This document shows, in pieces, positions 1 to 64,000 of a stretch of 64,000 nucleotides of DNA (position 1 is its first letter; every line of letters starts with the position of its first letter). Both the position numbers and the translations under genes were made by a program. The stretch is taken from NCBI GenBank assembly GCA_947089855.1, contig CAMUML010000020.1, positions 140-64,139 on the forward strand, given 5' to 3'. The notes beneath the pieces are model-generated. The model was not told the origin of the DNA. It did not search any database and was given only the letters and a program-made list of their open reading frames with translations. Source of the stretch: an uncultured Eubacterium sp. GTDB taxonomy: Bacteria > Bacillota > Clostridia > Lachnospirales > Lachnospiraceae.

Positions 1-424
1 GCAAGGAAAGCACCATACCGATAATGCCAATGGAAAAGTTATTGATCAACATCTCAAAACCTGCCGGAATATGCCCATCCATTGCCTTGTCAAACTGCTT
101 GATCACCCATGCAGCCAGAGGCCCTACTACCATAGCCCCAAGGAACATCGGGTTATCCGGAGCTGCTACGATCGTACCCATCGTCGCGATCACACCGATC
201 ACACCGCCGCGGTCGCCCGCTACTACCCGGCCGCCGGTATAGGCAATTAAAAGCGGCAGCATCACGGAGGACATCGGGCCAACCATCTGTGCAAAGTTTT
301 CGTTCGGGAGCCACCCAGTTTCAATAAATAAAGCTGCAATCAGGCCCCATGCAATAAAGGCGCCGATATTCGGCATTACCATGCCGCTTAGAAATCTTCC
401 AAATAACTGTACTTTTTCTTTCAT
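1..424 (-). CDS. mtlA: PTS mannitol transporter IIC(B) subunit, 5' part (runs off window; not in ORF track)
   Basis: Minus-strand ATG at 424 with RBS AGAGGTGG reads [42 protein letters not shown]..., the typical MtlA N-terminus. Confidence 0.9.
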
Positions 425-523
425 AATTCCACCTCTTTAAAATATACGCATCGCATGGCTGGCCAGCCAAAATCATGCTGCCGCAGAGGCCGCCGTACCA
501 GGCAGCCCATTGCTGATAACCTT

Positions 524-553
524 ATTATATGGCAAATTTCCCGGTTTTTTCAA
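524..553 (-). promoter_or_regulatory. Putative sigma-A promoter of mtlA
   Basis: TTGAAA-N18-TATAAT on the minus strand upstream of mtlA. Confidence 0.5.
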
Positions 554-565
554 GAAATAGAAAAA

Positions 566-599
566 GAGATTTGGCACTAATGACTTAATGCCAAATCTC
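566..599 (-). terminator. Rho-independent terminator after the PepSY gene
   Basis: Inverted repeat GAGATTTGGCA...TGCCAAATCTC followed by a T-run on the minus strand. Confidence 0.65.
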
Positions 600-634
600 C
601 ACTTCGTAATCCTTTGTATATCTTTCCCTAAGCG

Positions 635-1366
635 TTAATCGTTCCAGTCCCTGTCTTTTTCCAGGATTTTCCCTGTCTTTGCATCAATTTTGTATTCATA
701 CTCATAAGCGCCTTTTACAAGTTCTACTTCATAAACCGCAATGCCGTCGTCTTTGTCAAACTCGGCTTTTACCACCGTTGCACCCGGCACATCCGCCAGT
801 GCAACCTGTTTTGCTTTTGATAGGCTGATATAGCCATTTGCGGAAGAAGACTGGGTAGATGGCGCCAGTTCCCACTGGTATTCGATCAGGGCGCCCGTCC
901 TTGCATGGAACTTTAATTTAAACCGTTTATTCCCTGCCGTTGCTTTTACCTTATATATATCTACGCCGTCGTCAAATTTTTGAGAAATGCTTACGATCTT
1001 TGCTTTTTTTACTTTTTTCAATGCCAGGCTTTTGCACTTATTCTTGCTGATCAGCGGTTTGCTTTGGGAAGCGCCCACAGAAATCTTTTCCCAGCCATAT
1101 TCTATCATCTTGCCGTCGGAAGCACGGTAGGTAATATCAAATTTCTTTGCACCTTTTACCAGTTCCACTTCATATACAAGCGTGCCGTCGTCGTAATCCT
1201 TATCTAAGTCTGTAACCGTAGCATTCGGGACTTTCTGCAGCGCCTTTTGTTTTGCCTGGTTTGCACTGCTGATCTTTGCAGCGTCCACGCTGCTGGCCCA
1301 AACAAAAATACCTGCACATATACAACATACGGATAATAAAAACTGCTTCATTCTTCCTGTTTTCAT
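635..1366 (-). CDS. Secreted PepSY-domain protein (three PepSY repeats)
   Basis: Signal peptide; repeated 'AKQ.AL..VP.A.V....D.DDG..VYEVELVKG...Y.ID..TGKI' units. Confidence 0.85.
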   Translation of the reverse strand: MKTGRMKQFLLSVCCICAGIFVWASSVDAAKISSANQAKQKALQKVPNATVTDLDKDYDDGTLVYEVELVKGAKKFDITYRASDGKMIEYGWEKISVGASQSKPLISKNKCKSLALKKVKKAKIVSISQKFDDGVDIYKVKATAGNKRFKLKFHARTGALIEYQWELAPSTQSSSANGYISLSKAKQVALADVPGATVVKAEFDKDDGIAVYEVELVKGAYEYEYKIDAKTGKILEKDRDWND

Positions 1367-1447
1367 TTTTTCCTCCTTAAAAACCAGCTTCTACTGCGCT
1401 TTATTTTTAACACACATTGCACCGGTTGTCAACCGCAAAAAAATGGC

Positions 1448-1488
1448 AAACCAACATCCCTACAGGGATACTGCAGGGATGTTGGTTT
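1448..1488 (-). terminator. Terminator after tpiA
   Basis: AAACCAACATCCC...GGGATGTTGGTTT inverted repeat just past the tpiA stop. Confidence 0.7.
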
Positions 1489-1505
1489 TATAAAATCTCA
1501 AACTA

Positions 1506-2255
1506 TTATTTGTAGTTTACAATCTTGCCAAAATCAGCTTTCAAGCTGGCGCCGCCTACAAGGCCGCCGTCAATATCCGGTTTCCCAAATAATTCAGCTG
1601 CATTTGCCGCATTTACTGATCCGCCGTACTGGATACGTACTGCGTCCGCCGTCGGCTGGTCATACATTTCAGCGATGCATGCACGGATCGCGCCGCATAC
1701 TTCCTGTGCCTGGTCGGACGTTGCTGTTTTGCCGGTGCCGATTGCCCAGATTGGCTCATAAGCAATCACCATAGAAGCTACCTGCGCAGCAGTAATGTCC
1801 TTTAAATCCGATTTGATCTGCATACGGATCCAGTCTAACGTAATGCCCATTTCCCGCTGTTCCAGTGTTTCGCCGCAGCAAAGGATCGGTGTCAAGCCGC
1901 TTTCAAATGCTTTTTTTACTTTCTTATTCAGCATTACGTCGCATTCTTTAAAGTAGTCACGCCGTTCAGAATGCCCGATAATTACATATTTTACACCTGC
2001 GTCTACGAGCATTTCCGCAGAAATTTCACCGGTGTATGCGCCTTTATCCTCAAAATACATGTTTTCTGCGCCGACTGCTACATTTGTGCCTTTGACTGCT
2101 TCTACGACTGGTACAATGTCAATGGCTGGAACACAGTATACGACTTCTACTTCATCGCTTGCTACTAATGGTTTTAATTCTTCTACTAACTTTACAGCCT
2201 GGCTTGGGGTCATATTCATTTTCCAGTTGCCAGCTACAATTTTTTTTCTTGCCAT
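1506..2255 (-). CDS. tpiA: Triosephosphate isomerase
   Basis: [31 protein letters not shown] and GGLVGGASL motifs. Confidence 0.98.
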
Positions 2256-2328
2256 GTCAGTTTTACTTCCTCTCCAATGTTATAGTTGCCATTGGCCAGC
2301 CGAAACAGGTACTGGCCAGGTCCCTTTT

Positions 2329-3537
2329 TTATTTATCGTTCGCTGCTGCTACGCCCGGCAGTTCTTTTCCTTCCAAAAATTCCAGGGAAGCGCCGCCGCC
2401 GGTTGAAATATGGGACATCTTGTCGCCAAATCCCAGTGTATTGACTGCTGCTGCGGAATCGCCGCCGCCGATAATCGTAGTAGCGTCTGTTTCTGCAAGC
2501 GCTTTTGCTACGGCAATCGTACCTTCTGCAAGCGTCGGGTTTTCAAATACGCCCATCGGCCCATTCCATACAACGGTCTTTGCAGATTTTACTGCATCCG
2601 CAAATAAAGCCTGTGTCTTCGGCCCAATATCGCAGCCCTGCCTGTCTGCAGGCATTGCGCTGGAATCGCAGACTTCTATTTCTACTGGGGCATCGATCGG
2701 ATTCGGGAATTCTTTGATTGTAACCGCATCTACCGGAAGCAGCAGCTGCTTGCCCTGTTTTTCCGCTTTTGCAATCATTTCCTTGCAGTAATCTACTTTG
2801 GAATCATCTACCAAAGAAGTGCCGATTTCATTGCCCTGTGCCTTTAAGAACGTATAAGCCATACCGCCGCCAATAATCAGCGTATCGCATTTATCCAGCA
2901 GGTTGTCGATTACATTCAGCTTGTCTGCAACTTTTGCGCCGCCTAAGATTGCTACAAACGGACGTACCGGATTTTCTACGGCATTGCCAAGGAAATCAAT
3001 TTCTTTCTGCATTAAGTAGCCTACAACCGCAGTATCTACAAGCTGTGCAACGCCGACATTAGAGCAGTGCGCCCTGTGGGCGGTACCAAATGCATCGTTT
3101 ACAAATACATCGCATAACGAAGCAAGGTCTTTGCTGAATGCTTCGCCGTTTTTGGTTTCTTCTTTGCGGTAGCGGGTGTTTTCCAACAGGATGACTTCGC
3201 CGTCTTTCATTGCTTCTACCGCTGCCTTTGCATTCGGGCCGACTACTTCGTTGTCAGCTGCAAATTTTACTTCCTGCCCTAATAATTCCGAAAGCCTTTT
3301 TGCAACCGGTGCCAGGGACAATTCCGGCTTCGGCTCGCCCTTTGGCTTGCCAAGGTGGGAACAAAGGATCACTTTGCCGCCGTCGGCAATTAATTTTTTA
3401 ATTGTCGGCAATGCTGCTACCAGGCGGTTTTCGTCTGTAATTTTGCCTTCTTTTAACGGTACATTGAAATCGCACCTGCAAAGTACCTTTTTGCCAGCTA
3501 CGTTTATATCATCTACTGATTTTTTATTTAAACCCAT
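2329..3537 (-). CDS. pgk: Phosphoglycerate kinase (start MGLNKK at 3537)
   Basis: [32 protein letters not shown] and STGGGASLE motifs. Confidence 0.98.
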
Positions 3538-3622
3538 TGTCTTTTCCTCCAGGATATTTATGAATGATAACAAATAAAGGCCCGGCCCTTTTGCGGCCGG
3601 ACCCTTTGTGAGCCTTTACAGA

Positions 3623-4639
3623 TTATGCTAACTCTGAGAAATATTTGATTGTGCGGACCATCTGTGATGTATAGGAATTTTCATTGTCGTACCAGGAAAC
3701 TACCTGTACTTCGTACTGGTCATCGGAAACTTTGCTTACCATTGTCTGTGTAGCATCAAACAGGGAACCAAACCGCATGCCAATAATATCGGAGGAAACG
3801 ATTTCATCTTCATTGTATCCGAAAGATTCATTTGCTGCTGCCTTCATTGCTGCATTAATGCCGTCAACGGTTACGTCAGCTTTATTTACAACTGCTGTTA
3901 AAATTGTAGTAGAGCCAGTTGGTGTCGGAACACGCTGTGCAGAACCGATTAATTTGCCGTTTAATTCTGGAATTACAAGTCCGATAGCCTTTGCAGCGCC
4001 GGTAGAGTTTGGAACAATATTCACTGCTGCTGCACGTGACCTTCTTAAATCACCCTTCCTCTGTGGGCCGTCAAGTGTCATCTGGTCACCTGTATAAGCA
4101 TGGATGGTTACCATAATACCAGACTGGATCGGTGCATATTTATTTAATGCATCAGCCATTGGCGCTAAACAGTTTGTTGTGCAGGATGCTGCTGAAATAA
4201 TGGTATCAGAAGCTTTTAATGTCTCATGGTTGGTATTGAAAACAATTGTAGGAAGGTCATTTCCAGCAGGTGCGGAAATTACAACCTTGCGGGCACCGGC
4301 ATTGATATGTGCCTGTGCTTTGTCCTTGCTTGTATAGAAACCAGAGCATTCCAATACTACGTCAACTTTTAATTCACCCCAAGGGCAATTGTTTGCATCC
4401 GGCTCTTTGTAAATCTTAATTTCCTGGCCGTCAACTGTAATGGAATCTTCGCTTGCAGATACTTTATCAGCCAATTCGTATTTGCCCTGGGAAGAATCAT
4501 ACTTTAACAGATGTGCCAACATCTTCGGGCTTGTCAGGTCGTTGATCGCTACTACTTCGTATCCTTCTGCCCCAAACATCTGACGAAAAGCAAGACGGCC
4601 GATACGGCCAAAACCATTGATCGCTACTCTTACTGCCAT
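3623..4639 (-). CDS. gap: Type I glyceraldehyde-3-phosphate dehydrogenase
   Basis: [19 protein letters not shown] and SWYDNE motifs; AGGAGG RBS before ATG at 4639. Confidence 0.98.
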
Positions 4640-4883
4640 TTTTGTTTTCCTCCTAAACATACATAAAATATTTTATCTTTTGGGTAGTATACCCAAGCTG
4701 TTTCCTATTTTACCCAATTTCTTATAAAAATTCAAGTACAATTATGCACTTTGTTAAAATTTTACCTAAATTTTTTTCCGCTATTGACATTTGAAGGATT
4801 TTCGGTGCAAAATGAGGGGGAAAATGTAGGATTTTTTTATAAAAAAACGTTTTTTGGCAATTACAGGAAAGGAACGCACGCTT

Positions 4884-5687
4884 ATGGCATATTGGGATAC
4901 GCACATGCACAGCAATTTTTCCGGCGACAGCAACAGTACGCCGGAATCTATGGTACAAGCTTCCATACAAAAGGGGCTTGCCGGCATCTGTTTTACCGAC
5001 CACTTGGACTATAGCTATCCAAAAGACCCCAGCCTATTTCTGCTTGACCTTCCTTCTTACAGCCAGGCAATCCACCGGCTGCAGGCAGAATATGCAGGCA
5101 AAATACCCGTTTTATTCGGTATCGAACTAGGGCTGCAGCCGCAGCTGGCCGAAACGCATAGGCAGCTTTTGCAGGAATATGATTTTGACTTTGTCATTGG
5201 CTCATCGCATGTGGTACATGGAGCCGACCCTTATTACAGCTCCTATTACAGCGGGCGCACGGAAAGCGCCGCCTATCTGGAATATTTTGAATCCATCCTG
5301 GAGAATATACACGCATGCCCTGCCTTCGACGTATATGGGCACCTTGATTATGTCGTACGGTACGGCCCGCATCAAAACACCTTTTACGCTTATGAAACGT
5401 ACCAGGATATTATCGACGAGATCCTAAGGCAGCTGATCTTGCTGGGAAAGGGCCTGGAATTGAATATGGCCGGGTTTAAATATGGCCTTGGGCACCCAAA
5501 CCCATGCGAAGATATTTTAAAACGGTACCGCGCCTTAGGCGGCGAGATTTTGACCCTTGGGGCAGACGGACACAAGCCGCAGGACATCGGCTATGCCTAT
5601 CCCAAGCTGTCGGCACTGCTGGAAGTGTGCGGTTTTTCTTATTATACAGTATTTAAAAAACGCCGCCCGGAATTTATCCCGGTTTAG
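4884..5687 (+). CDS. Histidinol-phosphatase HisJ family (PHP domain)
   Basis: DTHMHS, FTDH, GIELG, GHLDY and LGADGH metal-binding motifs. Confidence 0.85.
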   Translation: MAYWDTHMHSNFSGDSNSTPESMVQASIQKGLAGICFTDHLDYSYPKDPSLFLLDLPSYSQAIHRLQAEYAGKIPVLFGIELGLQPQLAETHRQLLQEYDFDFVIGSSHVVHGADPYYSSYYSGRTESAAYLEYFESILENIHACPAFDVYGHLDYVVRYGPHQNTFYAYETYQDIIDEILRQLILLGKGLELNMAGFKYGLGHPNPCEDILKRYRALGGEILTLGADGHKPQDIGYAYPKLSALLEVCGFSYYTVFKKRRPEFIPV

Positions 5688-6273
5688 AGATTTTCCCCCG
5701 GATACGCTGCAGGGCATTGTCAATGGATTTTGGCGTCTTCCCCATATATTCTGCAATCTGATGGTAGTTTAAGCCGTCTAAATAAAGCGCCAGCACCTGC
5801 CGTTCCATGCGGCTTAACCGTTCCTGCGCCTGCCTTAGCAGCTGCCGGACCGTTTCCTGGCTGATAAATAAGGTCTCCGGGTTTTGCGCCTGAAGCTGGT
5901 TTTCCATATCCGGATAGATGCCATCCGCCCCGTCCTGCCTATCCAGCGGGACGTACGTATTGAGCGGGCTGTGCTTTTTACGCTGGGACGCTTCTACCGC
6001 CGTATACATCTGGCGGGTAATGCACAGCTCTGCAAAATGGTAAAAGGACGCTTCTTTATCCAGGCGGTAATCCTGTACCGCCTTAAACAGCCCGATCATC
6101 CCTTCCTGGATCAAATCTTCCGTTTCCCCGCCGATCAGGTATAACGCATTGGCACGTTTGCGCACCAGGTTCTTATATTTTTCCATCAGGTAGTCCATTA
6201 CCTCCGTCTGCCCGGCACGCAGCTGCCCAATCAGTTGTTCATCCGATACGTCCCTGTATTTATCCCGTTCCAT
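5674..6273 (-). CDS. sigH: RNA polymerase sigma factor, SigH family
   Basis: EDLIQEGMIGLFKA, RKKHSPLN and KSIDNALQR motifs; conserved position after rlmB. Confidence 0.85.
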   Translation of the reverse strand: MERDKYRDVSDEQLIGQLRAGQTEVMDYLMEKYKNLVRKRANALYLIGGETEDLIQEGMIGLFKAVQDYRLDKEASFYHFAELCITRQMYTAVEASQRKKHSPLNTYVPLDRQDGADGIYPDMENQLQAQNPETLFISQETVRQLLRQAQERLSRMERQVLALYLDGLNYHQIAEYMGKTPKSIDNALQRIRGKISKPG

Positions 6274-6381
6274 AGTCCACCTGTATTCCTATTCCGCTGC
6301 AGCGAAACTTCTGGCCTTAGGAATTCTGCAGCGGACCCTTAGCAACCGTTCCGATCACCCATGGAACGGTTGCAATCTTTA

Positions 6382-7239
6382 TTACTTATAATACCGTTGC
6401 CGCACTACTTCATAAGACAGCACGGCTGCAGCCGCAGCTGCGTTTAACGAGCCAATATCCCCTTTCATCGGAATGGCCGCCGTCATGTCGCAGTGTTCCT
6501 TTACCAGCCTGCCCACGCCAGTACCTTCACTTCCGACTACAATCCCAATCGGGCCGGTCAGATCCTGCTTGTACATCAACTCCCCTTCCATATCCGCACA
6601 TACAAACCAGATGCCCTTTTCTTTTAACTCCTCCATCGTTTGGGCAATATTGGTCACCTTTGCTACCAGTGTATAGTTAATCGCGCCTGCCGATGCTTTC
6701 GCAGCCGTCCCAGTCAACCCCGCCGCACGGCGTTTTGGGATAATAATGCCATGCGCGCCTGCCAGGTTTGCCGAACGGATCACTGCACCCAGGTTATACG
6801 GGTCTTCTATCCCATCCAATATCATAATAAACGGCGGTTCCCCTGCAGCCTCCGCTTTTTCCAATATCTGCTCCACAGATGCATATTCGTACGCCGCCGC
6901 TACCGCGATCACGCCCTGGTGCTTTTTCGTTTCTGACATGCTCCCCAAGCGTTCTTTATCCACAAAATTAATAATCGTATCGTGTTTCCTTGCTTCCCGC
7001 ACGATCGTCAGTACCGGGCCGTCCTTGCACCCGTCCAGCACATACAATTTATCAATCGTCTTGCCGGCACGGAATGCTTCCAACACAGCATGCCGGCCTT
7101 CAATTTTCGCCAAGGACGCATCGGCCCCTGCATCGATGATTGTCTCTTCCGTAATAATGGTATCCCTCGCATTATGATACCTGTCATCCTGCCTTTTATC
7201 CAGTTTCCGATTATAACTTTTCCGATAGTTATTCTGCAT
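6382..7239 (-). CDS. rlmB: 23S rRNA (guanosine-2'-O)-methyltransferase, TrmH/SpoU family
   Basis: LDGIEDPYNLGAVIRSA, GSEGTG and IPMKGDIGSLN motifs. Confidence 0.92.
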   Translation of the reverse strand: MQNNYRKSYNRKLDKRQDDRYHNARDTIITEETIIDAGADASLAKIEGRHAVLEAFRAGKTIDKLYVLDGCKDGPVLTIVREARKHDTIINFVDKERLGSMSETKKHQGVIAVAAAYEYASVEQILEKAEAAGEPPFIMILDGIEDPYNLGAVIRSANLAGAHGIIIPKRRAAGLTGTAAKASAGAINYTLVAKVTNIAQTMEELKEKGIWFVCADMEGELMYKQDLTGPIGIVVGSEGTGVGRLVKEHCDMTAAIPMKGDIGSLNAAAAAAVLSYEVVRQRYYK

Positions 7240-7280
7240 ACACCCTCCTATTCTTGCCGCACCAGCAATTTTTCTGCCTG

Positions 7281-7757
7281 TCAGTATAAATTGCGTGTCT
7301 GTGCCCCTTCCCGCTCATTTGGTATATACTGCCCTACGGCCTCTTTTACCAGGCTGATCAGGCGCGGCAGCTCATTGTTCAAATATAGGTACCCCATCAG
7401 CGCTTCAAACCCAGTTGCCCGCCGGTAGTCATTGACCGACGCATTTTTGGCCGTCGTATAGGACTTCGCATTACGGCCCCGCCGGTAAACATCTGCTTCT
7501 TTGCTGGTCAGCATTGGCATCAGAATATCCATCATCGCCGACTGCGCCTGGGCTTTCACATAACGGCTGGCCTCCTGGTGCAGCCGGTTAACCGGCCGGT
7601 TCCCCTTTCCGACAACAATAGACCTTATGACCAGTTCATAAATACCGTCCCCAATATAGGCTAGCGTCAGTGGCGAATAGCGCCGTATATCTGTTTCTTC
7701 TATATTAAATTGCTGCCTGATATATGCATCCAGGCCATGATCTGTATTGTCAAGCAC
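7281..7757 (-). CDS. mrnC: Mini-ribonuclease III
   Basis: [18 protein letters not shown] and [13 protein letters not shown] motifs; lies between cysS and rlmB. Confidence 0.92.
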
Positions 7758-9231
7758 GTTTCCAGGTAACTCCTTCTCTTGTATCCTTTAACAAAATCCC
7801 TTTTTGTGCCAACTCATCCCGTATCTGGTCCGCCCTGGCAAAATCTTTATTTTTCCTTGCTTCCTGGCGTTGTGCGATCAGCGCCTCAATATCTGCATCC
7901 AGGATTTCCGCTTCTTTTTCGATCTGGATACCGAGCACATCACATAACAGCCGCAGCCGTTCATAAAGGCTATGCAGGTATGCAGCCGTATTCTGGGCTG
8001 ATACATTTGTATTGATAAATTTCACTAGTTCAAAAACGGCGGAAACAGCATCCGCAGTATTGCAGTCGTCTTCCATCGCAGCTTCGAACTTCTTTTGAAA
8101 TTCCTCTGAACGGGCATACAAAGCCGCTTCTTCCGCCGTCATGCCCTGTCCGTTTGCCGCTGCCTGAACCACATCATGGCCATTTGCTGCCTGTGCCTTG
8201 TCCTGGCCATTTGCCGCTGCCTGGCCTTCTGCTGCGCCTGCTAGGCGCATAACATTCTCCGCTGCCGTCAAGATACGCTCCAGCCCGCTTTTTGCGGCTT
8301 CCATTAATTCCGCACTAAAATTCAGCGGGCTGCGGTAATGCGCACTGAGCATAAAAAACCGCAGCACCTGCAGGTCATATTTCTCAGCAATATCCCTGAC
8401 CGTAAAGAAATTGCCCAGCGACTTGGACATTTTCTGGTTGTCAATATTCAAAAACCCATTATGCATCCAATAGCGGGCGAATTCTTTTCCGCTGGCCGCT
8501 TCTGACTGGGCGATCTCGTTTTCATGGTGCGGAAAAATCAGGTCTTCGCCCCCGGCATGGATGTCGATTGTCTCGCCCAGGTATTTTTTGGACATCACCG
8601 AACATTCAATGTGCCATCCAGGACGCCCTTCGCCCCACGGGGACGGCCATGACGGTTCCCCTTCCTTTTTCGGCTTCCAGAGCACAAAATCAAACGGATC
8701 CTCCTTTAACTCCCCTGCTACCTGAATATCCCGGTGCCCGGCCTGCAGGTCTTCCAGGTTTTTATGGGACAGTTTTCCATACTCCGCAAATTTCCCGGTC
8801 CGAAAATAAACCGTGCCGTCAGCCGCCGCATACGCATACCCTTTGTCAACAAGCGTAGCAATCATTGTGATCATGCCGTCAATTTCCTGCGTGGCAAGCG
8901 GATGGACGGTCGCCGGTTTTACATGCATCCCTTCCATATCTTTTTTGCATTCTGCAATATAACGCCTGGAAACCTCACTGGCATCTACGCCTTCTTCCTG
9001 TGCTTTTTTAATGATCTTATCATCTACATCCGTAAAATTCGATACATAATTGACCTCATACCCACGGTATTCCAAATATCTGCGGAATGTGTCGAATACG
9101 ATCATCGGCCGGGCATTTCCGATATGGATCAGGTTATAGACCGTCGGGCCGCAGACATACATCTTTACCTTCCCCGGCTCCAGCGGGACAAATTCCTCCT
9201 TCTTCCTTGTCAGTGTATTATAAATTTTCAT
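7750..9231 (-). CDS. cysS: Cysteine--tRNA ligase (start MKIYN at 9231)
   Basis: [18 protein letters not shown] and KMSKS motifs. Confidence 0.98.
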
Positions 9232-9285
9232 GGTGCCTCCTCTCAGATTCGAAACCCTTTTCACGCCAGCTGCTGTTTTGCCGCC

Positions 9286-9900
9286 TCAACGGCCGGTATC
9301 CTGGCTTCCTCCGCCACAGCAGCCATTTCCCTTGCCAGCCCCGCAGCAGCCCGTTTCCCCGCCAGCCCCGCAGCAGCCTGCCGTTTCCCTATCCAAACCG
9401 CTGCCAGCTGCCGCAAAACTGCCTTCATAAAGGGAAGAAACCGCACAAACTGCAAATGCCGAAATTCCCTGGCCCGTCCCTGTAAAACCAAGCCCTTCTT
9501 CTGTTGTCGCTTTAACATTCACCTGGTTTTCCTGGAGCTGCAAAACAGCCGCTACATTGCGCTCCATCTGCGGGATATAAGGGCGCAGCTTCGGCTGCTG
9601 CGCTACGATCGTTACATCAATATTTTCAATCCAATAATTTTCCTGCGCCAGCAGCCGCCCCACTTCTGCCAGCAGCCGCATACTGCTGATACCTGCATAT
9701 TTTTCATCCGTATCTGGGAAATGTTTTCCAATATCCCCCAACGCCGCCGCCCCAAGCAGCGCATCCATAACCGCATGTACAGCTACATCCGCATCGGAAT
9801 GCCCAAGCAGCCCAAGGGTGTATGGTATCTCTACGCCGCCTAATACCAGGCGCCGGTCCTCTGCCAGTTTATGGACATCGTACCCCATTCCTACACGCAT
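9286..9900 (-). CDS. ispF: 2-C-methyl-D-erythritol 2,4-cyclodiphosphate synthase with a Cys/Gly-rich C-terminal extension (start MRVGMG at 9900)
   Basis: [21 protein letters not shown] and [10 protein letters not shown] motifs; GGAGG RBS. Confidence 0.95.
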
Positions 9901-10403
9901 AACAAACTGCCTCCTGTCATTTATTCGATTTCCACATGCACAAAGTTTCACCCATATGGATGGACTATGGTAAAGTTTAGCACAATTTTTGCAGAAAGAA
10001 AATAGAAGAAATAGAAGAAATAAAAGAAATACAAAACCCCCAAAAGGCTGCCGCCCCTTGAGGGTTTTTCTTACGTTACTTATTTTTGCCAATAGGCGTT
10101 ACTATTCACAGCCAATTTGCTCTTGACAAACATTCTAAGTTATGAGGCTGTAAATCAAGTATGAAACCAGATAAGGACAAAATATAAAAAAGCTTTTTTC
10201 GGAAGATAAAGGCATAAATTAAGAAAATTAGCTACACGAGAAACTTCCTTGTGACAGCGTCCGCAGATATAGCGAGCATCGGATTGTGACAACCATAATC
10301 CTAATAGTAACATCTTTTAATAAAAAGATAGAAGAATATCAGTTGATATGTTATAATTTTTGTGTTGTCCAACCTATACCCGGCAACGGGAGGGGGTGTT
10401 CCG

Positions 10404-10502
10404 ATGGAAGTCGTCATTACTTTTCTAGTGACTGTCGCGGCAGGTGTGGTTTGCCACCTCATCAGCAAATGGCTAGACAGGCATGACAAGGACAGCGAAT
10501 AG
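10404..10502 (+). CDS. Fst/Ldr-like type I toxin, 32 aa: MEVVITFLVTVAAGVVCHLISKWLDRHDKDSE
   Basis: GGAGGGGG RBS; extended -10 TGtTATAAT at 10349-10357; one hydrophobic helix, conserved W and a charged tail. Confidence 0.8.
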   Translation: MEVVITFLVTVAAGVVCHLISKWLDRHDKDSE

Positions 10503-10532
10503 CCTAGTGGATGCTTGGACACTATAAAAGAC

Positions 10533-10615
10533 AAGAAGAATCCCCGAACTGTGCTGCAACACGGCTCGGGGATTCGTTCTTTTGTCCAAATGGACTCGTC
10601 ATTACTTTTTGCCTG
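10533..10615 (-). ncRNA. Putative type I antitoxin RNA (RNAII-like), convergent with the toxin mRNA
   Basis: Minus-strand TTGCAA-N17-TATAAT promoter (10649-10621); the RNA carries the complement of the toxin start region and 5' leader; shared hairpin terminator. Confidence 0.7.
10538..10575. terminator. Bidirectional terminator shared by toxin and antitoxin
   Basis: GAATCCCCGA...TCGGGGATTC stem with A-rich and T-rich flanks. Confidence 0.75.
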
Positions 10616-10689
10616 TTGGCATTATAGCATATGCAAATTATAATTGCAAGATACATTTCTATTTCGCAAAATAAAAATGTATCCTTATC

Positions 10690-10834
10690 GTTACTATTCA
10701 CGGGCCAGGAATGCGCATAAACTGCGCATTCCGTGAGAACATGATTCAGGAGTGAGGGGCGATTTTGCGGAGCAAACTTCCAATTATCGCCCCGAATGGT
10801 TACTATGAGCGGCCCCCAGGCCGTGAATAGTAAC
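10690..10834. mobile_element. 145-bp MITE-like element
   Basis: 14-bp perfect TIRs GTTACTATTCACGG/CCGTGAATAGTAAC flanked by an 8-bp direct repeat TCCTTATC (10682-10689 and 10835-10842). Confidence 0.8.
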
Positions 10835-11023
10835 TCCTTATCTGGCATCAAGCAATGTCACTTACTTAAAAAATCCCTCACATAACCTAGCCCAGAAAAT
10901 GCCTAACCAGGAACGCTGCTAATTGTGGCCTCCCGGACGCCGGATGGGGGCCGCTGCCTTGCCTGGCCGGGCAGCAGGATTTTGTCAGGCAAGTGGTACT
11001 GCACACCACTGAAATTTACAGCC

Positions 11024-11057
11024 AAATAGGAAACTGCTAAAATAGGAAACTGCTAAA
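11024..11057. repeat. Short tandem duplication (AAATAGGAAACTGCTA x2)
   Basis: Two adjacent identical copies in intergenic DNA. Confidence 0.8.
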
Positions 11058-11158
11058 CAAATAATATCGGTAAGATATACTGCAAGCCGCCAGAATTTAC
11101 AGTAATGTAACTAAAAAAGTGATTGGCTGGCCGCCCGCAGTCGGGGCATACTGTAAAT

Positions 11159-11827
11159 TTAAGTGGCGTGCGGTTTAAATTCCGCCAATATCGGCAGCTC
11201 CCCATAATACATCCCTTGCTCCAGCCGCTTATTCAGCTCTTTTTCCTCCTGTACTTTCCAGTAAAACTCCCGGATTTGCCTGCTGCGCTCCATTTTCCGT
11301 TTCCAGAAGCTGTCTTTGGATTCCTTTTCAAACAATTTGCTGCCCTGCCCGTTTAAATACCCAGCCCGGAAACATTCCGCCCGGGCCTGCGTTTTTTGCG
11401 CGCCAAACGACAATACCACATATTTCGCTCCGGCTATGCCGCTATAAGGGTCTCGGGCCATAAAATTGGACCGGATAGTATCCAGCACCCACTGCTCATA
11501 TTCCGGGTCATTTTTCATCGCCTCAAAACCGGCATCGGAAATCTGGACCGCTATATAATCATGCATATTGTCCGGACGCATCGGCAATGCTGAGATTTCG
11601 TCATAGATATGCTGCCGGTATTCTTCCATTGTCATGCCGTCCGTAAATACGGCCGCTGACACCGGCGTATCTTGTGTATCCTTGGCATCCCACGTAGCCT
11701 GGTTATAGGCTGCCGCCATTTTTTTTAGGAAATTCCCGTCTGAATTCTGGCTGTCTACCACGGTATTTGCCTTTATAAAATTCCTGCAGACCCGCTCCAT
11801 ATAGCTTACGTTCATTGTGTGAAGCAT
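11159..11827 (-). CDS. Hypothetical protein (resembles conserved Lachnospiraceae unknowns)
   Basis: 222-aa ORF with strong RBS GGAGGGG; contains 'ISDAGFEAMKNDPEYEQWVL'. Confidence 0.7.
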   Translation of the reverse strand: MLHTMNVSYMERVCRNFIKANTVVDSQNSDGNFLKKMAAAYNQATWDAKDTQDTPVSAAVFTDGMTMEEYRQHIYDEISALPMRPDNMHDYIAVQISDAGFEAMKNDPEYEQWVLDTIRSNFMARDPYSGIAGAKYVVLSFGAQKTQARAECFRAGYLNGQGSKLFEKESKDSFWKRKMERSRQIREFYWKVQEEKELNKRLEQGMYYGELPILAEFKPHAT

Positions 11828-12064
11828 AGGCTTCCCCCTCCCTTCTTTTTCCTACAGCAGCGCAGCCTGTTTTGGAGCCAGGCTGGTCCTGGCCGTAAAC
11901 CTGACGCTGGCACACTGCTAAAAATCTGCAATGTACCACTTAAAATACCCCAGCCCTACCATGCACGGCCAAAAAACCGGAAACCAAAACAAGATACTGC
12001 CACTGCTGTATTTTGTATATCGGAAAGGGGGCTTTATTTAATGATACAAATGTCGCGAATGGAT

Positions 12065-12943
12065 CTAACTATTTATTTCAATCTGATACGATACTTCAAA
12101 AACCCCGCCTGCCTGCAGGTACTGCCCCCATTCCCGCTCTTGCCAGGTGCCTGTAAAATCTAGCGCGTCGCACCTGCCATACCACGGTTCAATACAAACA
12201 AACGGCGCCTTTTTGCCTGGTACCGACCAGACGCCAAACAACGGTGCGTCAAAGCTGACGGTTACATAATGAGTGCCGTCTGGCCGTACTAGCGCTACTT
12301 GATGCGCCTGGTTATGTTCAATGACTAATGCATCTTTATCAAATAAATGGCCTGTGATGGGCAGGCGTCCATGATCTAATGTATAGTCTACTGTCTGTGT
12401 AGTTATCAGCCCGCCTTCTATGACACCTGCCGTGACCTTATCTTTTGCATCAAACCAGAGATAGTAATCCTCTTGCTGTTCTTCTTCTACCAATGGGCAG
12501 CAAAATGCCGGATGCCCGCCGATGGAAAAGTACAGGCCCGTATCGGACGGGTTGCTGACTTTCCACGTTACTGATAACGTACCCCCCTGCAGTGTATATC
12601 CGATTTCCAAGACAAAATCATAAGGGTAAATTTCCTTTGTAGCGCCGCATGATTCTAGACGGAACCAAATTTCCTGGCTATTTTGCTGTGCTAACTGAAA
12701 TTCCATGTCCCTTGCAAATCCATGCTGGCCCATTGGGTAGCGCTTTCCGTCCAAAAGGTAGCTGCCGCCGCGCAGGCCACCTACAAGCGGGAACAAAACC
12801 GGAGATGTGCGCTTCCAGTAGGCCGGGTCGGCCTGCCACATGTATTCTGTATTGCAGCCTGCTTTTTTTAGGGATTGCAGTTCTGCCCCTTTGGTGTTTA
12901 CTTGGATGGATATTTGCTGATTTTCCAATTTATATACTGGCAT
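12065..12943 (-). CDS. Aldose 1-epimerase family protein (LacX-like); start MPVYKL at 12943
   Basis: GAELQS, EYMWQ.DP.YW..SPVLFP, HGFARD, GGHPAF and FVCIEPW motifs; AGGAGG RBS. Confidence 0.9.
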   Translation of the reverse strand: MPVYKLENQQISIQVNTKGAELQSLKKAGCNTEYMWQADPAYWKRTSPVLFPLVGGLRGGSYLLDGKRYPMGQHGFARDMEFQLAQQNSQEIWFRLESCGATKEIYPYDFVLEIGYTLQGGTLSVTWKVSNPSDTGLYFSIGGHPAFCCPLVEEEQQEDYYLWFDAKDKVTAGVIEGGLITTQTVDYTLDHGRLPITGHLFDKDALVIEHNQAHQVALVRPDGTHYVTVSFDAPLFGVWSVPGKKAPFVCIEPWYGRCDALDFTGTWQEREWGQYLQAGGVFEVSYQIEINS

Positions 12944-13182
12944 ATGGCCTCCTTGTTTTGTAGGTATTTCTGGTGTATGTTTGAAATTAAATTTTGTGCA
13001 TCCGTTGGTTATTCTGTGCAAAATATACAACAGAAGCCCATTTTTAAACATGCCTTCAAGTTGTATACTGCAAAAAAGAAATAGCAAATGCAGCCGTAAA
13101 ATAGTGCTTTCCTGTAGTATACGTAAAAAATCATTGCCCGTCAACAAATCAACCCATTATTTTCCAAAAAGTCATGGAAAAG

Positions 13183-13370
13183 ACGTAACCGTTCAGATAA
13201 CCCATTGAACTGTTACGTATTCGGCCATTGCAAATCGCTCCGCGATGGGTTGCTAAACGCCAGTGGCGTTTGTTCAGCAACGACCGAAACGGAGTGGAGA
13301 CCGGATACCCTGCCGCCACTACAGTTTCATATGGCCAGCGCAGTAAATGCGCAGACCGATCTGAACTGTA
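13183..13370. repeat. Cluster of REP/MITE-like palindromic elements
   Basis: IR ACGTAACCGTTCA/TGAACTGTTACGT (13183-13218); GC hairpin GTTGCTAAACGCCA..GGCGTTT..AGCAAC; GCGCAGTAAATGCGCA (13338-13353) is the reverse complement of the MITE core at 41145-41160. Confidence 0.6.
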
Positions 13371-13593
13371 TATAAAAAGACAATCAAATTGATTGACTGC
13401 CTTTCTTCCTAAAATAAGAAAAAGCAGCAAATTGCCTTCGCTTAATGAAAACAAATTCACTGCTTTACTGCTTATATTATTAAGTTACTGTAGTAATTTT
13501 TTATCAACGGTCAATTCATTCCACCGAAAGCAACGTACCTAGCAGCCTCCTGCCGGGTGGCAATGGACTATCCAGGCCTATTGGCGGCGAAAC

Positions 13594-15933
13594 CTATTTT
13601 CTTGTTTCCTTAAAAATAATCTCCTGCCCGCTGTTATTGTTTACAACAGCCTCCACATCTGCTGCAAATGTACTGTTCCCGGAGCCTTCCATAAAGTTGA
13701 CCGTACAACGCGGCGCTGTCTGTCTAACTATTACATCTAATGGAATAGATGTCGTTACGGTTGTATCCCTTCTTGCCAGAGATAACGGGATATTCGCTGC
13801 TGTGGATCCGGATATTTCTATTTTTATTTCCTTGTTGTCTTCTGGATCCCGGTTATTCCATGCGTTTATTTGGCGGACACTTCCATTTACCGTAAGGCTT
13901 CCATCCCCGCCCCAGTTAAAGATGACGTTATCCATCTGTGCGTCTTCTGCTGCTATAATGCTGGATGTTCCGCTTACAACATATATTTTATTTCCTTTTG
14001 CATGCTCCGTCCACACGTTGCCTCCTTTGCCCCCAATCGAAATTTCCCGGAAAACCGCATAGTTTTCTATTTCTGCATTTGCGGTTTGCACGTAGATCCA
14101 GACATCCTTCCTGCTTTTTTCTTCGCTGATTGTAAGCTTGAGTGCCCCTGGCGTATTAACCATAACCTCTGTACAGCTTCGATCGGCCAATGCTTCCTCT
14201 AATTCTGCCTGGCTGGATACTCTGGCCGATTTTCCACGGTAGGTGCTCCAGCTGTAACCTGCTAAATCAATTGCCCTGCTGGTGCCTGTGTCTGATGGCA
14301 AAGGGACTTCTGCCCGGTAAAGGGTGTAAAAGTTTTTCAACTGGGCGATTACTTCTAGTTTACCATCCTTTGGTTTTACTTCCAGTTCCTTTTGTCCATC
14401 GGAAATCGCTTGTCCATTGATATTTACAAACTGTGCCTGTGTTTCCTCTTCATCCCCTGTTGCAACGGTTATATGTGAATGCAGCAGATCGATTGTTATT
14501 GCCTGCCCAGACGTAACGGTAAGTTTTCCCCGTACATCCAGTATCCTGTCTGCTTCTGTCATGCCAAACCTTGCAACAAGCTCTATATTCTTGGTAATTG
14601 CTGTTTGAAAGTCAAATTTTGAATATTTAATATTCCCTTTTTCGTCTTTTCCATCCGCATAATACCAACCGCTGAATTTATAACCATCCCCATTGCGTTT
14701 GACTATTACAGGAATATCACTTTCCTTTACTTTTTCCCCTGACCGGACTTTTATTTCTTTTCCGTCAAAACTTACTTTATAATAAGTATCCGTAACAACC
14801 GGTGCAGATGGCCTATTCGTTGTTGGCGGTGTATAAGACTGTACATCTGGGTTGAAATCCATTTTTCCTCCCGGCTGAACGTTTTGGGTGTGGTTTTTGG
14901 CATCTGTTACAGCGATGCTGCCATCACTGTTATTTTTGACGGCCATCTTTACCTCTGCTTTTACTTTACTGCCTTCAGACCCTTTTTGAAAATTGAGCAC
15001 TGTATCTACTGCCTTTACCGACGCATCCAGTGGTATCTGCGTAGTAACCTCTGCCCCTTTCGCAGCTGCATCTACTGTCAGCGGGACCATTGGCTTTTGT
15101 GCCAGGTCGCTGGAAATATCCAACGACATTTTTGCACCAACCGTTACATGGTCCACCGTACCGTTTACCACCAGTTTGGCCTTTGCCTGTGTACCCATAA
15201 AAGAAATATCACGGATGCGCCCGCCTGGGCCTACTACAATACGTGCGGAAGATGCCGTTATGCGTAGGGTATTGCCAGCTGCATTCTCATGCCAGGTATC
15301 CCCTGCAATTTCCAAAACATCAATGGACTGGAAAGTTGCACTGTTTTGAACCTCCGACGCCGGTGCTTTTACAATCAATGCCACATTGGAATAATCGCCT
15401 GGCTGGATCATAAAATTCTGTTTTTCTTTTGTATCAATTGTAACCTCTGCAAGATTTTTATCCGCCAGCGCCGCATCCAATTCCGCCTGCGTAGCAACTA
15501 TTTTTTTTGTCCCAGTAACAGTCGGCTGCTCTGGTACTTCCTGGTTTTGTGTTATAACATTCACGGTACATTTTACCAGTTTGCTGTTGTACTGCTTTCT
15601 GGCACTTGTCGCTAGCCTCGCTTTTATCTTTGTTTTTCCAACTGCTTTGCCCTTAATCATAAAATCAGATGCCGACTTACCATAAACCATAGCAATTGAC
15701 CTATCTTCCGTTGCAATTTTGGTAATACGCCATCCAATCTGGTTGTTTTTTAGCGTCATTTTGGTTGCCTGCCCGACATTCAATGTCTTATAAGACGTCC
15801 GTAAACGTACATAAGGCGTGCTTTTTGAGGCCGCACGTGCCACCGGGATGCCATCCATAGCAAATACGGCTGTGAATGCCATCGCTGCTGATAATGCCGC
15901 AGCAGCCATTCTGTTTTTTAGACCTTTTCCCAT
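13594..15933 (-). CDS. Secreted/surface protein with a duplicated ~200-aa beta-rich domain and an InlB B-repeat-like module (start MGKGLK at 15933)
   Basis: Signal peptide; 'VATQAELDAALAD' versus 'VSSQAELEEALAD' repeat; 'GYKFSGWY...FDF.TAITKNIELVARF' motif. Confidence 0.75.
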   Translation of the reverse strand: MGKGLKNRMAAAALSAAMAFTAVFAMDGIPVARAASKSTPYVRLRTSYKTLNVGQATKMTLKNNQIGWRITKIATEDRSIAMVYGKSASDFMIKGKAVGKTKIKARLATSARKQYNSKLVKCTVNVITQNQEVPEQPTVTGTKKIVATQAELDAALADKNLAEVTIDTKEKQNFMIQPGDYSNVALIVKAPASEVQNSATFQSIDVLEIAGDTWHENAAGNTLRITASSARIVVGPGGRIRDISFMGTQAKAKLVVNGTVDHVTVGAKMSLDISSDLAQKPMVPLTVDAAAKGAEVTTQIPLDASVKAVDTVLNFQKGSEGSKVKAEVKMAVKNNSDGSIAVTDAKNHTQNVQPGGKMDFNPDVQSYTPPTTNRPSAPVVTDTYYKVSFDGKEIKVRSGEKVKESDIPVIVKRNGDGYKFSGWYYADGKDEKGNIKYSKFDFQTAITKNIELVARFGMTEADRILDVRGKLTVTSGQAITIDLLHSHITVATGDEEETQAQFVNINGQAISDGQKELEVKPKDGKLEVIAQLKNFYTLYRAEVPLPSDTGTSRAIDLAGYSWSTYRGKSARVSSQAELEEALADRSCTEVMVNTPGALKLTISEEKSRKDVWIYVQTANAEIENYAVFREISIGGKGGNVWTEHAKGNKIYVVSGTSSIIAAEDAQMDNVIFNWGGDGSLTVNGSVRQINAWNNRDPEDNKEIKIEISGSTAANIPLSLARRDTTVTTSIPLDVIVRQTAPRCTVNFMEGSGNSTFAADVEAVVNNNSGQEIIFKETRK

Positions 15934-16049
15934 TTTGTTTTTCCCTTCTGTTATTGTTTTTATACATGATTTTCCAGTTTCCCTACTATTATACCCCCCC
16001 CCATAAAATGTCAACTAAATTTTACTTATGAATAGTAACACGGCTAACC

Positions 16050-17576
16050 CTAATTCCGCCCCTGGCTCTTTCTAACCATTTCCCAGGCCAGCTCTTTCAA
16101 TTCCTGAAATTCCCTGCTTTTCCTCAAAAACAGCCAAAAAATCAAACTTGGCACCAGTATGCAAATGGCGGCCCCTACGAAAACGGAAAGCCAGCTGCCG
16201 ACCCATTTTGTCAAGCCAGCCGTTACAATCCAAGCTGTTATAAACAAAACCAGATACCTGGCATACATTTTAAAAAAATCTTTTATGCTGCGATGGAAGC
16301 CATAGCGGAACAGCACGTAAGGCTCCACCCAAAAACTGGTACACAATATGCTGGCTGCTGTTCCAAGTAAAACGCCGGTAAAGCCGCAGAATTTCAGTAG
16401 AACAACCGAAATTGCCAGATTTAAAGCTGACTCTATATATGGGTTATAGCGGTCTTTCCAAAACAAGCCGTATGCACTTTTAAATTTGTTTGTAATTACA
16501 CGTATCCCTATCAGGTCAGCCATATAAAAATTAAATGCCATAATCGCTACAACCGGCTGCCCTAATACATAATCTGCGCCAAATGCCAGATAGATTACGG
16601 GGTTTGCCAGACACGCAAATCCAATGGATACGAGACTTGTAAGCCAAAAACTCAACATATATAATTTTTTATAAACGGCGTACACCATCTCCCCGGGTTC
16701 TGTATGTACCAGGTTCCCGATGCTGGAATACAAGGCTTCGTATTCTTTGTTTAAAAACCCTTTTACGGATGCCAGGATTAGGACATAATTCGAATAATAC
16801 CCAACAGCTGTTACCCCTACGAATGCAGACAGCAGCATATTATCTGTGCCTGTTACGACGGCATCGCCCAGCCGGTGCGCCATAAGTGCGTATACATCCT
16901 TATAAACCGCCCGTTTTTCTGTTTTATCCAAATATTCATTATTTTGGCGCAGGTAAGGAAATTTTTTATCTGCAATCCAGGAATTGACGATATTGCACGC
17001 AACGGTTGCGGCAATAGAAACGAAAAGGTATGGAAGAAAGGCGTGTGTCAGCAGCAAAAATAGGATCTGCCCTGTATACATCAGTACACTTTTTACCATG
17101 CTAACCTGCATAATAAGATAGTCCTGCTGGCTGGCCATCAGTATTGTCTGCTTGTATATAAAAAAATAAGAAGCTGCGTTGTTAACAACATATAGCACGT
17201 AAATGAGGGAAAGGTGCTCAATATTAGGCTGGCCTTTTATTAATACATCCAGCCAAGGGAGTACCGCCAGCCCGGCGGCTAATACTACAATGCCGATTTT
17301 TCGGTAGGCATCTTTATAAAAATTCATTAGGGCTTTGACCCGCTGTAGGTCCCCTTGGGCCAAAGGCCCATATAAATTGTACAAAACCGCGGAACCAACT
17401 CCTAGTTCGGCTAGGGAAAGCAGGGTGAGTATATTTCCAAAAAGCCCATGTATCCCTAAATATTCTGCATCCAGTACCCTTACAAATACGACTTGCGTTG
17501 CCGCTTTCATTACAACAGCAACTGCCTGTGAAAGCACTGCAAATTTACTGTTTCGGACTGCACGTTCTACCCGCAT
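16050..17576 (-). CDS. Wzx-type oligosaccharide flippase
   Basis: Many TM helices; LSLAELGVGSA and TDNMLLSAFVG..AVGYYSNY motifs. Confidence 0.85.
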   Translation of the reverse strand: MRVERAVRNSKFAVLSQAVAVVMKAATQVVFVRVLDAEYLGIHGLFGNILTLLSLAELGVGSAVLYNLYGPLAQGDLQRVKALMNFYKDAYRKIGIVVLAAGLAVLPWLDVLIKGQPNIEHLSLIYVLYVVNNAASYFFIYKQTILMASQQDYLIMQVSMVKSVLMYTGQILFLLLTHAFLPYLFVSIAATVACNIVNSWIADKKFPYLRQNNEYLDKTEKRAVYKDVYALMAHRLGDAVVTGTDNMLLSAFVGVTAVGYYSNYVLILASVKGFLNKEYEALYSSIGNLVHTEPGEMVYAVYKKLYMLSFWLTSLVSIGFACLANPVIYLAFGADYVLGQPVVAIMAFNFYMADLIGIRVITNKFKSAYGLFWKDRYNPYIESALNLAISVVLLKFCGFTGVLLGTAASILCTSFWVEPYVLFRYGFHRSIKDFFKMYARYLVLFITAWIVTAGLTKWVGSWLSVFVGAAICILVPSLIFWLFLRKSREFQELKELAWEMVRKSQGRN

Positions 17577-17795
17577 ATTAATATCCCCTTAACAATGCAA
17601 AATTTATAATTTAAAATTTATAATTTTCCATTTATAGCCGACTTTTGTAAGGAATATTTTAAAACATAGTTTTTGCAATATCTAGCTTTTTGCGCCCTTT
17701 ATTTAATTAATTGTGGGAAGATTTTTTAAGTTGTTTATTTTCAACGTTTTAATGAATTCCATGGACTTTTATCCTTTAACAACACATAAGTCTTT

Positions 17796-17841
17796 TCCAG
17801 CGCCTGGTTCTATCTTAAATGATAGCAACATCGGCGCTGGA
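17796..17841 (-). terminator. Long hairpin closing the cas operon
   Basis: TCCAGCGCC...GGCGCTGGA with additional internal pairing, about 15 bp past the TIR-SAVED stop. Confidence 0.5.
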
Positions 17842-17856
17842 TGTCTAAAATATTTA

Positions 17857-19182
17857 TTATTTTGTCAAAGATTCCTTATAAGTATCTCCATCTTGAATAT
17901 ATTCATATAACTGCACATCACCTGGAAAGACAGACCTGGTCCCTAATACAAACATTAATGGGGCTGCAGTATCTGTGAATAAGTGGATCTTACATCCACT
18001 CCCAGTTCTGCATTTCACCATTTTTTCAAGTAGATATTCCGCCATGCTTTCCAACGTATCTGCATCTGTTATCATCCGTTTTTCCTGAAATAGATATGCC
18101 TTGCAATATTTTTTCTGCTCTGTTTCCATATATTCTTGTACTGTCGTTAAAATATCCCCCAGGCCTTTCGGCTTAATGGATATAATACATACAATATCTG
18201 CACTATTACAGCAGTTCCCATCGTATTGCTTACAAAAATCTTTAATTTCTACATTATGGACTATTCTACTGAATGCAAAACCATCGCGCTGATCCTGTTT
18301 GCTGGCTGTCAAAACCAGATTCCGGTTTCCTGATGCCTGCTTCAATTCACCATATAACTGCCCCAACTTATAAGCAATACTCAAATGGCAATTTAAATGA
18401 ATCCTCCATTTCACATCCGGCAAGTCACTTAGTTTTTCTTTTATCCATTTAAAATCTGCCGATATGTACTTCCAGAAATCCTCCCAACTTGTATTCGGTT
18501 TTAAACATTTACCGTCATCCTCATTTATAAAAGCTTTTCCTAATATATTCCAGTCATAATTTTGATCCCATTGAAAAGTATTAGCATATGGGCACATAGT
18601 CTGTACCCTCAGCGAATACGCTTCACCTCTTTCTTTCTGACTTATTGTTTGTATTATCATCTTCCTCTTAATACTATTATGCACAATATCATAGATCTGG
18701 TCTCGCACCGCTTCCCAGTTTGGCTGGCAAAATTCCATTTTTGTACAATCTCCGGCAGCAGTATCTCCATAAACGTTTAATATAGAATATATATGGTCAT
18801 AAATATCATCATCAATTTTACGGCAGTCATCCATATTAATAATAAAAAATTGTGCTTCCTTGCCTGGCTCCCGTTTTTTTAGAATCTCTTGTAATTCTAA
18901 AGGCGTAAATTTACCTTCGCTATAATTGCTCGAATAGAGGACAACTGCATAGTTAGAATTCCTAAAGATCCCTTTTAATGTCTCCCGGAATGAATTTGCA
19001 ATTGCTATAGCTTCTGGGCGAAGCACATCCATAAAAAATTTCCTTGCAAAAATGAAATCTAGTTCTTCTCCAATCATCCTTGCTATTTTACTATCCTTAT
19101 GGGCATAAGATAATGCTATTTCATATGTTTTTCTACTGTCCTTATAAGCATAAGGCAATGCATTTTCGTATTCTTTATCCAT
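17857..19182 (-). CDS. TIR-SAVED cyclic-oligonucleotide-activated effector (putative NADase)
   Basis: N-terminal TIR (IALSYAHKD, FFMD, AVVLYSSNY, FTPLEL with putative catalytic Glu); C-terminal SAVED (IHLNCHLSIAYKLG, IHLFTDTAAPLMFVLG, VQLYEY). Confidence 0.82.
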   Translation of the reverse strand: MDKEYENALPYAYKDSRKTYEIALSYAHKDSKIARMIGEELDFIFARKFFMDVLRPEAIAIANSFRETLKGIFRNSNYAVVLYSSNYSEGKFTPLELQEILKKREPGKEAQFFIINMDDCRKIDDDIYDHIYSILNVYGDTAAGDCTKMEFCQPNWEAVRDQIYDIVHNSIKRKMIIQTISQKERGEAYSLRVQTMCPYANTFQWDQNYDWNILGKAFINEDDGKCLKPNTSWEDFWKYISADFKWIKEKLSDLPDVKWRIHLNCHLSIAYKLGQLYGELKQASGNRNLVLTASKQDQRDGFAFSRIVHNVEIKDFCKQYDGNCCNSADIVCIISIKPKGLGDILTTVQEYMETEQKKYCKAYLFQEKRMITDADTLESMAEYLLEKMVKCRTGSGCKIHLFTDTAAPLMFVLGTRSVFPGDVQLYEYIQDGDTYKESLTK

Positions 19183-19212
19183 CTGTAATCCCTCTCTGTA
19201 CTTAAACTGTGC

Positions 19213-19911
19213 TTATCCGTTTGTTTCTTGTAAGATTTCTTTCACTTTAGCAATCTTTACTAGCTGCTTTTGGGATACCTTTCTCCCTTCCCATTTTCCA
19301 ATCTTGTTCCAGTATTCCATTAATAGCAAAGCCACCGTTTTTCTATCTTGTGCATCCAATAACCCTTCGCCATCCAATTGCCTGTAATATACCATATCTT
19401 TTTGCTTTTCAAAGATCTCATTTTTCCACTTTTCTTTTCCAGATAATTCATCTACCCTCCTTCGTTCTTCATCCAGTACCTGCTCTTTTTCTTTACGAGC
19501 TATTAATTTCTTCTTCCTTTCTTTTTGACAACTCAACAGGTATTTCGTAAAATATTCATCCCCTTTTGCCATCCACTCGGCATAACAATAATACAAATAT
19601 AATTCCTGGAAAGTAAATGACCTGATTTCTTTACGTAACTGGCTGCTTTGCTGGCTGCCAATCCCAAATGCCAACCGCGCAATCTGCTGAAGCTGCTCCC
19701 TTCTGCAACCATTGATCTGCTTACTTTCCCCACGCCAAAATCCTTGCATGATACCAATCAACCTTTCCTTTTTTTCCTTTTCCGTAGGCTGTGCGGCAGC
19801 CGTTCTGATGCAATTTTCTACTTCTGATAACGCAGAATCACAATCATTCCCAATCTGCCCCTTATGCAAATTTATGCTAATAACTGTTTGCAATACGATT
19901 TCCTTTTGCAT
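19213..19911 (-). CDS. Uncharacterised helical CRISPR-associated protein
   Basis: Overlaps the upstream RAMP gene; predicted all-alpha with a coiled stretch; C-terminal 'YW..IGKW....SQKQ..KI..VKEIL' motif. Confidence 0.7.
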   Translation of the reverse strand: MQKEIVLQTVISINLHKGQIGNDCDSALSEVENCIRTAAAQPTEKEKKERLIGIMQGFWRGESKQINGCRREQLQQIARLAFGIGSQQSSQLRKEIRSFTFQELYLYYCYAEWMAKGDEYFTKYLLSCQKERKKKLIARKEKEQVLDEERRRVDELSGKEKWKNEIFEKQKDMVYYRQLDGEGLLDAQDRKTVALLLMEYWNKIGKWEGRKVSQKQLVKIAKVKEILQETNG

Positions 19912-20974
19912 CTCCCATTATCCTCTCCAGTTCTTTGATCGCCAATGCAATATCCCAGGTACTTTCTTCCCGGTAATCCTTTGCCCATTTTTCAATAAGT
20001 TCCCTGCTGATCCCGGTTACCGATGGATACCTGCCTGGCATACTTTCTGCACCTATCAAATCAACCTGTACTTTTCCATATCCAAAAGGTTTTCCATATC
20101 CTATTTTCATATTATAAAAATGCCCAATGTCCAAAGCATAAGCTAAAAGCTTTCCTTCTTCCTCACGTAACCCCTGAAACCGAACCTCCCCCTCGAAGAC
20201 GCTTCCAGGAGGAATTACTTCATAATTATCTTCTTGGACATCTTTTAATTCCAGTTCCTTTGCGGTACTATAAAATTTCCTTCCACGGAATCCCATTTTA
20301 CGGCCTGTTCCAGCCACTTCCCTATTCAAATAATAATCCTGTTTTGTACAGCTCCCGCAATCGCCTGCTTCACAAGCCATACAATAGTAAAGCCTTTCAT
20401 TCCCATAATTACACTTTCTATATTTCACACCAAACCTATCATGTTCCTTTGGATAGTTCGAAAATGGACTTTTCATCTGTGGAATCTTCTTCTTATCCAA
20501 AACTCCGCATTTCAACACAAACTCCCCAAACTGGGCCCTTCCCTTAAAACTTCCCGAATCACTCATCATCCCAAATATAAAACAGGACATGCAAAGCCCT
20601 TTTACGTTGGAGCAGGCCTTGTTATTGCCTTCGGGTAGGATAGTTTTTAATATAGGATCTGGTACTTTAACTGCACAACTATAAGAAACCGCTTCCGCAA
20701 CAGACCGAACCACCCCTTTCAAACTACTGCCCGGGATCACGATTTGCCCGTTCCTACGTACCTGCCGCTTTATAATATTTCCATTTTCATCATAGTCCTG
20801 CTGCCCGCTTCCAATATGTAAATGTGACTGGGTTGTAATCTTTAATTTCAGCTTACCGCTATAAGAACATTTTTCCCTAATCTGCTGCTGGCAATAATCT
20901 TCTTGCCGACATTGTTCCAAAAGCGGGATAAATTCATATGGCTTGTCCTTTAATAAAGTTTCTCGCTCCGGCAT
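19877..20974 (-). CDS. Cas7-group RAMP with insertion (type III-D terminal Cas7)
   Basis: PYEFIP, LHIGSG, IPGSSLKG, GRKFY and KIGYGKPFGYG motifs. Confidence 0.88.
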   Translation of the reverse strand: MPERETLLKDKPYEFIPLLEQCRQEDYCQQQIREKCSYSGKLKLKITTQSHLHIGSGQQDYDENGNIIKRQVRRNGQIVIPGSSLKGVVRSVAEAVSYSCAVKVPDPILKTILPEGNNKACSNVKGLCMSCFIFGMMSDSGSFKGRAQFGEFVLKCGVLDKKKIPQMKSPFSNYPKEHDRFGVKYRKCNYGNERLYYCMACEAGDCGSCTKQDYYLNREVAGTGRKMGFRGRKFYSTAKELELKDVQEDNYEVIPPGSVFEGEVRFQGLREEEGKLLAYALDIGHFYNMKIGYGKPFGYGKVQVDLIGAESMPGRYPSVTGISRELIEKWAKDYREESTWDIALAIKELERIMGDAKGNRIANSY

Positions 20975-21834
20975 GTTTCTTCCTCCAGTTTCTTTTGAAT
21001 ATCTACTTCACTGCAAATTTCGAGCATTTCATCAATGCTCCGGTCCTGCAGCACCATTTCTCCAAAATAAGGTTCTTTCCATTCATAGGCAGTATGATAC
21101 TTTTGATCCAATGATATTTCCTGCGCATCCAGCGCACCTTTCCATCCTTTCACGCTTTTCCTGTAATCGCGAAAGCAAATATCCAGCTTTTGTACTTCCA
21201 TCTGCCCATTGCCCCTTGTTGTAGCCGCCCCAATGGAAACATATCCTTCATCCAAATCCTTTAGCACATGAAAAAGTAATGCCATTTGATAAAGTTCATA
21301 ATTTTTTATTGTGATTCGAGCCTGGAACGTTCCATCTTCTACAACCTCAAAATCATACAATGCACCCTTGTGTGCTGCCCCAGTTATCCGGTTGATCCCC
21401 ACACCTGTACGCTCCCCCATCACACAATTTTTAATTGGATAAGCGTCTGCCATATAAATCCTGGATGCAATATTCAACGAGCCAAACAGTTTGCATGCAG
21501 GGCATACATACCGGTATACATACTCTCCCTGCTCTTCGTATGGCTTATCAGCCTTACCATTTATTTTGCCATTACATTTGCTTTTATGGTCAAAAATATC
21601 ACAGCATTTTCCTCCAAACAAGTTTACGATATTTTCATATCTGCTGCGAAGCACCCCTTTCAAACTGCTTCCAGGTATCACCACCGTATCCTCACCATGA
21701 TAACGGCTTTTGATACACTGCATATCCAGCAACGTCGGATCCATCAATTTTCCCTGCACACTCCGTATCGTTAACGGGCTTTTCGTATGTAATAAAACTG
21801 ACAGTTTCGCTTCATTCTTCAACTCCCGGAACAT
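20950..21834 (-). CDS. Cas7/Csm3-group RAMP (start MFRELK at 21834)
   Basis: DPTLLDM, IPGSSLKG, CPACKLFG, GVGINRITG and IGAATTRGNG motifs. Confidence 0.9.
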   Translation of the reverse strand: MFRELKNEAKLSVLLHTKSPLTIRSVQGKLMDPTLLDMQCIKSRYHGEDTVVIPGSSLKGVLRSRYENIVNLFGGKCCDIFDHKSKCNGKINGKADKPYEEQGEYVYRYVCPACKLFGSLNIASRIYMADAYPIKNCVMGERTGVGINRITGAAHKGALYDFEVVEDGTFQARITIKNYELYQMALLFHVLKDLDEGYVSIGAATTRGNGQMEVQKLDICFRDYRKSVKGWKGALDAQEISLDQKYHTAYEWKEPYFGEMVLQDRSIDEMLEICSEVDIQKKLEEETCRSEKLY

Positions 21835-22657
21835 GCCTTTTCCTCCCTTCTTCCTCATGTAATTTCGTAAATGCAACCTCTTCTCCGCACAGATATTTCA
21901 CTATGTTTGTATGGTTAATATTCTGTACCCTAATATCCGTCAACTTAATTTCACCGAGCCCCCTTGACTTCATCCCGCCTATCGGAATAATCCCAAGTTC
22001 CATTGCCCTCAATAACTGCTTTACAACCTTCCACTCATGTTCTTCTGCATTTTCCAAAACCGCTTGAAATGAAAACTTCGTCCCTTCCGGCACAACCTCT
22101 GTTGTAAAAGTTCTATTTTCAACATTCGTCCCTAAATTACGGTCAATCGCTACGCCGCTTCGAATTTCAAATTCCCTTGAAAAGGAATCTTCATCAACCC
22201 TTGCATCCCTTATGCTAAATTTTGCACAACTAAGCGGGGAACCAAAAATCCTACATACCATACAGAGCTTTCCATCTTTCCCTCCTTTTGTTCCAAAAAG
22301 GTATTCGGAAAGCTTTTCCCCACTATCTGCTGCACGTTGTTCTAACAACCCTTTTAATGTTTCATCCTGTTTTATATCAGTACAAGGATTTTTCTCATTA
22401 CAGATTTCGGTTCTATAATTGGTTTCTTTTAATATGCCATCCCTACCAGACTCACTGGAAAGGTACTGTTCCAGAAAACTACGCATTGCGCCTTTTAATG
22501 AAGATCCTGGAATTAAAGGCAATCCATGCGCATTACGGAAAAAAGGGTTCTTGCATCCATTTGGCTGAAATACACTTTCGGCTGCCCCAATGTGTAGTGC
22601 TGTCACTGCAACCAGATTTCCTTCTATCACATACCGGTTAATAAATTCTTCAAACAT
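21812..22657 (-). CDS. Cas7-group RAMP, Csx7-like
   Basis: LHIGA, IPGSSLKG, CMVCRIFGS, RSGVAIDR and IGGMKSRGLG motifs. Confidence 0.9.
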   Translation of the reverse strand: MFEEFINRYVIEGNLVAVTALHIGAAESVFQPNGCKNPFFRNAHGLPLIPGSSLKGAMRSFLEQYLSSESGRDGILKETNYRTEICNEKNPCTDIKQDETLKGLLEQRAADSGEKLSEYLFGTKGGKDGKLCMVCRIFGSPLSCAKFSIRDARVDEDSFSREFEIRSGVAIDRNLGTNVENRTFTTEVVPEGTKFSFQAVLENAEEHEWKVVKQLLRAMELGIIPIGGMKSRGLGEIKLTDIRVQNINHTNIVKYLCGEEVAFTKLHEEEGRKRHVPGVEE

Positions 22658-22669
22658 CCTTCTTCCTCC

Positions 22670-23152
22670 TTAGCTTCTACTTACTGTAGAAACTTTCCAA
22701 AATAAATACCCCATATACTTTTCTGCTATCTGAAGCCTTATCAGGCGTTCATCCTCACTATTTATTTTATCTGCCCCAGCCTTTTGTTCTATCATCTTAT
22801 AGATTTCATCTTGTATTTTCATAAATGACTTTGCAAGTTTTTTCGCTACATCTTCACCGTCACGGCATTTTGCATTCCAACCACTATCCTTAGATTTTTG
22901 GTAAGACAAGTAAAGCAGCAATTCCTCAATACAGGCTGCTTCTCCGGCCGCCTTCATAAGTATTTCAAATTGCTTTCTTCCTGGAACTTTTCGTTTCTCT
23001 TTTTTTTCACCTATTGCCTGGCCATTTCCCTTATTAATGATAAAAAGCCCTCCAGCTTGATCTTCTGCCATAAAGTAGTCTATCTCTTTTAGCAAAGTTC
23101 TGGTTTCTCTTTTTAATATTTTTTCAGTTATAACTTGTATCTCTTTTTCCAT
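22670..23152 (-). CDS. Cas11/Csm2-like small subunit
   Basis: 160-aa helical protein between the Cas5 and Cas7 genes; 'ELLLYLSYQ..K...W' and 'YMGYLFW' motifs. Confidence 0.7.
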   Translation of the reverse strand: MEKEIQVITEKILKRETRTLLKEIDYFMAEDQAGGLFIINKGNGQAIGEKKEKRKVPGRKQFEILMKAAGEAACIEELLLYLSYQKSKDSGWNAKCRDGEDVAKKLAKSFMKIQDEIYKMIEQKAGADKINSEDERLIRLQIAEKYMGYLFWKVSTVSRS

Positions 23153-24314
23153 CCTTCTTTCCTCCTAAAACATCATAGTTAATATGAAAGCTGTCGCAAA
23201 CCCGTATTTTACCAAACCCATGTTTCGTGTATTTCCCTATGCCCTGTAATTCCAATTTTAAAAGTTCCTCTATATCAAAATGTTGCCCACATCTTTGATA
23301 TACAAAAACTGCCCCAGCCTTGACCACAAGGCGCCCCTTCCTTATAGCTTCAGTTTCTTCTGATGTATCAAACCCTCTATAAACTTCTTGAAATTTAAAT
23401 GCTTTTTGAAGCTGATAAGTTTGCCTTTTAAGCCCTATCTCTTCCTCTAGAAAAGTGATCATCTGGCTATCTGAAAGATCCGTCTGAGAAATCGCATCCG
23501 TTCCTATTTTTTCTAATTCCAAATAGGCATCCGTAAGCAAATCCAAAATGACAAACTGCTGCCCACCTCCAATCCCTTCATTAAAATTATATATCCTCTT
23601 CCTGATGTTTTCTGCTGTGCTGTCTTCCGGTACTTCGCCGTAAGACATATAGCAGGCGCCAAATCCCCTAGTCGTATCCGCCCCGATATACAATAAACGG
23701 ATCTGGCTTAATTCCGCTGCTGCCTGTGGGGATAAGCGGATATTACCAGAAAACCAGACCTCGGACAATTCATCATTATTATCTTTATATTTTTCCGAAA
23801 TAACATTTTGTGTATAAAGGGAACCTTCTTTTGCCGCATTCCGATGGTAATCAACCGCAGTCCTTGTAATCGCTGAATGGATTAATTTTATCTCTTGCCC
23901 ATCTAAATGAATCCCTTCTAAACGCCGCCATCCGGATTCCCCTGGCACTTTTGCCTGTGTCACTAAACGGCTTTTTAATATGTCATAAATCCCTATTTCG
24001 CCTTCTTGCTGATACTTTTTTCCCCTTGCTGTCACAGGATATGGGCTGCCTCCCATTGGATACAGCACCGGAAAGGAAATTTCCGAAAAATGTTTACAAA
24101 CTGTTTGAAACGCACATGTTCTACACTGGCTTTGTCCTTGAAACGTCAGATAATTATTTTTTTGCCCACAAGCACACCGCTGTATCAGTGCCTTTGCATA
24201 TGCAGCACGTAACACACTGCCTGGAATATAGTTTTTTGACTCCCTATAATTACTGTTAAGCTTCTTTCCGCCAATCATAAGGGGCGATTTTAAAACCGCA
24301 TCTATTTTGTACAT
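23124..24314 (-). CDS. csx10: Csx10/Cas5-group RAMP (start MYKIDA at 24314)
   Basis: Two RAMP-type Gly loops: YIPGSVLRAA...IGADTTRGFG and AGAVFVY...GIGKYTKHGFG. Confidence 0.8.
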   Translation of the reverse strand: MYKIDAVLKSPLMIGGKKLNSNYRESKNYIPGSVLRAAYAKALIQRCACGQKNNYLTFQGQSQCRTCAFQTVCKHFSEISFPVLYPMGGSPYPVTARGKKYQQEGEIGIYDILKSRLVTQAKVPGESGWRRLEGIHLDGQEIKLIHSAITRTAVDYHRNAAKEGSLYTQNVISEKYKDNNDELSEVWFSGNIRLSPQAAAELSQIRLLYIGADTTRGFGACYMSYGEVPEDSTAENIRKRIYNFNEGIGGGQQFVILDLLTDAYLELEKIGTDAISQTDLSDSQMITFLEEEIGLKRQTYQLQKAFKFQEVYRGFDTSEETEAIRKGRLVVKAGAVFVYQRCGQHFDIEELLKLELQGIGKYTKHGFGKIRVCDSFHINYDVLGGKKDGKRDTSYN

Positions 24315-24976
24315 ATCTTTCCCCCAATCTGCTCCTTGATCCACCGGTTTACTTCTTCAATTTCAATAAGCTCCTGCTCCGGCGCACCAGCCCGATTCCT
24401 TCTCGGCCCTTTTTTTACACAGAAAGAAACCTGTTCCTGTAGCCATCCCAACCCAGAAGAACATTTGCCACCCATTGAAAAAATAAGCCGTATTGCCGCA
24501 GCCAAATACGCAATATCTTTTTGATAAGTACCTTCATCCAAAAAACCGTATATACTGCTTTGAAAGGCCATGTTTCCACCATACCCACTTGATTCCAACG
24601 TATATAGCTGCCCTTCTTTTTTTGCCTTTGTATAACGGCTGATAGAAACCCCTGTCCGCTTTTGCGTAATGTTATCCTTTAGGTCATAATAATCGGATTC
24701 CTGTACCAACGTCCCATTTTCAAAAAACATACTGCCCTGCTGTACGCCTCCTGTTCCAAATATTTTTTCACCATTGTTAAAAGCAGGCACTATCTTGGAA
24801 AGTGCAGCTGCATATTGTGCTACATAACCTTTTAACGCCGCGCCCGGAATATAAGGGAGCCCATCCATCCCCCGTAATAAATAGGACTGTATCTCACCAT
24901 TTCCTGCACCGCCGCCAAAATAGAATGAATCATAAAATTTAATGGTAAGGCACATTTCGATTTCTACTTTTTTCAT
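24302..24976 (-). CDS. Cas7/Csm3-group RAMP (start MKKVEI at 24976)
   Basis: PYIPGAALKG, IFG, RTGVSISR and MGGKCSSGLG motifs. Confidence 0.85.
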   Translation of the reverse strand: MKKVEIEMCLTIKFYDSFYFGGGAGNGEIQSYLLRGMDGLPYIPGAALKGYVAQYAAALSKIVPAFNNGEKIFGTGGVQQGSMFFENGTLVQESDYYDLKDNITQKRTGVSISRYTKAKKEGQLYTLESSGYGGNMAFQSSIYGFLDEGTYQKDIAYLAAAIRLIFSMGGKCSSGLGWLQEQVSFCVKKGPRRNRAGAPEQELIEIEEVNRWIKEQIGGKICTK

Positions 24977-27021
24977 TTTGTATCCCCCGTATAATCCCAA
25001 AGTTCAATAGCATCCACCCAAGGGGAATATGCCACACCCTGACACACAAGATTTTGGTTTACTGCTTCCCCCTCAAATGCCTTTGCAAGCCTCCCTAATC
25101 CACACTTAACCTTTGTCCCTTCTTTTGTTTCCTCTTTTCTGCCTACCTGATACTCAAAAAAAAGCTCCGCCTCCTCTTTTATATGCTGATACCAACTTTG
25201 CTGCAGTTGAAATGCAAAAGATTTTTCTTTTTCTATTTTCTTTAGAAATTTTTTCATTGCGTCGGCCTGCGTCCAAGTATACGGCCTTAGAGTTTTTTTC
25301 GGTTTATCATCTTTTGCCATCCGTTGATAGGCAATATCTGCACCTCCTGGTATTTCATTTTCAATTACCATCCAATCTATCGTCCCAGTATTATTCCCCT
25401 TTTCCCGCTCCTGCCAAGCCTTATGTTTGGCAGATTTTAGCAATTTCTGCGCAATAGCAAATGAATACTGAACCGGCATATGGTCATGGGCGATGCATAC
25501 GCCTATAGACATAGTCATTTGACATTTCTCATTCGACTGGTTTTGAAACTTCTGGTCAAATATCTTTCCAATCGTGCAGGCAATATCATATGCTTTTGGC
25601 CCTGGAACAATCAAAAATATATCATCTCCACCAACTGCTATCACCTCAAAGGCTAACTTATCCCCTAAATTCTTATATAATGCTTCAAAGACCACTTCTG
25701 TCACACTATCTGCTGTAACTTCGCTAAAGTAGCGCATTGTCAGAAACGACTTTAAGTTGTTGATATGGCTGCTCATATTGTTGGCATCCCCATAAATAAC
25801 CCCGACAAAACCATTTTGTGCTATATACTCCAGTTTGTTGTAGCACTTTGTATCTTCAATCACCTTATTATATTTTCTTTTAACAAAATCCTTGTATTCC
25901 CGATGCCTAGAACGCTTTGCATCCCTGCCACCTTCCTGTTTTTTCCGCATGCAGCTTGGGCACAGCATTTCTTCTGCTTTTGTTCCTTCATGTAAAACTG
26001 CCACTGCATAACGGTTACGGCACGAAGTGCAAAATTCCTGTTTCGTTTCTTTAATTTTTTTCCATCCCCACCCCTTAACTGCTTCCTCCAAAACTTTTTC
26101 ATCTGCCTGTGGTTCTAAACGGAAGTCCCAACGCAGCCCCTGACGTTCCTCTAAGGCTAAATCCATCTCATCAACTACACTTTGATATTCATCAATTAAC
26201 CGCTGCAGCTTGTAGGGACGGCTGCAAAAATTAAACTGTGCTGTTACCGTTTCTTTTTCAGTCATAACCCCAATCTTCTGACAGGTTTCCTCCCCTTTTC
26301 CTTCTGGAAATATTCCCATCATTTTTCCGCCACCAGCATAAATCAAACATTCCCTGATATGTTCTTGGCTGATTAATTGTTTCATCTTCTCAGTATTTAC
26401 TTTTTCCAGCAGCAGGCTAGCACCACGTATCTCAGGTATTTTATTGGTCTCTAAATAATATTGCTTTATTTTTACTAACCCTCCCTTTACCAGATCAGCC
26501 ATATCCGTATCTAAACAACCTTTTTCCTTGTTCTGCCGACAGATCATCTGCTCTATCTGCTCTAATTCCGGGCTTTCTTCGGCGCTGTTTACCAGCTGCC
26601 AAGTAAATCCCTGCATCCGGATCTTGGCTTTTTCCTGCACCATATCTGGGCTATTTTGAATGGAAGGGTATTTTAACACATACAAACATGCCGTCCGGAA
26701 ACACACATAATCCCGGATACGCGCACATTCTTTTATCCCCTGTGCCAAATCCATAAAATAGGGAAGATCCGCAAACAGCTGTGCTTCTTTTGTTTCTCCT
26801 TCCCCATAAAATAGCTTTTCCATTTTATCGATGCTACCCTCTTTCAGATACTGTTCCAAAAGCTTCTTTCCAGCATGGTCAATGCGGCCATAATCTTCTG
26901 TTGAAATGCAATAATTTGTTCCTGTAACTAAATCCTTCCATCCTCGATAGCCGTCTTTCCTCTTTTCATACAGTTTCCTTTCTTTTTTTGCCTTTTCATA
27001 GTACCAATCTACATATACCAT
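24973..27021 (-). CDS. cas10: Cas10 (type III-D-like, no HD domain, intact palm/cyclase)
   Basis: KIKQY...EIRGASLLL, IYAGGG, Zn-type CTSC/CPSC, GVIYGDANNM, VGGDDIF and A..LLKSAK motifs. Confidence 0.92.
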   Translation of the reverse strand: MVYVDWYYEKAKKERKLYEKRKDGYRGWKDLVTGTNYCISTEDYGRIDHAGKKLLEQYLKEGSIDKMEKLFYGEGETKEAQLFADLPYFMDLAQGIKECARIRDYVCFRTACLYVLKYPSIQNSPDMVQEKAKIRMQGFTWQLVNSAEESPELEQIEQMICRQNKEKGCLDTDMADLVKGGLVKIKQYYLETNKIPEIRGASLLLEKVNTEKMKQLISQEHIRECLIYAGGGKMMGIFPEGKGEETCQKIGVMTEKETVTAQFNFCSRPYKLQRLIDEYQSVVDEMDLALEERQGLRWDFRLEPQADEKVLEEAVKGWGWKKIKETKQEFCTSCRNRYAVAVLHEGTKAEEMLCPSCMRKKQEGGRDAKRSRHREYKDFVKRKYNKVIEDTKCYNKLEYIAQNGFVGVIYGDANNMSSHINNLKSFLTMRYFSEVTADSVTEVVFEALYKNLGDKLAFEVIAVGGDDIFLIVPGPKAYDIACTIGKIFDQKFQNQSNEKCQMTMSIGVCIAHDHMPVQYSFAIAQKLLKSAKHKAWQEREKGNNTGTIDWMVIENEIPGGADIAYQRMAKDDKPKKTLRPYTWTQADAMKKFLKKIEKEKSFAFQLQQSWYQHIKEEAELFFEYQVGRKEETKEGTKVKCGLGRLAKAFEGEAVNQNLVCQGVAYSPWVDAIELWDYTGDTK

Positions 27022-27056
27022 ATGCTGTCCCTCCTTTTCATTACAATACCATAGCC

Positions 27057-28004
27057 TTAGGTTAATTTATATTTACCAAAACCAAAGCTTGTATTTTTTC
27101 CTATATGGGTCAACTCTCCTACTGCCAGTACCAGAAGCAACTCATCTGGCATATGGCCAAGTTCTGCATACCCTTTCACCCCCCATAATGCCATTTTTTT
27201 ATTTTGCGTCGATGAATATCGTGTCACAAATACATCTTTACAAACTTGCTCCTCAATCACGGGCATCTTATTTCCCTCTAGGTTCATGCAATCATAGATA
27301 CTGCAATCCATCCCTTCAAAGCATTCCAGCATATAAATTCTTCTTAGCACCGCCTCCCATATCGTTTCCATTTGGAACACATTTTGAAATTCATTCTGAT
27401 GCTTTAACGTAACTGGCGACTGAAAAGTAATCCTGTGCTTGCTATAGTTTTCCTGAATTTGCTTTGCCCGGTAACTGCCATACTCCCCGAGTGTATATAA
27501 CTGGTGCTGTTTCCTATCTTTAAAACCTTCTATTAAAAACTGCTTCCCCCTTGTATCCGTTATCGAAATAATCTGGAATTTAGAATGCCCTTTCCCGACC
27601 CCTTCCTTTCCTAGTGCTAAAAATGCCCCTATATACTGGTTAAAATACACAATCGCTTTTCCAAATAAGATAAGGTTAAACCGCAGCAAATCACCACCAC
27701 GGAACGTCTCCCTATCATCTTCACATTCAAGTATGTAACCTATGCTATCCTTTGCTGTCACAAATTTAGGCCGCAGATTGTATTTGGAATATAAAGTCTT
27801 ATGCACGATACACTCCGGCTCAAAATCACACCTTTCACAATTACGGTCACAAATGCAGTTTGCCCGAAGCAGCATCTCCCCCATCCCACCCCGCAGTGCA
27901 GAAACTTTATAAATTGGAAGCTTTGTATCCTCCAACAAAGCTACTGTAAAATGAAGTTTAATATATTTGATTCCAAGGGCATTTACTAATTGCTGCCTGA
28001 CCAT
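27057..28004 (-). CDS. cas6: CRISPR repeat-processing endoribonuclease Cas6
   Basis: SALRGGMG, Cys cluster, and C-terminal Gly loop GELTHIGKNTSFGFGKY. Confidence 0.9.
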   Translation of the reverse strand: MVRQQLVNALGIKYIKLHFTVALLEDTKLPIYKVSALRGGMGEMLLRANCICDRNCERCDFEPECIVHKTLYSKYNLRPKFVTAKDSIGYILECEDDRETFRGGDLLRFNLILFGKAIVYFNQYIGAFLALGKEGVGKGHSKFQIISITDTRGKQFLIEGFKDRKQHQLYTLGEYGSYRAKQIQENYSKHRITFQSPVTLKHQNEFQNVFQMETIWEAVLRRIYMLECFEGMDCSIYDCMNLEGNKMPVIEEQVCKDVFVTRYSSTQNKKMALWGVKGYAELGHMPDELLLVLAVGELTHIGKNTSFGFGKYKLT

Positions 28005-28103
28005 AACCCCAGTTCACCTCCTACCATAAACAAAAGTGCCCTCTAGTATACAACTCATATGCGTACTTGACTACATAACAAGTGTACTATATTTATAAGA
28101 TCT

Positions 28104-28132
28104 ATTATACACGAAAATACAATCAATTACTA
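28104..28132 (-). promoter_or_regulatory. Putative promoter of the cas operon
   Basis: TAGTAA-N17-TATAAT on the minus strand about 100 bp upstream of cas6. Confidence 0.4.
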
Positions 28133-28454
28133 GAGTATATTTTATAAATTGGTTAAAACTTAATTTTGTTCTATTTAAAAGAAAAAGGAATGATTAAGAA
28201 AACACCAGTACTATCAAACCGTGTAATGTTACCTGGCAATGTAGAAGTTTTTAGAATATAATAACCGAAATTTACAGAAGCGGAAGAAACTCTCCCCTTT
28301 TTCGCAAAAGGGTTCAAAGCAGCCCTCCAGCTATAAAAACGGAGGGCGGTACAATAAATAACCATTTACAAATTATCCCATATGCATCTTGCAGGGCTTG
28401 CGAAAAATTAATGCCGTTTTCTAAGGCAGCGTTGGTAGGAAAAACACAAACTTA

Positions 28455-28483
28455 CGGCAGCAGCGTTTCCAACGCTGCTGCCG
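28455..28483 (-). terminator. Terminator hairpin after the large esterase gene
   Basis: CGGCAGCAGCGTT-TCC-AACGCTGCTGCCG perfect 13-bp stem. Confidence 0.75.
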
Positions 28484-28501
28484 CTTAAATTAAAAACCGG
28501 C

Positions 28502-31500
28502 CTATGCCTTTTTAACTTTCAGCTTCAAGGAAAGGGTCTTCGTGGAACCATTCTTCATAGCCACTTTTACCTTTACCACTACGTTCCCCTTCTTCTTTGC
28601 CTTAACCACGCCATCTTTCGAAACAGAAGCTATTTTAGTATTAGAAGAGCTATAAGTAATCTTTGCAACATTTGCCATATCCATTTGTTTATAGAATGGA
28701 ATATTCAGCTTCCTGCCAACTTTCACAGTTTTTTGTGCCGCCTGCAGTTTCACTGTTTTTAAGATACTTTTGTTTACTTTTTGGCTCTTGGCTTCGTTCA
28801 AAAGAATATAATCGCTGCCCTTTGGCGCGCGCAACGATAGATTGCCGCTCCTGGATACTGTATAGCTTATCGCATTCACCATTGTATACTTCTTTGTTGC
28901 ACTGTTGTAAGCATACAGGTACAGCACGTTTCCGGCTGTAAGGTTTGCACTGTCGACGGTCAGCGTATATAGTTTTTTGCCGGCCTTGTCGACCATTTTT
29001 ACCTTCACTTTCAGATTGTCCGTACCGGCCTTTTTCTGCATCTCTTTGATGGATGGCCCTAAGATCACGGCTTTTGCATTCCCTGAACCTGCTTCTGCTT
29101 CCTTTGTGATTACGGTGCTGGCAGAAGTGATGGCATTATTTTTGTCTTTTACGGTCTTAATAACAACCTGCGCCTCATACGTGGCATCGGTATAGGTTAT
29201 TTTTTCCGTTGTTTTTAAGGTATTTCCTGCCGCATCTTTTTGTACGGCTATTTCATTGGTAACGCCGTTTTCTGTCTTTATGGACGTTACGGTTTGGGTT
29301 CCATCCGGTTTCGTTTCGGTAATGGATACCTCAACGGTTCCATCTGGTTTTTTGGTCGTCTGTGTTACTACGGTTGTCCCATCTTCTTTGGTATCCGTCG
29401 TAACCGTAACGTCATCTTTCGGGCCTGGTTCTTCTGGCGGTGTCACGGTTCCGCTTCCCGGATCTGTAGGTTTTTCCGGCTCTTGCGGCTTTGACCCGGT
29501 ACTGCCAGAAGAGCTGCCGCCGGACGAACTGCCGCCGGAGGAGCTGCCGCCGCTGGAAGATGTCTGCCCTACTTTACGTTCACCAATTAAAACACCCTGG
29601 TTAAAGATGCCTGCCGTTACTTTTACGGTGTAATAAGAATCCGTATTCAAATCCATAGAGTTGACCTTTACGGTATCGGACAACGCTACGGTATCCGCTG
29701 TAACGTCTACGGTATTGCGGTAGGATGCTACGGTACTGCCATTTTGTTCAATGCGGACGGTAACTGGTACACGCAACGGCGGGTTCGCCTCTTTTGTGTA
29801 TTCCGAAGCCGGTATGGTATTGAAGTAGTTTTTCAGCGCCTGTGTAATACCTGCCGCGTACGTTACCTCTACGGTATTGGCATCAACACGCGAAACGTTT
29901 ATCGAAAGGTCGGACAATAGCTGCTTCGCTGTTTCTGCATCCATCATCTTTAATGCATCTGTCTGGTAAGCAAATGCATCGATTACATATGGCAAATAAA
30001 ACGGGCTGTCGTGTTCCCCTTCTTCCAGTTCAAAGAAATGGGCAATCCCACCCTGACGCAGCCTCTGGTCCAGCGCAATCGCAGGGATGCCAAATTTATA
30101 CAGGTCACGGTTGCCGCTTACAAAGTAATGCGTATAATAATCTAAGTAAGCATCGCTTTGTGCCTGTGCGATCTGCAACGGGTTCTCGCCCATATTGATC
30201 GCCCCAAAAAAGCTGATAATGCCGGAAAATAAATCCGGGTGTGTCAATCCAATGTAATAAGAACCGCTGCCGCCCATAGAAGCGCCTGCTGTAAAGCGGT
30301 ACCTTGCATCCGGGATTGTCCGGTAATGGGCATCGATAAACGGCAGTATTTCTTCCGTTACCATAAGGTCCCATCCGTTATGCCACCAGCTGTCCCCTTT
30401 GCTGTCCGGAATAACCAGTATCGTATCCTGGATACGCCCGCTTGCGATCCCTTCATCCAGCAATTTATCGATGCCGTCAATCGCATAAGAATTGCTGCTG
30501 CTGTTTAACTGGTGGAAAACATATGCCGTCGGATACCTCTTATCGGCATTTTCCGCATCGAAATAGCCTTCCGGAAGGTATACCAAAAAGTCTTCCTGCA
30601 ATGTTTCTGCAGGCTGCGCTTCTTTTACGGCTGCTTCTTCCTCTTCGGATTGGACTGCCTGTGCTTTATACTTGGAATCAATGGACTGCGTATAGAAACG
30701 GTCGTGCTGGCCATATAAATATGCAGTGCCATATTTTATTTTGTAGTATTCAGCAACTTTTTGCGTTTCCGTGCTGCCGTCTGTTTTTGTCAAAGTACGG
30801 TCTGCCTGGTAGTAAAACAGGTCTTGCTGTACAAACACATATGCATTGGTATCCTCTATATTTGTAACGCTGCCCAGATAGGAACCTTGTACATCTTCCA
30901 GCAACATTTCTTTGGTAACGCCGGACTGGAAAAATGCTGGGTCAACTGTTTTTCCATAAGCATTGATGTCCTGTTTTACGATTGCTTTTATCTGTGTATC
31001 TACTGCCTGCTTTACAGCGGACGCGTCGCTATTGGATGCATAAATGCTTGGCTTGCTGGTCAGCTTGTTGTAAGCTGCTGCGGAATATAGCCCAGGATGC
31101 CCGCTATACCAGCCACCGCCGCCGGAATTATTATGGGTTAATACTACCATCACATTTTTTACCCCATCGCCGATATGCAGGTACTCTGAATTGATGGAAT
31201 AAATGCGTTCCGTATCCCAGCAGTCTTTTTCATGCAGCCAGGTCTGTTCATTTAAGCCGGTGCATCCAATTTGCTGCCCATTGATAAAACAGATGTCTGT
31301 TTCATCAAAACAGCCAACCGGAACGACATATTCCCCTTGCGGGAAAGAATCAGGGATTTCAAATTCCTTGACATACCACGCATAGCCTGCGTAGTTGTTC
31401 ATATCTGTATTCTTGGAAAAGTCGGAATTCCACCATGCCAGGCACGGATAGACTTCTTCCCAGTCGGCATATTCGCTTTCCTGCGGAAGCACACCGGCTA

Positions 31501-32851
31501 CCAGCTCATTATCTTTAAACGGCTTAAATTTCCAGCTGCCGAGCAGGTCTATTAACTGGTCTTCCGGCGCTGTCCCCGTCGCAGTGATCCGCACCAGCGG
31601 CTTGGTATCCAATACGATGTCTTTGCCCAGGACCGTACAGGAAAGCGTCACATTTGCACTGGAGTGGTCAATCTTATTTGGCAGTTTAAACGGGTTGGAA
31701 GCGTTCGTATAAAGCGTGTCCCCTCCCTTTACCGGAAACGTGGCCTTTTGGCCTTCTGCTACCGTTTCCCCCGTCTGCGCATCCGTCATAGAAATGGTTA
31801 CCGCCATCTCATTTTCCGTATCGCCGCAATATTGCGAATAACGGTCCCCAACGGTAATTTCATAAACAGCATTGACCTCCGGTTCCGAAGCCAGCGCTGC
31901 CTGTGGGGTTAGCAGGACTTTGCCTGTTACCATGCCCTGTACCAGCTTATTTCCAATCCCGCCGACGGCTTCTTTTACCGACTCTGCGATAAATGCATTG
32001 TCATATGCGCTGTTTTTAACCGTCAGGTCCAATGCATAGGAATCCGCATTGCCATAAAGGCTATAATAGAACCCGCCATAAGCGCCGCCGCGTTTGATAT
32101 AATAAGAGATAATGTCATTGGCGCCTTTTTCTGCAAAAGCATTGGCATCCTCTGACGCAGCGTCCATATAGGTATAAAACTTATTTGCTGTCTGGTTGGA
32201 AAAATTCCCATTCCCCGTGCCCTGATTGGTAGCAATGTCATAGAAATCTCCATAAACCGGCTTCCAAACATTGTTTCCGCTTTGGAAATCGCCGTTAATG
32301 CTTGCCATCATGCCAAATAGCTGCGGTTCGCCATTCCAGTTTCCATTGCCGTCGGTATAGGTAAGGATACTCGCCAGATAGCCGCCTGTCTGCGCGCCGA
32401 TTACTGCCCGGAACGCCGCCCCGGAAACCGTATGGAACTCTTCGTCTACCTTATGTACAATCGCATCGACCGCCTGGTATACACTCTGCCCACTGTTTTG
32501 CGCCGGGCTTTCAAAGGTAGGTTCTACCACTATGGCATCTACCGTATCGGTGCTGTCCAAAGCGCCATACAAAGAATCCTTTACCGCCTGCGATGTGCCA
32601 GCAAGCCCATCATCCGGCATTACATATAAAACCGGATATTTGCGTACATCGTTGGCCCCGTCGTATCCTGCCGGAAGCGATACTTGATAGCGGTATTCCA
32701 CGCCGTCGACCGTAACCGCCTGCTCCTGTGCCTCCCTGCCTGGCGGGCTGTCCGCTGCAGCCACCGGGCAGGTACCAACGCCTAAAACCAGGGCTACCGC
32801 CAACAAAACAGCGGTAAACTTACTTACAACTGGTTGTAAAAATGTTTTCAT
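28502..32851 (-). CDS. Large secreted multi-domain esterase (two alpha/beta-hydrolase domains, galactose-binding-like jelly roll, C-terminal Ig-like domain)
   Basis: Signal peptide; 'VSLPAGYD...YPVLY...GAQTGG' and 'VYLPEGY...YPT...GASMGG...GEHD'; 'LLGSWKF..GYAWY.KEF..D..FING..IG'; Ser/Gly linker; YSSSNTKIASVSKDG. Confidence 0.8.
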   Translation of the reverse strand: MKTFLQPVVSKFTAVLLAVALVLGVGTCPVAAADSPPGREAQEQAVTVDGVEYRYQVSLPAGYDGANDVRKYPVLYVMPDDGLAGTSQAVKDSLYGALDSTDTVDAIVVEPTFESPAQNSGQSVYQAVDAIVHKVDEEFHTVSGAAFRAVIGAQTGGYLASILTYTDGNGNWNGEPQLFGMMASINGDFQSGNNVWKPVYGDFYDIATNQGTGNGNFSNQTANKFYTYMDAASEDANAFAEKGANDIISYYIKRGGAYGGFYYSLYGNADSYALDLTVKNSAYDNAFIAESVKEAVGGIGNKLVQGMVTGKVLLTPQAALASEPEVNAVYEITVGDRYSQYCGDTENEMAVTISMTDAQTGETVAEGQKATFPVKGGDTLYTNASNPFKLPNKIDHSSANVTLSCTVLGKDIVLDTKPLVRITATGTAPEDQLIDLLGSWKFKPFKDNELVAGVLPQESEYADWEEVYPCLAWWNSDFSKNTDMNNYAGYAWYVKEFEIPDSFPQGEYVVPVGCFDETDICFINGQQIGCTGLNEQTWLHEKDCWDTERIYSINSEYLHIGDGVKNVMVVLTHNNSGGGGWYSGHPGLYSAAAYNKLTSKPSIYASNSDASAVKQAVDTQIKAIVKQDINAYGKTVDPAFFQSGVTKEMLLEDVQGSYLGSVTNIEDTNAYVFVQQDLFYYQADRTLTKTDGSTETQKVAEYYKIKYGTAYLYGQHDRFYTQSIDSKYKAQAVQSEEEEAAVKEAQPAETLQEDFLVYLPEGYFDAENADKRYPTAYVFHQLNSSSNSYAIDGIDKLLDEGIASGRIQDTILVIPDSKGDSWWHNGWDLMVTEEILPFIDAHYRTIPDARYRFTAGASMGGSGSYYIGLTHPDLFSGIISFFGAINMGENPLQIAQAQSDAYLDYYTHYFVSGNRDLYKFGIPAIALDQRLRQGGIAHFFELEEGEHDSPFYLPYVIDAFAYQTDALKMMDAETAKQLLSDLSINVSRVDANTVEVTYAAGITQALKNYFNTIPASEYTKEANPPLRVPVTVRIEQNGSTVASYRNTVDVTADTVALSDTVKVNSMDLNTDSYYTVKVTAGIFNQGVLIGERKVGQTSSSGGSSSGGSSSGGSSSGSTGSKPQEPEKPTDPGSGTVTPPEEPGPKDDVTVTTDTKEDGTTVVTQTTKKPDGTVEVSITETKPDGTQTVTSIKTENGVTNEIAVQKDAAGNTLKTTEKITYTDATYEAQVVIKTVKDKNNAITSASTVITKEAEAGSGNAKAVILGPSIKEMQKKAGTDNLKVKVKMVDKAGKKLYTLTVDSANLTAGNVLYLYAYNSATKKYTMVNAISYTVSRSGNLSLRAPKGSDYILLNEAKSQKVNKSILKTVKLQAAQKTVKVGRKLNIPFYKQMDMANVAKITYSSSNTKIASVSKDGVVKAKKKGNVVVKVKVAMKNGSTKTLSLKLKVKKA

Positions 32852-32968
32852 TATAATCCCCCTTACTTGTGCAGTTTTAACAACAATTTATTTGTTGTTG
32901 CTTTATTTTATACACAATTTGCATATATTGTCAACTATTATTTCCTATTTTTTGTCATTTTTAGACAG

Positions 32969-33880
32969 TCAAACATCATTCATTTGCGAACTACCAGAAA
33001 CTTTTAAATATTTCAACAGCGTTTCCGCCGCCAGGCCCTTCCCGCGCCCTTTATCCGAAACGACCTGGATCGACCGTTTGGGCAGCCGGCAATCGAGCTG
33101 GATCTGGAACAGCTGCTTTTTTTCCAGCAAAGGGGCCGCCAGCTGCCTAGGGACAAAGCCGATCCCAAAATTGTTTTCAATCAGCGGCAGCATAAGGCCC
33201 GAAGTGGCAACTTCCATATCTGGTTCAAAATCTATCCCCTGCCCGATAAAAAAGTCTTTATAAAGGCGGTAGGTGGCACTTCCCCTGCCAAGCCCGATCA
33301 GTGGATAGTTCTTAATATGGTCCAATGCCAATACCGCCGCACCCAAATCCTGGTAGTGCACGCCGCCTACCAGGATCTCTTCAAAATCCATAATATTCCT
33401 GCACAAAGCCGTTTTCGGCTGTTCAAATGGGGTGGTAACCACAGCAAAATCCAATTTCCCGCTTGTGAGGTTCCTTAAGGTTTCGGGGGTGGAATGGTTG
33501 TGGATCTTTATTTTTATTTCTGGAAATTCCAGCCTAAAATTGCGCAGCGCACGGAGCAAAAAAAGGTGCAGGGCTGTTTCGGTCGCCCCAATTTCAACCG
33601 TGCCGCAGCTTAAAGAGCCTTGCCTTGCGATTTCCTCCTGCGCACTTAACAAATGCCGGAATGCAACCTCTACATGGGAAAAAAGCAGCTTGCCTTTTTC
33701 TGTCATGCTAACCCCTCTTGCCCCGCGGATAAACAGGCTGCAGCCCAACTGCGATTCCAGCAGCTTCATAATACGCGTCACATTTGGCTGGTTGCTGCCC
33801 AGTGCAGCTGCAGCTTTTGTAATGTTTTCGTATTTTGCGACATAATAAAAAACCTTGTAGTATTCAAAATTTATATCCAT
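32969..33880 (-). CDS. LysR family transcriptional regulator
   Basis: N-terminal HTH 'NITKAAAALGSNQPNVTR..KLLE..LG..LF.R'; divergent from a MATE gene. Confidence 0.92.
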   Translation of the reverse strand: MDINFEYYKVFYYVAKYENITKAAAALGSNQPNVTRIMKLLESQLGCSLFIRGARGVSMTEKGKLLFSHVEVAFRHLLSAQEEIARQGSLSCGTVEIGATETALHLFLLRALRNFRLEFPEIKIKIHNHSTPETLRNLTSGKLDFAVVTTPFEQPKTALCRNIMDFEEILVGGVHYQDLGAAVLALDHIKNYPLIGLGRGSATYRLYKDFFIGQGIDFEPDMEVATSGLMLPLIENNFGIGFVPRQLAAPLLEKKQLFQIQLDCRLPKRSIQVVSDKGRGKGLAAETLLKYLKVSGSSQMNDV

Positions 33881-33994
33881 CTTCTTTTTATATGCCTCCA
33901 ATATAACATATGTATTTTTCATATCCTACAGCATCCATTATAATAAATACGCGAAAATATGCAAAGAAAAGTCAGAAAGAAAGGATACCTTGTT

Positions 33995-35335
33995 ATGAAT
34001 AAAGATTTAACTGTAGGAAAACCAGAAACTGTGTTATGGAAATTTTGCCTCCCCCTTTTTGGCAGCATTATCTTCCAACAGCTTTATAATATCGCAGACA
34101 GCCTTGTCGCCGGGAAATTTATCGGCGAGAACGCACTGGCTGCTGTGGGGAACAGTTATGAGGTTACTTTGATCTTCCTTGCGTTTGCATTTGGATGCAA
34201 CATGGGCTGTTCGATCATCGTTTCGCAGCTGTTTGGCGCAAAGGAATTTAGCAGGCTAAAAACTGCTATATCGACAGCCTGCATCTTCAGCGGCGCTACC
34301 TGTATGCTGTTGATGCTGGCCGGTATTTGCGGGACAGATCCCCTGCTTGGCCTGATGCAGACGCCAAAACAAGTATATGCCGACTCGAAGCTGTATCTGG
34401 ATATTTACATATGGGGGCTGCCGTTTGTATTTTTTTACAATATCGCAACCGGGATTTTTTCTGCTTTTGGCGATTCAAAGACCCCCTTTTATTTCCTTGC
34501 CGTATCCTCCACATCGAATATCGCCATTGATATTTTATTTGTCAAAGCGTTCCATATGGGGGTATCCGGTGTGGCATGGGCAACCTTTTTATGCCAAGGC
34601 GCCAGCTGTATCTTGGCCGTATATACGGTTTGGCTACGCCTTAAAAACATCCCATGCCAGGAAAAACCAGCCTTATTTGACACAGGGCTGCTAAAAAAAA
34701 TACTGGTGGTCGCTATACCAAGCACCTTACAGCAAAGCTTTATCTCCATAGGAAATATCCTGATCCAAAGCGTTATTAATGGGTTTGGCGCCTCTGTAAT
34801 GGCAGGGTATTCAGCTGCAGTAAAATTGAATAACCTGGTCATTACATCCTTTACCACGATTGGCAACGGCATTTCCAATTACACTGCACAAAACCTTGGC
34901 GCAAAACAATATAAGCGGATACGGGACGGCTTTTTTGCAGGTCTAAAAATTGTATGGTGCCTTTGCATCCCATTTTGTATCCTTTACCTTTTCTTCGGGA
35001 ACCACCTGCTCCTTTTATTTATGGAAAAAGGCTCCCACGCGGCTTTGTTAACTGGCCGCCAATTTTTATGGATACTGTCGCCGTTTTATTTTGTGGTGTC
35101 CGCAAAATTAGTTGCCGACGGCGTCCTTAGGGGAACCAGCGCTATGCGCCAGTTTATGGCAGCTACTTTTACGGATTTAATACTTCGTGTGCTGCTGGCC
35201 TTTGTACTGCCGGGCTGGACCAAAAGCGCCATCGGCATCTGGTGTGCATGGCCAGTCGGCTGGACTACCGCCACGGTACTTTCTATCTTCTTTTACCGCA
35301 AAGAATACAAAAAAATAAATAGAAAACCAAACTAA
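33995..35335 (+). CDS. MATE family efflux transporter
   Basis: QQLYNIADS..AG..IG..ALAAVG, GDSKTP and QNLGA motifs. Confidence 0.93.
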   Translation: MNKDLTVGKPETVLWKFCLPLFGSIIFQQLYNIADSLVAGKFIGENALAAVGNSYEVTLIFLAFAFGCNMGCSIIVSQLFGAKEFSRLKTAISTACIFSGATCMLLMLAGICGTDPLLGLMQTPKQVYADSKLYLDIYIWGLPFVFFYNIATGIFSAFGDSKTPFYFLAVSSTSNIAIDILFVKAFHMGVSGVAWATFLCQGASCILAVYTVWLRLKNIPCQEKPALFDTGLLKKILVVAIPSTLQQSFISIGNILIQSVINGFGASVMAGYSAAVKLNNLVITSFTTIGNGISNYTAQNLGAKQYKRIRDGFFAGLKIVWCLCIPFCILYLFFGNHLLLLFMEKGSHAALLTGRQFLWILSPFYFVVSAKLVADGVLRGTSAMRQFMAATFTDLILRVLLAFVLPGWTKSAIGIWCAWPVGWTTATVLSIFFYRKEYKKINRKPN

Positions 35336-35340
35336 TCTGG

Positions 35341-35380
35341 AAAACATGACACACCGGTGGCGTGTTTTGTCTGTTATAAT
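35341..35380 (+). promoter_or_regulatory. Putative WYL/YafY operator plus extended -10
   Basis: Imperfect palindrome AAAACATGACA-N6-TGGCGTGTTTT followed by TGtTATAAT. Confidence 0.5.
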
Positions 35381-35403
35381 TTGGTTTGCAAATGGGGTGC
35401 TTT

Positions 35404-36318
35404 ATGAAAATAGATAGGCTGATTGGTATTTTGTCCGTGCTTTTGCAGCGGACGCAAGTAACTGCGCCGGAACTGGCAAAGCAGTTTGAGGTTTCCAGGA
35501 GGACGATCAACAGGGATATTGAAGCTCTGTGCAGGGCGGGTATCCCAATCGCTACCATGCAGGGCACGGGCGGCGGCATCCGTATTATGGAAGGGTACCG
35601 GATAGACCGCACACTGCTTACTTCCAAGGATATGCAGATTATTTTGGCGGGCCTGCGAAGCCTGGACAGTGTAAGCGGAAGCAATTATTATAGCCGCCTG
35701 ATGGAAAAGCTAAAAGTTGGCTCTTCCCATTTTATCAGCGGCCAGGATTCTATTTTAATCGACTTGTCGTCCTGGTACAAAGATATGCTGGCCCCGAAGA
35801 TCGAAACCATTTTGCTTGCGGTTGAACAAAAGCACCTGCTTTCCTTCCGTTATTATTCCCCCAATGGGGAAAGCAGCCGGACAGTAGAACCCTATTACTT
35901 GATCTTTAAATGGTCAAGCTGGTACCTGTGGGGGTATTGCCGCAAGCGGATGGATTTTCGGATGTTTAAACTAAACCGGATGGACCAGCTAGAAACCGGG
36001 CAGCAAAGCTTTCAAGCACGGCCGGCCCCAATGCCGGATATGTCCAATGAACGGATCTTCCCTGGAAAGATAAAAGCAAAAGTGTTGTTTGAACCCCAGG
36101 TAAAATGGCGGCTGGTTGAGGAATTTGGCCCGCATTGCTTTGAAAAGCAGCCAGATGGCAGGCTTTTATTTACTGCCGATTACACCAACAAATGGAACCT
36201 GGCCAACTGGCTGCTGACCTTTGGCGCAGCGGCAGAAATCCTAGAACCAGCATCAATGCGGGAAGAACTGCTTCAGATTGGCAGGCATCTTGCAAAAATA
36301 TACGGGGACGGCAAATAA
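35404..36318 (+). CDS. YafY-family HTH-WYL transcriptional regulator
   Basis: VTAPELAKQFEVSRRTINRDI HTH; RTVEPYYLIFK..SWYL.GYC..R.DFRMFKL WYL domain. Confidence 0.93.
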   Translation: MKIDRLIGILSVLLQRTQVTAPELAKQFEVSRRTINRDIEALCRAGIPIATMQGTGGGIRIMEGYRIDRTLLTSKDMQIILAGLRSLDSVSGSNYYSRLMEKLKVGSSHFISGQDSILIDLSSWYKDMLAPKIETILLAVEQKHLLSFRYYSPNGESSRTVEPYYLIFKWSSWYLWGYCRKRMDFRMFKLNRMDQLETGQQSFQARPAPMPDMSNERIFPGKIKAKVLFEPQVKWRLVEEFGPHCFEKQPDGRLLFTADYTNKWNLANWLLTFGAAAEILEPASMREELLQIGRHLAKIYGDGK

Positions 36319-36349
36319 CGAAATCATATTCAGAAAGGCGGAAAAAGAT

Positions 36350-36658
36350 ATGGAAACAGGCAATATGGCACAAATCAGCGTCTGTGGTTCCGACTGCGGC
36401 GCATGCAGCTACTATGGCAGTTTATGCAAAGGATGCAGCACCTGCGAAGGCAAAGTGTTCCATGCACCAAAAGGCGGTGCGTGCCCAATTTATGATTGTG
36501 CAGTAAACCAAAAGCATTTTGCAGGCTGCGGCACCTGCGGGCAGGCTCCATGCCAAGTATGGCGGGACACAAGGGATCCGCAGTTAACCGATGAAGCTTT
36601 TGAACAAAGCATCCGCGAAAGGCTGAAAATGTTACAAACTTCTATTGATAAACTTTAA
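36350..36658 (+). CDS. Small Cys-rich protein (DUF3795-like)
   Basis: CGSDCGAC...CKGC...CPIYDC...CGTC...PC pattern. Confidence 0.8.
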   Translation: METGNMAQISVCGSDCGACSYYGSLCKGCSTCEGKVFHAPKGGACPIYDCAVNQKHFAGCGTCGQAPCQVWRDTRDPQLTDEAFEQSIRERLKMLQTSIDKL

Positions 36659-37507
36659 GATATTTGGGTTAAACGGCTGGACATCATTGTATAAAAATCC
36701 AATTTCACGGGGTGGGACTGGTTTTTGCAGCTCCAGCTCCATCAGGGAAAACGTACTTAATTCCTGTTCAACAAATTGTTTTACCACACAGGAAATACCG
36801 ATCCCCATTTTAGCAAACTCAATCAGCAGGTCCATATCGTTGATTTCTAAAATATGGGCTGGCACTATATTATTTTTTGCATAGTAATTATCGATATGCG
36901 TACGTGAACCATTGTCTTTATTAAGCAGCATGATATTGCCGTACTCAAAGACCCTGGCGTTTGGGCAGTTTAATTTCTGGCGGTAGGCAGGGGTACAGGC
37001 AAAGATATATTCGATCAGCCCCAAAGAATAATACCTGCCCATCCCCAGGGTTTCCGGCTTTGCTACAAGGGCCAGGTCTACCGTACATTTTTCTACCATA
37101 GAACAGGCCTGCGAAGAAGACGTACAAGTGATCGACACATCCGTATCTGGATACTTATGCGTAAATTCTTTCAAATAAGGCATCAAAAAAAATTTGCACA
37201 ATACATTGCTTGCTGCAATCCGCAGATACCCTGTATTTTTAGCCGACCGCAGCGTATTTTCCGTATCCGAAAGCAAATGGAGCGCCTGTTTCGCGCTACG
37301 GTATAGTATATTACCTGCTTCGGTCAGGGAAACCCCCTTGGATTTGCGTACAAAAAGCGTTGTATTTAGGCTTTCCTCTAATTTTTTTATCGCTACGCTG
37401 GCCGCGGGCTGGGAAATATATAATTGTGCAGCTGCCTTTGAAATGCTTTTGCATTCCGCTACCGACAGAAAGATTTTATATCTTGTAAGGTTGTCAAATG
37501 TGTCCAT
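36632..37507 (-). CDS. LysR family transcriptional regulator
   Basis: SISKAAAQLYISQPA.S.AIKKLEESL...LF.R HTH. Confidence 0.92.
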   Translation of the reverse strand: MDTFDNLTRYKIFLSVAECKSISKAAAQLYISQPAASVAIKKLEESLNTTLFVRKSKGVSLTEAGNILYRSAKQALHLLSDTENTLRSAKNTGYLRIAASNVLCKFFLMPYLKEFTHKYPDTDVSITCTSSSQACSMVEKCTVDLALVAKPETLGMGRYYSLGLIEYIFACTPAYRQKLNCPNARVFEYGNIMLLNKDNGSRTHIDNYYAKNNIVPAHILEINDMDLLIEFAKMGIGISCVVKQFVEQELSTFSLMELELQKPVPPREIGFLYNDVQPFNPNILKFINRSL

Positions 37508-37577
37508 AAATGCGTTCCTTTATTTGATGGGTTGCAGCCTTTTGGGGGATGTATTATGGCCGCGACATAGCCATCCC

Positions 37578-40500
37578 CTAATGCAGAAACTGGTGCAGCA
37601 CATCCATCAGCAATTCTATATCCAGCGGTTTTGCAATATGTGCATTCATGCCGCTTTTCAGCGCCGCCTCTTTATCCTCTTCCATCGCATTTGCCGTCAT
37701 AGCAATAATCGGCAATGTTTTTATATCGTTTCGGTGCATCGCCCGGATTGCTTTGGTCGCTTCATACCCATTCATTACCGGCATCTGGACATCCATCAGC
37801 ACTGCGTCATAATAGCCTTCTTCCGATTTTTCCACCATAGCGACCGCATCGGTTCCGTCCGGTGCAGTTTCTATAAGGAACCCGGCTTCTTCTAAGATAA
37901 ACTCTGCGATTTCCCGGTTCAGTTCTATATCTTCTACCAAAAGGAGCCGTTTGCCTGTGTAATCGGCCTGTTTCCAGACAGCTTCCTCCTGTGGGTCCCT
38001 GTGGCCGTCAATGTTGTTTGCTGCGATCAGCGCTGCTTTTAGGTCGGACATAAAAAGCGGTTTTGCACAAAAGGCGGTGACACCTGCTTCCTTTGCTTCT
38101 TGTTCAATATCGGTCCAGTCATAAGCGGTAAGGATTATAATCGGTGCGTCCTGGCCCACGACACTGCGGATTTTTTTTGCGGTTTCAATTCCGCTGGTTT
38201 CCGGCATCTGCCAGTCGATAATATAGGTATGGTAAGCATCCCCCTCTTCATAGGCGGATTTTGCACGGTATGCCGCCTCCCTTCCAGATGTCGTCCATTC
38301 GGAACGCATCCCGAGGCTTTTTAGCATTTTGCTTACACTGTCGCAGACATTGAAATCGTCGTCTACCACCAAAGAACGCAGGCCTTCCAGCTCTTTGATC
38401 TGTTCAGCGCTTTTTTCAACATCCTGAAGCTGCAGCGGGAGCTTTACCGTAAATGTGCTTCCCACTCCGACCTGGCTTTCAACCGTAATCTCGCCTCCCA
38501 TCATATCGACGATATTTTTCGTAATAGCCATGCCTAGCCCGGCGCCTTGAATATTGCTTCTGGTAGCTGTCGATTCCCGTTCAAACGGTTCAAATATATG
38601 CTCGACAAACTCCTTTGACATCCCAATCCCATTATCTTTGATAATAAAAACGAAATCGCCCCATCCATGTTTAAAGGTTGTATGCTGCGTAATGCGGAAG
38701 GTCACCGTCCCGCCTGCCGGGGTATATTTAACGGCATTGCCCATTAAATTAATAAAAATTTGGTTTAGCTTTAACGGGTCTGCAATAACATCTTCGTTTG
38801 CTACTTCAAACGTATCGATAAACATCTCCAATTGCTTGGATTTTACCTGAGGCTGGATGATATTTACGAGGTTATGCATTAATTCCGGGATATTGCATTC
38901 TTGATTATGGATCTGCAGTTTCCCGCTCTCAATCCGGCTCATATCCAAAATGTCGTTGATCAGGCCCAGCAAGTGGTTGCTGGATGAGAGGATCTTTTGC
39001 AGGCAGTCCCGTACCTGGTCTGTACGGTCCATATGGCTGGCTGCAATCGTGGCAAACCCGATGATCGCATTCATAGGTGTACGTATATCGTGGCTCATAT
39101 TGGACAAAAACGTCGTTTTTGCCTGATTGGCATGCTGTGCCTGCATTAAAGCATCTTGTAAAGCCTGTGTCTGTTCCCGCTGTTTTTGCACCTGTGCCGT
39201 AATATCCCTGGATACTACCATAGCAATCACGTCCCCGCTGCCTTCGTCACGCGTCATAGTAAAAGACTGGCGGACACACATAGGCTCTACCTTGCCGTCC
39301 CCACCCCAATAGTCTACATCGACTTCCATTCTCCCCTGTTCATACTGGGCGTTCAGATAATCTACATTTACAGTAACCGAATAATCTTCCTTTGATTCCG
39401 GCAGTACGAACTGCCTCCATTTTTCAAAACATTCCGATGCTTTGCATGGAACGGAAAGCCCCGCCAGTTTCAACAACGAGATTTCTTTACCATCCTTTAT
39501 ACGGGTAATGTCCTGCTCAATCTTATCTTTGGTCAGGTTGCACTCAAAAGCGCTAAAAGAATTGGACATAATAGCGATCCGGTATTGCCGTTCTTTCCGG
39601 TTTAAGACCGCCCGCTCCTGCTGCTCACGCAGTTCCTTTAACTTCAACTCAGTTACATTTTGACGGACAAATAAAACCCTGGCCGGTATCCCGTCTTTAC
39701 GCTCCAAGCAAACTGCGACCAAATGTTCCCATTCTTCCCTCCCATTACGGCAAACATGGCATTCATGGACTGCCGAATCTTTTGTGCGCAGGTTCTCTTT
39801 AAGCTCCCCAATCTGGCCAAATTGGTTGAATGCCTCTTTTTCTTCCTCCCCAATAAGGTCGGCGGCATGGAACTTCATAATCTGGCTGTACACACCCTCC
39901 ATAGGAATACTGGTGTTGACCGGCCCCGCGCCTGCCATATAGGTATAATGGTCGTCTTCTAGGTCTGCTATCAAATATCGGGATGAAAATAGGATATTCA
40001 CGCCGTGGAGCACATCACTAAAAGTTTTATTTTCCGTTTCCAGTTTTTTGCACTGCCTTCCCGCACGGACCACTAGGAAAACAATGTAAATTACAAACAG
40101 GGCGATCAGACAGATTTCCAAAACCACACCTGCCATATTCGCCCTTGCTACCATTGCCTGCGTAACATTTTGAGGGAATGTCTGTACAAGGACATAATTA
40201 TGCTTTGGCAGATTTATCACGCAAATATTGTCTGTCTTACATCCCTTGCTGCACAGGAGGGCAACCTCGCCGCCGTCCGTAAACACCGGCTGTGCCGCTT
40301 TGGCAGTTGCAGCATCGATCACGCCCGATTCGCTCAAAGAGTCCAGCAGCATATCCCCATAAGCCCCACCATTTGAACTGGCAAGGACCCTCCCATCTGT
40401 CGTACATAGGAACACGTCTGCATCCTCGCCAAAGTAACTGGTGGCAAGCATATCCCGTAGATACTCCTCGGCAAAGTACAGCCCCAAAAACATCCCGTCA

Positions 40501-40994
40501 ACATTCTTGCCACGGCATATCGGTGCATAAAAGACCATCATCGGCTTACCGGTAAGCCTAGACTTTTCCACTGTTTCCAGGCCGCTTTCCCCTTGCATCC
40601 CGCGCACAAAATAGTCCCGGTCCGAGCTGTCGTTCGTCCTCCCATTGGAAGCAAGGTTGATGCCGTCCGCATCAGTAAAACGGATGGCGTCAAACGTCGT
40701 ATTTGCTTCTAAACCTTTTAGCACCTGGGCGTTAATATTTGGCACACTTACGCCTGAACTGACTAAATAGGCGCTATTCTGGATGCGTTGCAGTGCATTG
40801 TCAAACTCGCTTTCAATCCGGTTTACCATTTGCCTGGCACAATCCTCCGCATATACCCTATTTTGCTCCTGGATACGCGCCTGATTCTGTGTCGTATAGA
40901 TGAAAAATAAAATAATTACGGCAACCAGGAAAAGCAATGCGTAAATAATTAATTTCCATGTTTTATTTTGTTGTTTCATTAAATTTTGGCGCAT
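37578..40994 (-). CDS. Hybrid sensor histidine kinase (Cache-like sensor, HisKA, HATPase, two receiver domains)
   Basis: Two TM segments; FLSNMSHDIRTPMN, NAVKYT, GAGLGM; receivers IIDWQMP and LMDVQMP. Confidence 0.93.
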   Translation of the reverse strand: MRQNLMKQQNKTWKLIIYALLFLVAVIILFFIYTTQNQARIQEQNRVYAEDCARQMVNRIESEFDNALQRIQNSAYLVSSGVSVPNINAQVLKGLEANTTFDAIRFTDADGINLASNGRTNDSSDRDYFVRGMQGESGLETVEKSRLTGKPMMVFYAPICRGKNVDGMFLGLYFAEEYLRDMLATSYFGEDADVFLCTTDGRVLASSNGGAYGDMLLDSLSESGVIDAATAKAAQPVFTDGGEVALLCSKGCKTDNICVINLPKHNYVLVQTFPQNVTQAMVARANMAGVVLEICLIALFVIYIVFLVVRAGRQCKKLETENKTFSDVLHGVNILFSSRYLIADLEDDHYTYMAGAGPVNTSIPMEGVYSQIMKFHAADLIGEEEKEAFNQFGQIGELKENLRTKDSAVHECHVCRNGREEWEHLVAVCLERKDGIPARVLFVRQNVTELKLKELREQQERAVLNRKERQYRIAIMSNSFSAFECNLTKDKIEQDITRIKDGKEISLLKLAGLSVPCKASECFEKWRQFVLPESKEDYSVTVNVDYLNAQYEQGRMEVDVDYWGGDGKVEPMCVRQSFTMTRDEGSGDVIAMVVSRDITAQVQKQREQTQALQDALMQAQHANQAKTTFLSNMSHDIRTPMNAIIGFATIAASHMDRTDQVRDCLQKILSSSNHLLGLINDILDMSRIESGKLQIHNQECNIPELMHNLVNIIQPQVKSKQLEMFIDTFEVANEDVIADPLKLNQIFINLMGNAVKYTPAGGTVTFRITQHTTFKHGWGDFVFIIKDNGIGMSKEFVEHIFEPFERESTATRSNIQGAGLGMAITKNIVDMMGGEITVESQVGVGSTFTVKLPLQLQDVEKSAEQIKELEGLRSLVVDDDFNVCDSVSKMLKSLGMRSEWTTSGREAAYRAKSAYEEGDAYHTYIIDWQMPETSGIETAKKIRSVVGQDAPIIILTAYDWTDIEQEAKEAGVTAFCAKPLFMSDLKAALIAANNIDGHRDPQEEAVWKQADYTGKRLLLVEDIELNREIAEFILEEAGFLIETAPDGTDAVAMVEKSEEGYYDAVLMDVQMPVMNGYEATKAIRAMHRNDIKTLPIIAMTANAMEEDKEAALKSGMNAHIAKPLDIELLMDVLHQFLH

Positions 40995-41127
40995 ATTTGC
41001 TGCCTGGCTTTTACCGGATAACAGATTGCACCATAACCTCCCCTTTATCGCACAATTTTAATAGTTATTATACAATAACAGCTGGATGAATATCAAGTGC
41101 TATGCCCTAATTTTCGCGGCGGCTTTT

Positions 41128-41179
41128 TATTCACGGGCCAGGAATGCGCATTTACTGCGCGTTCCGTAAGAACATGATT
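41128..41179. repeat. Truncated copy of the MITE at 10690
   Basis: TATTCACGGGCCAGGAATGCGCAT..ACTGCGC.TTCCGT.AGAACATGATT is near-identical to about 10695-10746. Confidence 0.8.
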
Positions 41180-41237
41180 GGGCTTTCATAAAAATAGGGC
41201 CTGCGTCCTGTAATATTCCTACAAGACACAAACCCTG

Positions 41238-41420
41238 TTATTTTCCCTTATCGCTTTCTTCCCGGACCCCTACTTCCAAGTACCACACGATCTTGTCTTC
41301 ATCTATGTATTCGTAATCCTTCTCTTCACAAAACCTGCGGCAGTCCTGCTCGCTCCCGTAATAAAGCGGTTTGCGGATCCCGCTTGGGCTGGCTTTGTAT
41401 ACGCACCATTTATCATCCAT
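41238..41420 (-). CDS. Small hypothetical protein (60 aa)
   Basis: AAGGAGG RBS before ATG; plausible composition. Confidence 0.65.
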   Translation of the reverse strand: MDDKWCVYKASPSGIRKPLYYGSEQDCRRFCEEKDYEYIDEDKIVWYLEVGVREESDKGK

Positions 41421-41577
41421 TTGAAAGCCTCCTTAACAACATATTTTATTTCCTGTTACTTTTCCTATTATGCCACTGGACTGTAGGTACGTCAATAGGC
41501 GGCTGCCGTATCATAGACTTTTCCTTTTAGGCATGTTATAATCGTGGCAAGAAACGGTCGAGAAAGGAGATTTATCA

Positions 41578-42948
41578 ATGACTTCTGTACGCAATATGAC
41601 TTCCGGCACGCCGTGGCGGCTGATTCTTTCTTTTGCACTGCCATTGATGGCCGGCAACTTATTCCAGCAGTTTTACACAATTGCAGATGCTGCCATTGTC
41701 GGGCAGGCACTCGGTGTGCAGGCTATTGCCGCTGTCGGTGCCGCCGAGTGGATCATCTGGATGATGCAGGGTATGGTCCAAGGGTTTACCCAGGGGTTTG
41801 CGATCCAGATGTCCCAAGATTTCGGCGCCTCCAAGTACGGGAAACTACGCAGTGCCATTGTCAACTCCTCATTTCTTGCAATCGTAATCGCACTGCTTTT
41901 GCTTGTTTTTGGGCAGTTGTCTGCAGGCTGGCTGCTGGACCTTTTGCACACGCCACAGGCAGTCCTGCCGGATACCATGCGCTATATGCGCACCCTGTTT
42001 TGGGGGATCCCTGTCGTTATGGCTTATAACCTGGCTGCTTCTATCCTGCGCTCGCTTGGCGACGGCAAGACCCCGCTGTATGCAATGCTGTTTGCATCCC
42101 TTTTGAATATCGGGCTGGATATATTATTTGTACCCGTCCTGCATATGGGGGTGTTTGGGGCCGCTGCCGCCACCGTATTGGCACAGTGCGGTTCTTCGCT
42201 TATTTGTATTTTAAAAATAATACACATTGACACATTAAAATTCCGACGTGCCGATTTTTCGCTATCTACGCGGCTGCATCTGCGCCTTTTGGCGCTTGGC
42301 ATGCCAATGGCTTTTCAAAATGCTGTTATTTCAGTAGGCGGAATGATCGTCCAGTTTGTGATCAATGGATTTGGAGTTATATTTATTGCTGGTTTTACTG
42401 CTACGAATAAGCTGTATGGGATGCTAGAGGTCGCCGCAACCTCTTATGGATTTGCTATGACGACTTATACCGGCCAAAACCTGGGCGCCGGGAAAGCAGG
42501 ACGTATCCGGCAAGGATACAAGGAAGCGCTGCTGATCGCATTTATTACTTCTATTACAATAGCAGCTATTATGGTGTTTGCAGGCAAATGGATCCTGCTT
42601 TGTTTTATTAATGGAGATGAAACGACGACTGCAAATACGCTTGCCGTTGCCTACCGTTATTTATTTATTATGAGTGTATGTTTGCCTGTTTTATACTATC
42701 TGCATGTCACCCGCTCCTGTATACAGGGCCTTGGGAATACCATACTTCCTATGGTATCCGGATGCGCGGAATTCGGGATGCGTACCGGCGCGGCACTGCT
42801 GCTACCGCAGTTTATGGGGCAGGATGGGATCTTTTATGCAGAAATCGCAGCGTGGGCAGGCGCCGATATAGTATTATTTTTCAGCTTTTTTGCCTGTATG
42901 CGCAAGGTTCAGGCGCCCCGCAGCCAAACGGATACCCACAGGCAGTAA
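41578..42948 (+). CDS. MATE family efflux transporter
   Basis: QQFYTIADAAIVG, GDGKTP and GQNLGAG motifs. Confidence 0.93.
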   Translation: MTSVRNMTSGTPWRLILSFALPLMAGNLFQQFYTIADAAIVGQALGVQAIAAVGAAEWIIWMMQGMVQGFTQGFAIQMSQDFGASKYGKLRSAIVNSSFLAIVIALLLLVFGQLSAGWLLDLLHTPQAVLPDTMRYMRTLFWGIPVVMAYNLAASILRSLGDGKTPLYAMLFASLLNIGLDILFVPVLHMGVFGAAAATVLAQCGSSLICILKIIHIDTLKFRRADFSLSTRLHLRLLALGMPMAFQNAVISVGGMIVQFVINGFGVIFIAGFTATNKLYGMLEVAATSYGFAMTTYTGQNLGAGKAGRIRQGYKEALLIAFITSITIAAIMVFAGKWILLCFINGDETTTANTLAVAYRYLFIMSVCLPVLYYLHVTRSCIQGLGNTILPMVSGCAEFGMRTGAALLLPQFMGQDGIFYAEIAAWAGADIVLFFSFFACMRKVQAPRSQTDTHRQ

Positions 42949-42962
42949 AAATTTTCCGTTCC

Positions 42963-43838
42963 CTACAACTGCTTATATCCTTCCAGTATATGATGGTATA
43001 ATGTCCGCACCGCAGGCGCCATAAACTCCGGGTGCAGTGCCGCAACCCCAATAATACGGTACGCCTGCGGGCAGACCGGATAACAATCTACGTCATAGGG
43101 AATATCCCGCATCACCAGTTCTGGCATCAGGCAAATGCCAAACCCCTTTTCTACAAGCGCGATCGTAGATAAATCATCTACCACATGGTAACGCGACTGG
43201 ATACGCAGGGAGTTTTCTTTTAGAAAATTCTGGATGTCGGCATCCGTACATTCCCGCTGTGTGACAAACTGGTGGGCACGCATCTCCTCAATATCCATAT
43301 ACGGCTTTGCGCCTTCTTTCCTTGTGCCTTTCGGAAGCACGCACAGCAGCGGGTCTTTGTAAAGCGGTTCGATTGGGATGTCCTTGGCACTGGAAACGGA
43401 CAAAAACCCTAAATCCACCACGCCATTTTTAATCCAGTAATACACATCGTCATACGTCCCCTGGAATACTTCTACCGCGACCTCGGCATATTGTTTTTGG
43501 AACGACCGCAGCAGCCCTGGCAGCCAGTTTGTGCAGACGCTGGAAAATACCCCGATTTTGACCTTCCCCTGCTTTAACCCGTTTAACTGCGCGATCGCCT
43601 GTTTTAAACTCTCATCGCTATTTAAGACAGCATTGACATAAGGCAACAGGTGTTCCCCGCTGTTGGTCAGGGCAATGCCGGATTTTCCCCTGGTCAGCAC
43701 GGCAAAACCCAGCTCCTTTTCCATGGCTGAAATCGCATGGCTGACCGCAGACGGCGTAAGGCCAAGAATATCCGCCGCTTTATGGAAACTGCCGATGCTT
43801 GCCACCGTCTGGAATACCTGGTATGTCAGTAATGTCAT
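42963..43838 (-). CDS. LysR family transcriptional regulator
   Basis: GSFHKAADILGLTPSAVSHAI..ME.ELG HTH. Confidence 0.92.
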   Translation of the reverse strand: MTLLTYQVFQTVASIGSFHKAADILGLTPSAVSHAISAMEKELGFAVLTRGKSGIALTNSGEHLLPYVNAVLNSDESLKQAIAQLNGLKQGKVKIGVFSSVCTNWLPGLLRSFQKQYAEVAVEVFQGTYDDVYYWIKNGVVDLGFLSVSSAKDIPIEPLYKDPLLCVLPKGTRKEGAKPYMDIEEMRAHQFVTQRECTDADIQNFLKENSLRIQSRYHVVDDLSTIALVEKGFGICLMPELVMRDIPYDVDCYPVCPQAYRIIGVAALHPEFMAPAVRTLYHHILEGYKQL

Positions 43839-43869
43839 ATCCTAGCCCTTTCTTGTATGCCGCTGCCTG

Positions 43870-44862
43870 TCACCGTGCACATTTATATAACAAATCTTCC
43901 CACCTGCGGTCTACCTCTGCCTGGAACTGCACGATCAGATCCTCATTGCCTGGCTGGAACAAATGCTTAAACCGCCCCTGCGGCCTTAAGAAATCTTCCA
44001 CCGGCAGCTTGTGCTTTGGCTCATAAGATAAGGTCCACCGGCCATGGTCTACTTCAAAGAGGGGCCAGTAGCAAGTTTCCACCGCCAGCCTGCAAATTTC
44101 CATAATTTCCGGCGTGCGGTAGCGCCATCCCCTTGGACAAGGCGTCATAATATTTAAAAAGCACGCGCCTTTTGTATAAATCGCTTTTTCCGCCTTGCAA
44201 TGCAGGTCTTTAAAATCCGGCGTCAAAGTCGTCTGTGCGACATACGGTACGTCATGGTCTGCAATAATGGCAGACAGGTCTTTGCGGTTTTGCATTTTTC
44301 CATCCGACTGCGTACCTGCCGGGGTCGTCGTCGTATCCGCATATAATGGCGTTGCAGACGACCGCTGGATACCAGTATTCATATACGCGCCGTTGTCATA
44401 GCAGATATAAGCCATATCATGGCCGCGTTCCATTGCCCCTGACAACGACTGGAACCCAATATCATACGTCCCGCCGTCGCCGCCAAACGTCAGAAATTTA
44501 AAGTTCACATCCTGCGGCAGCCTTCCGCGTTTCTTTAATGCCCGATATGCCGTTTCCACACCGCTTAATGTCGCACCTGCATTTTCAAATGCATTATGGA
44601 TATAGCTGTCTTCCCAGGCAGTATAAGGATACATATAGGATGACACTTCCAGGCATCCCGTAGCATTGCCGACTACCGCATGGTCGCCCTCATGTAACGC
44701 ACGCAGCACCGCACGCACGCCAATGGTCGCCCCGCATCCAGCACACATCCGGTGCCCTGGCGCAAGGCGCTCTGGTTTGTTTACCCATTCTTTCAGGCGG
44801 TATGCGGCTGGATCTTGCACAGCAGCCTGCCCATCCCCGCCTGTCCTTGTATGATTGCCCAC
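43870..44862 (-). CDS. porB: Pyruvate/2-oxoacid:ferredoxin oxidoreductase beta subunit (TPP-binding)
   Basis: GHRMCAGCG and GGDGGTYDIG...YDNGAYMNTG motifs. Confidence 0.92.
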   Translation of the reverse strand: MGNHTRTGGDGQAAVQDPAAYRLKEWVNKPERLAPGHRMCAGCGATIGVRAVLRALHEGDHAVVGNATGCLEVSSYMYPYTAWEDSYIHNAFENAGATLSGVETAYRALKKRGRLPQDVNFKFLTFGGDGGTYDIGFQSLSGAMERGHDMAYICYDNGAYMNTGIQRSSATPLYADTTTTPAGTQSDGKMQNRKDLSAIIADHDVPYVAQTTLTPDFKDLHCKAEKAIYTKGACFLNIMTPCPRGWRYRTPEIMEICRLAVETCYWPLFEVDHGRWTLSYEPKHKLPVEDFLRPQGRFKHLFQPGNEDLIVQFQAEVDRRWEDLLYKCAR

Positions 44863-44872
44863 TGTATACCTC

Positions 44873-46054
44873 CTATTTCCGTAATCCTACATATTGGAAC
44901 TGCGGGACTTCTGCCCCGTCCCTATCAGCACCTTCCAGCTCTGCAAATACCGCATACACTTCCTGAACCGTAAAATCACGGCCGCCAAGGCCATAAATAT
45001 AATTTACCGTCCGTATCATCACCTTTTTGCGGAACAGCCCTGCATCCACTTCACAGCCTAAAGGCCCTCCATTGCCGTTATAGCTCTCACAACGGTCCAT
45101 AATTGCAGCCGCTTTGCAGTGCTTTAATGCTTCCGCCAATTCTTCTGCCGGAAACGGGCGGAATACACGCAGTTTGACCACGCCGACTTTTTTCCCCTGT
45201 TTGCGCAGGTCGTCTACCGCCTGCTTTGCCGTACCTGCCGCCGAACCCATAATCAGCATAATATAATCAGCATCCGCCGACCGGTATTCTTCAAACAGCC
45301 CAACGCCCCTGCCGGAAATTTTACGGAAATTCTGCGCGGTTTCCAAAATAACCGCCTTTGCCCGTTCCATTGCCTGCGCCTGGTTTTTCTTTGCCTCCAT
45401 TACATAATTAGAAGCAGCATATGGGCCAACTGCGACCGGTTTTCCAGGGTTTAACAAATACTCCTGCGGTTCATACTCCCCGACAAACTCCTTTACCACG
45501 TTATCTTCCAACAGTTCGATATTTTCCACCGCATGGCTTGTAATAAAACCGTCCTGGCATACCATCACTGGCAGGTGTACGTCCTGATGTTCTGCGATCG
45601 GATAAGCCTGGATGAAATTATCGTATGCTTCCTGGTTATTTTCCGCGTAAATCTGGATCCATCCGGTATCCCGCGCACCCATGCCGTCAGAATGGTCGCA
45701 GTTGATATTGATTGGCCCAGACAATGTGCGGTTTACAAGCGCAAGCACGACCGGCATCCGGTTGGAAGCCGCCAGCAGCAGCTCTTCCCACATCAGTGCA
45801 AGTCCCGCGGAAGAAGTCGCCGTCAAACTTCTAGCGCCTGCCGCTTGTGCCCCAATTGCTGCACTCATCGAAGAATGCTCGCTTTCAACAGGGATAAATT
45901 CCGTATCCATTTCCCCGTTTGCAATATAATTAGAAACCATCTGCGGGATTTCCGTAGACGGCGTAATCGGAAACGCAGGCATAACATCTGGGTTGATCTG
46001 GCGGATGGCATACGATACCGCCTCATTTCCTGACATACGGTCCTTGATCGCCAT
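44873..46054 (-). CDS. porA: Pyruvate/2-oxoacid:ferredoxin oxidoreductase alpha subunit (start MAIKDR)
   Basis: SGNEAV, FPITPST, ESEHS and YGLGGRD motifs. Confidence 0.92.
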   Translation of the reverse strand: MAIKDRMSGNEAVSYAIRQINPDVMPAFPITPSTEIPQMVSNYIANGEMDTEFIPVESEHSSMSAAIGAQAAGARSLTATSSAGLALMWEELLLAASNRMPVVLALVNRTLSGPININCDHSDGMGARDTGWIQIYAENNQEAYDNFIQAYPIAEHQDVHLPVMVCQDGFITSHAVENIELLEDNVVKEFVGEYEPQEYLLNPGKPVAVGPYAASNYVMEAKKNQAQAMERAKAVILETAQNFRKISGRGVGLFEEYRSADADYIMLIMGSAAGTAKQAVDDLRKQGKKVGVVKLRVFRPFPAEELAEALKHCKAAAIMDRCESYNGNGGPLGCEVDAGLFRKKVMIRTVNYIYGLGGRDFTVQEVYAVFAELEGADRDGAEVPQFQYVGLRK

Positions 46055-46056
46055 AG

Positions 46057-46359
46057 CTACAAACCCTCCTTCATCGCAATCGCACCAAATGGGCAAGCCG
46101 CCGCACAGATACCACAGCCTTTGCAGTGGTTATAATCAAATTCCCCACGCCTGCCGTCCACTACCGGAATACTGGAATCCGGGCAGACCGGCACACAGAG
46201 CATGCACTGCTTGCACAGATTTGCATCGAAAACCGGTGTGCTTGTACGCCATTCGCCTGTATGAAAATACCGCGACGTCCCTGGGGCAAACATCATCAAG
46301 CCCTCCGTCAGATCCTGGTGCCTAGACTGCTCATTGATCTTATGTACATCTGTCCTCAT
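46057..46359 (-). CDS. porD: Oxidoreductase delta subunit (2x[4Fe-4S])
   Basis: TGEWR, CKQCMLC..VCP and CKGCGICAAACP motifs. Confidence 0.9.
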   Translation of the reverse strand: MRTDVHKINEQSRHQDLTEGLMMFAPGTSRYFHTGEWRTSTPVFDANLCKQCMLCVPVCPDSSIPVVDGRRGEFDYNHCKGCGICAAACPFGAIAMKEGL

Positions 46360-46389
46360 TTTTTCTGTTCTCCGTTACATTTATATTAT

Positions 46390-46995
46390 TTATGCACTTT
46401 TTTTCATTTCGTGCTTTAATGCCTCTTCCAATCGGTCATACGCCATAGACAGCGCTTTCATATTCCCATCGATTACTTCCGGCTTTTTTGCAAACTTATG
46501 TGCAAACAGTGCCCGCATTTCCTTCATAAAAGCATCGCGCCCCATTACGCCGCTGACTGCAACAGCTGCTGCCAACATTGGGGAATTTGGGAAATTCCTG
46601 CCCAGCGCTTCCTCAGAAATCTTCCTGGCATCCAGGGTATACACGCTTCCCTGATAACCGTTCAAATAAGGGAGGATCTCCTGCTTTGCCTTTGGAGTAT
46701 TGATAATGGCCGCGCCGTCCCGTCTCAGCCCGGCGGTTACATCTACGGAATGAAGTAATGTCTCGTCTACCACCAGCACCAGGTTTGGGGTATAAATATT
46801 GGAATGCACACGGATTGGTTCTTTGCTGATCCGATTATATGCAGTAATCGGCGCACCCATCCGCTCTGGCCCATATTCCGGGAACCCTTGTACATACTGC
46901 CCGGTTTTAAATGCTGCATCTGCCAGCAGCAGTGCCGCTGTCTTTGCGCCCTGGCCGCCCCTGCCGTGCCATCTGATTTCAAGTCCACTGCTCAT
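46390..46995 (-). CDS. porC: Oxidoreductase gamma subunit (start MSSGLE)
   Basis: EIRWHGRGGQG and FPEYGPERMGAP motifs. Confidence 0.92.
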   Translation of the reverse strand: MSSGLEIRWHGRGGQGAKTAALLLADAAFKTGQYVQGFPEYGPERMGAPITAYNRISKEPIRVHSNIYTPNLVLVVDETLLHSVDVTAGLRRDGAAIINTPKAKQEILPYLNGYQGSVYTLDARKISEEALGRNFPNSPMLAAAVAVSGVMGRDAFMKEMRALFAHKFAKKPEVIDGNMKALSMAYDRLEEALKHEMKKSA

Positions 46996-47279
46996 TTTAC
47001 AATATCTCCTTTTTCTGCTTTGATTAAAATAATATATATTTGCAGCTTTTTTCTTCTGCAACGTTTTTTATTATAATTTCATACTGGCCTGTTGTAAAGT
47101 GAAAATGTGAGGAGATTTCATTTTTAAGATGAATTTTTTTCATGTTTTTGGGTAAGGAAGGCAGTGGGCATTGGGGCGGATTGGAGGGTATGAATATAGT
47201 AGTTGGCAGATGGTAGGCTTATGGGGTTGGTTATTATTTGGTGCAAGATGAGAAGTTTTTTTGGTGTACTGGAAATGGC

Positions 47280-47424
47280 TGGAAAGCCATCCGTGGTGCA
47301 ATCCCCTTCTCCGGGCAGAAGCCCAGGCAGTTGGTATGCAGGCCGGTTCCCCATTATGCCAGATAAATCCGTTTTCTGTATCTATCATCCATCCCATTCC
47401 AATCTCATCCATGCCCAAGGCCAT
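47280..47424 (-). pseudogene. Remnant of a serine hydrolase/beta-lactamase-family C-terminus
   Basis: 'IGMGWMIDTENGFIWHNG', then after a frameshift 'TGLHTNCLGFCPEKGIA', matching the WHNGGT motif region. Confidence 0.55.
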
Positions 47425-47467
47425 GTCTTTCTTTTGCTAACCTTTGCCATACCACTCAACTGCCTTT

Positions 47468-48295
47468 TCAAATCCCAAGCACCCTGCACAAAACGCTAAT
47501 ATCCATCTCCATTTGTATATAGTCTGCATCCACATCCGCCGCGTATTCCGGCGAAAGATTTGAATGCACATAATAGGCATCCATCCCCGCCTTCTTTGCG
47601 CCTGCAATATCACAGACCGCGTCATTCCCGATCATAAGACTCTCCCCTGCCTCCAGCCGGCAGGAATCCAGCAACATCTGAAAAAAGCGAATATCCGGTT
47701 TTTTCATCCCATAATCAGACGAAATCAATATTTTGTCAAAGCACTCCGCAATGCCCAGCAGCTGCAGCTCATACTCTGTAAAAATCCTCTGCGCATTTGT
47801 CAGCAGACAGACTGTCCTGCCTTTCTGCCGGAGTCTTTTCAGCATCTGCGGCACGCCTTCATAAAGACGGATATAATCTGTCGTCAGCACTCGAAAAAAC
47901 TGCCCCGCATGAAGCACAAGGCATTCCTGCGGCTGTATCCCCCTGTCTGTAAATAACTGCCGAAACACCTTATCTAAGCAGATCTCTGGATTTCCTTCAT
48001 AACTGCCGCCCAGGCTCTTTTCCGTAGCGCCATCTATGCTTTCGGCCCTATTCCGGTACATTCTGGCGGCCTCATTCCCCGTCCGAAGAACCACTTCTTT
48101 TTGAAACATGCCCGCAGCCCTCCGCTCCGCCATACGAACAAGGTTCTCATAAGCTTCCTTCAGTTCTCCTGGCTCATACCGCGCACGATAATATCCATAA
48201 AAAAGCGCCATTTTCTCCCAGACGCTGCTGCGCTGTTCATCCGTATGAATATCAGCCAGCGTTCCATAAAAGTCAAAAATATAATTCTTATACAT
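47468..48295 (-). CDS. HAD-superfamily hydrolase (start MYKNY)
   Basis: FDFYGTL, LTNA, KKPD and MIGND..CD motifs. Confidence 0.9.
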   Translation of the reverse strand: MYKNYIFDFYGTLADIHTDEQRSSVWEKMALFYGYYRARYEPGELKEAYENLVRMAERRAAGMFQKEVVLRTGNEAARMYRNRAESIDGATEKSLGGSYEGNPEICLDKVFRQLFTDRGIQPQECLVLHAGQFFRVLTTDYIRLYEGVPQMLKRLRQKGRTVCLLTNAQRIFTEYELQLLGIAECFDKILISSDYGMKKPDIRFFQMLLDSCRLEAGESLMIGNDAVCDIAGAKKAGMDAYYVHSNLSPEYAADVDADYIQMEMDISVLCRVLGI

Positions 48296-48360
48296 AATCC
48301 TGCCAATCCTGCTGTTCACAGCTCCTTATACACTCCACAGCCGTAATTTATAAAGTCATG

Positions 48361-50361
48361 TTAATGTTCTTTTTCATGCTGCTGCAGTGCCTCATATACC
48401 CGCAGAATCTCGCCGACACTCCACGCCTGCGCAAAACATCCTTTTGAAAACGCCGGATTCTCACCATCATAAATCTCCGGGAGCTGCCCAATACAGCCCT
48501 CTCCAAGAGCGCTTTCCAGTGCCGCCAGCTGCTCCACGACTTTTTCTTTCGCCTCTTTCGAATATTCCCTCGTCTTTAAATATGCCAGATAATACGCTCC
48601 GAGCGGAAATACCCAGACCGTCCCCTGATGATAGGCAAGGTCGCGCTCTATCTGCGCCCCTCCATACCATCCATGAAATTGCGGGTCAGACATCTCAAGC
48701 GTACTCAGCCCGTACGGCGTATACAGCTTTTCAAATACGGTATCTACAACCAGCCTTTCCTGCTCACGCTCTAGCAGCGCAAACGGCATGGAGACGGCCC
48801 AGATCTGATTGCAGCGGATCTGATTGTCGGCATCCGTACCTGAGATTACATCTTTTAAGCATTTCTTATCCCCATTCCAGAATTTCATCTGAAAGCTCTT
48901 TTTCACTTTCTGCGCCAGACGCGCATAATCGCTGCCCTCATCTGCCGCGCGCGGCTCCGGCTCCTTTTTGCCTTTCTCCAGCTGTCCATATGGCATCCCA
49001 TACAGCGCATCCATAATGCAAAGCGCATTATACCAATATACATTTACCTCCACCGGCTTTCCATGCCGCGGAGTCGGCAGAATCTCCCCGATGCGCACAT
49101 CCATCCACGTCACCTGATCGTATGCTTCTCCCGCAAGCAGAAGCCCATCTTCATCCATACGGATTCCGTACGCCGTCCCTTTCCGATACCACCTGATAAT
49201 ATCCTCCATCACCGGACGGACTTCCCCTGCAAACCGCAGATCTTTTGTCTTTTGAACATACAGATACACTGCATGTATGTACAAAAGCGCAGCATCCACC
49301 GTATTATAACGCGGCTCGCCGGATCCGTCCGGGAATAGATTCGGCATCAGCCCGTCTTTGCAGTATTTAGCAAACGTACGCAGAATACTCTTTGCAGCAT
49401 CCGGCTGCCCCGCCGAAATACAGCAGCCTGCCAGCGCAATCATCGTATCCCTTCCCCAGTCCCCAAAAAAAGGATAGCCTGCGATCATCGTCTTTCCGCC
49501 TGTTGAAGCCCGCTCCGTTACAAATTGATCTGCACTTTTTGCCAGCATCCTTGCGGCATCCTGCTTCATGCCCGAAGCATCCGCCAACGCGCTGCGGTAA
49601 TCGTCCGCCTCCCGTATCACTTCATCTGCCGATTTTTTAATTTCCTTTAGGCTGTATACCATCTCCAATGTCCTGCAGGCATACCCCGGCACCGTACATT
49701 CAATCAGGTGGTTAGCATAATCATTCCCTATGCTTTCCCGTCCATCGCATTCATCATATGCATAATATAATCCTTCCGTAAATTTCTGCGAAAAACACCG
49801 CACCGTCCCATTCGTACGAAAATAAACCGTCCAGCCTTCACAGGAAATCCTATCTTTTTCAATTACAAATTCCCTGCCAGAAGCTGCGCGCATATTTTTC
49901 GGCACAAACTGCAGATGCGGAGTCACCTGTAACGCCGCATCCCCTCCTGTGCGGTTATCAATCACATACTTTACCACAGCTAGATTTTCCCCATGCTCCA
50001 TCGCAATTTCCTTCACAACTTCCACACCATGAAAATGATACATCCATTTCGGGTGATCTTCGAAGCTGAAGCTGGAAAGCCAGTGAAATCCATCTTCATT
50101 TTTATCCGGTTTTACATACTCCTGGCTGGACAAATGCACAGACATTTCCCCCGCCTCCAGCACTTCCTCCAGCCTGTTTATCATATTATAACGATGATCC
50201 GGCGCCTGCGTACATGCCATAAAAAACGCATGGTCGCTCCTTGTATTCGAGCCAAGCATCGTCGCCGCCGAATAGCCTCCCAGGCCATTCGTCAGCAGAT
50301 AGCAGTTTTCCTGTCCTCGTTCCCTCTTTGTCCAATTCTGCTTTCCATATACAAATTTCAC
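48361..50361 (-). CDS. Amylo-alpha-1,6-glucosidase (glycogen debranching enzyme); GTG start at 50361
   Basis: LLTNGLGGY, AGYPFFGDWGRDTMI, TWMD, YHQGTVW and QAWSVGE motifs; GAGGAGG RBS. Confidence 0.92.
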   Translation of the reverse strand: MKFVYGKQNWTKRERGQENCYLLTNGLGGYSAATMLGSNTRSDHAFFMACTQAPDHRYNMINRLEEVLEAGEMSVHLSSQEYVKPDKNEDGFHWLSSFSFEDHPKWMYHFHGVEVVKEIAMEHGENLAVVKYVIDNRTGGDAALQVTPHLQFVPKNMRAASGREFVIEKDRISCEGWTVYFRTNGTVRCFSQKFTEGLYYAYDECDGRESIGNDYANHLIECTVPGYACRTLEMVYSLKEIKKSADEVIREADDYRSALADASGMKQDAARMLAKSADQFVTERASTGGKTMIAGYPFFGDWGRDTMIALAGCCISAGQPDAAKSILRTFAKYCKDGLMPNLFPDGSGEPRYNTVDAALLYIHAVYLYVQKTKDLRFAGEVRPVMEDIIRWYRKGTAYGIRMDEDGLLLAGEAYDQVTWMDVRIGEILPTPRHGKPVEVNVYWYNALCIMDALYGMPYGQLEKGKKEPEPRAADEGSDYARLAQKVKKSFQMKFWNGDKKCLKDVISGTDADNQIRCNQIWAVSMPFALLEREQERLVVDTVFEKLYTPYGLSTLEMSDPQFHGWYGGAQIERDLAYHQGTVWVFPLGAYYLAYLKTREYSKEAKEKVVEQLAALESALGEGCIGQLPEIYDGENPAFSKGCFAQAWSVGEILRVYEALQQHEKEH

Positions 50362-50386
50362 AATCCGTTCCTCCTCTCCGGCAATT

Positions 50387-52477
50387 TCATACCCCGCTCC
50401 TCCTCCCAAAAACCCTGACGGATACCGGAGGAATCTGCTGCTCTCCATGCACTACAGCTGGCCGCTGCCACAGCCATGCACTGCTGTCATCTATAAGCAG
50501 CTCCCATTTGCCATCCGGTAAGAAAAATGAATGCTCCTTTTGCGAAGCATTATACCACACAGACAAAACATCCCACGACACTTCCGAATCCGGTTCCTGA
50601 TAATTCCATTCGCAATTCTCTGAACACCCTGTGGCTCCCAGCTGATTCTGCTTACATAAATCTATTTCCGCTACAGCTTCCGGCCGGTTCTGCACACAGA
50701 AACACGACTCCGCATCCGACTGATTCTGCACACAGAACTGCACAACCCCTTCTGCTATAATCCGTCCTCCCTGAATCCGCTTTCCTGCATCTGGTGATTT
50801 GTCATACAATCCGGGCAGCCTTTTACGAAATGCAATCAGCCCCCTATAATAAGACAGTAAATCCTCATATTCATACACCCGTTTCCAGTCAATCTGGTTA
50901 ATCTCCGGCGCAGAGCAGTAGCTATTTTTATCTCCCTGCTTCGTCCTTGCCGCTTCCTCGCCGCCCAAGAAAAAAATCCGCCCCTGGCAGGTAAAATACA
51001 CCGCAGCCGCCATTTTCCCTGCCTGGACAACCTGTTCGCTGCGTGCCGTATAAGAACTTTTGGGCCCCAGCGTAGCAACCAGCTTATCCCACAAGGTCAG
51101 ATTATCATGCGCCGAGAGATAAGACACTACCTGAGACGGCGATTTTGCCCGAAACATCCTGCCGCCGTCCGTCCACGCACATGCCGCATGTAAAATATCC
51201 TGTTCGCAGTCCCTGCCGCCATTGACAAAGCCGGGTACATCCGCATCAAACACATGCCCTTTCACAGCATCCCTTGTAGCATCACAAAAGACCCCCACCC
51301 TGCTGTTTAAATACTGCATATTTTCTGACAGACAAGGCCGGTATCCTTCCTCCATCGCGGTATCTGCAGCCTGCCACGGCTCCCCGTACAGCACAATTTC
51401 ATCTTTTCCAAAACGGACATCCAGCGCCTCCCGTATCTCATTCATCAGCTCCGTATCCATTAATCCCATCAGATCAAACCGAAAACCATCCATATGGTAC
51501 TCCGCCGCCCAGTACAAGACCGATTCCAGAATATATTTACGGCACATTTTCCGCTCGCTTGCTAGATCATTGCCGCAGGCTGAACCGTCAGAATAAGTGC
51601 CGTCTGCAAACTGCCGATAAAAATAATGCGGCACAGTCCTTGAAAACCAAGAATCCAACCTGTAAGTATGGTTATATACGACATCCATAATAACACGGAT
51701 TCCATTTTTATGCAAAGCCATGACTAATTCCTTTAACTCCCGTATCCTGACTTCGCCATGAAACGGGTCTGTCGCATAAGACCCCTCCGGCACATTATAA
51801 TTCATCGGGTCATATCCCCAGTTATATTCCTGTATGCCGCCAGCTTCATCCACCGACCCAAAATCAAAGACCGGCATCAGCTGTACATGCGTCACGCCAA
51901 GCCTCTTTAGATAATCCAGACAGGTCGGCTGTTTGCCCGCACCGTTTAACGTAGTTCCCTCTATGGTAAACGCCTTGTATTTTCCCCTGTAAGCTTTCGG
52001 CACTCCGCTTGCCGGGTCGTATGAAAAATCTTTCACATGGATTTCATAGATCACCTGTTCCGTAGTTTTTGCAGGCCGCAGATCATGCTCCCAACCCGCC
52101 GGATTTGTCTTTCGCAGATCTACAGCCATGCTGCGCAGCCCGTTGCAGCCACACGCTTTCGCATAAGGGTCAGCCGTCCGGTTTACCCGTCCGTCCACCG
52201 TAACCGTATAATCATAATAAATCCCATGGCAGTTCCTGCTGTCCGCATATTCCCAGACGCCCTTTTCCTTCTTCTGCATCGCAACGGATTCCTGCAGTAG
52301 CCCTTCCCCATCCTGATACAAATTCAAGGCCACCCGCTCCGCCAGAGGGCTCCAGAGCTTAAAAGTCGTCCCCCTCGGCCCGCAGACCGCGCCCAGATCA
52401 TCCCCATCATACAGATATGTTTCCTGAAACTGCCTGCTTTCATAATATTTTTTATATTCTTCTGCCTTCATTTCCAA
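50387..52477 (-). CDS. pulA: Type I pullulanase (GH13)
   Basis: YNWGYDP, MDVVYNH, DGFRFDLMG, YGEPW and AHDN motifs. Confidence 0.93.
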   Translation of the reverse strand: MEMKAEEYKKYYESRQFQETYLYDGDDLGAVCGPRGTTFKLWSPLAERVALNLYQDGEGLLQESVAMQKKEKGVWEYADSRNCHGIYYDYTVTVDGRVNRTADPYAKACGCNGLRSMAVDLRKTNPAGWEHDLRPAKTTEQVIYEIHVKDFSYDPASGVPKAYRGKYKAFTIEGTTLNGAGKQPTCLDYLKRLGVTHVQLMPVFDFGSVDEAGGIQEYNWGYDPMNYNVPEGSYATDPFHGEVRIRELKELVMALHKNGIRVIMDVVYNHTYRLDSWFSRTVPHYFYRQFADGTYSDGSACGNDLASERKMCRKYILESVLYWAAEYHMDGFRFDLMGLMDTELMNEIREALDVRFGKDEIVLYGEPWQAADTAMEEGYRPCLSENMQYLNSRVGVFCDATRDAVKGHVFDADVPGFVNGGRDCEQDILHAACAWTDGGRMFRAKSPSQVVSYLSAHDNLTLWDKLVATLGPKSSYTARSEQVVQAGKMAAAVYFTCQGRIFFLGGEEAARTKQGDKNSYCSAPEINQIDWKRVYEYEDLLSYYRGLIAFRKRLPGLYDKSPDAGKRIQGGRIIAEGVVQFCVQNQSDAESCFCVQNRPEAVAEIDLCKQNQLGATGCSENCEWNYQEPDSEVSWDVLSVWYNASQKEHSFFLPDGKWELLIDDSSAWLWQRPAVVHGEQQIPPVSVRVFGRRSGV

Positions 52478-52675
52478 ATTCCCAGCCTATCTTGTATTTT
52501 CATTAAATTCACTATTGAAAAGCCATTTCTGGACAGTTCCTTAAGTTCATGACACTGGTTGTATAAACTTAGCGGCCTCCCGTCAGGCTTTGCGGAAAAA
52601 AAGATGCCGCAGCACCGCCACGGCATCCACAATTTTATCACCTACTCATAGCATCTGACATGCCGCCTGCATCCC

Positions 52676-53548
52676 TTACCCTTTTACAGCGCCCGACATA
52701 CCGTCTACATAGTATCTTTGCAGGAACATAAACAATCCCGCAATCGGTATCGAAATCAATACGGCGCCCGCCGCGAAGCAGGTATACCAGTTGTCAATGT
52801 ACTCTTTCTCAAGCATCCTCCACAGCCCAATGGCAACCGTATAATAATCCGCATTCGCGCGGCAAATAACCTTCGCAAAGATAAAATCCACCCAAGGCCC
52901 GGTAAACGCGGTCAAAACTGTATACACAATCACCGGCTTACTCAACGGCAGCGTCACCTTCCAGAAAATCTGCCATCTCGTACACCCATCCAAAAGCGCC
53001 GCCTCATCCAAAGAGATTGGAATCGTATCAAAGAACCCTTTCGCGATCTGGAATCCCAGGCCCGCGCCACCGGAATAACAAAGGATTAATGACAGGCGGA
53101 TTAAGCCGCCTTCCGAAAGCCCCAGAGCTTTCAATATAAAATATACAGCCACCATAGACATAAATCCAGGAAACAGCCCGAGAATCATAGCCATATTCAT
53201 ATACGGCTTGCGCATCTTAAATTTCAGCCTGGAGAGGCAATAAGACACCGCCAGCGTATAAAATGTAGCCAAGATACAGGAACATACCGCAATAAACAGT
53301 GTATTCATAAACATTTTTGGAAAATTAAGCAGCGTCGTATCTGTGAACAATTTGATATAATTGTCGATCGTATAGCTCTGTGGCAGGAACGTAGACACAT
53401 AGGAGCCTTTTTCCGCACGAAAGCTCGTAAGCACTACCCAGAAAATCGGGAATATCCAGATCACAGCCAATACTGCCAGCACCACATATACAATGGTATT
53501 TGTAATAATTCTTTTCTTCGATGCTGATTTGTATTTTTTCTCTGACAT
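52676..53548 (-). CDS. Maltodextrin-type ABC transporter permease (MalG-like)
   Basis: EAA loop KGFFDTIPISLDEAALLDG; six TM segments. Confidence 0.9.
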   Translation of the reverse strand: MSEKKYKSASKKRIITNTIVYVVLAVLAVIWIFPIFWVVLTSFRAEKGSYVSTFLPQSYTIDNYIKLFTDTTLLNFPKMFMNTLFIAVCSCILATFYTLAVSYCLSRLKFKMRKPYMNMAMILGLFPGFMSMVAVYFILKALGLSEGGLIRLSLILCYSGGAGLGFQIAKGFFDTIPISLDEAALLDGCTRWQIFWKVTLPLSKPVIVYTVLTAFTGPWVDFIFAKVICRANADYYTVAIGLWRMLEKEYIDNWYTCFAAGAVLISIPIAGLFMFLQRYYVDGMSGAVKG

Positions 53549-53550
53549 AT

Positions 53551-54920
53551 TTAAAATCCTCCTTCTTCTTTGTAGGATTTACTATTACGGTAAGTAACCA
53601 GCGATACGATCGCTAATATCACGAACGTCAAAATACCAATTACCGCACCCACATTATAATACTGCTTATCTATCGTCAGCTTATAGAGCCAGGTAACAAG
53701 CAGGTCGGTGCTTCCTGCCGTTGATGCCAGATCCGTGACTGGATCACCGCCGGAGAGCAGGTAAATAATGTTAAAGTTATTTACATTGCCGGTAAAAGTC
53801 GCGATCAAATAAGGCGTTGTAATATACAGCATATACGGAAGCGTAATCTTGGAAAAAATCTGCATCGCGTTCGCGCCGTCCATCTTGGCAGCCTCATATA
53901 ATTCACCCGGAATATTCTGCAGCACGCCGGTCAGCTGCAGCAGCGTATAAGGAACGCCGACCCAGATATTAATTACAATTACCGTCACCCTCGCCCACAA
54001 AGTATCCGTGAAAAACGGCAGCGAAGCATCCTGCGCAATCCATCCCAGATTGCGGAGCAGTACATTGACCGCACCGTCCGGCTGAAGCATTGTCCTCATA
54101 ATCAGCAGCGATACGAAAGAAGGCACCGCACAAGATAATACGAAGCAAAAACGCCAGAAGCCCTTTCCTTTTGTCTCCCTGCGGTTAATGACCAGCGCCA
54201 GTATCATGCCGAAGATATAGTTTGAAAATGTAGCAAAAAATGCCCAGATAATCGTCCATAACAGCACCGACCAGAACGTACTTCCAATAATACTGCTGGA
54301 ATCAAACAATGAAATAAAATTTTCAAGCCCTACCCAGTCAAACAGCACCAGATGACTGTCAATTTTGCTGTAATTCGTAAATGCCATACAGATCATAAAG
54401 ATCAGAGGCAGCACCGTCAGGCCAAAGATAAAAATCAGCGACGGCGTCATTAACAGCTTATGTACATTTTCATGCAGCAGCGTCTTCAGATCTTCCATAA
54501 AAGTATTGACATGCTTGCCTTCTTTGTCCAGACATTCCGCTTTGTAAGCGCTGCGCAGCGTATCCCGCCAGAATGTAACCATCAAAATCGTAAGCATGAC
54601 CGTCGCTACGCCATACAGCAGGATCAGTATCGAATTATCCCCTTGCGTATATTCATAAATCTGGAGGGCTTCGTTCCAGTATTCCTCCTGCTCCACCGTT
54701 CCCAGCGACGGCAACATCGCCAGACAGTGAAAGCCGCCCACTATCATAAATACCAGATACGCAATTTCTACCGCCAGATAGCATACTCCCTTTGCCACCT
54801 GCTTATGTACTATATTACCAAGGCCCATTATGGCCATTGACAATTTCGTTTCTACCCCCCCCGTTCGATTGCGGCCTTTACCGTATAAGGGGTAGGAAAT
54901 TCATTCACTCTTTTTTTCAT
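53551..54920 (-). CDS. Maltodextrin-type ABC transporter permease (MalF-like); probable true start 54920, frameshifted at a G8 tract as sequenced
   Basis: ELYEAAKMDGA EAA loop; GAGGAG RBS and ATG at 54920 read MKKRVNEFPTPYTVKAAIERGG-stop; one extra G joins this to the downstream frame. Confidence 0.85.
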
Positions 54921-54942
54921 GATCTGCACTCCTCATATTCAA

Positions 54943-56181
54943 TTATAAACCTTCGCTGTTCATTGCATCATGCATTGCCTGCGTCTGTTCTTTGGAATTT
55001 TCATGAGTAATCGTTTTATTACGTATGCCTTTCCCCATATTTTCCACAGGAGTCCAGCAGTTCGACATCCTGCCTACCGTCGGCTGCAGAATCGAAGTCG
55101 AGTTAAATGTATTATTCTGGGCGGCTACCAGCAGATCCCCTGCGATCTCCGGATCTGCCAGCAGCTCCGTATTACAAGGCACAACTGTCTCCAGCTCATA
55201 ACGCAGCTTCTGTGCTTCGGCAGATCCAAGATAAATTGCGAGCTGGATAGACGCCACCATATGCTTGGACTTTGAATTTACTCCGATTACCTTCGAGCCG
55301 GCATAAGACATCATCTGCTTTTCCTCACCGTTTAACGAATACGTCGGCAAAGAAACAACACCCATATTTTCTCCAAGGATGCTTTCCAGATTCGCCGCTT
55401 CCCAGGAACCGCTGAACATCGCATTGATGCTGCCGTCACGCATTCCGGCAATTCCAGAGCCATCCGCGTCCACTACAAAATTTGGATTCGCCAGCAGATC
55501 GATCAGATAATCGGTAACTTCCTCTGCTTTTTCACCCTCAAAATCCACGCCAGCCTCTTCCACTGTTCCATCTTCAAACAGCGTACAGCCATTTCCGATA
55601 TAGAAGGACGGCAAATACCACGAATTCGTAAACGGAAACGACACAACACCCTTTTTCAGCATGGTATCCAGATTTTTCACGTCCTCATCACTGAAAACCC
55701 GCTTGTCATAAAACATAAACCACGTGTTCGTCGTAAACGGCACTCCATAAATATATCCATCCACACGCACGGAATCTGCCACTGCCTCTGAATTGGTCTT
55801 TATAATCTCCTCTTCATAGATGCCGCCAAATTTTGCCGCTGCCTTGGCATCCGTCAGTGTCGTAACATTATCGTTCGCATACATAAACACATCCGCGCTC
55901 GCCTCTGGATCCTGTGCCACTGAATCCGCTGCGGTTGCCTCATCCGCCACGCCATACACAAAATCGATATTGTACTCCGGGTGCTGCTTGGCAAATTCGT
56001 TACAGCAGGTCTGAAGCCATTCTCCCTTGTCTTTGGACTGATCGCCGGACGGCGCCCAGACCATCAGGCGGATATCCTCCACTTCTCCTTCCTTTGGTAC
56101 TGACTGTTCGGCCGAGCCGCATCCACCCATTGTGGATATTCCCATGACTACAGCCAACAGCATTGCTAATTTTTTTCTCAT
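54943..56181 (-). CDS. Extracellular solute-binding lipoprotein (maltodextrin-binding family)
   Basis: Lipobox 'MGGC'; ADVFMYAND and YGVP....TWFMFYDK motifs. Confidence 0.9.
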   Translation of the reverse strand: MRKKLAMLLAVVMGISTMGGCGSAEQSVPKEGEVEDIRLMVWAPSGDQSKDKGEWLQTCCNEFAKQHPEYNIDFVYGVADEATAADSVAQDPEASADVFMYANDNVTTLTDAKAAAKFGGIYEEEIIKTNSEAVADSVRVDGYIYGVPFTTNTWFMFYDKRVFSDEDVKNLDTMLKKGVVSFPFTNSWYLPSFYIGNGCTLFEDGTVEEAGVDFEGEKAEEVTDYLIDLLANPNFVVDADGSGIAGMRDGSINAMFSGSWEAANLESILGENMGVVSLPTYSLNGEEKQMMSYAGSKVIGVNSKSKHMVASIQLAIYLGSAEAQKLRYELETVVPCNTELLADPEIAGDLLVAAQNNTFNSTSILQPTVGRMSNCWTPVENMGKGIRNKTITHENSKEQTQAMHDAMNSEGL

Positions 56182-56462
56182 AGCTGTTCTTTCCTCCTTC
56201 AAAAAGTTTCGCTAAGTTTCGACATGCTTATATGATACTACAAAATTTCTAAATAGTAAATATATTTTTTACAAAAAATTTTATTATTTTATATCTTATT
56301 TATTACTTTTTCCTATATTTTAACATCTGTATCCCGAAACTAAGCTAAACACATGCATTTTCGGGCCAAGATGTGAAAAATAACAAATTATTGCTTTTTT
56401 CCTACATATTTTGTATAATATCGTCAAGATTTAAGCTAAACATGCTTGGGAGGAGAGTTTTT

Positions 56463-57461
56463 ATGCCAACAATCAATGACATTGCCTCCAGACTTGGCGT
56501 TTCCAAAAGCACCGTCTCAAAAGCCCTAAACCACGCAGATGACATTAGTGAAACCCTGCGAAAAAAAGTTGTGGAAACAGCCGTAGAAATAGGCTATGAA
56601 AAAAACCGCGTCCGCAAAAACGAAGCGCAGAAATTATGTATTTTAATCGAAAACATGGATTACAAAAACCCCACAGGTTTCGGACATGACCTTGTCTTAG
56701 GGTTTGAGCAGATGGCAATTCCCGCTGGCTGGGAGGTAGATAAAGTCGCCATCACAACGGAATACCAAAGACAAACCTCTTATGATACATTCATGCTGGG
56801 CAACCATTACTCCGGCTGCTTCATCCTGGGCTTTTCCCTGAAGGAGCCCTGGATGGAAGACCTCAAAACATCCCGTACGCCTGCAGTACTATACGATAAC
56901 TATATTCCGCAGAATCCGCTGGTAGCCTATGTGGGAGTAGACAGCCGCGAAGGCTATCATATGGCGGTTGCCCGCCTAAAAAGCCTCGGCCATACAAGAA
57001 TCGGCTATCTGGGCGGCGGCATGGAATCCTTTATCAGCAAGGAGCGCTATCTCGCATACCTGCACGCAATGGAAAAATACGGCCTGAAAACCGATGCCGG
57101 CCTTACCGGATATTCTTACCATATATCAGAATGCGTCAGGCAGTATCTCCCTGTCTTGCTGCAAAACCATGCCACCGCTATTTTATGTGAGCATGACCAG
57201 CTTGCGAATGCCGTCATGATCCATTGCACAGAGCTAGGCCGCCGGGTTCCGGAAGACATCAGCATTATCGGATTTGACGATGCCGCTTTCAGCGCCTATA
57301 CTACACCGCCGCTCACTACGATCCGCCAGGATCAGAATGCGCTCGGCCGCTGCGGTTATTATGCTCTTACCAGCCTTTTAAATCAGACCCATATCGGCTC
57401 GCTGCTGCTTCGGGCAGAATTCGTCGAACGAAGCTCCATCGCAAAAGCAAAATCTGAATAA
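56463..57461 (+). CDS. LacI family transcriptional regulator
   Basis: TINDIASRLGVSKSTVSKALN, VPEDISIIGFDD and PPLTTIRQ motifs. Confidence 0.93.
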   Translation: MPTINDIASRLGVSKSTVSKALNHADDISETLRKKVVETAVEIGYEKNRVRKNEAQKLCILIENMDYKNPTGFGHDLVLGFEQMAIPAGWEVDKVAITTEYQRQTSYDTFMLGNHYSGCFILGFSLKEPWMEDLKTSRTPAVLYDNYIPQNPLVAYVGVDSREGYHMAVARLKSLGHTRIGYLGGGMESFISKERYLAYLHAMEKYGLKTDAGLTGYSYHISECVRQYLPVLLQNHATAILCEHDQLANAVMIHCTELGRRVPEDISIIGFDDAAFSAYTTPPLTTIRQDQNALGRCGYYALTSLLNQTHIGSLLLRAEFVERSSIAKAKSE

Positions 57462-58114
57462 TGCTGTTATGCTTTGATTTATGGAAACAGCAAGATGCCT
57501 TTTGCCTAGAGATATATTGATAATTTCTGGCATTTTGCTGATATTATTTATCTGTTTTGCGTGACAAAATTATATTAAATTAAGCAGAACTACAGGAAAT
57601 ATTCAGATATTCAAATGACGTGGAAAGTATAGTGCAGCTGCTTTATGAAAGTAACAAATTTGCAAAAAATCAATATAAACAATTCGATATTGAAAAGGGG
57701 CTGTTATGTGCAAAACTATTTCAGAAATCATGCTGAAAATGATTTTGCTTATTCATTATACAGGGAAAAATAAAACTACAAATAGAAAAATATCAGATTT
57801 GTTAGATGACAACTGCCTGGTAAATTCAGGTGAAATGAATTTATTAGTAGAAAATATCTATGTAAATTTTCATGGCTGTAATTGTATTTCTATCATATTG
57901 TCAAAATCTTATAAAAGCCGGAACCCTTGCCTGGACAGGATTCCGCCAATCGAATTACAACGGCCAAACAGGCAGCAAGAATATTCAGACCATTTACCTA
58001 CACAGTTTAACTGACATTCCCGCTTATGCCTGGCCTTTTTTCTTATCCTTATTCACAATTAATCATTCATGCCAATTATGCTTCCTATCTATATCCAAAA
58101 CCACATAAATCCTG

Positions 58115-60151
58115 TTATTTACTATTGGCTATCCCAATCCGCTCCATCCCTTGGTAGCGCCCCAGGCCATGTTCTCTTAGATACGCGTCCGAATATGCAT
58201 CCGAATCCCATACCACAAAATAGTCACAGCCTGCTATTTCGCCCTTTTTTTCCAGAAAATCTTTTTTGGTTACCACGGCCATATCTGAAGTCCATAATTC
58301 ATAACGCATCAGGTAAAACAGGTACCGCCGGTCGTCATCCGTGCCGTTGCAGTAGACAAAATAGGACTTCCCTTCCTGCAGCCCATCCCTTTGTATCATA
58401 TTTTGCAGGCTGCACCGTTTCGTCTTTGCAAAATCAGGCTTTTGAACCAGCGTAGGCAGGCTTTCACGCCCCTGCCAGAGCAGGCAGGCGGCCAGCAGCA
58501 CGACCAAAGAAATACCTGCCGCCGCTGTTTTGGAAAACCCCCTGGCAGTTTCCATAATAAAAATTACGATGACCCCGTAAAGAAAAATCAGCACAGACAG
58601 CACATACCGGTCATAGCTGGCCAAATGCAATGCTTCCCCTAACGGCATCGAAAAAATATACATGCCAAACATCGACACGGTATATAGCCCAAAGCATCCC
58701 AAAACCGCTGCAAACATCCGCGCTGCCCGGCCCCTATCCTGCCGGTTTTTGCACAGCAGGGTTAAAAAGGCTATAAATACCGCTGTAAAAAAAAGCAGCA
58801 TCCATACTTCTATATTTTCAAACGACAAAAACCGCCCGGCCATCTGCTGTGCGATCTGCAAGACATCCGCTTTCGTCTTCTGTGAAAATATATGTTCAAA
58901 ATTTTCAACACTCATAGAATGCTTGGCACCCATGCCGTCCGGAAACACAAGCGCTACATGCCGCTTCCAAAGCAGCAGCATCCATACTGGCAAGCCCAGG
59001 CTGGCTATAAGGAATGCAGGCAACCGTACCTGTTTTCTATCTGTGCGGCCAGTTTCCGGCCGCTGCCCGCCACATGCCAATGCCTCCCCTGGCTGCTGCC
59101 TGCTTTGCGCCAGTACGTTCTCTAACTGTGGCCCGCCTTGCGCCAGTACCTTCCCTGGCTGTGGCCCGCCTTGCACATGCGCCATCCCGCGCTGTTTTGC
59201 CCCTTTGCGTACATAGGCAACCAACACCAGGAAACAGGCCGCATAAAAGAAAATACCGCTGTTTTTCATATTGACCAGCAGCAGATGCAGCCCGCAGGAG
59301 CACCATGCCGCCCTGCCCAGATCATCTTTATAATAAAAAATAATGGCAAACGCCGCAACGCCCGCCAACGGAAGCAACGTATCTACACGCAGTTCATAAA
59401 TGCTGTTATTGGCTGTCAATGCCCACAAGCTGTATAAAAAAGCAAGCAGGCCCATATACCAGTTCCTTTTTTTGATAAAAACCGTTAAACAAAACAGGAA
59501 ACTTATCAGCATAAATAACTGCGCCCATAACAGGCAGGCATCGGTAACCCCTACGATACGGCAGATATAATAAAGAAACAAGGAACTGCCCAACGGATAG
59601 GACTGGAACCGGATGACTGCATCCTGAAAATTCGGCATCCGGCCCTCCAGCAGCATATCTTTTACAACAGTAGCCCAATGGCTGAAGTTATCGTAGCTCG
59701 TATAATGCGTCCCCCGCAGCAGCCAGGCAAAATAAACGGATAGAAAAAGAAAACCCACATACAGCAAAATACTTCGCCGGTCCAGCCGGATTTCATATTT
59801 CCCTGCCAGCCTGACGGTTCTGCTGCCAGGCTGGCCCATTTGGCCCTTTGGCCTGCTACCTGCCAGCCTGACGGTTCCGCTGCCAGATAACTGACCGTAT
59901 CCTTCCTGAACGCACACCTGCCTGCGCAGCGCCAAAACCAGCAGCACAATTCCGCCTGCCCATACCATACCTGCGGTTTCGGGCAGGAAATTTAAAATCC
60001 CGCCCATAAACATCAGGTTGCTTGTCCATGCACAAAAAAGCGCCGGGGCAAATTCTGGCCGTATCCGGTATTTTTGCACAGCAAACAGCAGATAGCCCGT
60101 TACCGACAGCATCAGTATGAGAAACTTCGCCAACAAAATAGCCGTACCCAT
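58115..60151 (-). CDS. Polytopic membrane protein, probably a GT-C-type (GtrII-like) glycosyltransferase
   Basis: Many TMs; 'YDNFSHW', 'SYPLG', 'VD.LL' and 'KNSG' motifs; translationally coupled to the GT2-GtrA gene. Confidence 0.6.
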   Translation of the reverse strand: MGTAILLAKFLILMLSVTGYLLFAVQKYRIRPEFAPALFCAWTSNLMFMGGILNFLPETAGMVWAGGIVLLVLALRRQVCVQEGYGQLSGSGTVRLAGSRPKGQMGQPGSRTVRLAGKYEIRLDRRSILLYVGFLFLSVYFAWLLRGTHYTSYDNFSHWATVVKDMLLEGRMPNFQDAVIRFQSYPLGSSLFLYYICRIVGVTDACLLWAQLFMLISFLFCLTVFIKKRNWYMGLLAFLYSLWALTANNSIYELRVDTLLPLAGVAAFAIIFYYKDDLGRAAWCSCGLHLLLVNMKNSGIFFYAACFLVLVAYVRKGAKQRGMAHVQGGPQPGKVLAQGGPQLENVLAQSRQQPGEALACGGQRPETGRTDRKQVRLPAFLIASLGLPVWMLLLWKRHVALVFPDGMGAKHSMSVENFEHIFSQKTKADVLQIAQQMAGRFLSFENIEVWMLLFFTAVFIAFLTLLCKNRQDRGRAARMFAAVLGCFGLYTVSMFGMYIFSMPLGEALHLASYDRYVLSVLIFLYGVIVIFIMETARGFSKTAAAGISLVVLLAACLLWQGRESLPTLVQKPDFAKTKRCSLQNMIQRDGLQEGKSYFVYCNGTDDDRRYLFYLMRYELWTSDMAVVTKKDFLEKKGEIAGCDYFVVWDSDAYSDAYLREHGLGRYQGMERIGIANSK

Positions 60152-61269
60152 TATGCCTTTGCCTCACGGAATACCCAATTTTGCTGGACCTGAAAACTGA
60201 TCAGGAACAGGAGCGTATCCACAAACAGCTTGGCCGACAGTTCCGAAAAATACGCATACGTACAGAGCATCCAAACAAGCAATGCGGAACAGCTGAACTG
60301 TACGATGCAAAGCGAATAATATTTAAACAGGGCCTTTTTCCTGTTTGCCTCATTATGGCGGAACACAAGGTCCATATTTACGGTATAGTTATACAAAGAA
60401 GACACTGCCCGCGCCGCCGCTGTCGCAATTAAAATCTTTGGCCCTACCGCCAAAAAGCCCAGCATAAAAATCAGCATACTGTAAATGCTGTAATCAATTA
60501 GAAATGCCGACAAGGATGCCAGCGTATATTTAAAAAATGTGGAAAAGATCAACCGGTAAATTGCAAACGAATCTGCCAGCGGCCGGAAATGCGTCTGGCT
60601 GTTTTCATTGATATAAACGGTCTGGATACCAATTTCCTGAATCGGCGTATGGGAATGGAGCGCTTCCATTAGCATATTTGTTTCATATTCAAACCGTTCC
60701 CCTGCTAAGGTCAGATAACTGGCAAGAAATGGATTTGGAATGGCGCGCATCCCGGTCTGGGTATCGGATATAGCCCTGGAAAAGTTTCCTTGTGCCGGCA
60801 GCCCTTCCCGGTTTGCGCTGCCAATCAGCAGCCCCATAACATTCCTCGTGATTTTATTTCCAAACCTGCTCTTAAATGGAACCGATGGGTCGTCGAAATC
60901 CCGGACTCCAAGAATCAGCGACCCTGGTGATTCTTTCAGTGCATTGTCCAAGCGGACCACGTCTTCTAACGTATGCTGCCCATCCGAATCGACCGTGATC
61001 ACGCCGGAATAGTCTTCGGCGTATTTCTGGCAATAATAATTAAATGCATCTTTTAACGCCCGGCCTTTCCCCATATTTACCGTATGCACCAACAAATCGC
61101 ATTCTGGCATGGAATAGGCGGCTTCGAAAACGGATTTTGATTTTGGACTGCTGCCATCGTCAACTAAAATGATTTTTTGAAAACCATTTGAAATAAGGTC
61201 TTTTATGTACCCGACCAATTTTTCATCTGGATTGAAAGATGGAATAATCAGTACTGAATTACGGGACAT
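60151..61269 (-). CDS. Bifunctional GT2 glycosyltransferase / GtrA flippase (start MSRNSV)
   Basis: IIPSFNP, VDDGS, N.GKG.AL, DSDGQH, DTQTG and RFEYE motifs; C-terminal four-TM GtrA. Confidence 0.92.
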   Translation of the reverse strand: MSRNSVLIIPSFNPDEKLVGYIKDLISNGFQKIILVDDGSSPKSKSVFEAAYSMPECDLLVHTVNMGKGRALKDAFNYYCQKYAEDYSGVITVDSDGQHTLEDVVRLDNALKESPGSLILGVRDFDDPSVPFKSRFGNKITRNVMGLLIGSANREGLPAQGNFSRAISDTQTGMRAIPNPFLASYLTLAGERFEYETNMLMEALHSHTPIQEIGIQTVYINENSQTHFRPLADSFAIYRLIFSTFFKYTLASLSAFLIDYSIYSMLIFMLGFLAVGPKILIATAAARAVSSLYNYTVNMDLVFRHNEANRKKALFKYYSLCIVQFSCSALLVWMLCTYAYFSELSAKLFVDTLLFLISFQVQQNWVFREAKA

Positions 61270-61437
61270 AATATAATCACTCCTTTTTGTCTGTTTTAAA
61301 CTCCCCAATATCACGTAGAAAACAGCCAAGCAAGCCATTTGCCGCTATTTTCTACAATCCGTATTTATTTTATATTAAACAAGCTGATATTGCAATTTCG
61401 ATATACGAAATTTTTTCTTAAGATTTTATGAAGAAAA

Positions 61438-61477
61438 GAAAAACGGTACCGCCGCAATTGGCGATACCGTTTCTTTT
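61438..61477 (-). terminator. Terminator after the large surface protein gene
   Basis: AAACGGTACCGCC...GGCGATACCGTTT stem with A/T flanks. Confidence 0.65.
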
Positions 61478-64000
61478 ATTTATTGGTCAACGTCTTATCT
61501 ATCGTAATCACATGTGTCACATATACTTTCTGGCCAGTTGCGATCGTGACCGTTGATTTTACCGTGATCGTATTAATATGGAGCTGTTCCCCACTCCTTA
61601 ACGGGATCATGCTGCCGGTCAGCCGTGTCCCAGTCGCCGTACAGTCTAAGATCACGCCATCTGGTACATAGATACAGTCATTTACCAGCTGAAGCGCATT
61701 GGCCATTGTGGTACTGGCCGTATCGCTGCGCACGGTATAAGCTGGCGGGTTTTGCCCATCGGTAATTGTAATATTCACACTTTCGGACTGTTCCCTGTAT
61801 GCACTGTCAAAATAGGTCAGCGTTACGGTATATACACCTGGATCTGCCTTCTGGCAGGCGGCAATGCCGTCAGTGCCTGCCGCAGTAATGGAAAGCGGCG
61901 TCAATGTAAGTACATCGGAACTTACCTTGCGTATTGCGCTGCCGGTAGTAACCGCTGTAAAATTCTCATTGTAATATGTACTCCCCTTACGGATCTCTGC
62001 CCGGATAAAGGATTTATAATCATAGAATACGCCGCCGCGGTATTCTGCCAGGCGCACACGGATTGTCTTAGCCCCTGACGACGACGAATCTACGGATAAA
62101 TCCATCGTATCGCTGCTGGACTCGGCTTTGTATGTCCTAATGCCGTTTGGAACCGGTGCGGATACAATTACGGCAAAATAGCTCTTCATGGATACACCGT
62201 CCATTGTAACGGTCAGGATAAAATTATACGTCCCAACCGGCGCGCCTTGTGCCCGGATAACAATGCTGTCCGTCGCCGCATCGTAGGTGGCAAGCTGCTT
62301 TTGCCCTGCGGTTTCGGTAACTACCCCGGTTTCATGGGTAAGTGCAAGCTTCCCGCCATATTGGTCTGTGGCAGTAACCGGAACTTCTTTCTGATAGCCT
62401 TTGCTTGAGGACGTATTTGACATAATAATCGCTGGTTCTTTTATTTGCAGCGCTGCCAGGTAACGCCCTTCATTTACGGTAATCTGGAAGGTATATGGCA
62501 CGGTGTCGCTTCCCTGTTTTGCAGTAACTACAATCGTCACAGGGCCAGGCTTGATCGGCGTTACCTTGCCATCCGGGTTGATGATCAGCTTGTCCGGGTC
62601 AGAAGACGCATAGGCGATGCTGTCATAGGCAATTGCCTGGCCATCTTCATCCAGCCCGCGGAAATGTGCGTACATCGTATCCCCAACGGCAATCGAACGT
62701 ACATCCTCCCCCTGGTAAGTTGGCTCATAGGCACTGTCCGTCAGTGTAAACTTTGTCTCTGCCGCTACTTCTGCCTGCTGTGCTACACAGATAACCGTCT
62801 TTGTGTCAGTCAGGCGGATCGTACCGTCTGGAGACGTATAATCTACGGTTACCGTTGCGATATTGCCAATAGTAGTCATATAAAGGCGGTTCGTCTGTGG
62901 ATCCAAAAACCCGTTATTTACATTTGCAGAATACAAAAATGAACCGTCCTTAACCGTCCCGGTTACGTCAATCCCTTTTTCATCCAGCAGCATATATGCG
63001 ATCGTCGTATACCGTTCTTTTTGTGCGCTGGTCGTTATAATCGAAAGTTGTGCCGGCTTTCCGACACTGGCCGTAAACTCTTTGGTGCGGCCCGCACAGG
63101 AAACGGTATATTTCCTGCCGTCTACAAAATTCGTTGCTGTCGTAAGGTAAGCCGTTTTGCCGTCATCGGAATATTTTACTTTCTTTACCAGAACCGTCGC
63201 TTCCCCGGATTTAATGGTAAAGTCATTTTCTTTATACTGGGCTGCCGGCGCCATATTAAAGGTCGCATGGATACCGTCTGCAGCTGTCTGGGTAACTGAT
63301 TCAATAAAACTGCCGACCGTAGCTGTTATTTCTTTTTTACATAGCGGCTGGCCTTTTTCTGAATTTTTTGCAAGCGCCGTAATGGTATAGGTACCTGCTT
63401 TTGCCGGCGTCCATTTGCCGTCCTGTGTGATGTCGGACGTATAGTCTGTCCCAGCCGCATCCTTTACTTCCCAGTAAATTTTGCTGGTCGCATTTGCCGG
63501 CGTCATGGATGCTTCGAACTCATACGTCTTGCCCGCAGACAAACGGCTTAGATCTTCGATCTTGGATGTATCTACATCAATCGCTTTGGCCTTGCTTTGC
63601 AGCCGTCCGGCAAACGTCAGCTTTTGCACCAGTTTCCATTTGGCCGTATATACATTTACTGTAATACGGATACGTTCTGCCGCTGCAAATGCTTCCTCCC
63701 CACGGCTGTCAATGGTCAGGCGGTTGGTCACCTTCGTAGACTCCGCAACCGTCTTAGCCGTATCAAACGAAGCGTAGCCTTTGCCTTTGCCAGTTATGCG
63801 CCACTTTAAAATATAGCCTTTTTTGACATTTTTCACAGTTAGGTCGTAAATCCCCTTATTGGCACGGTTTTCATAAAAGACAGAATACTTTTTTTGAAAT
63901 TCAGGCGCTTTTTGCGCAGCCCGTGCCTGCACCGGCATAACAGCCAGCAATATCACAGCTGCCAAAAACAGCGCAAGCCCTCTTTTGACATGCTTAAACA
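61476..64000 (-). CDS. Large secreted Ig-like/S-layer-like protein; start codon probably at 64001, just outside the window
   Basis: Frame is open to the window edge (..FKHVKRGLALFLAAVILLAVMPVQARA signal peptide); Ig-like YASSDP..L.I..DG.VT module. Confidence 0.75.
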   Translation of the reverse strand, partial: FKHVKRGLALFLAAVILLAVMPVQARAAQKAPEFQKKYSVFYENRANKGIYDLTVKNVKKGYILKWRITGKGKGYASFDTAKTVAESTKVTNRLTIDSRGEEAFAAAERIRITVNVYTAKWKLVQKLTFAGRLQSKAKAIDVDTSKIEDLSRLSAGKTYEFEASMTPANATSKIYWEVKDAAGTDYTSDITQDGKWTPAKAGTYTITALAKNSEKGQPLCKKEITATVGSFIESVTQTAADGIHATFNMAPAAQYKENDFTIKSGEATVLVKKVKYSDDGKTAYLTTATNFVDGRKYTVSCAGRTKEFTASVGKPAQLSIITTSAQKERYTTIAYMLLDEKGIDVTGTVKDGSFLYSANVNNGFLDPQTNRLYMTTIGNIATVTVDYTSPDGTIRLTDTKTVICVAQQAEVAAETKFTLTDSAYEPTYQGEDVRSIAVGDTMYAHFRGLDEDGQAIAYDSIAYASSDPDKLIINPDGKVTPIKPGPVTIVVTAKQGSDTVPYTFQITVNEGRYLAALQIKEPAIIMSNTSSSKGYQKEVPVTATDQYGGKLALTHETGVVTETAGQKQLATYDAATDSIVIRAQGAPVGTYNFILTVTMDGVSMKSYFAVIVSAPVPNGIRTYKAESSSDTMDLSVDSSSSGAKTIRVRLAEYRGGVFYDYKSFIRAEIRKGSTYYNENFTAVTTGSAIRKVSSDVLTLTPLSITAAGTDGIAACQKADPGVYTVTLTYFDSAYREQSESVNITITDGQNPPAYTVRSDTASTTMANALQLVNDCIYVPDGVILDCTATGTRLTGSMIPLRSGEQLHINTITVKSTVTIATGQKVYVTHVITIDKTLTNK

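What the first reader, a model, noticed from the sequence alone, without database searches (positions are those of the whole stretch)
17857..28004. Array-less type III-D-like CRISPR-Cas operon ending in a TIR-SAVED effector
Seen: ten closely packed, mostly overlapping genes, cas6-cas10-cas7-csx10-cas11-cas7-cas7-cas7(ins)-unknown-TIR-SAVED. They form an AT-richer island between a wzx gene and an esterase gene. Cas10 keeps GGDD but has no HD nuclease. I find no repeat-spacer array in either flank (17577-17856, 28005-28501) or elsewhere, and no cas1/cas2, csx19 or recognisable ring nuclease. Established: Cas10 palm domains make cyclic oligoadenylates, and TIR-SAVED proteins are cOA-activated NADases known from CBASS and type III. 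Inference: a signalling-only, abortive-infection type III system that uses crRNAs in trans or a non-canonical guide or trigger. It may be an undescribed variant.
Basis: partly seen in the sequence, partly recalled or inferred. Interest (0 to 1): 0.85.

Follow-up and report, generated by a model that had tools for sequence, protein, structure and literature searches.

The report
Type III-D variant using distant arrays
This ten-gene CRISPR type III-D-like operon has no guide array beside it, but the same genome carries a matching array on another contig, so it likely uses ordinary guides made elsewhere to detect invader RNA and is predicted to switch on an NAD-destroying protein, with an extra small-subunit-like gene and two predicted-dead RNA-cutting sites setting it apart from described systems.

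Summary
The ten genes are real, but the system is not guide-less. The genome has one CRISPR array on another contig (C48: 10 repeats, 9 spacers). Its repeat family lies beside homologous operons in Dorea-like loci and in 6 of 7 genomes of this clade, against 14 of 400 family genomes without it. Spacers of this repeat family are mostly antisense to coding-like sequence (43 of 51), as expected for RNA targeting. No cas1/cas2 was found in the 90%-complete assembly. HD-less Cas10, distant arrays and TIR-SAVED effectors are all known for type III. What is unusual is a conserved rodent-gut Lachnospiraceae clade with: no csx19; a last Cas7 lacking the large insertion; the 'unknown' gene, which models as a second Cas11-like subunit fused to the tail domain of Cmr6/Csm5; loss of the catalytic Asp in two of three backbone Cas7s; CBASS-type SAVED effectors; and no recognisable ring nuclease. 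Likely mechanism: trans crRNA, target RNA, Cas10 cyclic oligoadenylate (probably cA3), TIR NADase, growth arrest with a weak off-switch. Nothing was tested biochemically. Verdict: new variant of type III-D.

The parts
27057..28004 (-). cas6, crRNA-processing RNase
   Evidence: Pfam CRISPR_Cas6 1.5e-12, PADLOC Cas6 1.3e-62; 46-47% identical to the Cas6 of a csx19-type III-D locus that has an array of the same repeat family on its contig (G007:C43)
24973..27021 (-). cas10, cyclase-type (GGDD kept), no HD nuclease
   Evidence: Pfam Cas10 palm2 7e-16, PADLOC Cas10 5.5e-55; D412, D466, D467 invariant in 48 of 48 homologues; no HD motif
24302..25000 (-). cas7 (first backbone paralogue); catalytic Asp replaced by Gln
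   Evidence: RAMP hit; aligns to Synechocystis Cas7-Cas5-Cas11 with Gln opposite D26 (D26 catalytic per PMC11026444); Gln in 9 of 11 aligned rows
23124..24344 (-). csx10-type cas5
   Evidence: PADLOC Cas5_IIId 5.5e-35; NCBIfam TIGR02674 2e-34 but below its cut-off
22670..23152 (-). cas11 (III-D Csm2 small subunit)
   Evidence: PADLOC PDLC01487 Csm2 III-D 1.9e-19
21812..22657 (-). cas7/csx7 (second paralogue); catalytic Asp replaced by Lys
   Evidence: TIGR02581 over cut-off; Lys opposite D33 of Synechocystis Cas7-2x and opposite the Csm3 Asp that is Ala in entry 6mur; Lys or Arg in 9 of 10 rows
20950..21876 (-). cas7/csx7 (third paralogue); keeps the likely catalytic Asp
   Evidence: TIGR02581 over cut-off; Asp37 (numbered from the internal Met) invariant in 9 of 9 rows; catalytic role inferred from motif position, not from a clean alignment to a solved active site
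19877..20974 (-). terminal cas7 of the TIGR03986 family, lacking the large insertion; carries a short Cys-rich insert
   Evidence: TIGR03986 9e-38, below cut-off; model positions skipped; alignment; best PDB hits are gRAMP chains
19213..19911 (-). predicted second Cas11-like subunit (residues 1-119) joined by a long helix to a helical tail domain shared with Cmr6/Csm5 C-termini
   Evidence: AF2 model pLDDT 93.9; 8 of the 10 listed structure rows covering the N-domain, including the top 7, are chains read as Csm2/Cmr5 (Z 5.3-6.2); 5 of 46 family members hit a III-D Csm2 HMM, best 4e-5; C-half matches tails of Cmr6/Csm5 proteins; N-domain fused to the last Cas7 in P0095
17857..19182 (-). TIR-SAVED effector, predicted cyclic-oligoadenylate-activated NADase
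   Evidence: TIR_2 2.6e-5 and SAVED 2.8e-5, both below cut-off; PADLOC SAVED_TIR 7.6e-10; Glu96 invariant in 48 of 48 homologues and opposite the Glu of the WCLDEL motif of plant TIR structures; C-half matches Cap4 SAVED structures

Best explanation
The operon encodes a type III-D-lineage RNA-sensing complex that likely loads ordinary crRNAs cut by its own Cas6 from an array elsewhere in the genome, and whose Cas10 is predicted to make a cyclic oligoadenylate that would activate the TIR-SAVED protein to destroy NAD+. Shown: the genes, the intact GGDD and TIR Glu, the array on contig C48, its repeat family, hairpin and orientation, and its co-occurrence with the operon. Inferred: Cas6 cleavage leaving an 8-nt tag; assembly with the second Cas11-like protein near the last Cas7; cA3 as messenger (by analogy with characterised TIR-SAVEDs); NAD+ depletion and growth arrest. 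Also inferred, at about 50%: because two of three Cas7 cutting sites have lost their aspartate and no ring nuclease is encoded, the signal is shut off poorly, so defence works as CBASS-like abortive infection. Spacer acquisition would come from cas1-cas2 of other III-D/III-A loci that share this repeat family, or from an unassembled module.
For: Array in G000. Same repeat family in cis to the homologous operon in L005, L010, L015; 4-bp hairpin followed by 8 nt kept in 10 of 10 aligned repeats. Repeat present in 6 of 7 clade genomes (G000, G401-G404, G406; not G405) against 14 of 400 family genomes, none of which had this Cas10 at E<=1e-20; within the genus 3 of 3 with the operon against 2 of 19 without (two of the three are G401 and G404 again). 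The operon is the only RAMP cluster in G000, G403 and G404. 43 of 51 spacers score better as coding on the reverse strand (7 of 9 in G000), against 28 of 58 for a type I-B array. The C48 flank is present in 3 of 3 runs that hold the operon, and not in 1 run without it. Cas6 is 47% identical to one on the contig of an array with the same hairpin. No SMODS cyclase in 5 of 5 genomes searched. Asp losses. The outgroup locus L009 keeps all three aspartates and has CARF-HEPN effectors plus Csx20.
Against: No biochemistry. The operon and array are on different contigs of a binned assembly (89.7% complete, 3.8% contamination), so the link is statistical. G405 has the operon with neither cas6 beside it nor this repeat. 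The repeat family is shared with canonical csx19-type III-D and III-A loci, so it is not specific to this operon. No protospacer was found. The aspartate losses are probably one ancestral event (single clade), so their link to SAVED effectors is one observation. One Cas7 site is kept and may be present in several copies. In the S. thermophilus Csm complex, terminal RNA fragments stay bound for over an hour even with cleavage (PMC11040160, abstract), so losing sites may change little. SAVED domains can be ring nucleases (PMC12409355 passage). The Cas11-like call rests on Z about 6; profile comparison with the operon's own Cas11 gave only 2% probability; the gene is absent in L014 and truncated in L005, L010, L011.
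Confidence: 0.8

Rival explanations
1. A conventional type III-D system: guides in trans and an adaptation module missing from the assembly; the lost aspartates and the extra gene are neutral quirks, and shut-off is normal through the remaining Cas7 site or a SAVED ring-nuclease activity.
For: HD domains occur in only 3% of III-D Cas10s, and TIR-SAVED was found in 7 of 1113 loci including III-D (PMC11229360 passages). About 12% of cas clusters are not next to an array (PMC7145637 passage). The S. solfataricus III-D operon is described without csx19 and skips one cleavage site (bioRxiv 2022.11.14.516469 passages). Other spacers next to the same repeat appear in runs X1 and X14, hinting at acquisition or further arrays.
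Against: The same architecture recurs across about ten loci in different genomic contexts. No second Cas11-like gene is described for III-D in the papers seen. cas1 was not found in G000 or G404, and only a cas1-cas2-csn2 locus in G403.
Confidence: 0.35
2. One reading: the complex works with a non-canonical guide or trigger, independent of CRISPR arrays.
For: No adjacent array detected in the window or in 7 other SAVED-effector loci (L003, L004, L006, L007, L014, L018, L068; flanks are short in L006, L014 and L068). G405 lacks the repeat family.
Against: Cas6 is retained and is of the lineage found with this repeat; arrays co-occur with the operon far above background; spacers show type III strand bias. 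G405 has a type I-B array it could use instead.
Confidence: 0.07
3. The locus is decaying, or TIR-SAVED is driven by a CBASS cyclase rather than by Cas10.
For: Two Cas7 catalytic residues are lost; the Dorea-like loci have a truncated extra gene, no effector and, in L005, a split last Cas7. The L007 effector is a CBASS Cap4-type protein (PADLOC 7e-201).
Against: All ten ORFs are intact; catalytic residues of Cas10 and TIR are invariant in 48 of 48 homologues each; substitutions at the Cas7 sites are conserved, not random; no SMODS cyclase in 5 of 5 genomes; TIR-SAVED homologues sit in the effector slot of 6 other loci.
Confidence: 0.08

Closest known systems
Synechocystis type III-Dv (PMC11026444; passages seen)
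   Same: Same gene order of domains (cas10, cas7-cas5-cas11, cas7-cas7, terminal TIGR03986 Cas7); the first two Cas7 profiles hit 8s9t chains A and D best
   Different: Here the subunits are unfused, csx19 is absent (essential for assembly in III-Dv), the large Cas7 insertion is absent, two of the three catalytic aspartates are replaced, there is an extra Cas11-like gene, and the array is distant
Saccharolobus solfataricus type III-D, SsoCsm, PDB 8bmw (bioRxiv 2022.11.14.516469; passages seen)
   Same: Separate Cas10, Cas5, Cas11 and several Cas7 paralogues; operon described without csx19; one backbone site does not cleave; third Cas7 profile hits 8bmw_H best
   Different: One cas11 gene there, two Cas11-like genes here; five cas7 genes there, four here; its silent site keeps a plausible aspartate; no TIR-SAVED mentioned in the passages seen
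TIR-SAVED effectors: CBASS M. ketosireducens protein, CRISPR-associated TIR-SAVEDs (PMC11229360 passages) and TSR1 of Arachnia propionica III-D (bioRxiv 2026.09.16.751991; abstract, introduction, passages)
   Same: TIR with catalytic Glu followed by SAVED; located in a type III locus
   Different: No fused Crn4 ring nuclease (the SAVED match runs to residue 440 of 441); a divergent family below Pfam cut-offs whose profile did not list the M. ketosireducens structure 7QQK among 19 hits at E<=1; messenger untested
Type III-G/III-H and array-poor III-B/C/F loci (PMC12669027; passages and section 8 seen)
   Same: No adaptation module; crRNAs proposed to be recruited in trans
   Different: III-G/H have a dead Cas10 cyclase, an active HD nuclease and no cOA effectors; here the reverse

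Membership tests
Type III CRISPR-Cas | Cas10 with Cas5, Cas7 and Cas11 subunits | tested here: met
Type III CRISPR-Cas | Cognate repeat-spacer array and Cas6 | tested here: met
   Array in trans on C48; co-occurrence, hairpin, strand bias, related Cas6; cognate status is inferred, not assayed
Type III CRISPR-Cas | Target-RNA-triggered cyclic nucleotide synthesis | not testable with these tools
   GGDD and neighbouring Asp invariant; activity not assayed
Subtype III-D (broad) | csx10-type Cas5 (signature status recalled from earlier classifications, not from a call) | tested here: met
   Best PADLOC hits are Cas5_IIId, 5.5e-35; TIGR02674 2e-34 though under its cut-off
Subtype III-D (broad) | HD-less Cas10, several Cas7 paralogues, III-D-type Cas11 | tested here: met
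Subtype III-D (broad) | Placement of Cas10 in the III-D clade of a reference tree | tested here: inconclusive
   Quick tree with only two outside references, both on very long branches
III-Dv / csx19-type III-D | csx19 gene | tested here: not met
   No ORF slot for it in the operon; three Csx19 queries found nothing in G000 at E<=0.01
III-Dv / csx19-type III-D | Large insertion in the terminal Cas7 | tested here: not met
   About 160-235 model positions skipped
Cas11 (Csm2/Cmr5), for gene 19213-19911 | Small-subunit helical fold | tested here: inconclusive
   Top N-domain rows are Csm2/Cmr5 but Z<=6.2; 5 of 46 members hit a III-D Csm2 HMM; Foldseek no match; hhalign to own Cas11 2%
Cas11 (Csm2/Cmr5), for gene 19213-19911 | Binds the Cas7 backbone in the effector complex | not testable with these tools
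   Needs purification or cryo-EM
TIR-SAVED NADase effectors | TIR domain with catalytic Glu fused to SAVED | tested here: met
   (both domain hits are weak)
TIR-SAVED NADase effectors | cA3-activated NAD+ cleavage | not testable with these tools
   By analogy only
TSR1 (TIR-SAVED-Crn4) | C-terminal Crn4 ring nuclease | tested here: not met
   No room after the SAVED domain
CBASS | CD-NTase cyclase gene | tested here: not met
   None in the operon; PF18144 found in 0 of 5 genomes, all incomplete assemblies
Type III-G / III-H | Inactivated Cas10 palm with active HD nuclease | tested here: not met
   GGDD intact, no HD

The most novel reading that the evidence does not exclude
A distinct III-D variant that has turned adaptive CRISPR into a latched, CBASS-like suicide switch: it dropped csx19, the Cas7 insertion, its own adaptation module, its ring nuclease and the two tag-proximal RNA-cutting sites, gained a second Cas11 carrying an uncharacterised tail domain, and is programmed by dispersed arrays, some of them carried by prophages and other mobile elements that could thereby aim the host's NADase at competitors.
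Probability: 0.3. Interest if true: 0.75.

Novelty: new variant of a known kind. Interest (0 to 1): 0.5.

Why it matters
Target RNA cleavage and ring nucleases are the two accepted off-switches of type III signalling, and removing cleavage experimentally causes autoimmunity (PMC9368842, abstract). A natural clade that has weakened the first, lacks a recognisable second and couples to CBASS-type effectors would make it possible to test how far type III can shift toward abortive infection and how it then avoids self-killing. The second Cas11-like protein gives a stand-alone handle on an uncharacterised helical tail that also ends many Cmr6 and Csm5 proteins. A complex with naturally long cOA output could be useful for RNA detection. 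If shut-off proves normal, it remains a modest architectural variant of III-D.

Tried and rejected
Single-protein scan of genome contigs with Cas10 found nothing; the alignment scan did. The operon was not found in viral contigs, in 400 family genomes by single query, or, for the extra gene, in 398 class genomes. Single-sequence fold of the extra gene was poor (pLDDT 47.9); the Atlas search with a homologue, the PDB sequence search and Foldseek gave nothing usable. Complex prediction of the last Cas7 with the extra protein returned no answer (score 0.01) and is not used either way. Protospacer searches: no self-target, no credible phage hit, only repeat matches in 350 family genomes. Metatranscriptome and RNA-guess contigs cover parts of the operon (one 1892-nt contig over TIR-SAVED in X16), but contigs cannot show transcription or rank genes. 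Promoter and terminator scans were at chance level. The leader end seen in runs X9 and X14 was not found elsewhere in G000, so what lies upstream of the array is unknown. The G402 arrays were dropped from the spacer strand test because their repeats begin with A and missed the pattern. The tree is the quick version only. Earlier-finding look-ups returned nothing. Literature searches for a description of this variant listed none, but cover open-access full text only; the Zenodo data files of PMC12669027 and one scanned supplement were not seen and may include this clade in the Cas10 tree. Considered and rejected: guide-less system; CBASS-driven effector; pseudogene; csx19 hidden as the unknown gene (no Csx19 HMM hit and an all-helical model, whereas Csx19 is described as beta-sheet-rich).
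Full report
Observation. Ten ORFs lie on the minus strand between 17857 and 28004 in the order reported. The stretch is 40.1% GC against 46.9% for the rest of the window, and 6 of 9 junctions overlap. Profile searches name Cas6, Cas10, Csx10-type Cas5, a III-D Cas11, four RAMP Cas7s (two above the Csx7 cut-off) and a TIR plus SAVED protein whose domain hits fall just under Pfam's cut-offs; the 232-aa gene hit nothing. Cas10 keeps GGDD, with D412, D466 and D467 invariant in 48 of 48 homologues, and has no HD motif. The window holds no array.

The array exists, in trans. A scan of all 101 contigs found one CRISPR array, at the start of contig C48: 10 repeats of 36 nt and 9 spacers of 35-38 nt. 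The repeat folds into a 4-bp hairpin followed by 8 nt, and this is kept in 10 of 10 repeats aligned from several loci, without covariation. Contigs from runs X9 and X14 continue upstream of C48 into a sequence resembling the leaders of related arrays, and the last repeat is the degenerate one, which fixes the orientation. In that orientation 43 of 51 spacers of this repeat family score better as coding sequence on the opposite strand (7 of 9 in this genome; p 7e-7, kin not independent), against 28 of 58 for a type I-B array; the G402 arrays were missed by the pattern. That is the bias expected of RNA targeting. The operon is the only RAMP cluster in this genome.

The link to the operon. Alignment scans returned 19 related loci. 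In three near-identical Dorea-like loci (L005, L010, L015) an array of the same repeat family lies about 1 kb upstream of cas10. In loci with a SAVED effector no adjacent array was detected, but the host genomes carry the repeat on other contigs: 6 of 7 clade genomes are positive, G405 is not, and the two outgroup genomes are not. In G402 and G403 the operon contigs (329 and 65 kb) have no array at all, so distance is not just fragmentation. Controls: 14 of 400 family genomes carry the repeat and none of those 400 had this Cas10 at E<=1e-20; in the genus, 3 of 3 genomes with the operon and 2 of 19 without it carry the repeat (two of the three repeat G401 and G404). Of five background carriers checked, three have fused-Cas7 RAMP clusters (csx19 confirmed in the two that were mapped) and two have no RAMPs, so the repeat is shared across Lachnospiraceae type III systems. 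The window's Cas6 is 47% identical to the Cas6 of one such locus. The C48 flank was present in 3 of 3 runs holding the operon and absent from 1 run without it; two runs showed spacers not in this assembly, and the 570 nt after the array appear in two alleles with variable neighbours. cas1 and cas2 were not found in G000 (89.7% complete) or G404; G403 has only a cas1-cas2-csn2 locus; G401 and G402 have adaptation genes at other type III loci.

What is distinctive. The gene order cas10-cas7-cas5-cas11-cas7-cas7-cas7-extra gene-effector recurs in different genomic contexts, with no csx19 slot. Against solved structures, the first Cas7 has Gln where Synechocystis has catalytic D26 (9 of 11 rows) and the second has Lys or Arg where it has D33 (9 of 10 rows); the third keeps an invariant Asp at the motif position. 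By the Synechocystis numbering the two lost sites would be those nearest the crRNA tag (inference). The extra gene, folded with 46 homologues, gives a confident model (pLDDT 93.9). Its N-domain aligns best to Csm2 and Cmr5 chains, 8 of the 10 listed rows that cover it, though only at Z 5.3-6.2, and 5 of 46 members hit a III-D Csm2 HMM. Against this, Foldseek found nothing and the profile match to the operon's own Cas11 was 2%. Its C-half matches the tails of many longer proteins; of 11 such hits scanned, 10 are Cmr6 or Csm5. In P0095 the N-domain is fused to the last Cas7. The gene is absent in L014 and truncated in the Dorea-like loci, so it is not always required.

The effector. TIR-SAVED has 49 homologues besides itself, with Glu96 invariant in the 48 aligned and opposite the Glu of the plant TIR WCLDEL motif. 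It fills the last slot in six other loci; L007 has a CBASS Cap4-type nuclease-SAVED there. No SMODS cyclase was found in five host genomes and three ring-nuclease-type queries found nothing in G000. In a quick tree all SAVED-effector loci fall in one clade (support 100) that also contains the effector-less Dorea-like loci; L009, outside it, keeps all three aspartates and has CARF-HEPN effectors with Csx20. This contrast is one evolutionary event, not many.

Mechanism. Most likely Cas6 processes the distant array, the complex binds invader transcripts, Cas10 makes a cyclic oligoadenylate, and TIR-SAVED depletes NAD+. cA3 is the best guess because the CBASS TIR-SAVED and TSR1 use it, although cA4 was suggested for another CRISPR TIR-SAVED. 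With one cutting site and no evident ring nuclease the signal may persist, giving abortive infection; RNase-dead Cmr4 causes dormancy or death in S. islandicus (abstract). But cleaved ends already stay bound for over an hour in a normal Csm complex (abstract), and SAVED domains can degrade their ligand, so I put the latch idea near 50%.

Comparison with what is known. HD domains occur in 3% of III-D Cas10s and TIR-SAVED in 7 of 1113 type III loci, including III-D (PMC11229360 passages). 88% of cas clusters sit with an array, so distant ones are a known minority (PMC7145637 passages), and the 2025 classification notes array-less type III loci that recruit crRNA in trans (PMC12669027 passages). 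The S. solfataricus III-D operon is described without csx19. I found no description of a III-D with a second Cas11-like gene and two substituted Cas7 sites in the ten literature searches listed under Tried and rejected; these cover open-access text only, and data files of the classification paper were not seen. The locus meets the broad III-D features tested and fails those of III-Dv/csx19-type systems, CBASS, TSR1 and III-G/H.

Verdict. A real, intact, conserved type III-D-lineage variant of rodent-gut Lachnospiraceae (habitat from run records, most of which may be the source of this DNA, and locus titles) that very likely uses normal guides in trans. New variant of a known kind; interest 0.5.

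Noticed in passing
G000:C36:28140-28540 (L067): Six to seven copies of a 23-nt unit at a 61-63 nt period with AT-rich, partly similar spacers, between a secA-like gene and a 210-aa gene (labels read by eye from the translations). No Rfam match; the unit occurs one to three times in 13 of 21 congeners and five times here at <=1 mismatch. Unexplained; possibly an amplified regulatory site or RNA repeat.
   Followed up: partly
L064:8295-8667, L059, L060 (G403); L070, L071, L072 (IMG/VR contigs): Short arrays of the same type III repeat family sit next to terminase, Rha and DNA adenine methylase genes, and in 3 viral contigs, i.e. on prophages or mobile elements that could program the host's type III complex.
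   Followed up: partly
L066:713-1198 (G000:C48): A 161-aa ORF without family hits follows the array; the 692-1263 stretch shows two alleles and about twice the flank depth in 3 runs, with alternative neighbours at 1263, suggesting a duplicated or mobile array cassette.
   Followed up: partly
L056:8261-12584 (G402:C47): A csx19-type III-D locus has cas1, cas2 and a 942-aa reverse transcriptase fused to AEP-TOTE and Gam-like domains, between two arrays.
   Followed up: no
P0112, P0116, P0118, P0119 and about 100 similar hits: An unnamed helical tail domain of about 100 aa ending in a conserved W-x-G-K...K-Q motif ends many Cmr6 and Csm5 proteins; no Pfam family covers it in the extra-gene family.
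   Followed up: partly
L003 and L007: The operon lacks cas6 in these loci and would need Cas6 in trans; L007's genome has a type I-B system but none of this repeat family.
   Followed up: partly
window 28502-32851 and 13594-16014: Flanking genes encode large proteins: a 1449-aa esterase with an Ig-like domain and an 806-aa protein with a weak Listeria-Bacteroides repeat hit.
   Followed up: no
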